A stretch of DNA of 64,000 bases from Malacoraja senta (taxonomy: Eukaryota): positions 7,876,001-7,940,000 of the forward strand of contig CM075993.1 in assembly GCA_038087875.1 (NCBI GenBank). The letters run 5' to 3'. This document shows, one piece after another, positions 1 through 64,000 of the stretch; the stretch's first letter is position 1; every line of letters begins with the position of its first letter. The notes under the pieces are model-generated. The model ran no database searches. It saw nothing but the letters and a program-made list of their open reading frames with translations, and was not told the origin of the DNA. Both the position numbers and the translations under genes were made by a program.

Positions 1-180
1 TTCTCCGAGATCTTCGGTTTCCTCCCACACTCCAAAGACGTACAGAGTTGTAGGTTGATTGGCTTTGAGTAAATATATATTGTCCCTAGTGTGTGTAGGA
101 TAGCGTTAATACGTGGGGATCGCCGGTTGCCGCGGACTTAGTGGGCCGAAGGGCCTGTTTCCGCGCCAACTAAACTAATT
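1..180 (+). mobile_element. HE1-type V-SINE, cut by the window edge
   Basis: V-domain ggtttcctcccacactccaaagacg plus CR1-derived tail gtgggccgaagggcctgtttcc. Confidence 0.85.
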
Positions 181-1856
181 TAGTGAAAAGTTGTATTTGC
201 GCGAAGAGTCAGGCCAAATGGAGTAGAAGCCCACTGGAGTCCCAGACAGGCCCAGAAGGGACAAATTATTGACCTATTTTCAGTGATAAGGCCATTGTGA
301 ACTCATTGTGCCCATTCCAATTTCACAGAGTTGCGCATTAATTCTGAGAGTTGCACCAGAAAGAATGTACACGGATAAAGGCAGACAGACCGTCTTGGTG
401 TGAAGCGGAGCTGTGAATGCCTTGCTGGTCTATATTTAATTTGAAACATCTTCAAGCTGTCCAAAATGTGCAATAGTGCAGATTGTCCTGAAGGAAAAGA
501 TGGCAATGCCAAATAAAATGAGTGCAAGGTTGTTTTAAAACTGAACTTCTTTACTCAAGTGGTAAATTTGGAACGCATGGGATTGAAAATAAAAGTACTT
601 TAATATCTTAAGAATTGGGTCAGGTGCTATACTGGAAGATAAAAGCCAGCCACGGGATGACATATGAATGCTGACACATCGTCTTGTGGTATTGATCAGT
701 TCGGAGGCCGGTCTTGGTTGGACCATTACATGGACACCTCACTTGTGGTCCACGACAGCAAGTTTCAATTCCTGTTGCACACCAGTTGTAGGCACGGATC
801 ACTGTGGGCTCCCATTGAGTTGTAGTGTTAAGATGCTGCACGGTGGAGTAACTCAACCTTTGATGCAAGTTAATGCCTTAATAGTTAAGAAAATGTGGAA
901 GTTCAATCATAGAAGTTGTTTTCCAGTACTGACACTAACGTCAAAGCATCAATTGAATGGACTTTGCATTTCCTTTGGGGACCACTAAGATATATGTTGT
1001 GTTCTTGCTTAGTTTAATGCATGAATGAATGAAGGAAAGATACAGCATGGAAACAGACCTTCTGGGGACCACGCCGACTATAGACCACGAGTCCTGTGTT
1101 GTCCCACTTTCGGATCCGTTCCTTGCACACCAGGGGCAATTTAGAGGCCAATTAACCTCCAAATCCACACGTCTTTGGGATGTGGGAGAAAATCCAAAGG
1201 GAGAACGTGCAAACTCTGCACAGACAGCACCCAAGGCCAGGATTAAACCCGGGTTTCTGGTGTTGTGAGGCAGCTGCTCCACTGTGCCACAGAATTTAGA
1301 GTGGTGAGAATGGTCCATTATTGCTGGCTTTGTCAGGCCAGTTGGATTCCAGCTGTGATATTCATGGCGCTAACTCTACAGTGTTGCGGCACTCATGAAT
1401 TTGGTCTTGCACCATCGTATGATAGTGCTCTCATAAAATTAATTAGGATAAAGATTGGGAAAGATGATTTAGTGAGCATGCACTTTGAACAGTGTCATTG
1501 TTTGAGGTAGTGGAAGGCTGTGCAGAGTGACGTGATGGGTTGCAAGTGAACAATAATTAGTTGTCTGGTCACTCCATTCAGTGCTTGAAACCATAGCTCA
1601 GACAGTGTTTCAGTGCCTTCCCTTCCCAAAAGTTTTAAAAAATGAAGATAGACACAAAAAGCTGGAGTAACCCAGCGGGTCAGATAGAAACATCATCTAT
1701 TCCTTTTCTTCAGAGATGCTGTCTGACCCGCTGAGTTACTCCAGCTTTTTGTGTCTATATCTTTAGTGTAAAGCAGCATCTGCAATTCCTTCCTACACAG
1801 TAAAAAAACAAGAACTATAAATCAAAAGCTGGCTGTTAACCCAACGAGAGATGTGC

Positions 1857-2325
1857 ACGACAGGTTAATTCCCGGGATGGCAGGACTGTCATATGCTGAG
1901 AGAATGGAGCAGCTGGGCTTGTACACGCTGGAGTTTAGAAGGATGAGAGGATATCTCATTGAAACATATAAGATTGTTAAGGGTTTGGACACGCTAGAGG
2001 CAGGAAACATGTTCCCGATGTTGGGGGAGTCCAGAACCAGGGGCCACAGTTTAAGAATAAGGAGTAAGCCATTTAGAACGGAGACAAGGAACAGAGAGTG
2101 GTGAGTCTGTGGAATTCTCTGCCTCAGAGGGCGGTGGAGGCAGGTTCTCTGGATGCTTTCAAGAGAGAGCTAGATAGGGCTCTTAAAAATAGCGGAGTCA
2201 GGGGATATAGGGAGAAGGCAGGAACGGGGTACTGATTGGGGATGATCAGCCATGATCACATTGAATGGCGGTGCTGGCTCGAAGGGCCGAATGGCCTACT
2301 CCTGCACCCATTGTCTATTGTTTAT
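1857..2325 (+). mobile_element. CR1 LINE 3' fragment
   Basis: RLIPGMAGLSYAERMEQLGLYTLEFRRMRG peptide plus the CR1 3' UTR. Confidence 0.9.
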
Positions 2326-3210
2326 TGACACAGTGCGGACGTCGACTTGATTTAATTATTACATTAGACTGAATATCAAATTGTGTACCTGCTGTCTGTT
2401 TGTTTTGGGCGAAGGCTCTTACTATCATGGGGTTTCTTCAGGAATGGATTGAGGTGTTCAGGAAGATGCTAGTTCCCATTCCTCTAGGACCTGCCCACCA
2501 TTGCAGACCATTGATGGTCTCCGTGGTATGTGGGAGGGGTGGGTGAGGCGGGACAACATGCTCCGACTGGCGACTGCATTTCCCTGCATTGCAGCCGTGC
2601 TTTGCTCGGCTATGAAGTGAGCGAAAGTCACAGCTGGGGAACAAGCCCTCAACTAACTCACCGAGTCCACGCCGACCATTGATCACCTTTCCACGCCAGT
2701 TCTCTGTTATCCCACTTTCCCAACCACTCCCTACATCACGGAGTGATATAGAGGCCAATCAACTTGCATACTCGCATGTCTTTGGGAGGTGGGAGCACCC
2801 GGAGTCACAGGGAGAACGTGCAAACTCCACACAGACAGCACCCAAAGTCAGGATCAACACATGTCTCTGGCGCGGTGCAGCTATAATAATGCTGCCTCTA
2901 GCATGACTCCATTGCGATTTCTAAAAGAATCTTCTTTTCACCTGGAGTTTCCTGACAACCTTCCAGAGGCCGGGATCTGTGCTACCTCGGAAAAGCAAGC
3001 GGACCCTCAGAAACGAGAACTCCACATAAGGCCCCCCTTGTCTCAAACCTCTTTCAACCATCCAGCCACCAGGGTCAACATTATGTTCCCAGCATGTGGC
3101 ACACCTAGACTCAGAGGAGGTGCTGGCAAGGAGTCATCGTGGACGCCGCATACAAGTGCCTGCTCTCGGGTTATGGTCCCAGGCAGTTAAGAGAGGTGTG
3201 TTGCGTCTTT

Positions 3211-3301
3211 GTCTGCCGGGGTGCCTGAGCCTGTGTCTCCACGTCTGTCTGAGTGTCCGTGCCTGTCTGCCGGGGTGTCTGTGCCTGCGTCTCCACGTCT
3301 G
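3211..3301. repeat. Short imperfect direct repeat (period about 54 bp)
   Basis: gtctgccggggtg.ctg.gcctg.gtctccacgtctg occurs twice. Confidence 0.6.
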
Positions 3302-3302
3302 C

Positions 3303-3738
3303 CCAGACCATCACACAAACCAACCTTCCTTCTATTGACTCCGTTTATACCTCACGCTACCTCAGCAAGGCCAGCAGCATAATCAAGCATGAATCGCACC
3401 CTGGCCACTCCTTCTTCTCCCCTCTCCCATCAGTCAAAGGTATAGATGTGTGAAAGTTCACATCTCCAGATCCAGGGACAGTTTCTTCCCAGCCGTTATT
3501 AGGCAACTGAATCATCCTACCACAAACAGAGAGCAATGCTGAACTACTAAATACCTCTTTGGTGACCCTTGGGCTATCCTTGACCGGACTTGCACTAAAC
3601 GTTATTCCCTTATCATGTATCTATACACTGTGAATGGATTGATTGGAATCATGTGTTGTCTTTCTGCTAACTGGTTAGCAGGCAACAAACAGCGGTTCAC
3701 TGTACCTTGGTGCACGTGACAATAAACTAAACTGAACT
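3303..3738 (+). mobile_element. Rex1/Babar-type LINE 3' fragment (other remnants at about 11430-11590 -, 11850-11950 -, 40240-40540 +)
   Basis: AQTITQTNLPSIDSVYTSR...ASSIIK.ESHPGHSFFSPLPS...DSFFPAVIRQLN; stem-loop and (aaact)n tail. Confidence 0.78.
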
Positions 3739-3848
3739 GCCTTGGTGCCCACGCCTGTGTCTTCACACCTGCCTCGATCCCACTGGAGCCTCCATTGAAT
3801 GCTGGAGTGAGCTGTGGTGTAACGCCTGTTGTCTGCTTTGTTTTGCAG

Positions 3849-3913
3849 TGTGCTCGGTCACTGTTCTTGGGGAGAGCGACGTGATGCAGGAATTCCTGGC
3901 GGACTCCAGTGAG
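3849..3913 (+). CDS. SNX27: SNX27-like coding exon (end of PX domain): (V)CSVTVLGESDVMQEFLADSSE
   Basis: Acceptor ttttgcag|, donor |gtaagc, 65 nt. Peptide matches recalled SNX27 [22 protein letters not shown]. Upstream PDZ/PX exons lie outside the window. Confidence 0.9.
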
Positions 3914-3934
3914 GTAAGCCCGCCAAGAGGGTGT

Positions 3935-4230
3935 TTAGTTTAGAGATGCAGCGCGGAAACACACCCTTTGGCCCACCGAGTCCGCGCCGACCATCGATCC
4001 CCGCGCACTAACACTATCCTACACACACTCGGGACAATTTACAATTTTACCAAGTCAATGAGCCGGCAAACCTGTGCATCTTTGGAGTGTGGGAGGAAAC
4101 CGGAGCAACCGGAGAAAACCCACGCAGGTCACGGGGAGAACATACAAACACCGTACAGACAGCACCCATCGTTAGGATTGAACCTGGTTCTCTGGCACTG
4201 TAAGGAAGTAACTATCGCTGCGCCACTGTG
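3935..4230 (-). mobile_element. HE1-type tRNA-derived V-SINE (further minus copies at about 1040-1290, 2650-2880, 12840-13155, 18535-18822, 34385-34615, 37445-37730)
   Basis: tRNA-like head with A/B boxes, V-domain, CR1-like tail and (aaact)n end. Confidence 0.85.
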
Positions 4231-4979
4231 CTGCTCGGTGAAGCAGAGGCCAGCTTTATCCCGGGTTCAGTAATCAGTAGTTACTGTGGGAACAGTCATT
4301 CAGCGTCATGAGCCTGTCTGCACTTCAGATCATGGCAACCCACCCCTCTGATACCTTCAACTCTCAGCCTAAGGAAGGTTGCATCTTATTGTGGACTTTC
4401 CCACGAGCAGTGACTTCTTTAACCTTGTAATCTTGTGATCTTTTTAAGCAGCTCAGTTAGATAAGATTCAGGATGTTTGTAGTTCTCGGTTAATTTAAAA
4501 TCAAAATGTGCCAGTTCCTGTTCCCCGGCATAAGTATGAGGTGAAGTGATTTTTTCTAACTGTAAAATTGTAACCAAAAGTCAATGTGATTAATGTGCCC
4601 TGTGTTTCTGTTGGGGAAGAGTGAATGGAGCTTCATTGCCACTTGTATGCAGAGTTGGCACGGAGTGCAGCGGCATCTGATGTAGAGTGAGGGGGTGGTG
4701 AACAGTAAAGCATTCTCCGCTGTGCCGTGACTGCTGTGAAACGTGACCCTTATTCATAAGACCAGAGAATGACGCAGCAGAGAAAGAGGTTGTTCAGGCC
4801 TTTGTAGCCATGTCGAGTTCTTTGGTAAAAAGACATCTTAGTTCCCCTGTTTTTTATCGCCCCCACCCCCACCCCCCAACTACAAACTCTCAAATATTTA
4901 TCTAATAGTCAGGGGGGGAAGGGATAAGAGAGATGTAGAAGGCATATTGACTTCGTAGTGACAGCGTACGTTCACGAGA

Positions 4980-5392
4980 TTGATCCTTGGGATGGCGGGA
5001 CTGTCATATGAGGAAAGATTGAAAAGATATAAAAGGACTGGACAAGCTAGATGCAGGAAAAATGTTCCCAATGTGGGGCGAGTCCAGAACCAGGGGCCAC
5101 AGTCCTTAGAATAAAGGAGAGGTCATTTAAGACTGAGGTGAGAAAAAACGTTTTCACCCAGAGAGTTGTGAATTTGTGGAATTCCCTGCCACAGAGGGCA
5201 GTGGAGGCCAAGTCACTGGATGGATTTAAGAGAGAGTTAGATAGAGCTCTAGGGGCTAGTGGAGTCAAGGGATATGGGGAGAAGGCAGGCACGGGTTATT
5301 GATAGGGGAAGATCAGCCATGATCACAATGAATGGCGGTGCTGGCTCAAAGGGCCAAATGGCCTCCTCCTGCACCTATTTTCTATGTTTCTA
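4980..5392 (+). mobile_element. CR1 LINE 3' fragment (another at about 5713-6035)
   Basis: FTQRVVNLWNSLP...GYGEKAGTGY; ttctatg tail. Confidence 0.88.
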
Positions 5393-6594
5393 TATAGGAC
5401 ACATGAATGAAAGATATGCATTTGTCCTATACGTTCTAAATCTCTTGTTTCTCTTTCCCCTGACTCTCATTCTAAAGAACGTCACATATTCCTTTTCTCC
5501 AGAGAAACTCAGCTGTCTGACACGCTGAGTGACTCCACCTTTTTGTGTCTATCTTTCAGTTAAACCAGCATCTGCAGTTCCGTCCTACAAATATTTACCT
5601 AATGCCATTTTGAAAGTTAGTGTCTATCTGCTTTTACAATCCATTCAGGCCACATGTCTGAATCTGTGAGCATTCTTCTCACCTTCAATTCTTCAAGACA
5701 TTTGTGTTAAATCAGGAAACATGTTCCCGATGTTGGGGGTGTCTAGAACCAGGGGCCACGGTTTAAGAATAAGGAGTAAGCCATTTAGAACGGAGACGAG
5801 GAAACACTTTTTTTCACAGAGAGTGGTGAGTCTGTGGAGTTCTCTGCCTCAGAGGGCGGAGGAGGCAGGTTCACTGGATGCTTTCAAGAGAGAGCTAGAT
5901 AGGGCTCTTAAAAATAGCGGAGTCAGGGGAGAAGGCAGGAACGGGGTACTGATTGGGGATGATCAGCCATGATCACATTGAATGGCGGTGCTGGCTCGAA
6001 GGGCCAATGGCCTACTCCTGCACCTATTGTCTATTGTACTCTTTGCTTGCCTTTCTGCCAGTGGAAATACATTATCCTTAATTACCAACTCTTTTATGAC
6101 TCTGAACATCGCCCCTCAATCTTCCTGTAATTTTCTATACAATGTGGAGAACAGTCTCGGTTTCCCTCGACTTTTCAAGTCATTGTTCCTCCATCTGCTT
6201 CATTTCTCAAGGGTTTGGCTTCCTTCCCAAACAGAGATGGTGTGCACAAAAGGCCACAATATTCCAACTGGGATGTTAGTAATGTCTAACAAGTAAGCAA
6301 GTCGGGATCGCAAGACAGGGATCCAAAAAAACAGGGGATGGGTTTAATTGACAAAGCAGAGATTGAGATTCGGTGAACATAGTATCCTGACGGTGTCTGA
6401 ATGTCACCATGAATATGGGCCAGTTGTACTTCACTCGTACTTACTTTTCATTCATAGTTGAAAGTAATCAACATGGCCCTCATAGGTAGACATAAATGCT
6501 GGAGAAACTCAGCGGGTGCGGCAGCATCTATGGAGCGAAGGAATAGGTGACGATTCGGGTCAAGACCCTTCTTCAGACTGATGTCATGCTCTTT

Positions 6595-7345
6595 TAGTTT
6601 AGGTTAGAGTTACAGCGTGGAGACGCGCCCCCCTCTGCACACCAAGTCTGTGCCGACCAGCGATCACCCATTCGCTAGTTCTACCCTGCACACTAGGGAC
6701 AATTTACAGAAACCAATTATCCTGCAAACCTGCACATCTTTGGAATGTCGATGGAAACAAGAGCACCCGGAGAAAACCCACATGGTCATAGAGAGAACGT
6801 ACAAACTACATTCAATACCGGTAGTCAGGATCGAGCCCTGGTCTCTGGCACTGTAAAGGGCCTGTCCCACTTGGCCGTCATTAGCGCCTCATTTACGCGT
6901 CATATGTAAAATAGGTCGATGCGCGACATCGCGCGCAAATCACGTGTCAGCACAGCCGTCTGGTGCGTGTGACATCATTAGAATACCCTGCGTCGCGCGG
7001 CAGGACGTTGACGCACGGTGACGTAACCATGCGCCACCACGCGATACACGTGAGACGTCGGGATGCCAGAGCACAACGCCAATGCGTCAGCGTGTGTGCC
7101 CAATGCGTCAGCGTGCATACGTGATGCGTCACGCAGGTGGCGCGCGAGGATTTTGTTCCTGTACTAAATCCTGGAGCGCCGCGTGATACCGCGTGCCACT
7201 GCATACGATTCCACGCCTCACCATCTGCAACGCATGCGCACCTCACGCGTCACGACGCGTCAACCTAATTTACATATGACGTGTAAATGACGGCCAAGTG
7301 GGACAGGCCCTTAAGGCAGCAACTCTATTGCTGAGCCACTGTGTC
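6595..7345 (-). mobile_element. V-SINE interrupted by a Harbinger-type MITE
   Basis: SINE head ggcactgtaa|ggcagcaactc is split at TAA. Confidence 0.85.
6857..7311. mobile_element. PIF/Harbinger-type MITE
   Basis: TIR agggcctgtcccacttggccgtcatt; TAA TSD at 6854-6856 and 7312-7314; CpG-rich interior. Confidence 0.88.
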
Positions 7346-7929
7346 ACCTCTTATCTTTCGTTTGCTCTAATTGGATTACATTGCTGAATTGCTTGGACAT
7401 GCCCAACATTTGGTGATCAATTTAGATGTTCCGGTTATAACAAAATGTAGGATGTTTAAGTATATATAGAACTTAAAAAAAAAAAAATGATGGCCGCAGG
7501 GAGAGCCTACAAACTCCGTAGAGACAGCACCCGTAGTCAGCCTGGAATATTTTTGGGAGATTTGTATTTGTTACTATTTGCACAACCTCCAGCGTTCCAA
7601 AACAGATAATACTTGTGAAGCATATTATTGGAATAATCTGATGATCAGTTTTGGCGTAATCCTTTCCCCAGAATAGTAAAGTACAAGCCTAGAGGCATAG
7701 CTTTAAGGTGAGGGGGACAAAGTTCAAAAGGAGATGTGCAGGACAAGTTTTTTTTACTCTGGATCCCGCTGCCTGGGGTTGTTGTGGAGGCAGATACAGC
7801 AGTGGCATTTACGAAGGTTTTAGAGAAGCACATGGATTGTCAGAGAATGGAGGGAGATGGCACAGATTAATTTCTCACCGCATCCTATTGAGGACGGACA
7901 TTGTGGGCCGAAGGGCCTGCTCCTCTGCA

Positions 7930-8157
7930 TCGGGGGGGGGGGGGGGGAGAGAGTGCAGTGGAGAGATACGTTTTTTTTGCCTTCCATCACAGCGCTGTGA
8001 TGGATGTATGTGTAAATTGTGTTGTGTCTTGAGTCTTCTTCGTTGTGTAATGTATGGCTGCAGAAACGACATTTCGTTTGGACCTCAACGGGGTCCAAAT
8101 GACAAATTTGTCCAAAAGACAAATAAAAATGGTATTGTATTGTATAATTGTATTGTA
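7930..8157 (+). mobile_element. 3' end of a non-LTR element with stem-loop and (TTGTA)n tail (a similar-type minus-strand end at about 14977-15190)
   Basis: ttggacctcaacggggtccaa hairpin, aataaa, ttgta repeats. Confidence 0.55.
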
Positions 8158-9619
8158 CCATTCTGTGTTCCAGACAGCCCTTGTGCTTTGTAGCTCTGCC
8201 CATCCGAGGGGGACAGCCAGAGCCTCTAGTTTATTATCTCACCCCAAAGATGAGCCCAGAACCCTAGCTGGAACCAAAGTACTTCTCAGAGAGCCTCATA
8301 AATTAGTCCGCCACTGATATACTTGTCATATTTCTGGTTGAATAATCCACAAGTTGTTGTCACTGGCCCTGGAGGGAAGGAGTGTCCACTGCCTCTCACA
8401 CTGGATATCTTTATAATTGCCCCATCTCCAGCCAGCATTTATTCTGCTTCATGGCTCTCATCACATTAATCGGTTTTGACTTAAGTTGGTCGGCACGAAC
8501 TGAATCTCATGTATTGTGGGAAACGAGATGCTGGGGGCTATAGAGGTTGAATTCTGCTGAATGTGTGATCTTGGGATCTTTTTGGTTCATTAACTTTCTG
8601 CTTCGGGTCTCACTGATTAGAGATTGGAAATCCCTTCTTGAGTACTTGGTGATAGGAACGGAGAAAGACGAGAATCCGATTTTGAATTTCCTACAATCCT
8701 TTGTTCCCGTGCGATCTCTACAGGCAGTAAGTTTGGAGAGGCAAGCTGGGTTGTTTCAACTATGTATTGTCAGCAGTATTTACACCTGGCTCTGTATTCC
8801 CCCTGGATTACTGCTCGAGTCAGAGGGATCTCCAACTGGCCAGGGCCGTCAGACTGTAGTGGCTATAATCCAGTCTAGGCCCTGGGTGCAAACTGCAGCA
8901 GGCTCTGTCTACTATCGAATCCTTGAACGTAAAGTAACGACCAAAAACTGCATTTGTCAACCACAGTGTGGGGATTGTATGTGGACAGTTTTACTCTGGC
9001 TGGATAACTGATCCAAATCTCCACAGGCCCATTCTTTGGAAAGTGAGCCGGCATGTCACACACATGACCAGCCACCTTGGACCTCTTACCCTAAACAAAC
9101 CGTGTCAGCATAACATATAAAAATTTCACTTGATAAACCGAAAAAAATATGAGTCGTATGTGCAGGACAAAACAATATGCCTGCAATGCTTTCAGAATTA
9201 GAAAGAGATGTATTCCACAATTTCCCCCCTCATTTTTGGTCACACACGTGACAGACTGGGCCTGCAGCCCATATATGAAGGCGTCCATCAAGTTGTCCAT
9301 CATTTCTGCACTCACCGATCTACATTGACTCTTGGACTACGAGTCTTCCAGTTATAAAATATTGAAATTCTCTGCTGAAAGCCCTCCACCCTTTGCTGCC
9401 CACCATAACAATGCCCCCCCCCCCCCCCTGGCCCAATATGTGATGATACCAAGTTTTATGATTGCTCCCGGGATGTGTTCACCGATGTTTTACTGTGCCC
9501 TACAAGTCTTGTGAATACGAGTCGTTCACTAACCGATACGTGGGCCAGTTTGGTCAGAGCTTCGCATCGGCAGGGTGGGAAAGCCTTAGGCGGTCCAATC
9601 AGTGAGATGAGGAGCTTAA

Positions 9620-9928
9620 TGGGCCTGTCCCCACTGTACGAGTTTACCCAAGAGCTCTCCCGAGTTAAAAAAAAAATCAAACTCATGGTAAGCACGTAGA
9701 ATGTACGTTGCGGGTACGTCGGAGCTCGGGACGTCTCTTAGCGGCTCGTAACGCTAACGGCAGGTACTCTGGAAACGCGGTAAGCTCGTGAAGATTTTTT
9801 CAACATGTTGAAAAATGTCCACGAGAGCCCCGAGTACCCACGAGCGGATATTACCGTAATTCTCCTAGTTCGAATCAGGGGAAAGTCGGGAGAACTCTTG
9901 AATTAGCTCGTACAGTGGGACAGCCCCA
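9620..9928. mobile_element. PIF/Harbinger-type MITE
   Basis: Imperfect TIR tgggcctgtccc(c)actgtacgag; TAA TSD. Confidence 0.85.
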
Positions 9929-10066
9929 TAAACCAGGTGAAGAAAGGAGAGCAAACGTGAGCGAGGGCCCATGGCAGTGAAGAGGAGAAAGGGATTGGCC
10001 CGGGATGGAGTGGGACAACAGCGGGGAAGGTGAGTGGGTCGCAGGGTCAAGTCTCGTTGAGTTTAT

Positions 10067-10255
10067 CGTGTAGGAAGGAACTGCAGGTTCTGGTTTAAAC
10101 CAACGATAGACACCAAAATGCTGGAGTAACGCAGCGGGACAGGCAACATCTCTAGAGAGAAGGAATGGCTGACGTTTCTTCAGTCTGAAGAAGGGTCTCG
10201 ACCCGAAACGTCACCCACTCCTTCTCTCCAGAGATGCTGCCTGTGTGTATCTTCC
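10067..10255. mobile_element. PLE fold-back terminus (similar at about 1644-1799, 11622-11838, 19127-19582, 20062-20256, 39355-39757, 49705-50015, 50378-50720, 58989-59200)
   Basis: Inverted arms gctggagtaactcagcggg.caggcagcatctctggaga and reverse complement; single tail aaaccagcatctgcagttccttcctacac. Confidence 0.78.
10185..10212 (+). ncRNA. Minimal type I hammerhead ribozyme motif in a PLE pLTR (representative copy)
   Basis: CTGAAGA, extra A, stem II GGGT-ctcg-ACCC, GAAA, CGTC (palindromic ACGT, GUC cleavage triplet). Confidence 0.65.
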
Positions 10256-10744
10256 AGTTTATTGTCATGTGCATAGGTACGGTGAGGTGCAGGTACAATG
10301 CAAATCACAGCATCACAGGCACGGGGACTTGGAGCACACACACACAGCACAATTGCTGCCTCACAGGTACAGAGACCCGGGTTTGTTCCTGACTACGGGT
10401 GCTGTCTATACGCAGTTTGTACATTCTCCCTGTGACCATGTGGGTTTTCTCCGGGTGCTCTGGTTTCCTCCCACACTCCAAAGACGTACAGATTTGTAGG
10501 TAATTGGCTTTGGTAAGTTGTAAAATTGTCCCTAAAGTATGTAGGTTAGTGTATGGGGTGATCGCTGGTTGGCGCGGGGCTCAGGCCGAAGCGCCTGGTT
10601 TTTTGCTGTATCTGTAAAAACAAACAAAACCAGAAATTATACGTTAATGAATAATAAGAAAAATACTGCAGTGCAAAAACACAATTATAAAACAAGTCTG
10701 TGTTGGTGTACCCTTGCTGAAGCAGAATTACGGCTGTGCAGTTT

Positions 10745-11430
10745 CATAAATTCATAACTGATAGGTGCAGAATTAGACCATTCGGCCCCTCAAGTCTACG
10801 CCGCCATTCAATCATGGCTGATCCATCTTTCCCTCTTAACACCATTCTCCTGCCTTCGCCCCATAACCCCGGACACTCGTCCTAATCAAGTATCTATCTC
10901 TGCCGTAAAAATATCCATTGACGGCCTCCACAGATTTCTGTGGAAATGAATTCCGCAGATTCACCAGCCTCTGACTACATGGAAACAAAGAAAATAGGTG
11001 CAGCCCTTCGAGCCAGCACCGCCATTCTCAGAGGGTGGTGGAGGCCGGTTCTCTGGATACTTTCAAGAGAGAGCCAGATAGGGCTCTTAAAGATAGCGGA
11101 GTCAGGGGATATGGGGAGAAGGCAGGACGGGGTACTGATTGGGGATGATCAACCATGATCACATTGAATGGCGGTGCTGGCTCGAAGGGCCGAATGGCCT
11201 ACTCCTGCACCTATTGTCTATTATTGTCTGTTGTCCCAATATGATCATAGCTGATCATCCAAAATCAGTACACCGTTCCTGCTTTTTCCCCCCATATCCC
11301 TTGATTCCTTTAGCCCTAAGAGCTAAATCTCACTGAAGAAATTGCTCCTCATCTCCTTCCTAAACAAGCGCCCTTTAATTCTGAGGTGATGACCTCTGGT
11401 CCTAGACTCTCCACATCTAATCTATCCAGG
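10745..11430. mobile_element. Three nested CR1 3' fragments
   Basis: Minus fragment interrupted at about 10978 by a second minus fragment, itself interrupted at about 11027-11236 by a plus fragment. Confidence 0.75.
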
Positions 11431-13567
11431 TTGTTTCAAGACCTGATGGATGTAGGAAAGTAGCTGTTCTTGAACCTGGTGGTGTGGGACTTCAGGCTTG
11501 TGTACCTCCTGCCAGATGGTGGCAGTGAGAAGCCCAGATGGTGGGGATCCTTGATGATAGATGAAGCCGCCTTAAGACATCATCTCAGTTCGATGGTGGA
11601 GTTAGGGGGGGCTGAGTAACCTGTAGGAAGGAACTGCAGATGCTGGTTTAAACCGAAGATAGACCCAAAAAGCTGGAGTAACTCAGTGGGACAGACAGCG
11701 TCTCTGGAGAAAAGGAATAGGTGACGTTTCGGGTTGAGACCCTTCTTCAGAAAGCTCGACCCGAAACGTCACCCATTCCTTCTATCTAGAGATGCTGCCT
11801 GTCCCGCTGAGCTACTCCGACATTTTGTGTCTGTCTTTGGGCCGAGCAAACACTCTCTACAGCCCCTCGCGTTCCTGTGCTTTGGAATTGCTTTGCCAAA
11901 CCACGATGCAGTCGGAATACTCTCTGCAGTGCACCTGTAGAGGTTTGTTTGTATAAAATCTGTGAGGTGGAAAGTATGGGACAAAGGGTTGAGATGTGAT
12001 TGAGAAATAGGGAGATAAAATTGTATTTGTGTAGTATTGATAGTCAAAGCACATGGCGTATTAGGTCAAGTTGTGTACGTGTGGGGTTGAATCCTTAACA
12101 AACTGCACTTTAACCACAGTTGTGGATTGTTTAGAAACTCGAGCAGGCATGTAGTACAACATATTGATCGCTGAGACAATGGTATTGATTGATGTAATAC
12201 ATTCTTGTGTGAAGCACAGGGAACAGCCCATTCTGGCTGTTGCTAGATCCATCCTGTTCAGCTGGATCCTCCTCCCATCTGCTCCCCCATCTCGCCACAA
12301 TGACCTGTGGAGCCAAGTCCATGGATATTTTTCAGGTGGGGGAGATCGACAGATTCTTAATTAGTAAGGCTGTCAGGGGTTATGGGGAGAAGGCAGGAGA
12401 ATGGGGTTGAGAGGGAAGGATAGATTAGGCATGATTGAATGACGGAGTGGAATTGACGGGCCGAATGGCCTAATTCTGCTCCTAGAACCTCCCCTTGCAT
12501 GTACTTCATTACTCCTTCAATGTATCAGTGAACGTGACCAAGGGATATGGTGAGAAAACAGGAACAACACTGGTTTAGGATGATCTACTGTCATGGTATT
12601 GAATGATTTTCTCACTCATAGTAAAGGGGCTGCTGTATTGTTCCAGCTTCTACCCTGCACTGGCTCTGCAGCCAGGTATCGCAGCCCGAGAGCTGGGAAG
12701 TGTTAAGCAGTTCAGGCTGCTTGACTAATTCGTTCCTTCTGCTGCTCGAGGGATTGAGCAAGGTGGGTGGGAACACCCCTCGAACAAGGGCAGGGGTATC
12801 ACCTAGGGGGCCGCAAGGTGGCAATGTTGTAATGTTTGCTTTGGTTTAGAGATACAGCATGGAAACAGGCCCTTCGACCCACTGAGTCCACGCCGACCAT
12901 CGATCACCTAGTCACACTAGTTATATGTTACTTTAGTCTCATTGATTTCCTTACACACCAGTGGAAATTTACAGAGACAATTAGCCTACAAACCCGCACG
13001 TCTTTGGGATGCGGGAGGAAACCGAAGCACCCGGAGGAAACCCACACGGTCACAGGAGAACGTGCAAACTCCGCACAGACAGTATCCGAGGTCAGGATTT
13101 TAACCTGGGTCACTGGCACAGAGAGGCAGTGGGTCTACCAGCTGCAACACTGTCGCTCTTAAGCACAATCCTTTGCCACGAGCAGGGGAATCGAGAACCG
13201 AAGGACATAGGTTTAAGGTGAGGGGGGGAAATGATTAAATTGGAACCTGAGGGGTAACTTTTTCACACAAAGGGTGGTGGGTGTATGGAACAAGCTGCTG
13301 AAGGAGGTAGTTGAGGCAGGTACTTTGGAACATTTCAGAAACATTTAGACACGTACATGGATGGGATAAGAGTGATATGGGACAAACGCAGGCAGGTGGG
13401 ACTAGTGTAGATGGGGCATGTTGGTCGGCGTGGGCAAGTTGAGCCGAAGGGCCAGATTCCACACTGTATCGCTCTGACTTCCTGGCATCGGGAATCTCTG
13501 ATTGCTGTTTGACTTTTTTACAGATAACCGTTATAAAAGCTGAATGTTTCTTGTTGGGCTCTTTCAG

Positions 13568-13672
13568 AGTACGAACGGGCTGTCGGATGTGGACCTGAGG
13601 ATAGCACTGCCCGACAGGAACATAATCACCGTCACCGTGAAAAAAAACAGCACTGCAGACGAAGTGTACAGG
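13568..13672 (+). CDS. SNX27: SNX27-like exon (FERM F1/RA): [35 protein letters not shown]
   Basis: tttcag| ... |gtgagt, 105 nt, phase 0/0; lies within ORF 13544..13912. Confidence 0.93.
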
Positions 13673-14706
13673 GTGAGTTCGGTGTTCTCGCCACTGGCAA
13701 TGATCACAAAGAGGCGTCCGCCGGTAACACATCTCCTGGCATCACACTGCCGGTGGATAAACCCACCTCAGCAAGTCACCAACCTAGTTTACTCTGCTGT
13801 GCGGATAACTTGCGCATCCTTAAGCATCCTTATGCGGTGTGGCGAATGTAGAAACCTGGAACTGCAGATGCTGGTTTACAACAACAAAAAAAGACACAAG
13901 GTGCTGGAGTAACTCAACAGGTTAGGCAGTATGTCGGGTCCTGATTGAAACGTCACCGGTCCACGTTCTGGAGTTGCTGCCTGACCCTCTGAGTTACTCC
14001 AGCACCCCATGCTTTATTTCCCAGTGTGGAGAAATTGTATGTGGCGACAATGTCGATTAAACTTGTTGGCTCTCAGCCCTGGGTGGAGATGGGCTGATTT
14101 ATTAATCTTCTTTTACTTGAAGACCGAATTGCTTCATAGTTTCCTATATTTGCAATTGAAATGTTGGCACATCGGGTGTCCTCTGTTGTCCGTCTCTACA
14201 GAGACTGACGGACCCAATGGAGCGAGGGGTTTTGTTGCAGTGTGTGCGGCTAGTCTGTGCCAAGGGGATATATAAATGTAGACTGCTTCCATCCTGACCT
14301 GCTCTCCCTGCGTAAACAAAACCTGCCTGAAACAAGGTCATTTAGCACATGCAGAGAGAATGGCTGAGTGAATGTTTCGGGTGGAGCGTTAATGACACGG
14401 ACTTTGTTATTAGTTATGGAATGGGAGAGAAAGGCAGAATTTCTGATCCAAGTGTAAGGGGAGGCCATGAAAGACTGGCCAGTGGGTGAGCATTGTTCCT
14501 TCAAGAGAATGATTCTGTACCTCGCCTGTGACTTTGTGCTGTAGGGACTTTGTGTTGTGGGTGCAAGAGCAAGTCTGGTCCCATCACTGTGCAGGGTGCC
14601 CCAGTGGGACTGAGCCTACTGTGTGTGTGTGTGCGTGGAGAGGGGAGGTCCCTGCAATGTGCCCTGGTGCCTGACCCTTGCTTCATTCTCTCTCCGCTCC
14701 CTGCAG

Positions 14707-14785
14707 GCAGTACAGGAACACCTACGAATGGACAGCATCACGGCCAGCTTTTTCACACTGTTTGAAGTGGTGGACCACTTCTTCG
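14707..14785 (+). CDS. SNX27: SNX27-like exon: AVQEHLRMDSITASFFTLFEVVDHFF(E)
   Basis: ccctgcag| ... |gtaagg, 79 nt; phase joins the next exon (g+ag = E). Confidence 0.9.
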
Positions 14786-15823
14786 GTAAGGGCGACAAGA
14801 TGAATTCTCTAAGTTATTGAGAAATAATGGTGCTCGTGGTGCCGGAAGGTTAATTTACAAACAAAACAAAAAATCCCATCGGTGGAAATATTACAGAAAA
14901 GAGCGACTAGTCTTTCATTTGGATGCCAGAGTTCGCCAGGTGACATCTGAGCCATTTTCCACCGGGCTGAGCTTAATTGAATTGAATTGAATACTTCATT
15001 GTTACATGTGACAAATCACAGTGAAATTCTTTGTTTGCGTACCCAAGGTATGCAAATAGTCGCCCATAAAGGGTGGTTACAAAGTCACAAAGTGTCCCCC
15101 TTTATTCCCCCCCCCCCTCCTCACGACGGCCCCCCCATGCTGGGTCCTCCTTTTATTCCTTCCCCCGGCAGCGGCGTCCTCACTTCCTGTGACAGGATAT
15201 CTTGAATTTATCCCAATCGATCTTTTGAAGAAAAGTCCCTGAGCTGAAACTTTGACTAGTTTCTCTGTCCACAGATGCTGCTGGACTGGCTGAGTTCTTC
15301 CAGCATTATTTCTGGTTTTGTGCCAGATTCCACGATATTTGTCCTCCACTGCGTTGCCTTGTGGTCTCTCACCTGGAAGAAGACGGGGACTTTGGTGTCC
15401 CAGGGTCAGAGCGCACTGCGTAAACATCCAGTGGTTAGCGTAGAACGTGTAGGGTCCAGAGGACCAGACGAAGATGGATGTAATGGCCGCTTTCGTTCTG
15501 CTCATTGAATGGCAATCTGATCTCTTAATGTTTGGCTGTTTGGCTGAATAGCAAATCGCACTTGGAAAACAACCAAATGCTGGAATCTGAAACCAAACTG
15601 CTGGAAGAAGTCGACCAGGCAGCATCTGTCTGAGACCCTTCCTCTGAACTGGGAGAGGGGTGAAGGGATTGCAGATACAATGTGCAGCAGGGGCGGTGGG
15701 GAGAGCGAGGTGTAAGACAACATAAACAGAGATGGAGATTAAAAGACAGTTGAGGTGATCAGGAGCAAGAATGCTGGTCATCGGGAGAAAAAAGGCAAGA
15801 AAGGACTGTAGAAATAAAGAACT

Positions 15824-16133
15824 GCATGGTGGCGCAGCGGTAGAGTTGCTGCCTTGCAGCGCCAGAGACGCGGGATCAACCCCAACTCCGGGTGCTGTCT
15901 GTACGGAGTTTTACGCTCTCCCTGTGACCTGCGCTGGTTTTCTCCGGGTCCTCCAGATTCCTCCCACACTCCAAAGACGTACAGGTTTGTCGGTTAATTG
16001 GCTTGGGTTTGTACACTCGGTATAAGTGTAAATTGCCCCCTAGTGTGTGCAGGATAGTGTTAATGTGCAGGGATCGCTGGGCGGTGCGGACTCGGTGGGC
16101 CGACAGGCCTGTATCTCTAACCTAAACTAAACT
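15824..16133 (+). mobile_element. Full-length HE1-type V-SINE (further plus copies at about 10345-10620, 27330-27615, 31045-31330, 48875-49348, 59638-59935)
   Basis: A-box tggcgcagcgg, B-box-like segment, V-domain, CR1 tail. Confidence 0.87.
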
Positions 16134-16289
16134 ACAGATGCTGGTAAATACAATACAGGACACAAAGTGCTGGAGTAATTCAGCAGGTCAGGCAGCATCC
16201 CCGGATAACATGGATAGGTGAAGGGTCGACCTGAAATGTTGCATATCCGTGTTCTCTTTAACTGCTGCCCAACACAAACTGCTGACTTA

Positions 16290-16595
16290 AAGCCCTGTCC
16301 CACGGTACGAGTTCATTCCAAGAGCTCTCCCGAGTTAAAATCAAATCAAACTCGTGGTAAGCACGGAGAATGAACGTAGCGGGTACGTCGGAGTTCGGGG
16401 ACGTCTCTTAGCGCTAACGGCAGGAACTCGGGAAGACTCGCTAACGGCAGGTAAGCTCGGGAAGACTCGTGAAGATTTTTCAACATGATGAAAAATGTCC
16501 ACGAGTACCGACGAGTGGCCATTACCGTAAATCTCCGAGTTCGAATCAGGACAAACTCGGGAGAGCTCTTGGAATGAACTCGTACCGTGGGACAG
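16290..16595. mobile_element. PIF/Harbinger-type MITE (right terminus clipped)
   Basis: Long TIR ctgtcccacggtacgagttcattccaagagctctcccgagtt; same family as 38670-38988 in opposite orientation. Confidence 0.85.
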
Positions 16596-17041
16596 AAACA
16601 ATAGGAGCCACTTACCTGAAGTTGTAAAATTCAACGTTAACACGGTGGACAGACGATCAGATATTTGTTCCCCTCGCCTACTTTCTGTCTCAATATTTGT
16701 ATCTTTAATGATCTTAATCTTATCTCTTTTTGTTCTTTGGCGGAGGAAGAGTTGGGAGGTGGTTGTGACGTTTCTACTCTGGTTTGTGAGGCGGGTTTGA
16801 TGAAGTGGTCGCCCTCTCCCTGCACGTCACCGTTGTATGTCTCTATTCATGAAATCCAACAGCAGCTCTTAAGATAGAACATCTCCTTGGGTTATTTTAA
16901 GAAAGACGTGGGTGATTTCTGTCTTGACAATGAGTTCATTCATCTCCCGCTGTATCGCCTGAATAATAATTTACATTCATGTTCTCACTGAAGTAATATC
17001 CTTTACAGAACCAGGCTGATTCACAAATTACGTTCCTTTCG

Positions 17042-17806
17042 ACCCTGTCCCACTTGCGCGACCGTTACAGGCGACTGCTGGCACCCGTGATAGGCCGCCG
17101 AAATTTTCAACACGTTGAAAATTCAGCGACGACCAGAAAGACGCTACTAGACGTTAAGAATAAGGAGTAAGCCATTTAGAACGGAGACGAGGAAACACTT
17201 TTTCTCACAGAGAGTGGTGAGTCTGTGGAATTCTCTGCCTCAGGTGGAGGCCGGTTCTCTGGATGCTTTCAAGAGAAAGCTAGATAGGGCTCTTAAGAAT
17301 AGCGGAGTCAGGGGATATGGGGAGAAAGCAGGAACGGGGTACTGATTGGGGATGATCAGCCATGAATGGCGGTGCTGGCTCGAAGGGCCGAATGGCCTAC
17401 TCCTGCACCTATTGTCTATGGCCTGTTTCCGTGCTGTAATGGCCTGTTTCCGTGCTGTAATGGTTATATGGTTATATTGCAGGTAGATGGGACTAGGGGG
17501 AAGTAAGAGGAAAGAAGGGAAGAGAAAAAAAGAAAAGGAAAAAAAAAAAAAATAGTGTTCGGAACGGACTTGAAGGGCCGAGATGGCCTGTTGCCGTGCT
17601 GTTATGGTTATATGGTTATTATATGGTCTATTGACTCTTTGGAGACCTCTCACAACCATAGGAGACCTCTCACGACCATGGTCGTGAGAGGTCTCCTATG
17701 GTCGTGAGAGTTCTCCAAAGAGTCGTAGTGTCTTTCTGGTCGCCGCTGAATTTTCAACGTGTTGCCGGCAGTCGCCTGTAAAGGTCGCGGAAGTGGGACA
17801 GGCCCT
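17042..17806. mobile_element. PIF/Harbinger-type palindromic MITE containing CR1 3' fragments (about 17152-17633)
   Basis: Termini cctgtcccactt ... aagtgggacaggccct; internal arms are reverse complements. Confidence 0.8.
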
Positions 17807-18215
17807 TTATTCCTCTGATCTTGTTCAGGCTTGTTCAAAGTTAATTTCGGATCAAGGGTGGCAGTATCGGGAGAGCTGACCAAAACCAAGTGAGAGACGC
17901 CGGTTTTATGGGTTAACAGGGAAAGACGGAGAGGTAAGGATGAGTTTCACGAGGTTATATTCCCAGAGGCTGGTGATCAGGCAGCTGTCAGTCAGCAGGG
18001 TATTGATGGGCTGAGTGAAACTGGAGATGCATTGGAATTCTCAGAGGGCTTCTCCAGCTGGAGGATGTGACAGATAGTGAAGGATGAGCCCGCAGGGAAT
18101 GAAGCCAAGGAGCACAGGGTCACGTTTGGTCAACCGTGGCACCCGCTCCTCTCCCTGCACTCCGCAGTCGTTATAACCTCAGCGGAATCTTTTTTTAGCT
18201 TGAGATGTCTTGTTA

Positions 18216-18513
18216 AGGGCCTGTCCCACGATGCGAGTTCACCAAGAGCTCTCCCGAGTTTAAAAAAAAAAAAAAAAACTCGTGGTACCTCATCACGAGT
18301 ATTTTTTTACTCCTGGAAATTTTTCACACTGTTGAAAAAACTTCACGAGTTTCCGCGTTTCCCGAGTACCTGCCGTTAGCGTTACGAGCCGCTACGAGAC
18401 ATCGCGAGCTCCGACGTACCCGCTACGTACATTCTATGTACTTACCACGAGTTTTATTTTTTTTTTAACTCGGGAGAGCTCTTGGGTGAACTCGCATCGT
18501 GGGACAGGGCCCT
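18216..18513. mobile_element. PIF/Harbinger-type MITE
   Basis: TIR agggcctgtcccacgatgcgagttcacc; TTA TSD. Confidence 0.87.
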
Positions 18514-18911
18514 TTACACTTTAGCCTTTTAGACTTTAGAGATACAGCGCGGAAACATGCCTTTTGGCCCACCCCATCCGCGCTGACCAGCGATCACCCC
18601 CGTACACTTAACATTATCCTACACACACTAAGGACAATTTACAGTTTTACTGAAGCCAATTAACCTACAAACCTGAACATCTTGGGAATGTGGGTGGAAA
18701 CCGGAGAAAACCCGCGCGGGTCACGGAGAGAACGTACAAACTCGGTACAGACAGCACCCGCAGTTAGGATCGAACCCGGGTCTCCGCCGCTGTAAAGGCA
18801 GCAACTCTACCGCTGCGCCACACTTGTTTTTCCAGCCTTTCTCTGCTTCAGATTTATTTGTACCATGTGAAGCATTGTTTGCACATTAATGCCTGGTTTG
18901 TGCATTTGCAG

Positions 18912-19075
18912 AGAGGAAGCTGGTCCCCAACGAGTTTCCGCACAAACTGTACGTACAGAACTACACGTCGGCAGCAGCCGGCACCTGCCTGGTCATCAGG
19001 AAGTGGCTCTTCACCATGGCTCAGGAGGAGCTCCTGAATGACAACGATCTCGCTGTAACCTACTTCTTCCATCAG
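18912..19075 (+). CDS. SNX27: SNX27-like exon: [54 protein letters not shown]
   Basis: tttgcag| ... |gtactc, 164 nt; diagnostic SNX27 FERM peptide, translated by hand. Confidence 0.95.
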
Positions 19076-20749
19076 GTACTCCCATGGTGGCCGCTCGCTT
19101 AGTTTTATACACGGAGAAATAAGGATCTGCAGATGACACAAAGATACAAAGTGCTGGAGTAACTCAGCGGGTCAGGCAGCATCTCCTCCCCCCCCCACCC
19201 ACATTTTCTCTATTTCCCCATCTCTTCCCTGTGCCCCACCTGCACCCATTTCACCCCTTCAACATATTCTTTCCTCTGGCTTCACAATTCACATCTCGTC
19301 TGTCCCTCTCACACATTTTTCCTTTCATCTTTGGCCTTCGACGATCCATCAAAACCCTCCCATCACTTGTATCTGCCTGTCAAAAAAAACACCTCACGTC
19401 TCTGCCTATCACTCGCCAGGCTTCGTCCCCTCCCTCCTCTCTTCCCGCTTTCTTCACCGTCCACCCCACCAGTCTGAAGGAGGGTCCCGACCCAAAACAC
19501 CACCTATCCATTTCCTCCAGAGATACTGCCTGACCTACTGAGTTCCTCCAGCACTTGTCTTCATCCGCAGTTCCTTGTTTCTCCCACTTGTTATTCCTGT
19601 TGGGACAGTCTACCACCGTATCTGTCACATTTGTCCCCTCGTACTCAGCGACGCACTTTATACCGTAGACTTGAAGAGACTCGTTAGCCCAAATCTGTCG
19701 CCGGTGCCTCTGTGTTAGAGGTCTGTCTGTGTACTCAGGGTGAACATGTGTATATTCTGCATCAATGCCCTGCACGTTGCACGGTAGCGATCTGTTAACT
19801 GGGGCGTGCTGGTCGAAGCAACATCTTATTTATCACTGTAACTCGGTGTCAGCCATAGGAAACACTGACAGCGCACAGGTCAGTCAGCATGTGAGACGGG
19901 GCAAGATTAATGATGCTCTTCAAAGCACTGCACACCCAGCCCTGTCACCATGACCTTTGTGAAGACTGTGCTATCCAAACCTTTTACAACAAGCCCAACC
20001 CAGCTGCCTTTAATCCTGAAGTGTGCGATTAGTAAAAAGCCGTTCAGTTATCAAGTGGTTGCGCAGGAAGGAACAGCAGGTGCTGGTTGAAACGGAAGGT
20101 AGACACAAAATGCTGGCGTAACTCAGCGGTTCAGGCAGCATCTCTGGAGAAAAGGAGTAGGTGACGTTTTGGGTCGAGACCCTGGATGTCACCTATCCCT
20201 TTTCTCCAGAGATGCCGCCTATCCCGCTGAGTTCCTCCTGCTTTCTGTGACTATCTCGAGAGAAGTGGCCGCATGACGTTGATCGCCTTGTAAATGTAAG
20301 AGGTACACTCCAAAAAGAACAGGGAACTCACAGTTGTTGCATTGAGAGGCGGCTGCGAGAAATGAGCTGTGGACTTCATTTGCTGCCTTTGCTGAAGGTG
20401 GTGGCTGGGGTGTGGGTTACTGCTGGATCACCCCTTCATAAGGTCATAAGTTATAGTAGCAGAATTAGGCCATTCAGCCCATCGAGTCAAGTCCACCATT
20501 CAATCATGGCTGTTCTATTTTTCCCTCTCAATCCCATTCCCCTGCCTTCTCTCCATAATCTTTTGACAGCCTTGCTAAACAATAATCTGTCTATCTCCGC
20601 TGTAAAAATATCTATTGGCTTGGCCTCCACAGCCACCTGTGACAGTGAATGCCACAGATTCACCCCCCTCTGCCCAGAGAGATTGCTCCTCGTCTCCTTT
20701 CTAAGGGTACATCCCCTTCACTCACTGGGCTGTGTCCTTCTCCTTCCAG

Positions 20750-20839
20750 GCTGTGGAGGATGTAAAGAAAGGCCGGATCCGAGTTGGCGACAAGTCGTAC
20801 CAGCTTCAGAAACTGTCCGAGCAGCACAAGAAAGTCATG
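20750..20839 (+). CDS. SNX27: SNX27-like exon: AVEDVKKGRIRVGDKSYQLQKLSEQHKKVM
   Basis: ccttccag| ... |gtaaga, 90 nt. Confidence 0.95.
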
Positions 20840-21367
20840 GTAAGACTCGCCAGAACCCTTTGTCAGAAACCGCTCTGGTCTTGCACCCTGCTGCCTGGCA
20901 GCCACGAGTGCAACTTGTTTGTGTGAAGGTGAGGTACTGCAGCTTCCAACCGGGGCAATGCTGCCCAGAGGGCTGGTGGTGAGGGGAGACAAAGGTGGTG
21001 GCATCTGGCCAAGGGGGAGAACGCTCACGGTCGCAGTGTCAGAAACACGGCAGTAACAAGATCCCAGCACGCCCGGTTAAAGGGGAAGGCGGGAAATCGA
21101 CCGAACATCTCCCCGTCACGGGGGCGGTGACGTTTGCACACACTCAGGCCACGACACACACTTCATCTCCGTCCATCTGCACTGCATTCCCCCCCCCCCC
21201 CAGCCTGAAACAGCTAAGAATAAAGAGGGAATAACCAGATTATACGGCTGTGTCAGCAACAGGTCTGGGCTACTATTTCAATATCACAGAGATGTTATCT
21301 GAGAGAAAAGAGCAGGAGATCTGTTGCAGCAGGGGGTGTTGGGGTGGGTGTTAACGTTGCTGGTTAT

Positions 21368-21712
21368 GTTGACACGCTAGAGGCAGGAAACATGTTCCCG
21401 ATGTTGGGGGGAGTCCAGAACCAGGGGCCACAGTTTAAGAATAAGGGGTAAGCCATTTAGAACGTAGACCAGGAAACACTTTTTCTCACAGAGAGTGGTG
21501 AGTCTGTGGAATTCTCTGCCTCAGAGGTGGAGGCAGGTTCTCTGGATGCTTTCAAGAGAGAATTAGATAGGGCTCTTAAAGATAGGGGAGTCAGGGGATA
21601 TGGGGAGAAGGCAGGAACGGGGTACTTATTGGGGATGATCAGCCATGATCACATTGAATGGTGGTGCTGGCTCGAAGGGCCGAATGGCCTACTCCTGCAC
21701 CTATTGTCTATT
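21368..21712 (+). mobile_element. CR1 LINE 3' fragment
   Basis: Same sequence as 1990-2325. Confidence 0.88.
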
Positions 21713-21876
21713 GACTCCAGTAAAGTATTCCGCGGGGACAGGGGAGAGTGTACCAGAGTGCTGGCCCAGCTTGGAGGAGCTTGGTGAAGTCCACTGTGAC
21801 TAACTCTTGGGTGAGGGGGGGGAGTGGTGAAGGAGGGTGGGTTGCTGACTGATGCCCAGTCTTCCCTTTACTGCAG

Positions 21877-22026
21877 TACCTAAACATGATTCGCACGTGT
21901 GAAGGCTACAACCAGATCGTCTTCCCGCACTGTCGCTGCGACTCTCGAAGGAAGGGGCACGTCATGGCCGCCATCAGCATTCAGCACTTTAAACTGCATG
22001 CTTGCACAGAGGATGGTCAGCTGGAG
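21877..22026 (+). CDS. SNX27: SNX27-like exon: [50 protein letters not shown]
   Basis: ctgcag| ... |gtaggt, 150 nt; conserved CDSRRKGH motif. Confidence 0.95.
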
Positions 22027-22132
22027 GTAGGTGCCATCAGCTCCCGTCCACTCAATGCAGCGCCCTGTGCTACAGAGTGAAATCTCCAAAGTGGTCTATG
22101 TCCCTGCGCCGACCCCACTCTCCACACCTCCC

Positions 22133-22327
22133 GCCCTTCCTGTCATGGCTGCCTCTCCCACCCTGACTGCCCTTCCCATCATGGCTGCCTCTCCCACCCT
22201 GCTGGCCATTCCAGTCATGGCAGCCTCTCCCGCCCTCTGGCCCTTCCCATCATGGCTGCCCTGGTGGCCCTTCCCATCATGGTCGTCCCTCCCGCCCTCT
22301 GGCCCTTCACATCATGGCCGCCCTTCC
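22133..22327. repeat. Minisatellite, about 6 imperfect copies of a ~35 bp unit
   Basis: Recurrent gcccttcccatcatggctgcctctcccaccct. Confidence 0.8.
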
Positions 22328-22825
22328 TGACCTGCTGGGCCATCACAATTCTTGCAGTCCAGTCAGGCAATGTCTTCAGATCGTTATCAACCAGAATATG
22401 ATTTGAGTCTTATTTACAATTGTAAACTGTCCAGTGTGGAGCAGACAACATTTGACATTCTAATGCGTACGTGAATTCCCATCTCCTGGTCACACCATCT
22501 CTCCTCTTGAAACTCCCTGTATCTTTTTACTAGACATTGCTTTATCTCATTAATGATTGGATAAGTGGATTATGCTTCAGTTTTGGTGTAGAATTCCATG
22601 TACTACCCACCTTTTGTGCAACGTTTATCCCCGTGTGTTTCCTTGAATTATTATTGCAATCGTGCCTTTTGCTGAATTGTTAACCATGTATTTAACACGA
22701 TTGGCCTTAGATTGACCCCCCTCTATCACCAGTGATCACACTGGTCCCAGCCCTATGTCTCTTACTCTCGTGTCAAACTTACAAGAGAGTTCCAGGCATG
22801 AGCAGACCACACCGGGGGAAGCTTC

Positions 22826-23880
22826 TTGAAGAAATGGCAGAGGAGTTGAATAACTTTTGCATCAGTCTTCACAGTAGAAGACACCAGCAACGTGCCTGAA
22901 ATTCAAGAGAGTCAGGGGGTGGAAGTTAGTGGTTAATACTAGAGAGAAGGTGCTTGGGAAGCTGAAAGGGTTGAAGGTGGATAAGTCACCTGGACCAGAT
23001 GGACTGCACCCTAGGGTTCTGCAGGAGGTGGCGTTAGAGATTGTGGAGGCATTGATAGTGGTATTTCAAGAATCACTAGTCAGGAGTGGTTCCAGACGAT
23101 TGGAAAATTGCCAATATTACTCCGCTGCACTAGAAGGGAGCAAAGCAGAATAGTGGGAACTATCGGCCGGTTAGTCTGACTTCAGTGGATGGTAAGATTT
23201 TAGAGTCCATCATAAATGATGAGGTTACGGAGTACTTAGAAGTTCACGATAAAATAGGCTGAAGTCAGCATGGGTTTGTGAAGGGGAGGTCTTGCCATAC
23301 AAATTTGCTGGAATTCTTTGAAGAAGTAAATAGCAGGACAGACAAAGGAGAGTCAGTAGATGTTGTATACCTAGATTTTCAGAAAGTCTTTGAGGTGCCA
23401 AATGGGTGGCTGCGGAGGAGGTTTACAAGAATGATCCCTGGAATGAGTGTCTTAACATATGATGAGCGTTTGACAGCAGAGCCTATATTCGCTGGAGTTT
23501 AGAAGAATGAGGGGGGGACTTCATTGAAGTACAGAATAGTGAATGGATTGGACAGAGTGGATGTGTGGAGAATGTTTCCACTAGTGGGAGAGTCTAGGAC
23601 TAGAGGTCATAGCCTCTCTTTTAGGTAGGAGATGAGGAGGAATTTCTTTAGTCAGAGGGTGGTGAATCTGTGGAATTCTTTGCCACAGAAGGCTGTGGAG
23701 GCCAAGTCAGTGGATATATTTAAGGCAGAGATAGATAGATTCTTGATTAGTACGGGTGTCAGAGGTGATGGGGAGAAGGCAGGGGAATGGGGTTGGGAGG
23801 GAGAGCTAGATCAGCCATGATTGAATGGCGGGGTAGACTTGATGGGCCGAATGGCCTAATTCTACTCCTATCACTTATGA
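22826..23880 (+). mobile_element. Degenerate, internally deleted CR1 LINE
   Basis: KSPGPDGLHPRVL, NLLEFFEEV, VYLDFQK joined directly to the C-terminal RRFTRMIPG; CR1 3' UTR. Confidence 0.88.
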
Positions 23881-23923
23881 TCTTACCGGGGCTTTTGCCT
23901 GTTGCAGCCAAAGTGCTGATGTT

Positions 23924-24086
23924 CTGTGGTAGACAAAAGTGCTGGAGAAACTCAGCGGGTGCAGCAGCATTCGTCGCGAAACGTTGCCTATTTCCTTCGC
24001 TCCATAGATGCTGCTGCACCCGCTGAGTTTCTCCAGCACTTTTGTCTACCTTCGATTTTCCAGCCTCTGCAGTTCCTTCTTAAACA
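23924..24086. mobile_element. Young PLE fold-back (ctatggagcgaaggaaatagg subfamily)
   Basis: Inverted arms; TSD tgctgatgtt at 23914-23923 and 24087-24096. Confidence 0.8.
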
Positions 24087-24110
24087 TGCTGATGTTGTGC
24101 GTTTTCTTAG

Positions 24111-24239
24111 AACCAGGTGATCATGTTTGAGTGGGCCGAGATGCACCAGTGGGACACGGACGAGGAGGGGATGGCCTTCTGCTTCGAGTACATCCGCGGT
24201 GAAAAGAAACCACGCTGGGTGAAAATCTTCACTCCATAC
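24111..24239 (+). CDS. SNX27: SNX27-like exon (FERM F3): [43 protein letters not shown]
   Basis: ttttcttag| ... |gtgagt, 129 nt. Confidence 0.95.
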
Positions 24240-24677
24240 GTGAGTGACGGCCGGGAAGTTCACTCCCCCACCCCCACCCCCATCCCCCGGCCACTATCTC
24301 AGCTCCCTGCCGAAAAGCAGCAGTTACCCTTAGTAACGCAGTGTTTCCTCCAGTCCCGTGGTGTCAGCCACACTCAGAAATCCAGCCCACTCTTCATTGC
24401 CGCGCGGGGGGGGGAGTGCCGCACTGGCAGCAGTAAAGGGCCTGTAAGCTCAGGCTCAGGGCAGTCGCGACCTGCAGGAACAGTGGCAACATTTTGACAA
24501 GCAGGATCTGCCGAGCTCTTGCCAGAATTTATTCCAAATCAGAGTCATATTTTCATCTGGTTGTGAAATGCGTTTGCGAGCTGAGACAGTGAAGGGCGCT
24601 ATAAAAATGCAGATGTTCCTCTTGCCTAAAAAGGGGGATAAAAATCTCCCCCTTTTGTGAATTGCTGTGTAAAAGGT

Positions 24678-24969
24678 GTGTCGGAAGGAACTGCAGATGC
24701 TGGTTTAAACTGAAGATGGACACAAAAATCTGGAGTGGCTCAGCGGGTCAGACAGCATCTCTGGAGAAAAATAATTGGTGGCGTTTCAGGTCGAGACCCT
24801 TTTCATACCTCTAGTTTCCCTCTCCCCTGACTCTCAGTCTGAAGAAGGGTGGTGGCCCGAAACGTCACATGCTCCTTTCCTCCAGAGATGCAGCCTGACT
24901 TGCTGAGCTATTCCAGATTTTTGAGTCTATCTTCAGTTTATACCAGCATCTGCAGTTCCTTCCTACACA
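24678..24969. mobile_element. PLE fold-back with tail on both arms and an intact hammerhead motif (24839-24866)
   Basis: Inverted arms of about 110 bp; ctgaagaagggtggtggcccgaaacgtc. Confidence 0.8.
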
Positions 24970-25007
24970 CCTTTTACGCAGCAGTTCGCTTTCCGTGAAC
25001 ACTATAG

Positions 25008-27133
<2,126 letters not shown>

Positions 27134-27854
27134 CTGACTCTTCTCGGTGAGGGCACGGTGAAAGATTTCACCTCATGGACACCAGCCTGTACATGGCTGC
27201 AGTCTGTCTCTGGCACCTGGTTAGCAGGCCAGAGGGACCGTGTGCTCATCTGGACCAACATCAGACGCCAGCATTATTTGTTTGATTGCATGTCTGGTAT
27301 CCATTTTAGATTAAATACTCCTTGGTCTATGATGGTGCAGCAGTACAGTTGCTGCCTTAGCACCAGAGACCCAGGTTCGATCCTTACTACAGTTTCTGTC
27401 TGTACAGAGTTTGTACATTCTCTCTGTGGCCGTGTGGGTTTTCTCCGGGTGCTCCGGTTTCCTCCCACACTCCCAAAGATGCGCAGGTTTGTTGGTTAAT
27501 TGGCTATTGTAAATTGTCACTAGTGGTAGGATGGGAAAGTGGGATAACATAGAACTAGTGATCGATGTGTAGCATGGACTCCCTGGGCCGAAGGGCCTGT
27601 TTCCATGCACTATCTCCAAATGACAACGGTTCAGATGAGGTGGCGGCTTATGGAAGCAACAGAAAAACAATTGTTTCTTCAATTAAAAACCTGCATTGTG
27701 AATGGAATGGAGTCTTTGAGTGGAACGGCCGGTTCCTGATCCAGAATGGTTTTGCTGCATGTCAACAGTATCCAAATGCCGCAAACTCCTCAGTACGTAC
27801 CCGTGAAGTGCGATCAATGTTTACTAATCAATGCTGCTCTTCCTCCGTCCACAG

Positions 27855-27905
27855 ATGGAAGAAGCTGGCCACAATGAAGATAACGGGAACAGTTCCAGTG
27901 GCATG
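27855..27905 (+). CDS. SNX27: Probable frame-neutral cassette exon of the SNX27-like gene: MEEAGHNEDNGNSSSGM
   Basis: Pyrimidine tract plus ccacag| acceptor, |gtacgg donor, 51 nt phase 0/0. The acidic peptide resembles a recalled insert between WRKE and NIF in non-mammalian SNX27. Confidence 0.55.
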
Positions 27906-28094
27906 GTACGGACATGGGGGAAGGAGGAGTGTGTAGAGATACTGTGACCTTGCCGGTGAGGCTGCAATGAAGCTGCATTTCAGTTGTCCCTTTACAGATT
28001 TGCCCTTGGGTAGAGCTGAGGCCTTTGTCTAGTTCCCAGTGATTGCAGTAGGGCCAGTGTGTATCAATAACTCATGAGGCTAACGTTTGTGGTA

Positions 28095-29210
28095 GGCAGG
28101 TTACTGGAGAGTATTCGGAGGGATAAGATGTATGCGTTTGAATCGACATGGATTGTTTAGGGATAGTCAGCTTGTTTGATCCCCTGGGATGGCGGGACTG
28201 TCATATGAGGAAAGATTGAAAAGACTAGGCTTGTATTCACTGGAGTTTAGAAGGATGAGGGGGCATCTTATAGAAACATATAAAATTATAAAAGGACTGG
28301 AAAGCTAAATGCAGGAAAAATGTTCCCAATGTTGGGCGAGTCCAGAACCAGGGGCCACAGTCTTAGAATAAAGGGGAGGTCATTTAAGACTGAGGTGAGA
28401 AAAAATGTTTTCACCCAGAGAGTTGTGAATTTATGAAGAGGGCAGTGGAGGCCAAATCACTGGATGGATCTAAGAGTTAGATAGAGCTCTAGGGGCGAGT
28501 GGAATCAAGGGATATGGGGAGAAGGCAGGCACGGGTTAGGGGACGATCAGCCATGATCACAATGAATGGCGGTGTTGGCTCGAAGGGCCGAATGGCCTCC
28601 TCCTGCACCTATTTTCTATGTTTCTATGGTTGTGAATGTGAGAGAGATCGTAAGTTACGAATCTGTGATTTTTGAAGAAGTAACCAAAATGGTTGACGTT
28701 GTCTACATAAATAAGTCATTTGATATGGAACAGTATGGTAGGCTGATCTGGAAGGTTACATCGCTTGGGATCCAGGGAGAGCTAGCTGACGGGATAGAGA
28801 ATTGTCTTCATAGAAGGAATGATGGTGGAAGGTTGTGTCTTGGACTGGAGCTTTGCCAATGCTGTTTGAGGCTTATACGTATCAATGATTTGGAGAAGTG
28901 TGTAGATGGCATGACAAGGGAGTTTGCAGATGACATTCAAGTGTGTGGGGTTGTCGATAGTGGGGGTGCTTATCAAACATTGCAGCAGGATCTTGATCAG
29001 CTGGGCAAGTTGGCGGAAGGATGGTTGATGGAGTTTAATGCTGATAAGTACGAGGTGTTACATGTTGGGATGTCAAACTGGGGCAGGATCTTCACAGTGA
29101 ATAGCAGGGCCCTGGGGATTGTTGTAGAGCAGAGGGATCTAGGAACGCAAGTTCTGTCACAGGTGGATAGGGTGGTCAAGGAGGATTTCAGTAGCTTGGC
29201 CTTCATTAGT
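28095..29210 (+). mobile_element. Old CR1 RT remnant interrupted by a younger CR1 3' fragment (about 28176-28628)
   Basis: FEEVTK...INDLE...FADD...LQQDLDQLGK peptide in ORF 28566-29261. Confidence 0.8.
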
Positions 29211-31574
29211 ATTCGCTACATAACCCTTTATATATTTTATATAACTATAAAAGTTATATAACTTGCTATATAACCCCACTGAATAACTCAGAGCCTCATC
29301 TTCCCCACTATTCTGGACAAAATAAAATATTAATTTTACGCGTGTCAGAGGTTATGGGGAGAAGGCAGGAGAATGGAGTTCGGAGGGAGAGATAGATCAG
29401 CCATGATTGAATGGCGGAGTAGACTTGATGGGCCGAATGGCCTAATTCTACTCCTATTCCTTATGACCTTAATTCAAGTTATTTAGGTTTAAACACCTGG
29501 CAGTCCCTCTCCTCGCCAGGATGAAAGCCACCATCTTGTGCAAGGTGTAGCCTGTCTCCAGACTGCGATGTCAGACTGAGAGTTATCAATAAGCTGACAT
29601 GAACTGATTGTGTGGCTGTAGTGGTTTAGTGAAAAGTCTGTGGAATTCTCTGCCTCAGAAGGCGGTGGAGGCTGGTTCTCCGGATACTTTCAAGAGAGAG
29701 CTAGACAGGGCTCTTAAAGATAGCGATGTCAGGGGATATGGGGAGAAGGCAGGAACGGGGTACTGATTGGGGATGATCAGCCATGATCACATTGAATGGC
29801 GGTGCTGGCTCGAAGGGCCAAATGGCCTACTCCTGCACCTATTGTCTATCGTCTATCACACTGCCATAGTACGTTGCAGATGTCGAGGTGATTGTGGATA
29901 AGGAGAGCTGCTGAGGGGGCAGGTGGTAGATCTGTCATTATCGTGCTTTCCTTTACCTGATGGTGAGTCATTTAAGTGACTTAAATTTCACAGCGACGAG
30001 CTTGCATTGTCCACACGACCCACTTGTCCTGATTGTGTCGGCCTTGTTCTGACCGCTATCCCAGCTACCCTCTCTCGTTCCATTGACCGATGGGAAATTT
30101 CAAGGCACAATCAAGGGCTTCAATAGTCCAAATTGTCCAATGTTCTTTAGCAAGGCAGCAATTGCTTTTGAGAGGAGAAAAGTTCAAAGGAGACGTGTGG
30201 GGCGAGTAGTTTTTACAGAGGTTAGTGAGTGCCTGGAACGCGCTGCCAGGGGTGGTGCTGGAAGCTGATGCAAGTGCCGTTTCTGAGGCTTTCAGCTAGA
30301 GACGTAGACAGCAGGGAGTGGAGGAATATGGATCACCTGCAGGCAGAGGAGATTAGTTTATCTTGTCAATGGATACTTTTCAGGCAGAGATAGATAGATT
30401 CTGAAGAAGGGTCTTGTCCCGAAACGTCATCCATTCCTTCTCTCCAGAGATGGTGCCTGTCCCGCTGAGTTACTCTAGCGTTCTGTGTCTATCTTAGATT
30501 CTTGATTAGCATGGGTGTCGGGGGGGTTATGTGGAGAAGATAAGAGAATGGGGTTTGGAGGGATAGATCAGCTCTGATTCAATGGCAGAGTAGACTTGAT
30601 GGGCCGAATGACCTATCATTTATGACCTTATGATCATGTTCGGCACAGACGTTGTGGGCCGAAGGGCCTCTTCCTGTGGGTTACTGTTCTAGTCGCACCT
30701 CATTGCCCATTCCTTGATTGGCTGCATGAACAAGTAACCTTTCCCTTCATCCTGGTCAGATATAAGCCGTCAGCGACAGACATTCCCGGTTTGCCCATCC
30801 CTCCCCTGCATCTCACCCACTGGCCCCAGTCATGTCTGCACTGCCACTCAGCTGTGAGGAGGCAGTATAAACTCGCCAAGTACTTCTGGTGAAGTTTCTT
30901 TCTTTGTTTAGAATCAAAACATGTGAACCTTAAATATTCAGCGCAGTATCTGTCTGTCCTAGATTTGCAATCTATTTTAACTCTCACTGGCCTGTATTTG
31001 GTGAATCCAGAGTCACTTCTGATCCAATGGGCGGGGGAAACGGCACACAATGGTGCAGCTGTTAGAGCTGAATCACAGGTTCAATCCTGACCTCCAGTGC
31101 TGCCTGCACATTCTCCCTTACCCTGGATGTCCCCAGGGTGCTCTGGTTTCCTCCCACATCCCTATGGCATGAGGGATGGTAGCTTAACTATTGCCCTTTG
31201 TGTGCGGGCTAGTGGTGGAATCTGGGGGAAGTGGCGAGTATGTGGGAAGAGGAAAATGGGATCAATGTAAATGGGTGGTTGATGGATAGTGTGGACTTGG
31301 TGGGCCGAAGGGCCTCTTTCCCTGCTGCATGGCAATATAAAACTTGCATTAGCTGAAGGACAACACTTGTGTGGTGGGTTTGTGAGGGCTTGGTGTTGTT
31401 AAGTGGCTTGGATCTTTATCGGGATGCTGGAGTAATCAGTTTGTGAACCTTGTAGAGGAGGTGTTGGTGGTTTTGTCCTGCAGCACAGCACTGAGCTGAG
31501 GGTGGGAGCAGCAGCTGCAGGAACATTTGCCTTGGCTGCCCTCTAACCTGCTCCTTCTCTGCTCCTCCTTTCAG

Positions 31575-31625
31575 AACATCTTTCACGCGGCAGCAAGAAG
31601 AGGAAACAGAGGCTTGCTGTCCTGA
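31575..31625 (+). CDS. SNX27: SNX27-like terminal coding exon: NIFHAAARRGNRGLLS*
   Basis: Branchpoint-like ctaac, long pyrimidine tract, tttcag| acceptor. Starts with NIF like the SNX27a C-terminus (NIFQMARSQQRDVAT). TGA at 31623-31625. Confidence 0.8.
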   Translation, partial: NIFHAAARRGNRGLLS

Positions 31626-32722
31626 TGGGAGACCTCATTCTCTGTAGCATCTCAGCACCTTAGCATGAAAACCGAAGCAATTGGACCTTGGACATTGGGA
31701 GATAGGGAGGCATGCAATGGCCCAAACCTTTCCTCAATGTAGCTGTGACATCAGAACAATCTTCAAGTAGTCCATTCATCATTTCATCCCATCCTTCACT
31801 GTTCTAAAGTTGCCACTCACAGACACCTCTGTGAGTGATCAAGGAGTGTATTGGACTGCAGGACACTGGGATGCCATCTTCCTCACATGGGACAACTGTA
31901 GTACTTGGCCAGCAGAGTACGGGGTGCCAGCCCTTGCCAGTTGTGATTTGTTAGCCTGGGACCAGTTGGTGAAGGGGCGAACACTAAACCAGCCAGAATC
32001 CAGCTCCAACCTAATGAATATGTCAACAGTGTAAGCTACTGGTTTAAATGCTGAGCATTAAGAGGCAGAATCCCTTGAGAGAGTTTCTATCTGCAAATGG
32101 CTGGGTGATGCCTGCAAGATGCCTTGGTCAACTGGGTCCAAGCACCAGTTCACCTTGACCATTTCTCAACTCAAGGGTCGCGAGTGGATGTTCCTGTCCA
32201 CGCCTGACTCTGGGGTAATCTACAGCCTGCCATTGGATGCGGTCCTGCATGCAGTGTGTGTGCAGTATTGCATTTCGATAAGATGCAATGGGGCGAGGGG
32301 GGGGGGGGAGAAAGGGGCATTTTTCGTTAAACTTTACCAGACAATGTTTAATTTCGTATTGTTTTGTACTTTGAGCTGTGGTGCTCTGCCAAGGCAACGG
32401 ACTCTCCCATTGAGAAGTATTTCATCCAGTGACTCTGTTGGTAATGATCGCTCCCGACTACGGTGGAATTGGCCATGTTGGCTCTCTGTGCTGTTGTGAC
32501 AGTGACAAGCATTAGGGGGGGAGAGAAACATTCAGTGTTCAGTAGGAGAACAGATTTGTAATTAACCCATTTTGTGTCTGCAATATTTCCCTTCTCGTTG
32601 TCGGGGAGCAAGACTGAACCCAAAAGCATCCACTACAAGTTGTTGAACACTTGGCTGGGAAACCGGCCTGTACTTTATATATGAAAGTATTTCCAGTGCT
32701 TTTTGTTGCATATTGTTTCTGA

Positions 32723-32728
32723 AATAAA
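32723..32728 (+). promoter_or_regulatory. Candidate polyadenylation signal AATAAA of the SNX27-like gene (alternative ATTAAA at 33358-33363)
   Basis: Lies in a repeat-free stretch after the stop codon; the ATTAAA site is followed by GT-rich sequence. Confidence 0.45.
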
Positions 32729-33636
32729 CAGTTACTTAACCTCGACATGCTGCTTAACCACACAGTTATTCAGACTCTGTGTTTATAGGTTAGTCAGTCG
32801 CCAGTTGTCAGTGGAGAATGTGCAGTTTGTGTTCCTCGCGCTGAGTTCACCACCTTTCGGGAGTCCGGAGCAAGGAACCAGTTGGGTGAGTGCCCGAGGA
32901 ACAGTTGATGCCAATTCCCCTTTGCCTTGCCTGTGTCGTGGCAGTGTCAAGGTTCACCAGGGTCAGTAGGGGCGAGAGGCTGGTTCTGTGATATGTTTAA
33001 GCTTTCAGTTTTCATGATCTGTTTTACACAGTGCAGTCTTTGTATTATTTTAAGGACTAGTGGATCAGTTTTAAATCAACCTCATCAAACTTCCTGATCT
33101 CGTGACAGGACTGATGTCAGAAGTGTTGCACCAGGATCCAGAAGTCCCTACCTAGTAACTGAGAGACTGTGCATTGTGTTCAGATGTGGGCCAATATACG
33201 GGCCTTGGATATGAAGCCACAACTACAGCTTGTCAGAGGCCAACTGTGGGAAGAAGCAATTGTTTGTAAAAAAAAACTCTAGTCTTCTCAAAATTACCAT
33301 GTAATTTCTTGAAAGCATCAGTGTTAAAGCTGCAATGTAATTATTTATAGATCCATAATTAAAGGTGGCGACTGGTTTGTGTAATACGCTGTCATTGTGT
33401 CCGTTTACTCCAAACAGTGGATAACATGTTCATTCCACAGCCCACAAGGTGAAGGTGCGATTCCACAAAGCTGCCAACACCTGACATCGCTGCCTTGGGC
33501 TGGGACAAGAGGGGCCACTGAGTGGTCAATTGCATTTGGTCTCAAACATTGAATTTTTGTGACGTCTCTGTGGCAGTCTTAGTTTGTTTTAGAGATACAG
33601 TACAGAAACCGGGCCGAATGGCCTATCACTTATGAT

Positions 33637-34381
33637 CATAGAAACATAGAAAATAGGTGGAGTAGGCCATTCGGCCCTTCGAGCCTGCACCGCCATTCAA
33701 TATGATCATAGCTGATCATCCCAACTCAGTATCCTGTACCTGCTTTCTCTCCATACCCCCTGATCCCTTTAGCCACAAGGGCCACATCTAACTCCCTCTT
33801 AAATATAGCCAATGAACTGGCCTCAACTACCTTCTGTGGCAGAGAATACCACAGATTCACCACTGTGAAAAATGTTTTTCTCATCTCGGTCCTAAAAGAC
33901 ATCCCCCTTATCCTTAAACTGTGACCCCTTGTTCTGGACTTCACCGACATCGGGAACAATCTTCCTGCATCTAACCTATCCAACCCCTTAAGAATTTTGT
34001 ACGTTTCTATAAGATCCCCCCTCAATCTTCTAAATTCTAGCGAGTACAAGCCGAGTCTATCCAGTCTTTCTTCATATGAAAGTCCTGCCATCCCAGGAAT
34101 CAGTCTGGTGAACCTTCTCTGTACTCCCTCTATGGCAAGAATGTATTTCCTCAGATTAGGAGACCAAAACTGTACACAATACTCCAGGTGTGGCCTCACC
34201 AAGACCCTGTACAACTGCAGTAGAACCTCCCTGCTCCTGTACTCAAATCCTTTTGCTATGAAAGCTAACATACCATTCGCTTTCTTCACTGCCTGCTGCA
34301 CCTGCATGCCTACTTTCAATAACTGGTGTACCATGACACCCAGGTCTCGTTGCATCTCCCCTTTTCCTAATCGGCCACCAT
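33637..34381 (-). mobile_element. CR1 LINE 3' fragment (same young subfamily)
   Basis: ORF ends RPHLEYCVQFWSP...GYGEKAGTGY; same 3' UTR and tail. Confidence 0.93.
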
Positions 34382-34701
34382 CCAAGTCCCCGCACACTAA
34401 CACTATCCTACTGATCAACCGAGGGCAATTTACAATTTTTAACTAAACTAATTAGCCTGGAAACCTGGACGTCTTTGGAGTGCTGAAGAAAACCTGTGCA
34501 GCTAGACCCACGCAGGTCACGGGGAGAAGGTACAAACTCCACCGACAGCACCCGTGGTCAGGATCGAAACTGGGTCGCTGGTGCTTGAAGGCAGCAACTC
34601 TACCGCTGTGCCATCCCAGTCTCAATTGCTCCAGAATCACCAAAATCAAACGAATAGCTGAGGAATCTCAGGTCAGGAAGCATTAATTGCAAAAATTCAG
34701 G

Positions 34702-35126
34702 AACAAAGAACTGCAGATGCTGGTTTATACCACAGATAGACAAAGTGCTGGAGTAACCCACCGGGTCAGGCAGCATCTCCAGAGATAAAGGGTAGGTGAC
34801 GTTTCGGGTCGGGACCCTTATTCAGACTGAACGTAAGAGGGGAACCACTCAGGGTCGGCCAATTGTTGGCGAGGGGAGGTGTGATCCCAAGAGACATACA
34901 ATGTGGTGAACTGTGCAACTGGTTCAATGACTAGGGTGGAGGAAGGGTTATGTCAGTAAAACACCAGGCTGGAAGCTGCACAAGCAAAATATCAGATGCT
35001 GTTCCTCCAATTAGCAATGGAGGAGGCCCAGAACAGAAAGGTCAGTGTAGGAAGGGGAATTAAAATGGTTAGCAACCAGGAGATGCTGCCTGACCGGCTG
35101 AGTTCCTCCAGCACATTGTCTACCTT
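34702..35126 (-). mobile_element. Penelope-like element, 5'-truncated: inverted pLTR end + GIY-YIG C-terminal remnant + pLTR + tail
   Basis: Minus peptide VANHFNSPSYTDLSVLGLLHC/LEEQHLIF; inverted terminal repeat at the 5' side; hammerhead-like motif at about 34797-34826. Confidence 0.78.
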
Positions 35127-35137
35127 TAGCATTGAGA

Positions 35138-35690
35138 CAATGGACAATAGGTGCAGGAGTAGGCCATTCGGCCCTTCGAGCCAGCACCGCCAATCAATGT
35201 GATCATGGCTGATCATCCCCAATCAGTACCCCGTTCCTGCCTTCTCCCCATATACCCTGACTCCGTTATCTTTAAGAGCCCTATCTAGCTCTCTCTTGAA
35301 AGTATCCAGAGAACCGGCCTCCACCGCCTTCTGAGGTAGAGAATTCCACAGACTCGCCACTCTGTGAGAAAAAGTGTTTTCTCATCTCCGTTCTAAATGG
35401 CTTACCCCTTATTCATCAACTGTGGCCCCTGGTTCTAGACTCACCCCAACGTCGGGAACATGTTTCCTGCCTCTAGTGTGTCCAAACCCTTAACAATCTT
35501 ATATGTTTCAATAAGATCTCCTCTCATCCTTCTAAACTCCAGAGTGTACAAGCCCAGCCACTCCATTCTCTCAGCATATGACAGTCCCGCCATCCCAGGA
35601 ATTAACCTTGTAAACCTACGCTGCACTCCCTCAATAGCAAGAATGTCCTTCCTCAAATTAGGGACCAAAACGGCCCACAATACTCCAGGT
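35138..35690 (-). mobile_element. CR1 LINE 3' fragment (similar fragments at about 29635-29855 + and 54877-55272 -)
   Basis: LAIEGVQRRFTRLIPGMAGLSY peptide; CR1 3' UTR. Confidence 0.88.
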
Positions 35691-36635
35691 GTTACAGTAC
35701 ATTAATTGCTCCTTTGAAAGACCAGTGAAGATTATTCCGCCACAGAGCAGGTCAACACCCACTTACTTTCTCCCGTTTACTTTTACCTACCAGATTGAAA
35801 TAAAGAGTAAAATCTAAATTAATTGTAAATGAGTCTGCAAACTATATTATGGGTACCTCAGTTGTCTGCTGTGCCTTCAGTCTTTGAGGTTGTCGGCTCT
35901 GGAGATTCCGTTCTATCCTGTTGCCCCACCAGTGGTTTCCCTGACTCTTCATCTTCTGTTCCTTTAGGTGGACGTCCACTTGCTATTTGTCAATGGCAGT
36001 GCCATTGTTACTGCTGTTCGGGCTATTCTTCGTGATTCTCTACCCGAGTATCCAGATTCTTACGTTTGCTGCCATTTGTTGCAGACAAATATGTTTTTAA
36101 GGAAGCTCCTTTCTGAATTCATGTCGTTAAAATTAATAATTTTGTTCCTTATCGCTGCACATTTAGTTCAGTTTAGGTCGAGACGCTTCATCAGGGAATA
36201 ACTGATCACGTTGGAACAGAAACAATTGTTGCTGTTGCAATAAAACTACAGAAGCGGTTAAATGATTATGTTCATGCATTTGTCTAACTTGAGGCCTTGA
36301 TTACTAATATGGACCATTCTAAATTGAACATGCTTGTTCTATATGCCAGCGAGCAGAAACATCCCTGCATCTATCCCCACAAGATTTAAGATTCAATTCA
36401 TTCTTGCAAGTCCACGCTGACCAGCAATCGTATGTTCACACTAGTTCTGTCTTTTCCCACTTTCTCATCCACTCCCTGCACAATCGTGGCAGTTTACAGA
36501 GGCCAATCCTGACCATGGGAGTTGTATGTATGATGTTCTCCCTGTGACCATGTGGGTTTTCTCCGGGTGCTCCGGTTTCCTCCCAACCTCCAAAGACGTA
36601 CAGGTTTGTAGGTTAATTGTCCCTCGTGTATGGGG

Positions 36636-36860
36636 TGTTTAAGAAGAAAGTGCAGATGCTGGAAAATCGAAGGTAGACAAAAATGCTGGAGAAACTCAGC
36701 GGGTGAGGCAGCATCTATGGAGCGAAGGAAATAGGCAACGTTACGTCCATAGATTTAGACAGTGAAGGGCATCAGCTACAAGACCAGAGATAAAGCACGG
36801 AAACAGGCCCTTCAGCCCACAGCCTCACCCGCTGAGTTTCTCCAGCAGTTTTGTCTACCT
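36636..36860. mobile_element. PLE fold-back inserted in a V-SINE, carrying captured flank
   Basis: 12-bp TSD tcgtgtatgggg at 36624-36635 and 36861-36872. Confidence 0.82.
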
Positions 36861-38513
36861 TCGTGTATGGGGCGATCGCTGGTCGGCATGGACTCAGTGG
36901 GCTGAAGGGCCTGTTTCCGTGCTTTATCTCTGGTCTTGTAGCTGATGCCCTTCACTGTCTAAATCTCCCGCAGTTTCCAAATGTATCTTGAACAAATGAG
37001 CTCTCCTCCTGATTGCCAACCTGCTACTGCTCAATTTATTCTTATTTTCTGTCCGTGAGGAGTTGAGGATGAGTGGAGGTGGAGGTTTGAAGCCACCGAC
37101 CGTGCTGCAGCTGTGTGTTACTGCAGTGATTTCCATTCCCTGTGATGTACACAGGTAATGTTCTGACCCTGTGCTGCTGCTGCTGCTGCATTCATTTCCA
37201 TACTCCAGCTGAGCCTGGGTGCTGACTCAACAAACTGAATGTAGATGAGGCAGTTCTCTCCGTCCCCTTAGTGTACTTCCATCGGGAAGATTGATCTCTG
37301 TCCTACTTTCTGCCAAACTATGAATGTTTGGAGCTGAAGCGCTGTCACCCACTCGACAGTTAACTTGTGCGATGGGAACTCTTCACGAGATGGAAATCAT
37401 CTAATCGTTACTTTGGCAAATTAAATTTTCTTATCTCCGTTGAGAGATACAGCATGAAAACAGGCCCTTCAGCCAACAGAGTCCACACCGACCCCTGACC
37501 CACGTACGTTAGCATGCCAGGAACAATTTACACTTGCACCAAGCCAATTAATCTACAAACCTGTACATCTTTGGCGTGTGTGAGGAAACCGAAGATCTCA
37601 GAGAAAACCCACACATATCACAGGGAAGACGTACGGACTCCATACGGACAGCACCCATAGTCGGGGTGGAACCCGTGGCTCCAGCGCTGCAGGTGCTGTA
37701 CGGCAGCAACCCTACCGCTGCCCCACTGTACTTCTCAATGTTAAAATTCTCACGGTGCATGACACACCGCACAACCCTCTGTCCAATGTCCAGGGAGTCC
37801 AGGACGACTGCCTGTTCACACTAGTTCTGTGCTACCCCACTTTCTCGCCCACGCCCGACACACGAGGGACAATTTACAGCAGCCAATTAACCTAAAAACC
37901 CACGCAGAGAACGTGCAGACTCCACGCTGACAGCACCCGAGCTCAGAGACAGCAGCACAACCAGCTGCCTCCTTGTGAGAACTCTGGCACCAGTGAAGCT
38001 GAAACATCACGCTTATCCAGTTAGAAGACAAAGCAACTGCTGTAAACATTCAGCAGGTCTGGCAGCTCCATGGAGGGAGAGACTATCCCCATTTCAGGTT
38101 GAAACTCATTTTTGACCTGACGTGGTAACTATTTCTCCTTCCATAGATGCTGCCTGACCTGCTGTGTTTCTGGCACTTTCACCAAGCAAGCTTTTGTTCA
38201 TCATTCCATCTAAATCTTCATGATAACTGGCTGCTTACACTCCTGGGCCCGTGTCCCCGACTGTAAATGCAAGTGAGCATTACTGCAGCAGAGTAGCTGA
38301 ATGAAGGCCTGCATGGACTGGACGTCAAATCAAACTCCTGCCACCGACAGGAAATACCTACGGAAAATGATGGATAATGGAAAAGAACGGATGCGGAGGA
38401 TGTGTGAATGTTGGATTCATTTCATTGCTTGCTGCACAGACTTTGTGATTGTTTTTCTGTATTACACAAGCTCGATGAATTAACGTGGTGATGATACCAG
38501 GCATAGAGTTACG

Positions 38514-38625
38514 TCAGAGCAGCAGGAGCAGGGTGCGGATCTGGAACGGAGTGAAGGACAGTTCAATCCGAGAATCGTTGATGGAGCAACACTTGGCCGT
38601 GAGTGGTTTCTCCAGGAGGTCGCAC
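38514..38625 (-). CDS. MAN2C1: MAN2C1 terminal coding exon: CDLLEKPLTAKCCSINDSRIELSFTPFQIRTLLLLL*
   Basis: tttccttggcag| acceptor; CDLLE and FxPFQ motifs of the GH38 C-terminus; TGA at 38516-38514. Confidence 0.93.
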
Positions 38626-38669
38626 CTGCCAAGGAAAGCAGCACAGGTTAAGCTGCTGTTCACGAGTTA

Positions 38670-38988
38670 AAGCCCTGTCCCACGGTACGAGTTCATTCCA
38701 AGAGCTCTCCCGAGTTTGCCCTGATTCGAACTCGGAGATTTACGGTAATGGCCACTCGTCGGTACTCGGGGCTCTCGTGGACATTTTTCAACATGTTGAA
38801 ATATCTTCACGAGTCTTCCCGAGCTTACCTGCCGTTAGCGAGTCTTCCTGAGTACCTGCCGTTAGCGTTACGAGCCGCTAGGAGACGACCCCGAGCTCCA
38901 ACGTACCCGCTACGTTCATTCTCCGTGCTTGATTTTTTTTAAACTCGGGAGAGCTCTTGGAATGAACTCGTACCGTGGGGCAGGGCTT
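38670..38988. mobile_element. PIF/Harbinger-type MITE
   Basis: TIR aagccctgtcccacggtacgagttcattccaagagc; TTA TSD at 38667-38669 and 38989-38991. Confidence 0.88.
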
Positions 38989-40552
38989 TTACTGCATTAC
39001 TACTGCGACCCTGCACAGTTATCAAAGCCCCATGGCCAGGATGTAGAGTGTAAAATCCCACCCATCTCACTCGTTCAGGATGAGCCCACAGACCTAATTA
39101 CACATCCATGATGCACATCCCGGTTAATGGGATGAGCTGTGAGGATTAGCTCCTCTGCTCTGCCTTCGCTTCCAGTCACATCCACTGTTCTATCACTTTG
39201 TTTTTTAAAAAGCCAAACAGTGGGAAAGTATTCTGGAGAGATTCGCATCTCACATTCACAGAAGCAGGTCTATCAAGCTGCACGGCAACACCTTCAGAAG
39301 ATGTTCTGGAATTTTTTAATGTTTCAATTGAGCATCAGGTTTCAACAGATGTAGAAACAAGGAACTGCAGATGCTGGTTTACACAAAAGGACCAAAAATG
39401 CTAGAGTTACTCAGCGGGTCAGGCAGCATCTTTTGAGAACATGGTTAGGTGATGTTTCGGGTTGGGACACTCCTTCTTCACTCCGCAATAGAGAGCAGAG
39501 GAGGCCAAGTCATTTATAAAGCAGAGATGAATAGGTTCTTGGTTAGTTTGGGTGTGAAAGGTTACGGGGAAAAAGGCAGGAGAATAGGGTTGAGAAGGAA
39601 AAATAGATCAGTTACGATTGAATAGGAGAGCAGACTCGATGGGCCAAATGGCCTAATTCTGCTCCTGTCAGAAGGGTCCCGACCTGAAACGTCACCTATC
39701 CATGATCTCCAGAGATGCTGCCTGACCCACTGAGTTATTCCAGCACTTTATGTCCTTTTAGCTTTAAGCAGATGCTTGCTTCCGACACTGAGTTGATCAG
39801 TCTGTCAATAGCATTACTGGTGGTGTGGGATCGTGCAGTTTGCAGGCTGACCCATTGTGGGAAATACAGAAGTCATTGAACAACCTGTATTGATGGGATG
39901 ATCTGTGCTGACAGCAGGAGCAGGGCCAACCCATTCAGTAAGGCTGCAGCCTATGTACTAAACCTCACTCCCCACCAACCTACTTCCCTTTGTTCATCAA
40001 GAACCTCCATCTACCTCTGCCTTAAGAAAGTTCAAAGATTCTTCTCCCACTGACAACGCTCTGAAAATTATTTGACTGTTTCAATGGGCAACCAATTATT
40101 TCTCATTAAAGAGTGATCTCTGGTTTTTATTTCCGCCACAAGGAGAAATACTCTCCTCCATCCATCTCTCTCCCCATCTCATGCACACACTCTCCACATC
40201 CATCCAAATGCAACATACTCACCATTTACAAATCATGCTTTACAACACCTAGGCCTACCTCCTGTCAGGCATAACATACAAAATCTGGACCTCATCAGAT
40301 TCAGGAAGAGTTTCCTCCCTACTGTTATCAGACTACTGCACAGTCCCCTCACAAACTAGAGCCCTATTCTAGATCTTCCAATCTACTTTGTTGCTGCTGC
40401 TTGCACTTTTTTAAATCTGGACTTTGTCTGCAGTTGTAACACTATATTCTGCACTCATGTCCTATCCTGGTTTTGATTTGGTGTGATTCACGTGGGTTAC
40501 AAAGTTTCCGCTGCATCTCGCTACACACGACTATAATAAACTCTTTGCAATA

Positions 40553-40854
40553 CAGGTACATCGCCGATTTGCCAGCAACTGATGGACCGCTAAGCCAGAC
40601 AAAATGGCAAGAGGTTTAAGTGTGCCGGATGGTCTTTCAGGACACGTGTCTCCATCCTGAGTGAGTTCATTGTTACTTCTTTGTTAATTATTAATTATAT
40701 ATTTAAGTTTCTAGCCCTCCATCGCGCTTCAGAGTTAAGGGAGGGGTAGAACTAGTGGGCCAGAGGTGTATGGTTGAATTTTTATTACCTGACCTCTGTT
40801 GGTCCGGCAACATGGATCAGCTGGCAGGGCTCTGGCAAATCGATGGTGTACCTG
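40553..40854. mobile_element. Tc1/mariner-pogo-type MITE related to 47427-47771
   Basis: ta|caggtacatcgccgatttgccag ... ctggcaaatcgatggtgtacctg; shares subterminal blocks ccagacaaaat and ggtccggcaa with the other copy. Confidence 0.58.
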
Positions 40855-40886
40855 GTATTGTTTCTTTCATTGGACAATAATACTCT

Positions 40887-41859
40887 AATACGAGGAGGAG
40901 CCGCCATCTTGGAGGAACGGCTGCTAAACAGCAGCCGTCCGTCAAATTCACTCTTTCTTTAGTTTTAGTGTTTTATATTTCTTTGTTTGTTTGGGGGATT
41001 TTGACTTTTAATGTGGGGGGGTAAGGGGGAAACTATTTCTAGGTCCCTACCTAGTCGGTGAGGCAGCTTTTTCTCCGGGCTGCCCCGTCGACCCGTCTTC
41101 GTGGCCTACCAGCGGGCATGGAGCGCCGTTTCCTGACGGGGACCGCCCAGCACCTTCAGCTTCGGTGGCGGCACAGTGCTGGAGCGCTATCGGAGAGCGT
41201 AGCGGGCGATGCCTTGCCTGGGTCGCCGCGCTGGATCGACGCGCTGGAGCTCCGTTATGCGCCGACCGCCGAGATCAACACCTCCGGGCTGCGGGACTGC
41301 GGAGCGACCAGCCGCGGGCGGCGGCGCTGACTCCAACATCGGGAGCCTCGTGGCTCCAAATCGGCGCGGCCCTGTCGGCTTCAGGTGCCATCGACTCTGC
41401 TGGGAAACCGGCCGTTCCAGCCGCTGCGAGGACTCTCCCGACGGCCAGGAACATCGGGCCTCCGTAGAGGCAACTGTGGAGGCCTCATTGGGCCTGACTA
41501 TTTGGGAGAACTGGGTTGGGGACTGGACATTGTGCCTTCCCCCACAGTGGTGGTCATTGTGGGGGGGATGATTTTTGTGTGCTGTGCCTGTTAGTCCGTG
41601 TACAAGATGGCGGTCGGAGGGGAGAGTGGACGCTGGCGTGAATTGGTCGCCGCTGCTCTCTCCTCAAATTGTGTTTCTTATTTTCTTTTGGTGCTCTTGA
41701 AATTGAATTCTGTCCTTGATTTGTGTACTGTGGTGTTTTTATATTTAATTTATTCCGATTATGTGTTTTGTATTTTTTTTTTGTGATTCTATGCATTGTA
41801 AGGTGTCCTTGGGTTTTAGAAAGGCGCCAGTAAATAAAATGAATTATTATTATTATTAT
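40887..41859 (+). mobile_element. GC/CpG-rich non-autonomous retroelement with L2-type 3' end and (TTA)n tail
   Basis: 3' end tgtaaggtgtccttgggttttagaaaggcgcc...aataaa...(att)n; 6-bp TSD tactct at 40881-40886 and 41860-41865; no recognisable coding domain. Confidence 0.65.
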
Positions 41860-41921
41860 TACTCTCCTCAATTATTCAACCCATCCACCTCACTTTGGAG
41901 CTGCCTTGATCCTTTTCATGG

Positions 41922-42082
41922 GGAGACTAAATTGCTGGAGAAACTCAGCGGGTGCGGCAGCATCTATGGAGCGAAGGAAATAGGCAACGTTTCGGGCCGA
42001 AACCCAAGGGGCACCCGCTGAGTTTCTCCAGCAATTTTGTCTACCTTCGATTCTCCAGCATCTGCAGTTGCTTCTTGAACAT
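41922..42082. mobile_element. Young PLE fold-back (same subfamily at 42726-42970, 47784-48014, 48957-49142, 53582-54519)
   Basis: 16-bp TSD ttgatccttttcatgg at 41906-41921 and 42083-42098. Confidence 0.82.
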
Positions 42083-42274
42083 TTGATCCTTTTCATGGTT
42101 TACTTTCCCATCTTTATGTCACAAGCAAACTTATCAAACGTCCCTTCAAATATCTTCATCCAAATCATTCATATGCATTGTAAACTCTTGAGAGTTCAGC
42201 GTACAATCGCGGCAGCACAACTCGCTTGATATTTAGCCAAGCAGAGCAAGAACCGCGTGTCTCCACTGTCACAG

Positions 42275-43095
42275 TGATACAGTGTGGAAACAGGCTCATC
42301 AGCCGAACTTGCCCACACCAACCAACATGTCCCAGCTACAGTAGTCCCACTTGTCTGCGTTTGGCCTAATTAACCTGTCCTATCCATGTACCTGTCTAAA
42401 TGTTTCTTAAATGTTGTGATAGTGCTTCTCAACTACCTCCTCGGGTAACTCGTTCCATACACCCACCATCCATTGTGTAAAAAAGTTAGCACTTAGGTAC
42501 CTAATAAAAGTTTCCCCCTCATCTTAAACCTATGCCATTTGTTTCTCGATTCCCCTACTCTGGGCAAGAGACTCTGGGCATCTATCTACCTGATCTATTC
42601 CTCTCACAAATTTGTACACCTCTATAAGATCACCCCTCATTCTCAAGTGATCCAAGGAATACAGTCCTAGCTTGCCCAACCTCTCCCTATAGCTCAGCCC
42701 TTGAGTCCTGGCAACATCGTTGTAAGGTAGACAAAAGTGCTGGAGAAACTCAGCGGGTGCAGCAGCATCTATGGAGCGAAGGAAATAGGCAACGTTTTGG
42801 CCCGAAATCCTTCCGGGTTTCGTCCCGAAACGTTGCCTGTTTCCTTCAGGGTTTTCGGCCCGAAACGTTGCCTATTTCCTTCGCTCCATAGATGCTGCTG
42901 CACCCGCTGAGTTTCTCCAGCACTTTTGTCTACCTTCGATTTTCCAGCATCTGCAGTTCCTTCTTAAACATCTTTGTAAATCTTCTCTGTACCTTTTCCA
43001 GCTTGACAACATCCTTCCAATGACATGGTGCCCAATACTGAACGCAATACTCTAAACGTGGCCTCAGCAACGTCTTGCACAACTGCAACATGGAC
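42275..43095 (-). mobile_element. Older CR1 3' fragment split by a PLE fold-back insertion (42726-42970)
   Basis: CR1-like C-terminal sequence resumes after the insertion; imperfect TSD aacatc(g/t)ttgtaa. Confidence 0.75.
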
Positions 43096-43236
43096 CTCCT
43101 CCAGTGATCTCCGGTTGTTCCAGGGCAACTCCCTACCTACTCCATCATGAGCTTTCCTTACCCACGCGGCGTTTGACCCAAATACAACACAGAGATTGTT
43201 TGTAACGACGCCCTCCGCACACTGACAGCCACTCAC

Positions 43237-43340
43237 CAGATAGCTTGTTTGATGGGCAGCGACGTGTGCAGCCAGGTTTCCACCGTGCTGCCGTGCGACT
43301 CGTACAGACGGATGACAAGAGCCTTGTTCTTGTTCTCAGC
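43237..43340 (-). CDS. MAN2C1: MAN2C1 exon: [34 protein letters not shown](W)
   Basis: caacag| ... |gtgagt, 104 nt; RLYExHG motif. Confidence 0.94.
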
Positions 43341-43389
43341 CTGTTGGTGAGGAACATCGAGTATCAGTTCATGGTATTTGTCTTCCCTT

Positions 43390-43685
43390 CAGTTTAGTTT
43401 AGAGGTGCAGCGCAGAAACAGGCCCTTCGGCCCAACGAGTCTACGCCGACCGGCGATCCCCACACACTAACACTCTCCTACACACACACTAGGGACAATT
43501 TACATTCATACCCAGCCAATTAAGCTACAAACCTGTACGTCTCTGGAGTGTGGGGGGGAAACCGGCGAAAACCCACGCAGGTTACGGTGAGAACGTACAA
43601 ACTCTGTACAGGCAGCACCCGTAGTCAGGATGGAACCCGGGTCTCTGGCGCTGTGAGGCAGCAACTCTACCGCTGCGCCACCCAG
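43390..43685 (-). mobile_element. HE1-type V-SINE (further minus copies at about 43975-44285, 46195-46495, 51000-51257, 52970-53265, 61175-61443)
   Basis: Same head, V-domain and tail structure. Confidence 0.87.
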
Positions 43686-44747
43686 TGCAGTGAGGATTCA
43701 CCTCAGGACATCACACCCCCCCCTTTGCAAGGTGCCAAGTGCCCGTGAAATCTCACCAACAGGTCTTACAGCCACATGACATTTTATCGGAATTTATCTT
43801 GCACTAAACATCGTGCCCTTTATCCTGCATCTGTGTTTGATTGTAACCAAGTACAGTCTTTTCTTTGACTGGATAGCACACAACAAAAAGCCTTTCACTG
43901 TACCTCGGTACACTGAACAATAATAATCGAAACTAGGATATCTCACCCCGCCCTAAAGGGTTGTTTTTTTGTTGAGAGATACAGCATAGAAACAGGCCCT
44001 TCGTCCCAAGTCCGCACACACCAACAATCACCTGTATATTAGAAATATGTTATTCCATCCGACACACTAGGGACAATTTACACTAGAAGCCAAATAACAT
44101 ACAAACGTGTGGGTCTTTGTAGTGTGGGAGGAAACCGGAACACCCGGAGAAAACTCCGTACAGATTCAGTACAGGTAGCACATGTTGTCAGGATGGAACC
44201 TGGGTCTCTGGCGCTGTAAGGCAGCAACTCTACCGCTGCGGCCTAGGGGGCTGTAAGGCAGCAACTCTACCGCTGCGGCACCATGCCTCCCTAAATGGAT
44301 TTTTGTAACAGATTTGTTCAAGGTTTGGGCATTGCTGGCAAAGCTACACATACGGGTCCCAAGTTGTATTAGCCTGTATTAGCACTGAACTGCCAGGACA
44401 TTCAGATGGAACTATGCCCGGGCCTGTATTTAAATCAAATGTGGTCAGGCTCAGTAATGGCAACAGATATCGTTGGCTGAAGGAGATGAACAAACCTGCT
44501 GGGTGTTCACCACAATTGTGGTTTACTATCCTCCACAAGCTTTGTGTTCCACATCTAATTGGTTACTTCAATTTAAATTTCCTGGCACAATGCGATTAAA
44601 ACTCGTGCCTCCGGATATTAGTTTGTTAATGTAACCACAGCACTATCCAGCCCACACATTGGTTCCTGGCTGAAGCCATGTTGTCAATTACAGAGACATT
44701 CCTGCCCCAGTCTAACCCGTGGGTTTGACACATATGCCCCCTCCCCG

Positions 44748-45163
44748 ACTCATATTTCACTTGGGCAGCTTACAACCCAGCGGTATGATTGCTCTAACTT
44801 CAAGTAACCCGTGCATCCCCTCTCTCACCGCCCCCCCCCCCCCCCCCCAATTCGTTGAAATACCTTCAAAGCCATCTCGTTGAGTCTCATTGTAACTCAT
44901 TCTCACCCAGCCCACAGCTGACAATGGCCGGTTTCCTTCATCATCGTTACTTTTTTGCATATCTTTCAATCATTTGTTCTATTTCTCTCTATAATCACCG
45001 TCTATATCTCTCGTTTCCCTTTCCCCTGACTCTCAGTCTGAAGAAGGGTCTCGACCGGAAACGTCACCCATTCCTTTCCTCCAGAGATGCTGCCTGACCC
45101 GCAGAGTTGCTCCAGCTTTGTGTGTCTATCTTCGGTTTAAACCAGCATTTGCTGTTCCTTCCT
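44748..45163 (+). mobile_element. Penelope-like element 3' end (end of ORF, pLTR with hammerhead motif, tail)
   Basis: ctcatatttcacttgggcagcttacaacccagcggtatg = LIFHLGSLQPSGM; ctgaagaagggtctcgaccggaaacgtc at about 45038-45065. Confidence 0.78.
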
Positions 45164-45174
45164 GCGCTGCTCAC

Positions 45175-45326
45175 CTGTTTAATTGTCTCCAGTACCACGG
45201 CAGGAGACTGGATTGAAAAGGCACTCCAGGAGCTGGAAGTGCAGACGCCGGGGCCCGCGGGTACGATATGCAGCGGGTAGTTGATGTTGTAGGCAAACTG
45301 GATGACATTAGCCTCTTGCAGCGAGC
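45175..45326 (-). CDS. MAN2C1: MAN2C1 exon: [50 protein letters not shown]
   Basis: ccccgcag| ... |gtgagc, 152 nt. Confidence 0.94.
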
Positions 45327-45724
45327 CTGCGGGGGAAAGGAAAGGGCACAGGTGATGAGGGCAAGGAGGCAGCGAGAGACTGGTAGCACCAGACTACAAA
45401 CAACACACGGCTAATAGACCATCTGGTTAGCCGGGCAACTCTAGTTCACAACACTAACTAGGAGCACTGTAAGAGTGGCTTCGACAGGTTGGGAGAGTGG
45501 ACTAATAGGTGGCAGGTGGAATACAATGTAGCAAAGTACACACTGGTGCATTTTGGTAGTAGGAATAAAGGTGTAGACTAAGATAGGGCAAGATAGATCA
45601 GCCATTATTGAATGGCAGTGTAGACGTTGGGCCAAATGGCTTCATTCTGCTCCTCTGACTTATGGGTCCCGGCAGAGGCAGCTACACAGAAGCGCATGTT
45701 ACTCACTGGTGGGGACGTGTGTTA

Positions 45725-46043
45725 AGGCCCCGTCCCACTTTCCCGAGTTACTCACGAACTCTCCCGAGTTTTCCCCTTGTTTCGAACTCGGAGAATTACG
45801 GTAGTAGCCGTTCATTGGTTCTCGGGGCTATTTTTACCACTCGTGGACATATTTCAACATGTTGAAAAAACGTCCCGACTTACCTGATGCCCCGTGTTCC
45901 TACGGCTGGCATTACGAGACGCTACGAAACATCTACGGGCTCCTACGAGCTCGCTACCGACATTCCCCGTCATTCCCTGAGTTCGAATCAAGGGGAAAAC
46001 TCAGGAGAGTTCGCGAGTAACTCTGGAAAGTGGGACAGGGCCT
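45725..46043. mobile_element. PIF/Harbinger-type MITE
   Basis: TIR aggccc(c/t)gtcccactttcc.gagttactc; flanks tta/ttg. Confidence 0.83.
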
Positions 46044-47204
46044 TTGCGTTACCAAATGGAGAACTGTGAATTGTGTGTGAGCTGTTGTTGGACATGACCA
46101 CGTTCCCATGGTCACTGCACACGTTGGAGAGAAGGGCCTCTATTAGCCCAGTGAACACTAGGATTCACACACGGGCCAGGGATATGTGGTGTAGTTTAGT
46201 TTACAGATACAGCACGGAAACAGGCCCTTCAGCCCACTGAGTCTGTGCCAACCAGCGATCCCTGCACATTAACACTATCCTACACACACACACACGAGGG
46301 ACAATTTATAATGATATCAAGCCAATTAACCTACCAACCTGTACGCCTTTGAAGTGTGGGAGGAAACCGGAGATCCTGGAAAAAACCCACGCAGGTCACG
46401 GGGAGAACGTACATACTCCGTAAAGACAGCACCTGTAGTCAGCATCGAACCCGGGTCTCTGGTGCTGTGAGGCAGCAACTCTACCGATGTGCCACCTGCA
46501 AAAGTGTCTGGAAAACATCTGGCGATGGCTCAGACCTGTAGAGTTGCCACATGATGCCTTTCTGTCACCTCAGATGGGCAGGCAATGTGTGTGAGCGATG
46601 ACAGGCTTTAGCCAGAGCAGGACAGGACAGGACAGACGTGGAGACACGTGTAATGATCCACTGCGCCCTTTGATGGGGGCAGATGCTGCCCACATTGTTC
46701 ACGTTTACTCCCCACTGGTGGAATACAAGAAACCTCTGACGATTGAAACAGACCAGGGCGTCAAGCGATTCGTTAGTCATTCGGTTTCCCGCTAACGGCA
46801 CAAACCTACCTTGCCGTTCACACAATGTCTGCCACAGTCAGTGTCCCCTGATGTTCGGCTTCCTGCCCAGTCCCCCCTGACCAAGAACTGATCTGAAACC
46901 CCTCTGTGAACTGACTGCATTATTATATATCCTAAAGATGAACTAAATAATGTGCTGTGACGATTACACTCACTGCAGATGTGAGCAACTGGAATCTCAA
47001 GTAAAACACAAAGTGCTGGAGTCTGTCCCACCCAGTTACTCCAGCACTCTGTGGTTAAACTGTCACTGTGGTTATGTCATGGTCTGAAGCTGTGTTCGGG
47101 AGGCCCACACTAGGAAGCTCTCCTCTCACTCTGTGGGTCAGTGGGGTTGTACATGCCCTGTGGGAGTCTCTCAGTGAGGGCTGAGCTTGTAGCCAGCATG
47201 TTAC

Positions 47205-47284
47205 CTGTGTGGGGCATGATGGCGTACGTGAACTGATGCTGACCCATATCCGCCGTGGCATCCGGGGACTTTGGCGACCTCAGA
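47205..47284 (-). CDS. MAN2C1: MAN2C1 exon: [26 protein letters not shown](G)
   Basis: tttgcag| ... |gtaaca, 80 nt. Confidence 0.95.
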
Positions 47285-47426
47285 CTGCAAATAAACACAC
47301 CACCGTTACCATGGCTGTGAGATTCGAGCGAAGTCAGCTAACTCCTCCAGTCTGCCCAACACCTACTGGAGAAGCGGTGACTCTAGTAGTTTCATGCTAA
47401 CACATATACTGACACCATGTAAAATA

Positions 47427-47771
47427 CAGGCCCACTACTGATTTTTCGGCCCCGCTTTAATCCAGACAAAATTACAAGAGCGCACGAGAAATTCCCCCGA
47501 GAGTCCCCCCTAGATTGGGTGAGGCGGGCGATCTCAACCTCATCGGGACTTCCGCGCCAATCAACGGGTCCACTTTGCCCCCTGCAGCCGGGGCTCTGGA
47601 ACTCCAGCCGGGCCGGAACCGGCAGATCCGTTCCCGTAGCCGACTTCTGCAGCCATCTTTGTTTCTCGTCCCCCACCCCCCCCCAAGGCCGTGACCTCCG
47701 ATGGTCCGGCAAAATGGATAATCCAGGAAGGTTCTGGAACAAAGGGTGCTGGAAAATCGGTGGTGGACCTG
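47427..47771. mobile_element. Tc1/mariner-pogo-type MITE
   Basis: ta|caggcccactactgattttt ... aaaatcggtggtggacctg|ca: imperfect TIR starting CAG after TA. Confidence 0.62.
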
Positions 47772-48660
47772 CACTGATACCAACTGAAGAAGGGTTTCGG
47801 CCCGAAACGTTGCCTATTTCCTTCGCTCCATAGATGCTGCTGCACCCGCTGAGTTTCTCCAGCATTTTTGTGTACCTCCTGATACCAACTCCCTTGGTCT
47901 CGACCCAAAACGTCGCCTATTCCTTCGCTCCATAGATGCTGCCTCACCCGCTGAGTTTCTCCAGCTTTTTTGTCTACCTTCGATTTTTCCAGCATCTGCA
48001 GTTCTTTCTTAAACTAACATTGTATTGTTCTCTCATTAAAAATACAGACCTCAATGCTCACTGCACTGACCAGCTTCAAGTGTACGAAAATCAGGCGATC
48101 GTCAGAAAGCTGATACATTTCTAGCTGGCATTATTCAGATGTCAGCCCCAAATCCATGAATATTCCAAGCTCCATTATCTCCTCAATGCCGATAGGAAAG
48201 AAGCATATGGAACTCTCCCTCTCCCCCTGACTCTCAGTCTGAAGAAGGGTCTCCACCCGGAACGTCACCTAACGACTTTGAACAGGGCAGGAAGACGCCC
48301 TTCAGCCCACAATGCCAACCATGATAAACAATCTCTGCCTGCACATGATCCATATCCCTCCATTCCATATCCAAATGCCCTGATCACATCAGTGAAGGAT
48401 CCCAACTATAGACAGCTTTGCCCTTCCTAAATATGACCACACAGCAGCTTCATACTCTAAACAATGTCAGCCACTCCGACATTTCTGCCACAAGGGCTGA
48501 ATAAAGAATTACGTTTAGAGAGTCTTAAAACACAATCATCTTGCATTGTAGAAATATCTCAATCCATCCCACAATTTCACCGTAGGTAATGACTGGGACG
48601 GATGTATTTGTAGGTTGCGCTGTTCCCGTTGGGTTGAAGGTGGTGAATGTCGGTACTTAC

Positions 48661-48770
48661 AGGGAAAGGGTCATCACGTTGCGGTGCACGGAGTAGCCGT
48701 ACTTGCAGTCATTGAGCAGCGCTACTCCAAAGCCGTGCTCCGACAGGTCAGCCCACTTGTGCCCCCACAC
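48661..48770 (-). CDS. MAN2C1: MAN2C1 exon: [36 protein letters not shown](L)
   Basis: cgccag| ... |gtaagt, 110 nt; LLNDCKYG motif. Confidence 0.96.
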
Positions 48771-51700
48771 CTGGCGAACAACCAACAGGCAGGTTAATCT
48801 CCACTGAAATCCAGCCCACTCAAACAAAGCCCCTCTCATTTAGCAAGTGAAAATAAAATAACTTCAGATCCAGGGTAGAGTTGCTGCCTCACAGCGCCAG
48901 AGGCCCGGGTTCCATCCTGACTACAGGTGCTGCCCGTACGGAGTTTGTACATTCTCAGCATCTATGGAGCGAAGGAAATAGGCAACGTTTCAGGCTGAAA
49001 CCCTTCTTCAGGCCCGAAAGGTCCAGACCGGCCCGAAACGTTGCCTATTTCCTTCGCTCCATAGATGCTGCTGCACCCGCTGAATTTCTCCAGCAATTTT
49101 GTCTACCTTCGATTTTCCAGCATCTGCAGTTCCTTCTTGAACGTTTGTACGTTCTCCCTGTGACCACATGGGTTTTCTCCGGGTGCTCCGGTTTCCTCCC
49201 ACACTCCAAAGACGTGCAGGTTTGCAGGTTAACTGGCTTGGCATCATTATAAATTGTCCCTAGTCTGTGCAGGATAACGTTAGTGTGCAGGGTTGGCGTG
49301 GACTCGGTGGGCCGAAGGGCCTGTTTCCGCGCTGTATCTCTAAACTAAGATGCTGGAAACCCCAAATAAGAACAGAAAGACGTGCAGCTTTGTAGGTTAA
49401 TTGCCCTGAGTGTTTAGAGAGAGGATGAGAAAGTGGGATAACATAGAACTAATGATCGATGGTCGACGTTGACTTGGTGGGCCAAAGGGCCTGTTTCCAT
49501 GCTGTATCTCTACACTGAACTCAACTACAATACAGGAAACACTCAGCAGGTCGGGCAGCATCTATAAGAGTAGTATTTCAGTTCTGAGACCATTCTTTAA
49601 GGACCGCCGTAGACTTTGTCAGGCATTGTTTGATAATTCTCTGTGATGCTATTGGGGATGTTTGGAACATTAGAGGTGCTTTATAAAAGCAAGTTGTTAC
49701 CATAGATAGACACAAAAAGCTGAAGTGACTCAGCGGGTTAGACAGCATCCCCTGGAGAGAAGGAGTAGGTGATGTTTTATTCTTTTCCTGGCTGGTATGA
49801 ATAGGTAACATAGAACTAGTGTGATAGACACTGTCGGTTCTGTACCTTTTCATATCTCTGGATTCTCTCTCCCCGACTCTCAGTCTGAAGAAGGGTCTCG
49901 ATCCCAGACGTCTCCCATTCCTTTTCTCCAGAGATGCTGCCTGTCCCGCTGAGTTACTCCAGCTTTTTGTGTCTATATTCGGTGTAAACCAGCATCTGCA
50001 GTTCCTTCCTACACATGGCCTACTTTTAAATAAATGGCATTTTAATTCACTGCATAAGAGGCATCCTTGCGGGATGTGACTCAGACGTAGCTGCTGGCAC
50101 CGACTGTGAGGGAACTAAACCACAGTAGGCACACTCACTAACCGAGGATGCATCAGTGAGCTTATCAGCTCAGCTGAGCTCAAGATAATTCATGGTGTCA
50201 GTTCAACGATCCCTACCAGAGGATGAAATTAAGTCTTGCTGGGTCAAGATAGTTGTGTGGAGTTGGGGAGGGGCAGAGTGCAGACATGACTGATGATGAG
50301 AGGTGAACCCCGTCAACAGTCCCAGTAATGGTGCATTAACACTGACTATGATCCTGTGCATTTAGTGGGCTTACATTGAAGATAGACACAAAAAGCTAGA
50401 GTAACTCAGCGGGACAGGCAGCACCTCTGGAGAGAAGGAATGGGTGACGTTTCGGGTAGAGACCCTCCTTCATCACCCGTTCCTTCTCTCCAGAGATGTT
50501 GCCTGTCCCGCTGAGTTACTCCAGCTTTTTGTGTCTATCTTCGGTTTAAACCAGCATCTGCAGTTCCTTCTTCTACTGTGTGAGGAGTTTCTTCTTACAC
50601 AGTGGACTTATATTGTCTGGAGGGTTATCTGAAGAAGGGTCTCAACCCGTAACGTCACCTATTCCTTCTCTCCAGCGATGCTGCCTGACCCGCTGAGTTA
50701 CTCCAGCTTTTTGTGTCTGTCTGAGGTATAAATGGCCGTGATTGAGGAGGAGGAAGTAATTCAGCGAAACCTTGTCAATGCGCCTGGCGGAGTGGTGCAG
50801 CGGGTTGACCACAGAGGAAGTTAATGTGCGGGAGGAAGCAATAAGGCACGGCACCTCCGTGCATGTAACAGTGTCAATTTACCAATTTTAAAGTCTAAAA
50901 CTATCAAATGTAAAAGTCAAAATGTCTGAGGAAGGATCCCGACCCGATGAATCACTTGTCCATGATCTCCAAAGATGCCGTCTGACTTGCTGTGTTTAAA
51001 GAAACAGTGCAGAAACAGGCCCTTCAGCCCACGCCAGCCAGCGATCATTCCGTACTCTAGCACTATCCCACATACAATTTATAATTTTACCAAAGCCAAT
51101 TAACCTACAAACCTGCACGTCCTTGGAATGTGGGAGGAAACCGGAGCACCCGGAGAAAACCCACAAGGTCACAGGGAGAAGGTACAAACTCCTTACAGAC
51201 AGCACCCGCAGTCAGGATCGAACCGGGGTCTCTGGCAGCAACTCTACCGCTGTGTCACCCCAACTCCAGTATTCTCGGCCTATCTTCCACACGCGCCAAC
51301 CCGGCAAAGGGTCGTGAACTGACGGATGATTCACCCGAGCTGACAGTGCCGTGGGCCCGGGAGGTAAGCATTATGCATGAAAACAATGCACAACAAATCA
51401 CAGACACAGCCCCACCAATTTCTGCAGAAGGTGAAAAAAGAAATCAGTTTGGAGCGTAGAGTGACACCGCATGGAAGCAGGCCCTTCGGCCCAACTTGCC
51501 CACACCGGCCAACATGTTCCAGCTACACTAGTCCCACCTGTGTTGGTGGATTAGGAAGTGTTTGGCAGGTCTGCAAGGCTTCGCAGCCAGAGTGTGTTGG
51601 TGCCACCCTCTCTGCTTACTCTGGCAGTAAACATGACCATGTTGAAACTCGCAGCAGTTTAGCAGCAACAATAGTATCATCTTTCCCCATCAGAATTAAT

Positions 51701-52496
51701 TGTGTGTCATTTATGTGCTGGTGCAGATTTGCAGTGGGAACTTTGTAGAGACCAGTACCTTGCAAAGGGATTTTAACTCATGGACGGTAGAGTAACTGAT
51801 GAACAGACACCTTTTAAAAAGCTGTAAGGCAGCCAGAATCCAGTCAGAGTGGAGTGGGAGGGCAGGGGCGACTGTTCAAGTTGATCTACAGGGAGGGGGG
51901 GATTATAATTGAGCTGTGCACACAATAAACACTTCCAAAATAAATGGATTGTGACAAGAAACAATGAGAGTTCCCATTAACTGCCTAACGGGTCAATGGG
52001 GAATAGTGAGGGGACAGGACAGCGAGGAAATGCTTCGTGATATCACTGCCAAGCAACTCGAATGCAATATCCCGTGGCTGGTGAAAACTGGCAGTAGAAC
52101 TGAACCTGCTGGATATATTCAGCGGGTCAGGCAGCGACCATGGGGAAATGAAAGGCCATTGAGCTGAAACGTTATCTGTTGCTCTCCCCAAGCCATATCT
52201 AGGGAGACAGGATGGATAAAAGGCGTTAGTGTAATGTCCGTTTGAGTTTAGTTTATTGTCACGTGTACCGAGGTCCAGTGAAAAGCTTTTGTTGCTTGCT
52301 AACCAGTCAGCGGAAAGACTGTACATGGGTGACGTTTCGGGTTGAGACCTTTCTTCAGCCCAAAACGTCACCCATTCCTTCTCCCCAGGGATGCTGCCTG
52401 CAGCTTATTGTGTCTATCTTCGGTTTAAACCAGCATCTGCAGTTCCTTCTTACACATTTCGCCAACATAATAGAGCTAGATCCATCGTACGGGTAC

Positions 52497-52640
52497 CTCG
52501 TATCGAGCCCAATCCCATGACGTGTTGCGGTGTGTCGGGCGCTGAATGTGTCCAAACTGGATCTCGTAGGTAGCGTTGGGACTGTGCACGGTGGTGGGGA
52601 ACTCCACTTTCAGAAACTTGTGAGCTTCATGCCATTCAAC
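52497..52640 (-). CDS. MAN2C1: MAN2C1 exon: [48 protein letters not shown]
   Basis: tgtgtag| ... |gtaccc, 144 nt; [14 protein letters not shown] and RPTHxNTSWD motifs. Confidence 0.96.
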
Positions 52641-53363
52641 CTACACAGGGGAAGAGGGTTCAGTACAAAGACTCGTGAAGTGCAAAACTTAAAGTATAAA
52701 GATCTTATGGTACATAGTAGAATGCAGCACAGGAACAGGCCATTCGGCCCACTATATCTCATGATGCCATGACACACTCTTGTCTTCCTGTACATTATCC
52801 ATATTCCTGCATATCTATGTAAGTAAGTTTATTGGCCAAGTATTCACATACAAGGAATTTGCCTTGGTGCTCCGCCCATCTAAAAGAATCTTCAATGCCG
52901 CTATCGTATCTGCTTCCACCACCAGCCCCGGCTGTGCATTCCAGGCACTCACCATCCTCTGGTTAGTTTTTTTTAGTTTAGTTTCCTTTAGTGATACAGC
53001 AGGAAAACAGGCCCTTCGGCCCATCGAGTCCATGCCGACTCTATACACTAGCACTATCCTACACACTGGGGACAATTTATTGTCTTTTACCGAAGCCAAT
53101 TAACCTACAAACCTGCACGTCTTTGGTGTGCGGGAGGAAACCGGAGCACTGGAAGAAAACCCACGCAGTCAACGTCCAAACTCCGTACAGACAGCACCTG
53201 TGGTCAGGATCGAACCGGGGTCTCTGGCGCTGTGAGGCAGTAACTCTACCACAGCGCCACCGTGCTGCTCCTCCGTGTAAAACAAAATGCCTTGTATGTC
53301 TCCGTTAAACTTCTCCCCTCTCCCCTCGAAGCGTGGCCCTCTCCATTCCTTTCCTCTGCTCAC

Positions 53364-53520
53364 CTCGGTTTTAAACTTGACATAGGGGCAGCAGGCATCC
53401 AGCGTGACCTCCTGGCGAATGCGGCTGGTGTCGCTGACGCGGACGGTGTACCTTATACTTCCCCTCACCCCGCCTGGGCAAACAACCTCCACGGCTTGCA
53501 GCCCCAGCAACATGGGTTTC
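53364..53520 (-). CDS. MAN2C1: MAN2C1 exon: KPMLLGLQAVEVVCPGGVRGSIRYTVRVSDTSRIRQEVTLDACCPYVKFKTE
   Basis: ctctttag| ... |gtgagc, 157 nt; phases fit both neighbours. Confidence 0.92.
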
Positions 53521-53632
53521 CTAAAGAGCAAAGAGCCATCAGTGCCAGCGGAGACATGTACATAGAACATAGAAGAGTGCAGTGTTTAAGAATGCTGGAA
53601 AATCGAAGGTAGACAAAAAGTGCTGGAGAAAC

Positions 53633-54360
53633 AATATTTACCACAAAATTAAAAAAATTCTGGGTAAATATTTTCAGTATAATATCTAAAGTGACCAGCA
53701 CACAATTGGACCCGGATCCAAAATTAATAATACTCGGAACATTAGAATTAAATCAAACATTTACAACAACACAAAGAAACTTTATTGATTATAGTATAAT
53801 AACGGGAAAAAAATTAATTCTAAAATTTTGGAAAGGCCCTATAACCCCCACAATCAAAATGTGGATTATAGAAATGACGGAGACCTTAAATGTGGAAAGA
53901 ATCAGATTTTCCCTGTTGGACAAACAGGAATTATTCGTTGGAACATGGTCTCCCTTTATTGATTATTTAAAGGGTCAGAATGGTTCAGCACAGGAACCTG
54001 ACTAACACTCGGGCTAAAGAATGGATGAAATGTTATACTCTGAAATGTACGAATATATCTCTAACGAAGTTTTTTATCTTAATAAATGTTTCCATTCTTC
54101 TTTAACTATCTTTTTCTTTTCTGTTTTCTTTTATTTTCTTTTTTTTTTTTCTTTCTCTTTTCTTTCTTTACTTCATCTATCTTTTTAGTTCTATCTAGTT
54201 TAAAAAAAAACAAAAAAAAGGCAAAAGGTATTGGAGACAATGTAATAATAATTGACAATATTATCAATTTAAAAATGTAAGACTGGTAATGATGATAATA
54301 TGTTGTGTACTTATCTCCAATAAAAAATATTTTCCAAAAAAAAATAAAAAAATTTAAAAA
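53633..54360 (+). mobile_element. L1-clade (fish Swimmer/Tx1-like) LINE 3' fragment with poly(A) tail
   Basis: KLKKFW...DPDPKLIILG...LILKFWK...PT..W..EM...ERIRF...WSPFIDYL resembles a fish L1 ORF2 C-terminus; T-rich 3' UTR, AATAAA and A-tail. Confidence 0.82.
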
Positions 54361-56277
54361 AAACTCAGCGGGTGCAGCAGCATCTATGGAGCGAAGGAAA
54401 TAGGCAACGTTTCGGGCCGAAACCCTTGGGTTTCGGCCCGAAACGTTGCCTATTTCCTATTTCCTTTGCTCCATAGCTGCTGCTGCACCCGCAGAGTTTC
54501 TCCAGCACTTTTTGTCTACCATAGAACAGTACAGCACAGGAACAGGCCCTTCAGCCCACAATGTTGTTGCTGAACATGACGCCAAGTTGAACTGATCTCA
54601 CTGGCCTGCACATGATCCTTCTATTCCATGTGCTATCTAAAAGCCTTTAAAACATCACTATCGCATCTGCTTCCACCACCACCCCTGGCAATGTGTTCCA
54701 GGACCCCCACCAGTCTCTGTGTTTAAAGTATTAAACCCCATTAAACTTCCCCCTTCTCATCTTACAGCTAAACTCTCTAATGCTGGACATCTCCACCCTG
54801 GGGAAAATCGGCTCCAACTGTCTGCCCTCTCATAATTTTATATACTTCTATCAAGTTATGTACTCCCCCTCAACCTATAGAAACATAGAAAATAGGTGCA
54901 GGAGGAGGCCATTCGGCCCTTCGAGCCAGCACCGCCATTCATTGTGATCATGGCTGATCGTCCCCTATCAATAACCCGTGCCTGCCTTCTCCCCATATCC
55001 CTTGATTCCACTAGCCCCTAGAGCTCTATCTAACTCTCTCTAAAATCCATCCAGTGACTTGGCCTCCACTGCCCTCTGTGGCAGGGAATTCCATAAATTC
55101 ACCACTCTCTGGGTGAAAAAGTTTTTTCTCACCTCAGTCTTAAATGACCTCCCCTTTATTCTAAGACTGTGTGGCCCCTGGTTCTGGACTCGCCCCAACA
55201 TTGGGAACATTTTTCCTGCATCTAGCTTGTCGAGTCCTTTTATAATTTTATTTGTTTCTATAAGATCCCCCCTCTGTAGGTGTGCAGGGAATGGATGGGG
55301 GGCGAATTCAAAGCAATGTGTTGTTGTGGCATTTGTTGCTGCTCGACAGCAGCACGTTCACCTGTGAACAGGTAAAGTTTGGCATCCGTAGACGAGAGAG
55401 CTGACACAGTGTAGGTCCCCCAGTGCCGCACTGAGGGAGGGCAGCAGTCGCAGCCGCTGCCTCCTGGGCGAGAATGAAACCGCCGACCATTTATCCCCCC
55501 AGTAGAAAGTAAAATATCCCGTGGCATGATACACACAGGGCAGATTTCTGCTGCCCCTGGGAATGTTAACTCAGGAGGATGAGTACAAGGATTATCTCGA
55601 CATTATCACTTTGGTGATTACAGGTGCATGTGTACACAGAATTAGACGCAGGTTTTACACATTCCAGCTGAGGCAGCAAAATACTGCAGTGGGTGTAAAA
55701 TGCTCCTGCGCATCCTAGGATGGTGGAGAAACCTTTCCTTTTTCTTTTCAAGAGACATTTGCAAGGCATTTGGACAGGTGCACTGATAGGACAGGTTTAG
55801 AGGGGTACGGGCCAAACTCAGGCAGGTGGGACTAGTGTAGAGGAGGCATCTTGGACGGCGTGGGCAAGTGGGGTAGAAGGGCTTGTTTCTGCGCTGTGTG
55901 ACTCTGTATGTGTGCGAGTTTGCAAGTTCTCCCTCTGACTGGGCAAGTTTCCCTCCCACATCCCAGGGGCTAATTGGCTGCTGTAAATTGTGGGTGGCTG
56001 GGGGTGAATAAGGTGGGGCTCGGCGGTTCAAGGGTGCGTGCAAGTGAATAGGTTGCACTGAAATAAGTGGCCAAGGGATTGCTCCACCACCCAGAATGGA
56101 CCTGATGGGCCGAATGTCATTTTCCTTCATGGAAAGGAAATGTCTCGCCACAAAGCAGTCGCTCAGATAGATAACACTTTGGAACAATTAATCATAGTTC
56201 TGCTCTTGCAGGAAGCTCCTGATTTCAGAAGGAACGCTGGAGACAGAGCAGAAACTTATGACGTTTCTATTGAGGGT

Positions 56278-58697
56278 CATAGATACATAGATACATAGAA
56301 AATAGGTGCAGGAGTAGGCCATTCGGCCCTTCGAGCCTGCACCGCCATTCAATATGATCATGGCTGCTCATCCAACTCAGTATCCCGTACCTGCCTTCTC
56401 TCCATACCCCCTGATCCCCTTAGCCACAAGGGCCACGTCTAACTCCCTCTTAAATATAGCCAATGAACTGGCCTCAACTACCCTCTGTGGCAGAGAGTTC
56501 CAGAGATTCACCACTCCCTGTGTGAAAAAGTTTTTCCTCATCTCGGTCTTAAAGGATTTCCCCCTTATCCTTAAGCTGTGACCCCTTGTCCTGGACTTCC
56601 CCAACATCGGGAACAATCTTCCTGCATCTAGCCTGTCCAACCCCATAAGAATTTTGTACGTTTCAATAAGATCCCCTCTCAATCTCCTAAATTCTAGCGA
56701 GTATAAGCCGAGTCTATCCAGTCTTTCTTCATATGAAAGTCCTGACATCCCAGGAATCAGTCTGGTGAACCTTCTCTGTACTCCCTCTATGGCTATATTG
56801 TCCTTCCTCAGATTTGGAGACCAAAACTGTACGCAATACTCCAGGTGTGGTCTCACCAAGACCCTGTACAACTGCAGTAGAACCTCCCTGCTCCTATACT
56901 CAAATCCTTTTGCTATGAAAGCTAACATACCATTCGCTTTCTTCACTGCCTGCTGCACCTGCATGCCTACTTTCAATGACTGGTGTACCATGACACCCAG
57001 GTCTCGCTGCATCTCCCCATTTCCTAATCGGCCACCATTTAGATAATAGTCTGCTTTCCTGTTTTTGCCACCAAAGTGGATAACCTCACATTTATCCACA
57101 TTATACTGCATCTGCCAAACATTTGCCCACTCACCCAGCCTATCCAAGTCACCTTGCAGTCTCCTAGCATCCTCCTCACAGCTAACACTGCCCCCCAGCT
57201 TAGTGTCATCCGCAAACTTGGAGATGTTGCCTTCAATTCCCTCATCCAGTTCATTAATATAAATTGTAAATAGCTGGGGTCCCAGCACTGAGCCTTGCGG
57301 TACCCCACTAGTCACTGCCTGCCATTGTGAAAAGGACCCGTTTACTCCTACTTTTTGCTTCCTGTTTGCCAGCCAGTTCTCTATCCACATCAATACTGAA
57401 CCCCCAATACCGTGTGCTTTAAGTTTGTATACTAATCTCTTATGTGGTACCTTGTCGAAAGCCTTCTGAAAGTCCAGATACAACACATCCACTGGTTCTC
57501 CCCTATCCACTCTACTAGTTACATCCTCGAAAAATTCTATAAGATTCGTCAGACATGATTTACCTTTCGTAAATCCATGCTGACTTTGTCCAATGATTTC
57601 ACCACTTTCCAAATGTGCTGCTATCCCATCTTTAATAAGTGACTCTAGCAGTTTCCCCACTACCGATGTTAGACTAACTGGTCTGTAATTCCCCGTTTTC
57701 TCTCTCCCTCCCTTCTTAAAAAGTGGGGTTACGTTTGCTACCCTCCAATCCTCAGGAACTACTCCAGAATCTAAAGAGTTTTGAAAAATTATCACTAATG
57801 CATCCACTATTTCTGGAGCTACTTCCTTAAGTACTCTGGGATGCAGCCTATCTGGCCCTGGTGATTTATCGGCCTTTAATCCATTCAATTTACCCAACAC
57901 CATTTCCCGACTAACCTGGATTTCACTCAGTTCCTCCATCTCCTTTGACCCGCGGCCCCCTGCTATTTCCGGCAGATTATTTATGTCTTCCTTAGTGAAG
58001 ACGGAACCAAAGTAGTTATTCAATTGGTCCGCCATATCCTTGTTCCCCATGATCAATTCACCTGTTTCTGACTGCAAGGGACCTACATTTGTTTTAACTA
58101 ATCTCTTTCTCTTCACATATCTATAAAAACTTTTGCAGTCAGTTTTTATGTTCCCTGCCAGTTTCCTTTCATAATCTATTTTCCCTTTCCTAATTAAGCC
58201 CTTTGTCCTTCTCTACTGGTCTCTGAATTTCTCCCAGTCCTCTGGTATGCTGCTTTTTCTGGCTAATTTGTACACATCATCTTTTGCTTTGATACTATCC
58301 CTGATTTCCCTTGTTATCCACGGATGCACTACCTTCCCTGATTTATTCTTTTGCCAAACTGGGATGAACAATTTTTGTAGTTCATTCATGCAGTCTTTAA
58401 ATGCCTTCCATTGCATATGCACCGTCAACCCTTTTAGAACTAATTGCCAGTCAATCTTGGCCAATTCACGTCTCATACCCTCAAAGTTACCTTTCTTTAA
58501 GTTCAGAACCGTTGTTTCTGAATTAACAATGTCACTCTCCATCCTAATGAAGAACTCAACCATATTATGGTCACTCTTGCCCAAGGGGGCACGCACAACA
58601 AGACCGCTAACTAACCCTTCCTCATTACTCAATACCCAGTCTAGAATAGCCTGCTCTCTCGTTGGTTCCTCTACATGTTGGTTTAGATAACTATCCA
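56278..58697 (-). mobile_element. CR1-clade LINE, 5'-truncated, young (end of endonuclease plus complete RT)
   Basis: 579-aa ORF with NYRPVSLTS, YLDFQKAFDKVPH, GVPQGSVLGP and FADD motifs. Upstream ILDWVL/SDHN endonuclease motifs are separated by one stop at 58213. Short tandem-repeat 3' tail. Confidence 0.95.
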
Positions 58698-58801
58698 TGA
58701 ACATCAGACTATGGTTCGCCAGCTTTTCATGATTCTTCTCCACAAAGGGCAATGTTGCTCGACTCACCACTCAGTCACGTCAGAGCTCGGTTGTAGAATA
58801 A

Positions 58802-58974
58802 AGGGCCTGTCCCACTTGGGCGTTATTTGCGCATCATTTATGCGTATGTGACGTGCGCATGGCACGTGGTGAGGCGTGGTGGTGTAGGCAGTTATGCACG
58901 GTCGCGCACGGTGCCCCAGGATTTTGCGCGCCACCTGTGTGACGCGTAAATGACGCCCAAGTGGGACAGGCCCT
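58802..58974. mobile_element. Short PIF/Harbinger-type MITE related to 6857-7311
   Basis: TIR agggcctgtcccacttgggcgt; flanks taa/tta. Confidence 0.83.
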
Positions 58975-59297
58975 TTACTGCACAACAGTAGAAACAAAGA
59001 ACTGCTGATGCTGATATATACCAAAGATAGGCACCACACGCTGGAGTAAATCAGCGGGGCAGGTCAGGCAGCATCTCTGGAAAATAAAATGATGGGTGAC
59101 GTTTTGGGTCGGGACCCAAGGATACCGACCAAAAACGTCACCCATTCTTCTGCCTCCTAAGATGCTGCCTATGTTACTCCAGCACTTTGTGTGTATCTTT
59201 AACATGAATAACAGTATTAACAGCTTTGGTTGGTAACTTTTCCTTGGTTTACCAAAGGATCTATACAAATGAAGGTAGATTGTGAGGATGATTTTAC

Positions 59298-59402
59298 CTT
59301 GTTTCCAAGTGATAGTCCATGACGTCCCATGCATCCCAGTACAAGGGGATATCATCAAACAGCACAAACTGGTTGCCATGGCTGCCCTCAGGAACAGTTT
59401 CC
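59298..59402 (-). CDS. MAN2C1: MAN2C1 exon: [34 protein letters not shown](R)
   Basis: tttgcag| ... |gtaaaa, 105 nt; GH38 class 2C [18 protein letters not shown] motif. Confidence 0.95.
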
Positions 59403-61736
59403 CTGCAAATGCAACACAATAATCTGAAGGAGGGTCCCGAGCGAAAAAGTCACCTATGGGTGCGTGACCCGCCGAGTTACCCCAGCACTGTGTGTGTCTT
59501 TCTACAGTGATCTGGGATTTGGATGATGAGCAGCCACTGGAACAAGGAGAGGCTGGGGAATAGAAGCAAGCTCTGCCTTTAACATTCACCTCTCTCAAAC
59601 AAACCAAAGGAGGGATAAACAAACACATCATGTGCAGCATGGTGGTGCAATGGTAGTGTTGCTGCCTTAGAGCGCCAGAGACCTGGGTTCGATCCTGCCC
59701 ACGGCTGCTGTCTGTACAGAGTATGTACATTCTCCCCGTGACCTGCGTGGGTTTTCTCCAGGAGCTCCGGTTTCCTCCCACACTCAAAAGATGTACAGGT
59801 TTGCAGGTTAACTGGCTTGGCATCATTATAAATTGTCCCTAGTCTGTAGGCTTTGTATCATTGTGAATTGCCCCGAGTGTGTAGGATAGTGTAAGTGTGC
59901 GGGGATCACTAGTCAGCACGGACTCGGTGGGACTCTAAATGAAACATCAGTGCATCGTGTCCCAGCAGGGAGGAATTTTAACTCTTACTGTCGTTGCAAA
60001 CCCCTTACTCCCTGTCTAAACTCTCCAATAAAAACAGAACATGCTGGAAACACTCTACAGGTCAAGTAGCATCAAGCGAAATAGAGTTACCATGTGTAAG
60101 ACTCTGCATCAGAACGTTACTCTGTTTCTCTTTCCACAGAGGCTGCCTGACCCGGTGGGTGTTTCTCAGCATTTTTTTTGCCATTATTTGATTTCCAATA
60201 TCAGTCGATTTAAAAAAAAAAACTTTGCAGATCCCTTCCCAGGTTTCCCAGACTATTTCATTCCCATTGGTTAGATGCATGACCATCCTACTGTGGGAAA
60301 AGATCCCTCTGTAGTTACAAACAGCATCCATTCTCTGTGACTGTGAGCGTGGTGAAGTCACCATCCTTTTATTACATTGCTCCAAGCATCAATGCTGACG
60401 CTGGAGAAAAGGGGAAAGTCATCTAGAAGCAGACTCCGGTGGCAATGTCAGTGAAACCGGGCAAGAATCAGACCGGACTTGACAAGGGAGTGGCAGAGAT
60501 GATGCTTGTCTTTGGCTGGTGTGTTTAGAAGCAGGAGTTAGCGTTTCGAATAGCCAAAGATGAGAGGTTTCTCACCCGGGGTTTAAGTTTATTATTATCG
60601 TCATGTGACCTGCTTTGTTTTGCATGCTGTCCAATCAAATCAGTTAATCACTACCATCATGCCAAACTCAAGCACAATGGGTAAAGGCATGGATACAGTG
60701 GCAGCAATATGGCTCAATGGTTCTTTTAGTTTAGAGAAACAGGCCCTTCGGCCCACCGAGTCCGTGCCGACCAACGATCCCCACCTACTTACACTTATTA
60801 ATCAAGACTTTGTCAATCTCTACCTTAAAAATACCCAATGACTTGGCCTTCAGTCATTTATGGCAATGAATTCCACGGGTTCCCCACCGTCTGGCTAAAG
60901 AAATTCCTCCTCATCTCCATTTTGAGGTTCAGGATAAACTGTATACTAATTAACAAAGAACAGCAAATAAGAGCCTGCAGTTTATTAACATGTTACGTTG
61001 GAACATGCGTGCTGAGTTGTGCACCATTTTGTTTCATTGGTGATTTCAGACTAAACGCAATGCTTGTTAAACATTCCCATGGACTATTATGGTCTAGATT
61101 TCTAATTGTGTATTTGTGCACCAATGTCTTGTTTTCTGCAGTGTTTCGTTTCATTGTTTTTATGTATAAGTTTACTTTAGTTTAGAAACAGGCCCTTCGG
61201 CCCACTGAGTCCACGCCGACCCGTACACTAGCACTATCCCACGCACTGGGGACAATTTACAGTAGCCAATTAACCTACAAACTTGCATGTCTTTGGAATG
61301 TGGGAGGAAACCAGAGCACCCAGAGAAAGCCCACGTGGTCACGGGGAGAACGTGCAAACTGTGTACAGACAGAACCGGTAGTCAGGATCGAACCCGGGAC
61401 TCTGGCACTATGAGGCAGCAACTCTACCGCTGCACCACCGTGGCGTAATTGTTGGGGTGGAAAACCTTGGGGTTTATTCCATGGTGAAACAGTCTCCAAC
61501 AGGCAGGGCAATCGGTAACTCTTCTGGCTTGTAATTCTTTTGTTCTCGTTTCTGGAGCAATTCTGATGTGGGGTTACCAGGCTCACACTCACGCTACAAG
61601 TCCATAGCATTTCTGTGGTATTAATAGTTTCTGGGTCAATATGAAAACGTGTTTCAACCAAGGTTTGGAGAATCATTAAATTATCTCATTTGGCTTCTAT
61701 TTTCACAGTTAATATTTTATATAATAAATAATTTAC

Positions 61737-61831
61737 CTTTTGTAAAGTAAATGCAAAAGTGATATCATGCGGCCTAATGAATCAAATTCAACTCTGAGAA
61801 TCCCGTTCTCCATGGTGACAGAGCCACCTTC
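61737..61831 (-). CDS. MAN2C1: MAN2C1 exon: EGGSVTMENGILRVEFDSLGRMISLLHLLYK(R)
   Basis: Minus strand ttgcag| ... |gtaaat, 95 nt; matches recalled MAN2C1 [24 protein letters not shown]. Confidence 0.9.
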
Positions 61832-62137
61832 CTGCAACGGGAACAAACATGCACACACGTAAACACAACTTGTCCACAGCGGAAGGAGCAAGGGGGAGGG
61901 AGTGAGAGAACCAGGGAGGGGCACAGGATGAGGATAAAGCACATCAAGGCACCTCGCGTTTTACACAGAGGTTACATTCCTGAAAAGCAGCGTTTCATTT
62001 AAAACCCCGTCAATTACAAGGTTAATTCCCGGGATGGCGGGACTGTCATATGCTGAGAGAATGGAGCAGCTGGGCTTGTACACTATGGAGTTTAGAAGGA
62101 TGAGAGGGTATCTCATTGAAACATATAAGATTGTTAA

Positions 62138-64000
62138 TCATGGGGGACTTCAATTTTCATATTAATTGGGCAAACCAAACTGGGCAGGGTAGACTAGAGG
62201 AAGAGTTTATAGAATGTATTAGAGACGGGTTCCTAGAACAGTATGTCACAGAACCGACAAGGGGGGAGGCAATCTTGGATCTGGTCCTGTGTAATGAAGC
62301 AGGATTAATTAAAAATGTCATAGTTAGGGACTCGTTGGGAACAAGTGACCACAATATGGTCGAATTCCATATTCAAATAGAAGGGGAGCAGGTTGAAACT
62401 CAGGCTAGGGTACTTAGTCTAAATAAGGGGGATTATGAAGGTATGAGGACTGAGCTGATCAAAGTTGACTGGGATAGCAGACTCAAGAATAAGACGGTAC
62501 ATGAGCAGTGGTGTACGTTTAAGGATCTACTGTATAACCTTCAAGAAAAATGTATTCCTATGAAGAAAAAAAGGGGTAAGGGAAAGAACAGTCAGCCATG
62601 GCTCAGTAAAACTATAAAGGATAGTATTCGGCTGAAGGCAAGGGCATATAAGGTAGCTAGAGATAGTGGGAGGGTAGAGGATTGGGAAGCATTTAAAGGT
62701 CAGCAAAAAATAACTAAGAGATTAATTAAGACGGGGAAAATAGACTATGAAAGGAATTTAGCGAACAACATAAAAACTAATAGTAAGAGTTTTTATAGCT
62801 ATATAAAAAGAAAAAGGGTGGCTAAGGTGAACGTTGGTCCATTGGAGGGTGAGACTGGAGAGTTGTTGGTGGGGAACATGGAAATGGCAAAGGCATTAAA
62901 CGAGTATTTTGTATCAGTCTTCACCATAGAAGACACAAAAAATATTCCAACGCTGGATAAACAGGGGGCGGTAGGAATGGAGGAGCTAAATACTATTAAG
63001 ATCACCAAGGAGGTGGTATTAGGGAAATTAATGAGACTGAAGGAGGATAAATATCCTGGGCCTGATGGATTACATCCAAGGGTCTTGAGGGAGATAGCGG
63101 TGGGGATTGTGGATGCATTGGTGATAATTTTCCAAAACTCCCTGGAGGCAGGAACGGTCCCAGTGGATTGGAAAATGGCCAATGTAACACCTATATTTAA
63201 AAAAGGAAGTAAACAGAAGGCGGGTAACTATAGACCGGTTAGTCTAACATCGGTGGTGGGTAAAATGTTAGAGACAATTATTAAAGAAACACTAACGGGG
63301 CACTTGGATAAACATGACTTCATCGGACAGAACCAGCATGGTTTTGTGAAGGGGAAGTCCTGTTTAACGAATCTGCTCGAATTCTTTGAGGAAGTAACAA
63401 CCCGGGTGGATAAAGGGGAACCGGTGGATGTGGTATACTTGGACTTCCAAAAGGCTTTTGACAAGGTGCCACATAAGAGACTATTGCTAAAAATAAAAAA
63501 TTATGGGATTGGGGGTAATATATTAGCATGGGTAGAGGATTGGCTAACAAATAGGAAGCAGAGAGTGGGGATAAATGGTTCATACTCGGGATGGCAACCG
63601 GTAACTAGCGGGGTTCCGCAAGGGTCGGTGCTGGGACCCCAGTTGTTCACAATTTATATAAATGATTTGGAGGAGGGAACCAAGTGTAATATATCAAAAT
63701 TTGCGGACGATACAAAAATGGGAGGAAAAGTAGGGGATGAGGAGGATAGGAAGAGTCTGCAAAAGGATATAGATAAGCTAGGTGAGTGGGCAACAACTTG
63801 GCAGATGAAATTTAATACTAATAAATGTGAAGTCATTCACTTTGGGAAAAAAAATGATAGGGCAAGTTATTTTCTAAATGAGGTGGAGCTGCGTTGTAAT
63901 GCAACGCAAAGGGATCTAGGGGTAGTAGTACATGAATCACTACAAGTTAGTATGCAGGTGCAGCAAGCAATCAGGAAGGCCAATGGAGTTGTGGCCTTTA
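62138..64000 (+). mobile_element. CR1 LINE of a second subfamily; open frame (end of endonuclease plus RT) running off the window edge
   Basis: Frame from 62140 reads MGDFNF...ILDLVL...SDHN...NYRPVSLTS...YLDFQKAFDKVPH...GVPQGSVLGP...FADD with no stop seen. Inserted in an older CR1 piece at 62015-62137. Confidence 0.93.

What the first reader, a model, noticed from the sequence alone, without database searches (positions are those of the whole stretch)
10185..10212. Dispersed fold-back repeats carry a minimal hammerhead ribozyme core
Seen: the commonest unexplained repeat contains CTGAAGA-A-GGGT(loop)(A/G)CCC-GAAA-CGT(C/T). Intact or near-intact copies occur at 10185 (+), about 11723-11750 (-), 24839 (+), 30401 (+), 45038 (+), 47784 (+) and about 52331-52358 (-). 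Degenerate copies occur at about 6550, 19474, 34800, 48239, 49885, 50629 and 59424. The stem II loop varies (ctcg, ttcg, cccg, ggtg) while the stem and both catalytic boxes are mostly kept. Established: CUGANGA / GAAA / NUH is the hammerhead core, PLE pLTRs encode minimal type I hammerheads whose tiny palindromic stem III works as a dimer, and an extra nucleotide after A9 is tolerated. Inference: this genome is densely seeded with ribozyme-bearing non-autonomous PLE derivatives, several in sense orientation within the pre-mRNAs of the two host genes. The dimer requirement could explain why monomers are tolerated in introns. Stem I looks weak by eye (2-3 bp).
Basis: partly seen in the sequence, partly recalled or inferred. 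Interest (0 to 1): 0.72.

Follow-up and report, generated by a model that had tools for sequence, protein, structure and literature searches.

The report
Penelope retrotransposon stubs with idle hammerheads
This repeat in a skate genome is the short end piece of a known kind of jumping gene (a Penelope-like element) and carries that group's known minimal self-cutting RNA motif, but most copies are damaged or predicted to be folded shut, so they likely do not cut the host's RNA.

Summary
The motif is real: 14 matches within 3 mismatches, none in shuffles. It lies at the 5' end of a ~130-nt repeat with 61 arms in the window. The repeat is the pseudo-LTR of a Neptune/Nematis-type Penelope-like element: a GIY-YIG remnant lies upstream on the same strand, 16 of 19 head-to-head pairs have a ~30-nt tail on one arm only, and 5 of 19 have clear 10-16 bp TSDs. 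The core fits the published minimal PLE hammerhead. Junctions differ between pairs, so these look like one-off short insertion products, not a self-copying non-autonomous family. Only 5 of 16 cores pass, and 2 of those keep the native 2-bp stem I. The inverted arm is predicted to lock the cut site. The boxes are not better kept than the flanks in window copies. Arm 5' ends cluster just before the ribozyme, not at the cut, which suggests uncut RNA is copied. The scan noted the same kind of element in other shark or skate windows. New member of a known kind.

The parts
10185..10212 (+). Minimal hammerhead core (C3 to C17), intact, 2-bp stem I; sense in an SNX27-like intron
10068..10178 (-). Long (tailed) inverted pLTR arm of the 10185 insertion; predicted to pair with and bury the cut site
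10180..10255 (+). Short pLTR arm with an internal deletion; a 9-nt repeat with 1 mismatch (10060-10068, 10256-10264) may be the TSD, seen by eye and within chance
11622..11840 (.). Head-to-head insertion, long (-) arm with intact core at 11723-11750 but only 1 bp of stem I, short (+) arm; core antisense to SNX27-like
24659..24987 (.). Head-to-head insertion with two long arms; intact core at 24839-24866 (+), native upstream sequence, 2-bp stem I; sense in an SNX27-like intron
30401..30495 (+). Solo short arm; core with one stem II mismatch; 8-nt possible TSD
34705..35119 (-). Insertion with short inverted arm, endonuclease 3' remnant, 3' UTR and long pLTR arm; core at 34798-34825 has G8 changed to T
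34957..35091 (-). C-terminal GIY-YIG endonuclease remnant (one stop, one internal deletion); its first 13 nt also belong to the inverted arm
44746..45163 (+). Solo long copy: last endonuclease codons (weak match, E 0.16), pyrimidine-rich 3' UTR, core at 45038-45065 with C11.1 changed to G; antisense to the mannosidase gene
47784..47879 (+). Solo short arm of subfamily B, intact core (GUU triplet) with no stem I, 12-nt TSD; followed by a second arm at 47896-48014 that lacks box 1
48957..49142 (.). Head-to-head subfamily B insertion, 14-nt TSD with 1 mismatch; core at 48984-49011 (-) passes with a G.U pair; sense to the mannosidase gene
52325..52455 (.). Head-to-head insertion; core at 52331-52358 (-) has G10.1 changed to A and no stem I; sense to the mannosidase gene
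23924..24086 (.). Head-to-head insertion without box 1, 10-nt TSD, short and long arm
36636..36857 (.). Head-to-head insertion without box 1, 15-nt TSD with 1 mismatch
41922..42082 (.). Head-to-head insertion without box 1, 16-nt TSD
42726..42966 (.). Head-to-head insertion without box 1, 13-nt TSD with 1 mismatch
6549..6576 (-). Degenerate core (GAAT in place of GAAA)
19474..19501 (+). Degenerate core of an older variant, with about 290 nt of pyrimidine-rich sequence upstream
48239..48266 (+). Degenerate core (GGAA)
49885..49912 (+). Degenerate core (CAGA)
50629..50656 (+). Degenerate core (GTAA)
50926..50953 (+). Degenerate core of an older variant
59424..59451 (+). Degenerate core
3848..31622 (+). 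Host gene: sorting nexin-27-like, mapped exons from 3848 to 27944, with a possible alternative last exon at 31563-31622
38517..61921 (-). Host gene: GH38 alpha-mannosidase (MAN2C1-like; that name is recalled), mapped exons

Best explanation
The repeat is the pseudo-LTR of an endonuclease-bearing Penelope-like retrotransposon (Neptune/Nematis type) with a minimal hammerhead core at its 5' end, and the copies here are likely one-off short insertion products whose ribozymes are likely inactive in host RNA. Shown: shared 3' ends about 90-100 and about 129 nt from C3, head-to-head pairs with a tail on one arm, TSDs, an endonuclease remnant upstream, and 5' ends clustered at the start of the core. 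Inferred mechanism: the element's RT-endonuclease nicks both target strands; each nick primes cDNA on uncut element RNA at one of two internal start sites about 30 nt apart; the cDNAs stop near the RNA's 5' end or earlier and are joined head to head, at times through microhomology; repair leaves a TSD. Longer copies would come from read-through or tandem transcripts. The hammerhead would act only in the source element's RNA, probably with help from its protein as in the anole element. Inserted copies would then decay neutrally, and in host pre-mRNA they would be idle because of mutation, loss of the stem I 5' strand, or pairing with their own inverted arm.
For: PLE identity: remnant at 34957-35091 (-) lies upstream of a core on the same strand and matches whale shark protein P0012 (56% over 48 aa, E 5e-8), which has RT, a CxxxxCxxC linker and GIY-YIG; a Zn-finger-like linker marks Neptune and Nematis (PMC8557442 passage). 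Tail: 3' ends of 53 arms fall at +85..105 (20) or +118..129 (24); 16 of 19 pairs have one long and one short arm, as described for inverted pLTRs. TSD score of 10 or more in 5 of 19 pairs and 1 of 8 solos, against 1 of 400 random pairs. The anole element nicks and extends both strands, starts RT at two sites that bound the tail, uses uncut RNA, and its ribozyme cuts only with protein (PMC11167929). 5' ends: 32 of 53 within -5..+11 of C3 and 0 of 53 at +27..+29; the best-supported loose 5' ends in run X1 lie at 45033, 45035 and 45036. At the 35.08-kb junction 13 nt read both as inverted arm and as endonuclease codons RQHL. Idleness: 5 of 16 cores pass, 2 of them with native stem I; opening the core costs 14-28 kcal/mol in 4 of 4 fold-backs modelled and 5-8.5 in 6 single-arm folds; G12 is changed to A in 13% and C11.1 to T in 17% of depth in X1; box and flank mismatch rates are 10.2% and 11.5%, p 0.64; 6 of 15 genic cores are sense, p 0.61.
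Against: No full-length element or whole genome was on hand; the link to the ORF rests on one clear and one weak remnant (E 0.16). 12 of 19 pairs have no TSD at all by the script and 2 have only a 7-mer. 3 of 19 pairs are not long-plus-short, and two arms are probably misclassed (39670 short, 19474 long). Both arms of all 19 pairs are of one subfamily, and in 4 of the 18 pairs scored the partner is the closest of all arms, which also fits fold-back copying of one cDNA or conversion between arms. Two arms start at +26, and 16233 (-) could start at the cut given 2 nt of microhomology; 123 loose-end rows were not shown. Equilibrium folding ignores co-transcriptional folding and core tertiary contacts. 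No cleavage was measured. In X1, 4 of 7 testable invariant positions had no change reaching 1%, against 1 of 24 others (post hoc Fisher p 0.005), so the boxes do show some constraint.
Confidence: 0.8

Rival explanations
1. The fold-backs are a non-autonomous, ORF-less family (retrozyme- or SINE-like) that is transcribed and re-mobilised as a unit by the PLE protein.
For: Very abundant (147,370 contigs laid in X1; not a copy number); ORF-less; TSDs flank whole fold-backs; animal retrozymes are proposed PLE derivatives (bioRxiv 2026.07.22.740005); solo pLTRs can act in trans (PMC3846280 passage). Rare short head-to-tail joints exist.
Against: The 19 pairs have different junction coordinates, although three share a join at the stem II G-run; 5' ends grade into 3' UTR and endonuclease sequence; no tandem array of intact cores in the window (the 47784/47896 tandem lacks a second box 1).
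Confidence: 0.12
2. The palindromes come from one cDNA that folds back and copies itself, not from priming on both target strands. This rival concerns the mechanism only; PLE identity is unchanged.
For: Self-priming was proposed for head-to-head PLE palindromes (PMC3846280 passage); arms of 19 of 19 pairs are of the same subfamily, two pairs are 100% alike over the columns compared; several joins are near-perfect hairpin turns.
Against: The short arm stops at a recurrent place about 30 nt before the long end, which matches a second RT start site; at 35.08 kb the join falls in a 13-nt microhomology between arm and endonuclease sequence.
Confidence: 0.25
3. Sense-oriented intact cores cut host pre-mRNA when two meet as a dimer, so the repeats affect SNX27-like or mannosidase RNA processing.
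For: 10185 and 24839 are intact, keep stem I and are sense in one pre-mRNA; minimal hammerheads show low activity as dimers (PMC4209133).
Against: They are 14.6 kb apart in different introns; both cut sites have unpaired probability 0.00; the dimer has a 4-bp stem III and 2-bp stem I and is 9-15 kcal/mol above other folds; no strand bias; no reads ending at the cut in anole RNA-seq.
Confidence: 0.04
4. The motif is not a hammerhead but a chance look-alike (promoter or splice signals plus a hairpin).
For: No Rfam hit; no covariation beyond shuffles in 16 cores; boxes not better kept than flanks in window copies.
Against: All 11 invariant positions, the extra nucleotide, G10.1-C11.1 and the palindromic 15.2-16.2 pair of the published minimal PLE hammerhead are present, in a pLTR; the 4 differences between subfamilies A and B at +12, +16, +27 and +28 all keep the fold or the NUH rule.
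Confidence: 0.05

Closest known systems
EN+ Penelope-like elements, Neptune/Nematis type, with inverted pLTR, tail and TSD (PMC8557442 and PMC3846280, passages)
   Same: C-terminal GIY-YIG, Zn-finger-like linker in the closest full relative, short 5'-variable insertions, head-to-head inverted copy, ~30-nt tail on one arm, TSDs, hammerhead in the pLTR.
   Different: Here nearly all insertions are 100-330 nt stubs with no ORF; TSDs reach 16 bp, against 8-10 bp in the rotifer passages; no full-length copy seen.
Minimal hammerheads of metazoan PLEs (Cervera and De la Pena 2014, PMC4209133)
   Same: Type I order, zero-loop palindromic stem III, extra nucleotide between 9 and 10.1, G10.1-C11.1, location in pLTR, mostly single dispersed motifs, some in close opposite-strand pairs.
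   Different: Stem II is 4 bp (7-8 bp in Schistosoma, 6 in D. virilis); stem I is 2 bp as in D. virilis, not 4-5 bp; cartilaginous fish are not named in the parts read or in supplement file 2.
PAc, Poseidon element of Anolis carolinensis (PMC11167929)
   Same: Hammerhead about 70-100 nt upstream of two recurrent 3' ends; no sign that cut RNA is the template.
   Different: Different clade; in PAc the ORF starts in stem II, which was not tested here; protein-assisted cleavage is shown for PAc only.
Non-LTR retrozymes (PMC7229834; bioRxiv 2026.07.22.740005)
   Same: Type I hammerhead, no ORF, PLE-related, reported in one chondrichthyan genome.
   Different: Retrozymes are head-to-tail tandem repeats with a ribozyme in each unit; here copies are solo or head to head and no tandem of intact cores occurs in the window.

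Membership tests
EN+ Penelope-like element | C-terminal GIY-YIG endonuclease upstream of the pLTR on the same strand | tested here: met
   Remnant 34957-35091 (-), E 5e-8 to P0012, whose domain scores above the Pfam GIY-YIG cut-off; the remnant alone has no Pfam hit
EN+ Penelope-like element | Telomerase-like RT in the same ORF | tested here: inconclusive
   No RT remnant in the window; present in relative P0012, weak RVT_1 match E 9e-5
EN+ Penelope-like element | Inverted 5'-variable pLTR copy joined head to head | tested here: met
   19 pairs, picked by hand from 53 arms
EN+ Penelope-like element | 30-40 nt tail on one arm only | tested here: met
   16 of 19 pairs; two clusters of 3' ends
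EN+ Penelope-like element | Target-site duplication | tested here: met
   5 of 19 pairs and 1 of 8 solos at score 10 or more; chance 1 of 400
EN+ Penelope-like element | Partial tandem (direct pLTRs around an ORF) | not testable with these tools
   No genome held; no full-length copy in the window
Neptune/Nematis clade | Zn-finger-like linker between RT and endonuclease | tested here: inconclusive
   Seen in relatives P0012 and P0006, not in the window; no RT tree built
Minimal type I PLE hammerhead | CUGANGA, GAAA and NUH in type I order | tested here: met
   5 of 16 cores pass; consensus has all
Minimal type I PLE hammerhead | Extra nucleotide after A9, G10.1-C11.1 pair, palindromic 15.2-16.2 | tested here: met
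   Extra A in 16 of 16, G-C in 12 of 16, C-G in 13 of 16
Minimal type I PLE hammerhead | Helix I closing the core | tested here: inconclusive
   2 bp in 7 of 8 cores with native upstream CAGT
Minimal type I PLE hammerhead | Covariation in the helices | tested here: inconclusive
   No excess over shuffles in 16 related, decayed copies
Minimal type I PLE hammerhead | Self-cleavage after NUH, as a dimer or with protein | not testable with these tools
   Bench assay needed; model disfavours the unaided dimer
Canonical hammerhead (Rfam families) | Match to an Rfam hammerhead model | tested here: not met
   No hit at E 1 in the window or at E 10 in 24805-24900
Non-LTR retrozyme | Head-to-tail tandem units, each with an intact hammerhead | tested here: not met
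   None in the window; only rare short go-back joints in public contigs
Non-LTR retrozyme | Monomer-length linear and circular RNA in cells | not testable with these tools
   Only contigs could be laid
Non-autonomous PLE family | One fixed structure repeated at independent sites | tested here: not met
   Junction coordinates differ among 19 pairs; window only

The most novel reading that the evidence does not exclude
The pile-up of 5' ends 2-3 nt before C3 marks the element's cap site (the TCAGT there resembles a Pol II initiator; motif recalled). The stubs would then be strong-stop-like run-off cDNAs of the RNA's leader rather than failed long copies, stem I is 2 bp because only 3 nt precede the core, and the ribozyme is a protein-triggered self-decapping switch that removes a 31-nt capped leader and takes that RNA out of the pool that is translated or integrated. 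This would give PLE hammerheads a concrete job and make skate genomes a natural map of PLE priming and transcription start sites. A 3' splice site (pyrimidine tract plus CAG) at the same place is the main alternative.
Probability: 0.2. Interest if true: 0.6.

Novelty: new member of a known kind. Interest (0 to 1): 0.25.

Why it matters
As it stands this extends a known pattern (minimal hammerheads in PLE pLTRs, inverted pLTRs, tails) to a skate, where the family is very abundant. It argues against reading such intronic motifs as active host ribozymes. Its use is as data for an open question, how PLEs make head-to-head insertions and what their ribozyme does: thousands of copies with sharp ends give priming sites, junctions and a candidate RNA start that can be tested.

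Tried and rejected
Whole genome: none held, so no genome-wide search or full-length element. Rfam: only miRNA-like and hairpin chance hits. Covariation on 16 cores: none beyond shuffles. Box against flank conservation in window copies: not significant; the figure with all 11 positions (7.5%, p 0.053) was set aside because C3-A6 lie at alignment edges. tblastn for RT or longer PLE ORF remnants: none. TATA box upstream of the candidate start: not conserved among four copies by eye, so not claimed. Spliced-leader origin of the 5' pile-up: loose ends at 45035 and 45036 agree only 0.31-0.32, so there is no shared upstream exon. Expression: no RNA holder listed; runs X19 and X21 are only guessed to be RNA and contigs cannot show ends or strand. 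Positions C3-A6 could not be judged because changes were listed only for 45042-45072. Literature: 'hammerhead ribozyme' with 'cartilaginous fish' gave 1 unrelated paper; 'Penelope' with skate or elasmobranch gave 3 and 8 listings, none on this family by title or abstract start. Earlier notes by sequence and for this genome: nothing.

Full report
Setting. The window is from a skate or close relative: an exon at 18914-19075 is 100% identical over 54 aa to a Leucoraja erinacea sorting nexin-27-like protein. That gene lies on the + strand, exons mapped from 3848 to 27944 with a possible alternative last exon at 31563-31622. A GH38 alpha-mannosidase lies on the - strand, exons mapped from 61921 to 38517. 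No whole genome is held.

Observation. The motif is at 10185-10212 as written. A profile search finds 61 arms of one ~130-nt family. I aligned 53 of them (E 1e-8 or better, plus two short arms added by hand; 8 dropped) to one frame. I scored the 16 arms that I picked as reaching the start of box 1. Five pass all core checks (10185, 11750, 24839, 47784, and 49011 with a G.U at 10.1-11.1). Box 1 is intact in 13 of 16 and GAAA in 9 of 16. Stem I is 2 bp in 7 of the 8 cores that keep the upstream CAGT. Only 10185 and 24839 have both an intact core and that native stem. Rfam finds no hammerhead, as expected for a minimal form (inference).

The motif as a hammerhead. [quoted passage not shown] The window consensus has all of these features. 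Subfamilies A and B differ at 14 of 92 positions, none at the 11 invariant ones (p 0.14), and the changes near the core keep the fold or the NUH rule. There is no covariation beyond shuffles. Among window copies, 7 invariant positions away from alignment edges mismatch at 20 of 197 (10.2%) and flanks at 332 of 2881 (11.5%), p 0.64; without CpG sites 7.1% against 11.0%, p 0.13 (the junction ends of 13 arms were trimmed first). In contigs of run X1, changes were listed only between 45042 and 45072. Of those 31 positions 5 had no change reaching 1%: G8, A9, the extra A, A13 and A14 (post hoc Fisher p 0.005). The baseline is only 1-2%, so this is weak. In the same table G12 to A is 13%, C11.1 to T 17%, C15.2 to T 11% and G16.2 to A 7% of depth, all at CpG sites. 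I read this as constraint in source elements and neutral decay after insertion (inference).

What the repeat is. Upstream of the 34825 core, on the same strand, lies a remnant that finds cartilaginous-fish GIY-YIG proteins and matches whale shark P0012 at 56% over 48 aa, E 5e-8. P0012 has an RT part, a CxxxxCxxC linker and a GIY-YIG domain; such a linker marks the Neptune and Nematis clades (PMC8557442). A second, weak remnant (E 0.16) lies upstream of the 45038 core. The 3' ends of 53 arms cluster at +85..105 (20) and +118..129 (24) from C3. Of 19 head-to-head pairs picked by hand, 16 have one long and one short arm by script; two arms are probably misclassed in opposite directions. Five of 19 pairs and 1 of 8 solos have TSDs of 10-16 bp scoring 10 or more, against 1 of 400 random position pairs; 2 more pairs have a 7-mer, which chance gives in 23 of 400; 12 pairs have none. 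An inverted 5'-truncated pLTR, a one-sided 30-40 nt tail and a TSD are the described PLE insertion layout. Runs from four organisms each gave thousands of contigs on the repeat (147,370; 164,795; 15,819; 2,714), which shows abundance but not copy number.

How it most likely works. In vitro the anole element nicks and extends both target strands, starts reverse transcription at two internal sites that bound the tail, inserts uncut RNA, and cuts its ribozyme only when its protein is present (PMC11167929). Applied here (inference): each nick primes a cDNA at one of two start sites, the cDNAs stop and are joined head to head. At 35.08 kb, 13 nt belong both to the inverted arm and to endonuclease codons RQHL, as annealing of two cDNAs would give. 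The 5' ends fit an uncut template: 32 of 53 lie within -5..+11 of C3 and 0 of 53 at +27..+29, although two start at +26 and one of these could start at the cut. In X1 the three best-supported loose 5' ends are at 45033, 45035 and 45036 (1130, 920 and 910 contigs; 6 of 129 rows shown). The 45033 ends carry a pyrimidine-rich consensus and are probably other subfamilies; those at 45035 and 45036 have unrelated AT-rich flanks. Opposite-strand joints cluster at 45033-45038. Junction coordinates differ among the 19 pairs, so there is no sign in this window of one fold-back unit being re-copied. Fold-back copying of one cDNA stays a live rival: both arms are of one subfamily in 19 of 19 pairs (my assignment) and are closest relatives in 4 of the 18 pairs scored, and self-priming has been proposed (PMC3846280).

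Host genes. Six of 15 genic cores are sense (p 0.61), so there is no sign of selection against the sense strand in this small sample. In the four fold-backs modelled, the cut site has unpaired probability 0.00 and opening the core costs 14-28 kcal/mol; in six folds of single arms it costs 5-8.5. The double-hammerhead fold is 9-15 kcal/mol above the best other dimer fold in three tests. These models leave out tertiary contacts and folding order. The dimer requirement may contribute to tolerance in introns, but mutation, loss of stem I, pairing with the inverted arm and need for the protein suffice (inference).

Most novel reading. The 5' pile-up falls on TCAGT, which resembles a Pol II initiator (recalled motif). 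An Inr-like TCACT was noted in a rotifer pLTR and D. virilis Penelope has an internal TATA-less promoter (PMC2377424). If the RNA starts at that A, only 3 nt precede C3, the stubs are run-off copies of the leader, and cleavage would remove a 31-nt capped piece. A 3' splice site at CAG/T is the alternative, since the D. virilis intron ends at helix I, but the loose ends share no upstream exon. An earlier scan note had already proposed that the joins record the RNA start, and I reuse that reading. Untested; probability 0.2.

Known and new. Minimal hammerheads in fish, amphibian and reptile PLEs, including close opposite-strand pairs, are in print, and a preprint reports retrozymes in one chondrichthyan. 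My searches found no description of this skate family; subscription papers and Repbase were not searchable. Eight earlier scan notes describe the same kind of element in other shark or skate windows.

Papers seen. PMC4209133: parts 1-2 of 4 and a term search of supplement file 2; file 1, with the alignments, was not searched and may list cartilaginous fish. bioRxiv 2026.07.22.740005: parts 1-3 of 5; supplements closed and may list the chondrichthyan families. PMC11167929: parts 1-2 of 4. PMC8557442, PMC3846280, PMC7229834, PMC2377424: passages only. Others: search listings only.

Verdict. Observation confirmed with corrections, interpretation partly supported, new member of a known kind, interest 0.25.

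Noticed in passing
window 24659-24987: Both arms are long and stay mirror-symmetric for about 22 nt beyond the usual family end. This may be element sequence past the tail (a third start site) or a copied flank.
   Followed up: partly
window 35079-35091: 13 nt at the junction read both as inverted pLTR arm and as endonuclease codons RQHL, a likely annealing point of two cDNAs.
   Followed up: partly
window 45033-45072 (contigs of X1, X8): Rare go-back joints of about 32-38 nt in public contigs suggest tiny head-to-tail tandems of the ribozyme core alone; such units could form dimers.
   Followed up: no
window 42005, 54427/54428, 59117/59118: Three insertions, of two subfamilies, share the same hairpin-like join at the stem II G-run.
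   Followed up: no
window 56377-58212 (-), 25237-26172 (-), 33726-34442 (-): LINE RT fragments, one a 611-aa open frame; CR1-like by recall, not tested.
   Followed up: no
window 10761-11330, 5394-5420: LINE 3' ends and a PLE 3' UTR piece also occur as inverted pairs or inversions.
   Followed up: no
window 9620-9930, 16295-16595, 58790-58986: MITE-like elements with terminal inverted repeats beginning GGGCCTGTCCC; family not identified.
   Followed up: no
window 15828-15900, 43610-43682, 18749-18821 and others: About 17 matches to a second short repeat, probably a tRNA-derived SINE (identity recalled, not tested).
   Followed up: no
window 17633-17724: A 46-nt-arm palindrome with no spacer, built of short tandem units.
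   Followed up: no
window 15227-15629, 38024-38171, 60027-60175: Older, more diverged pLTR arms of the same kind, two of the three loci as head-to-head pairs.
   Followed up: no
P0163: An unnamed database protein joins carbonic anhydrase to GH38 domains with a duplicated C-terminal part, probably a gene-prediction artefact.
   Followed up: no
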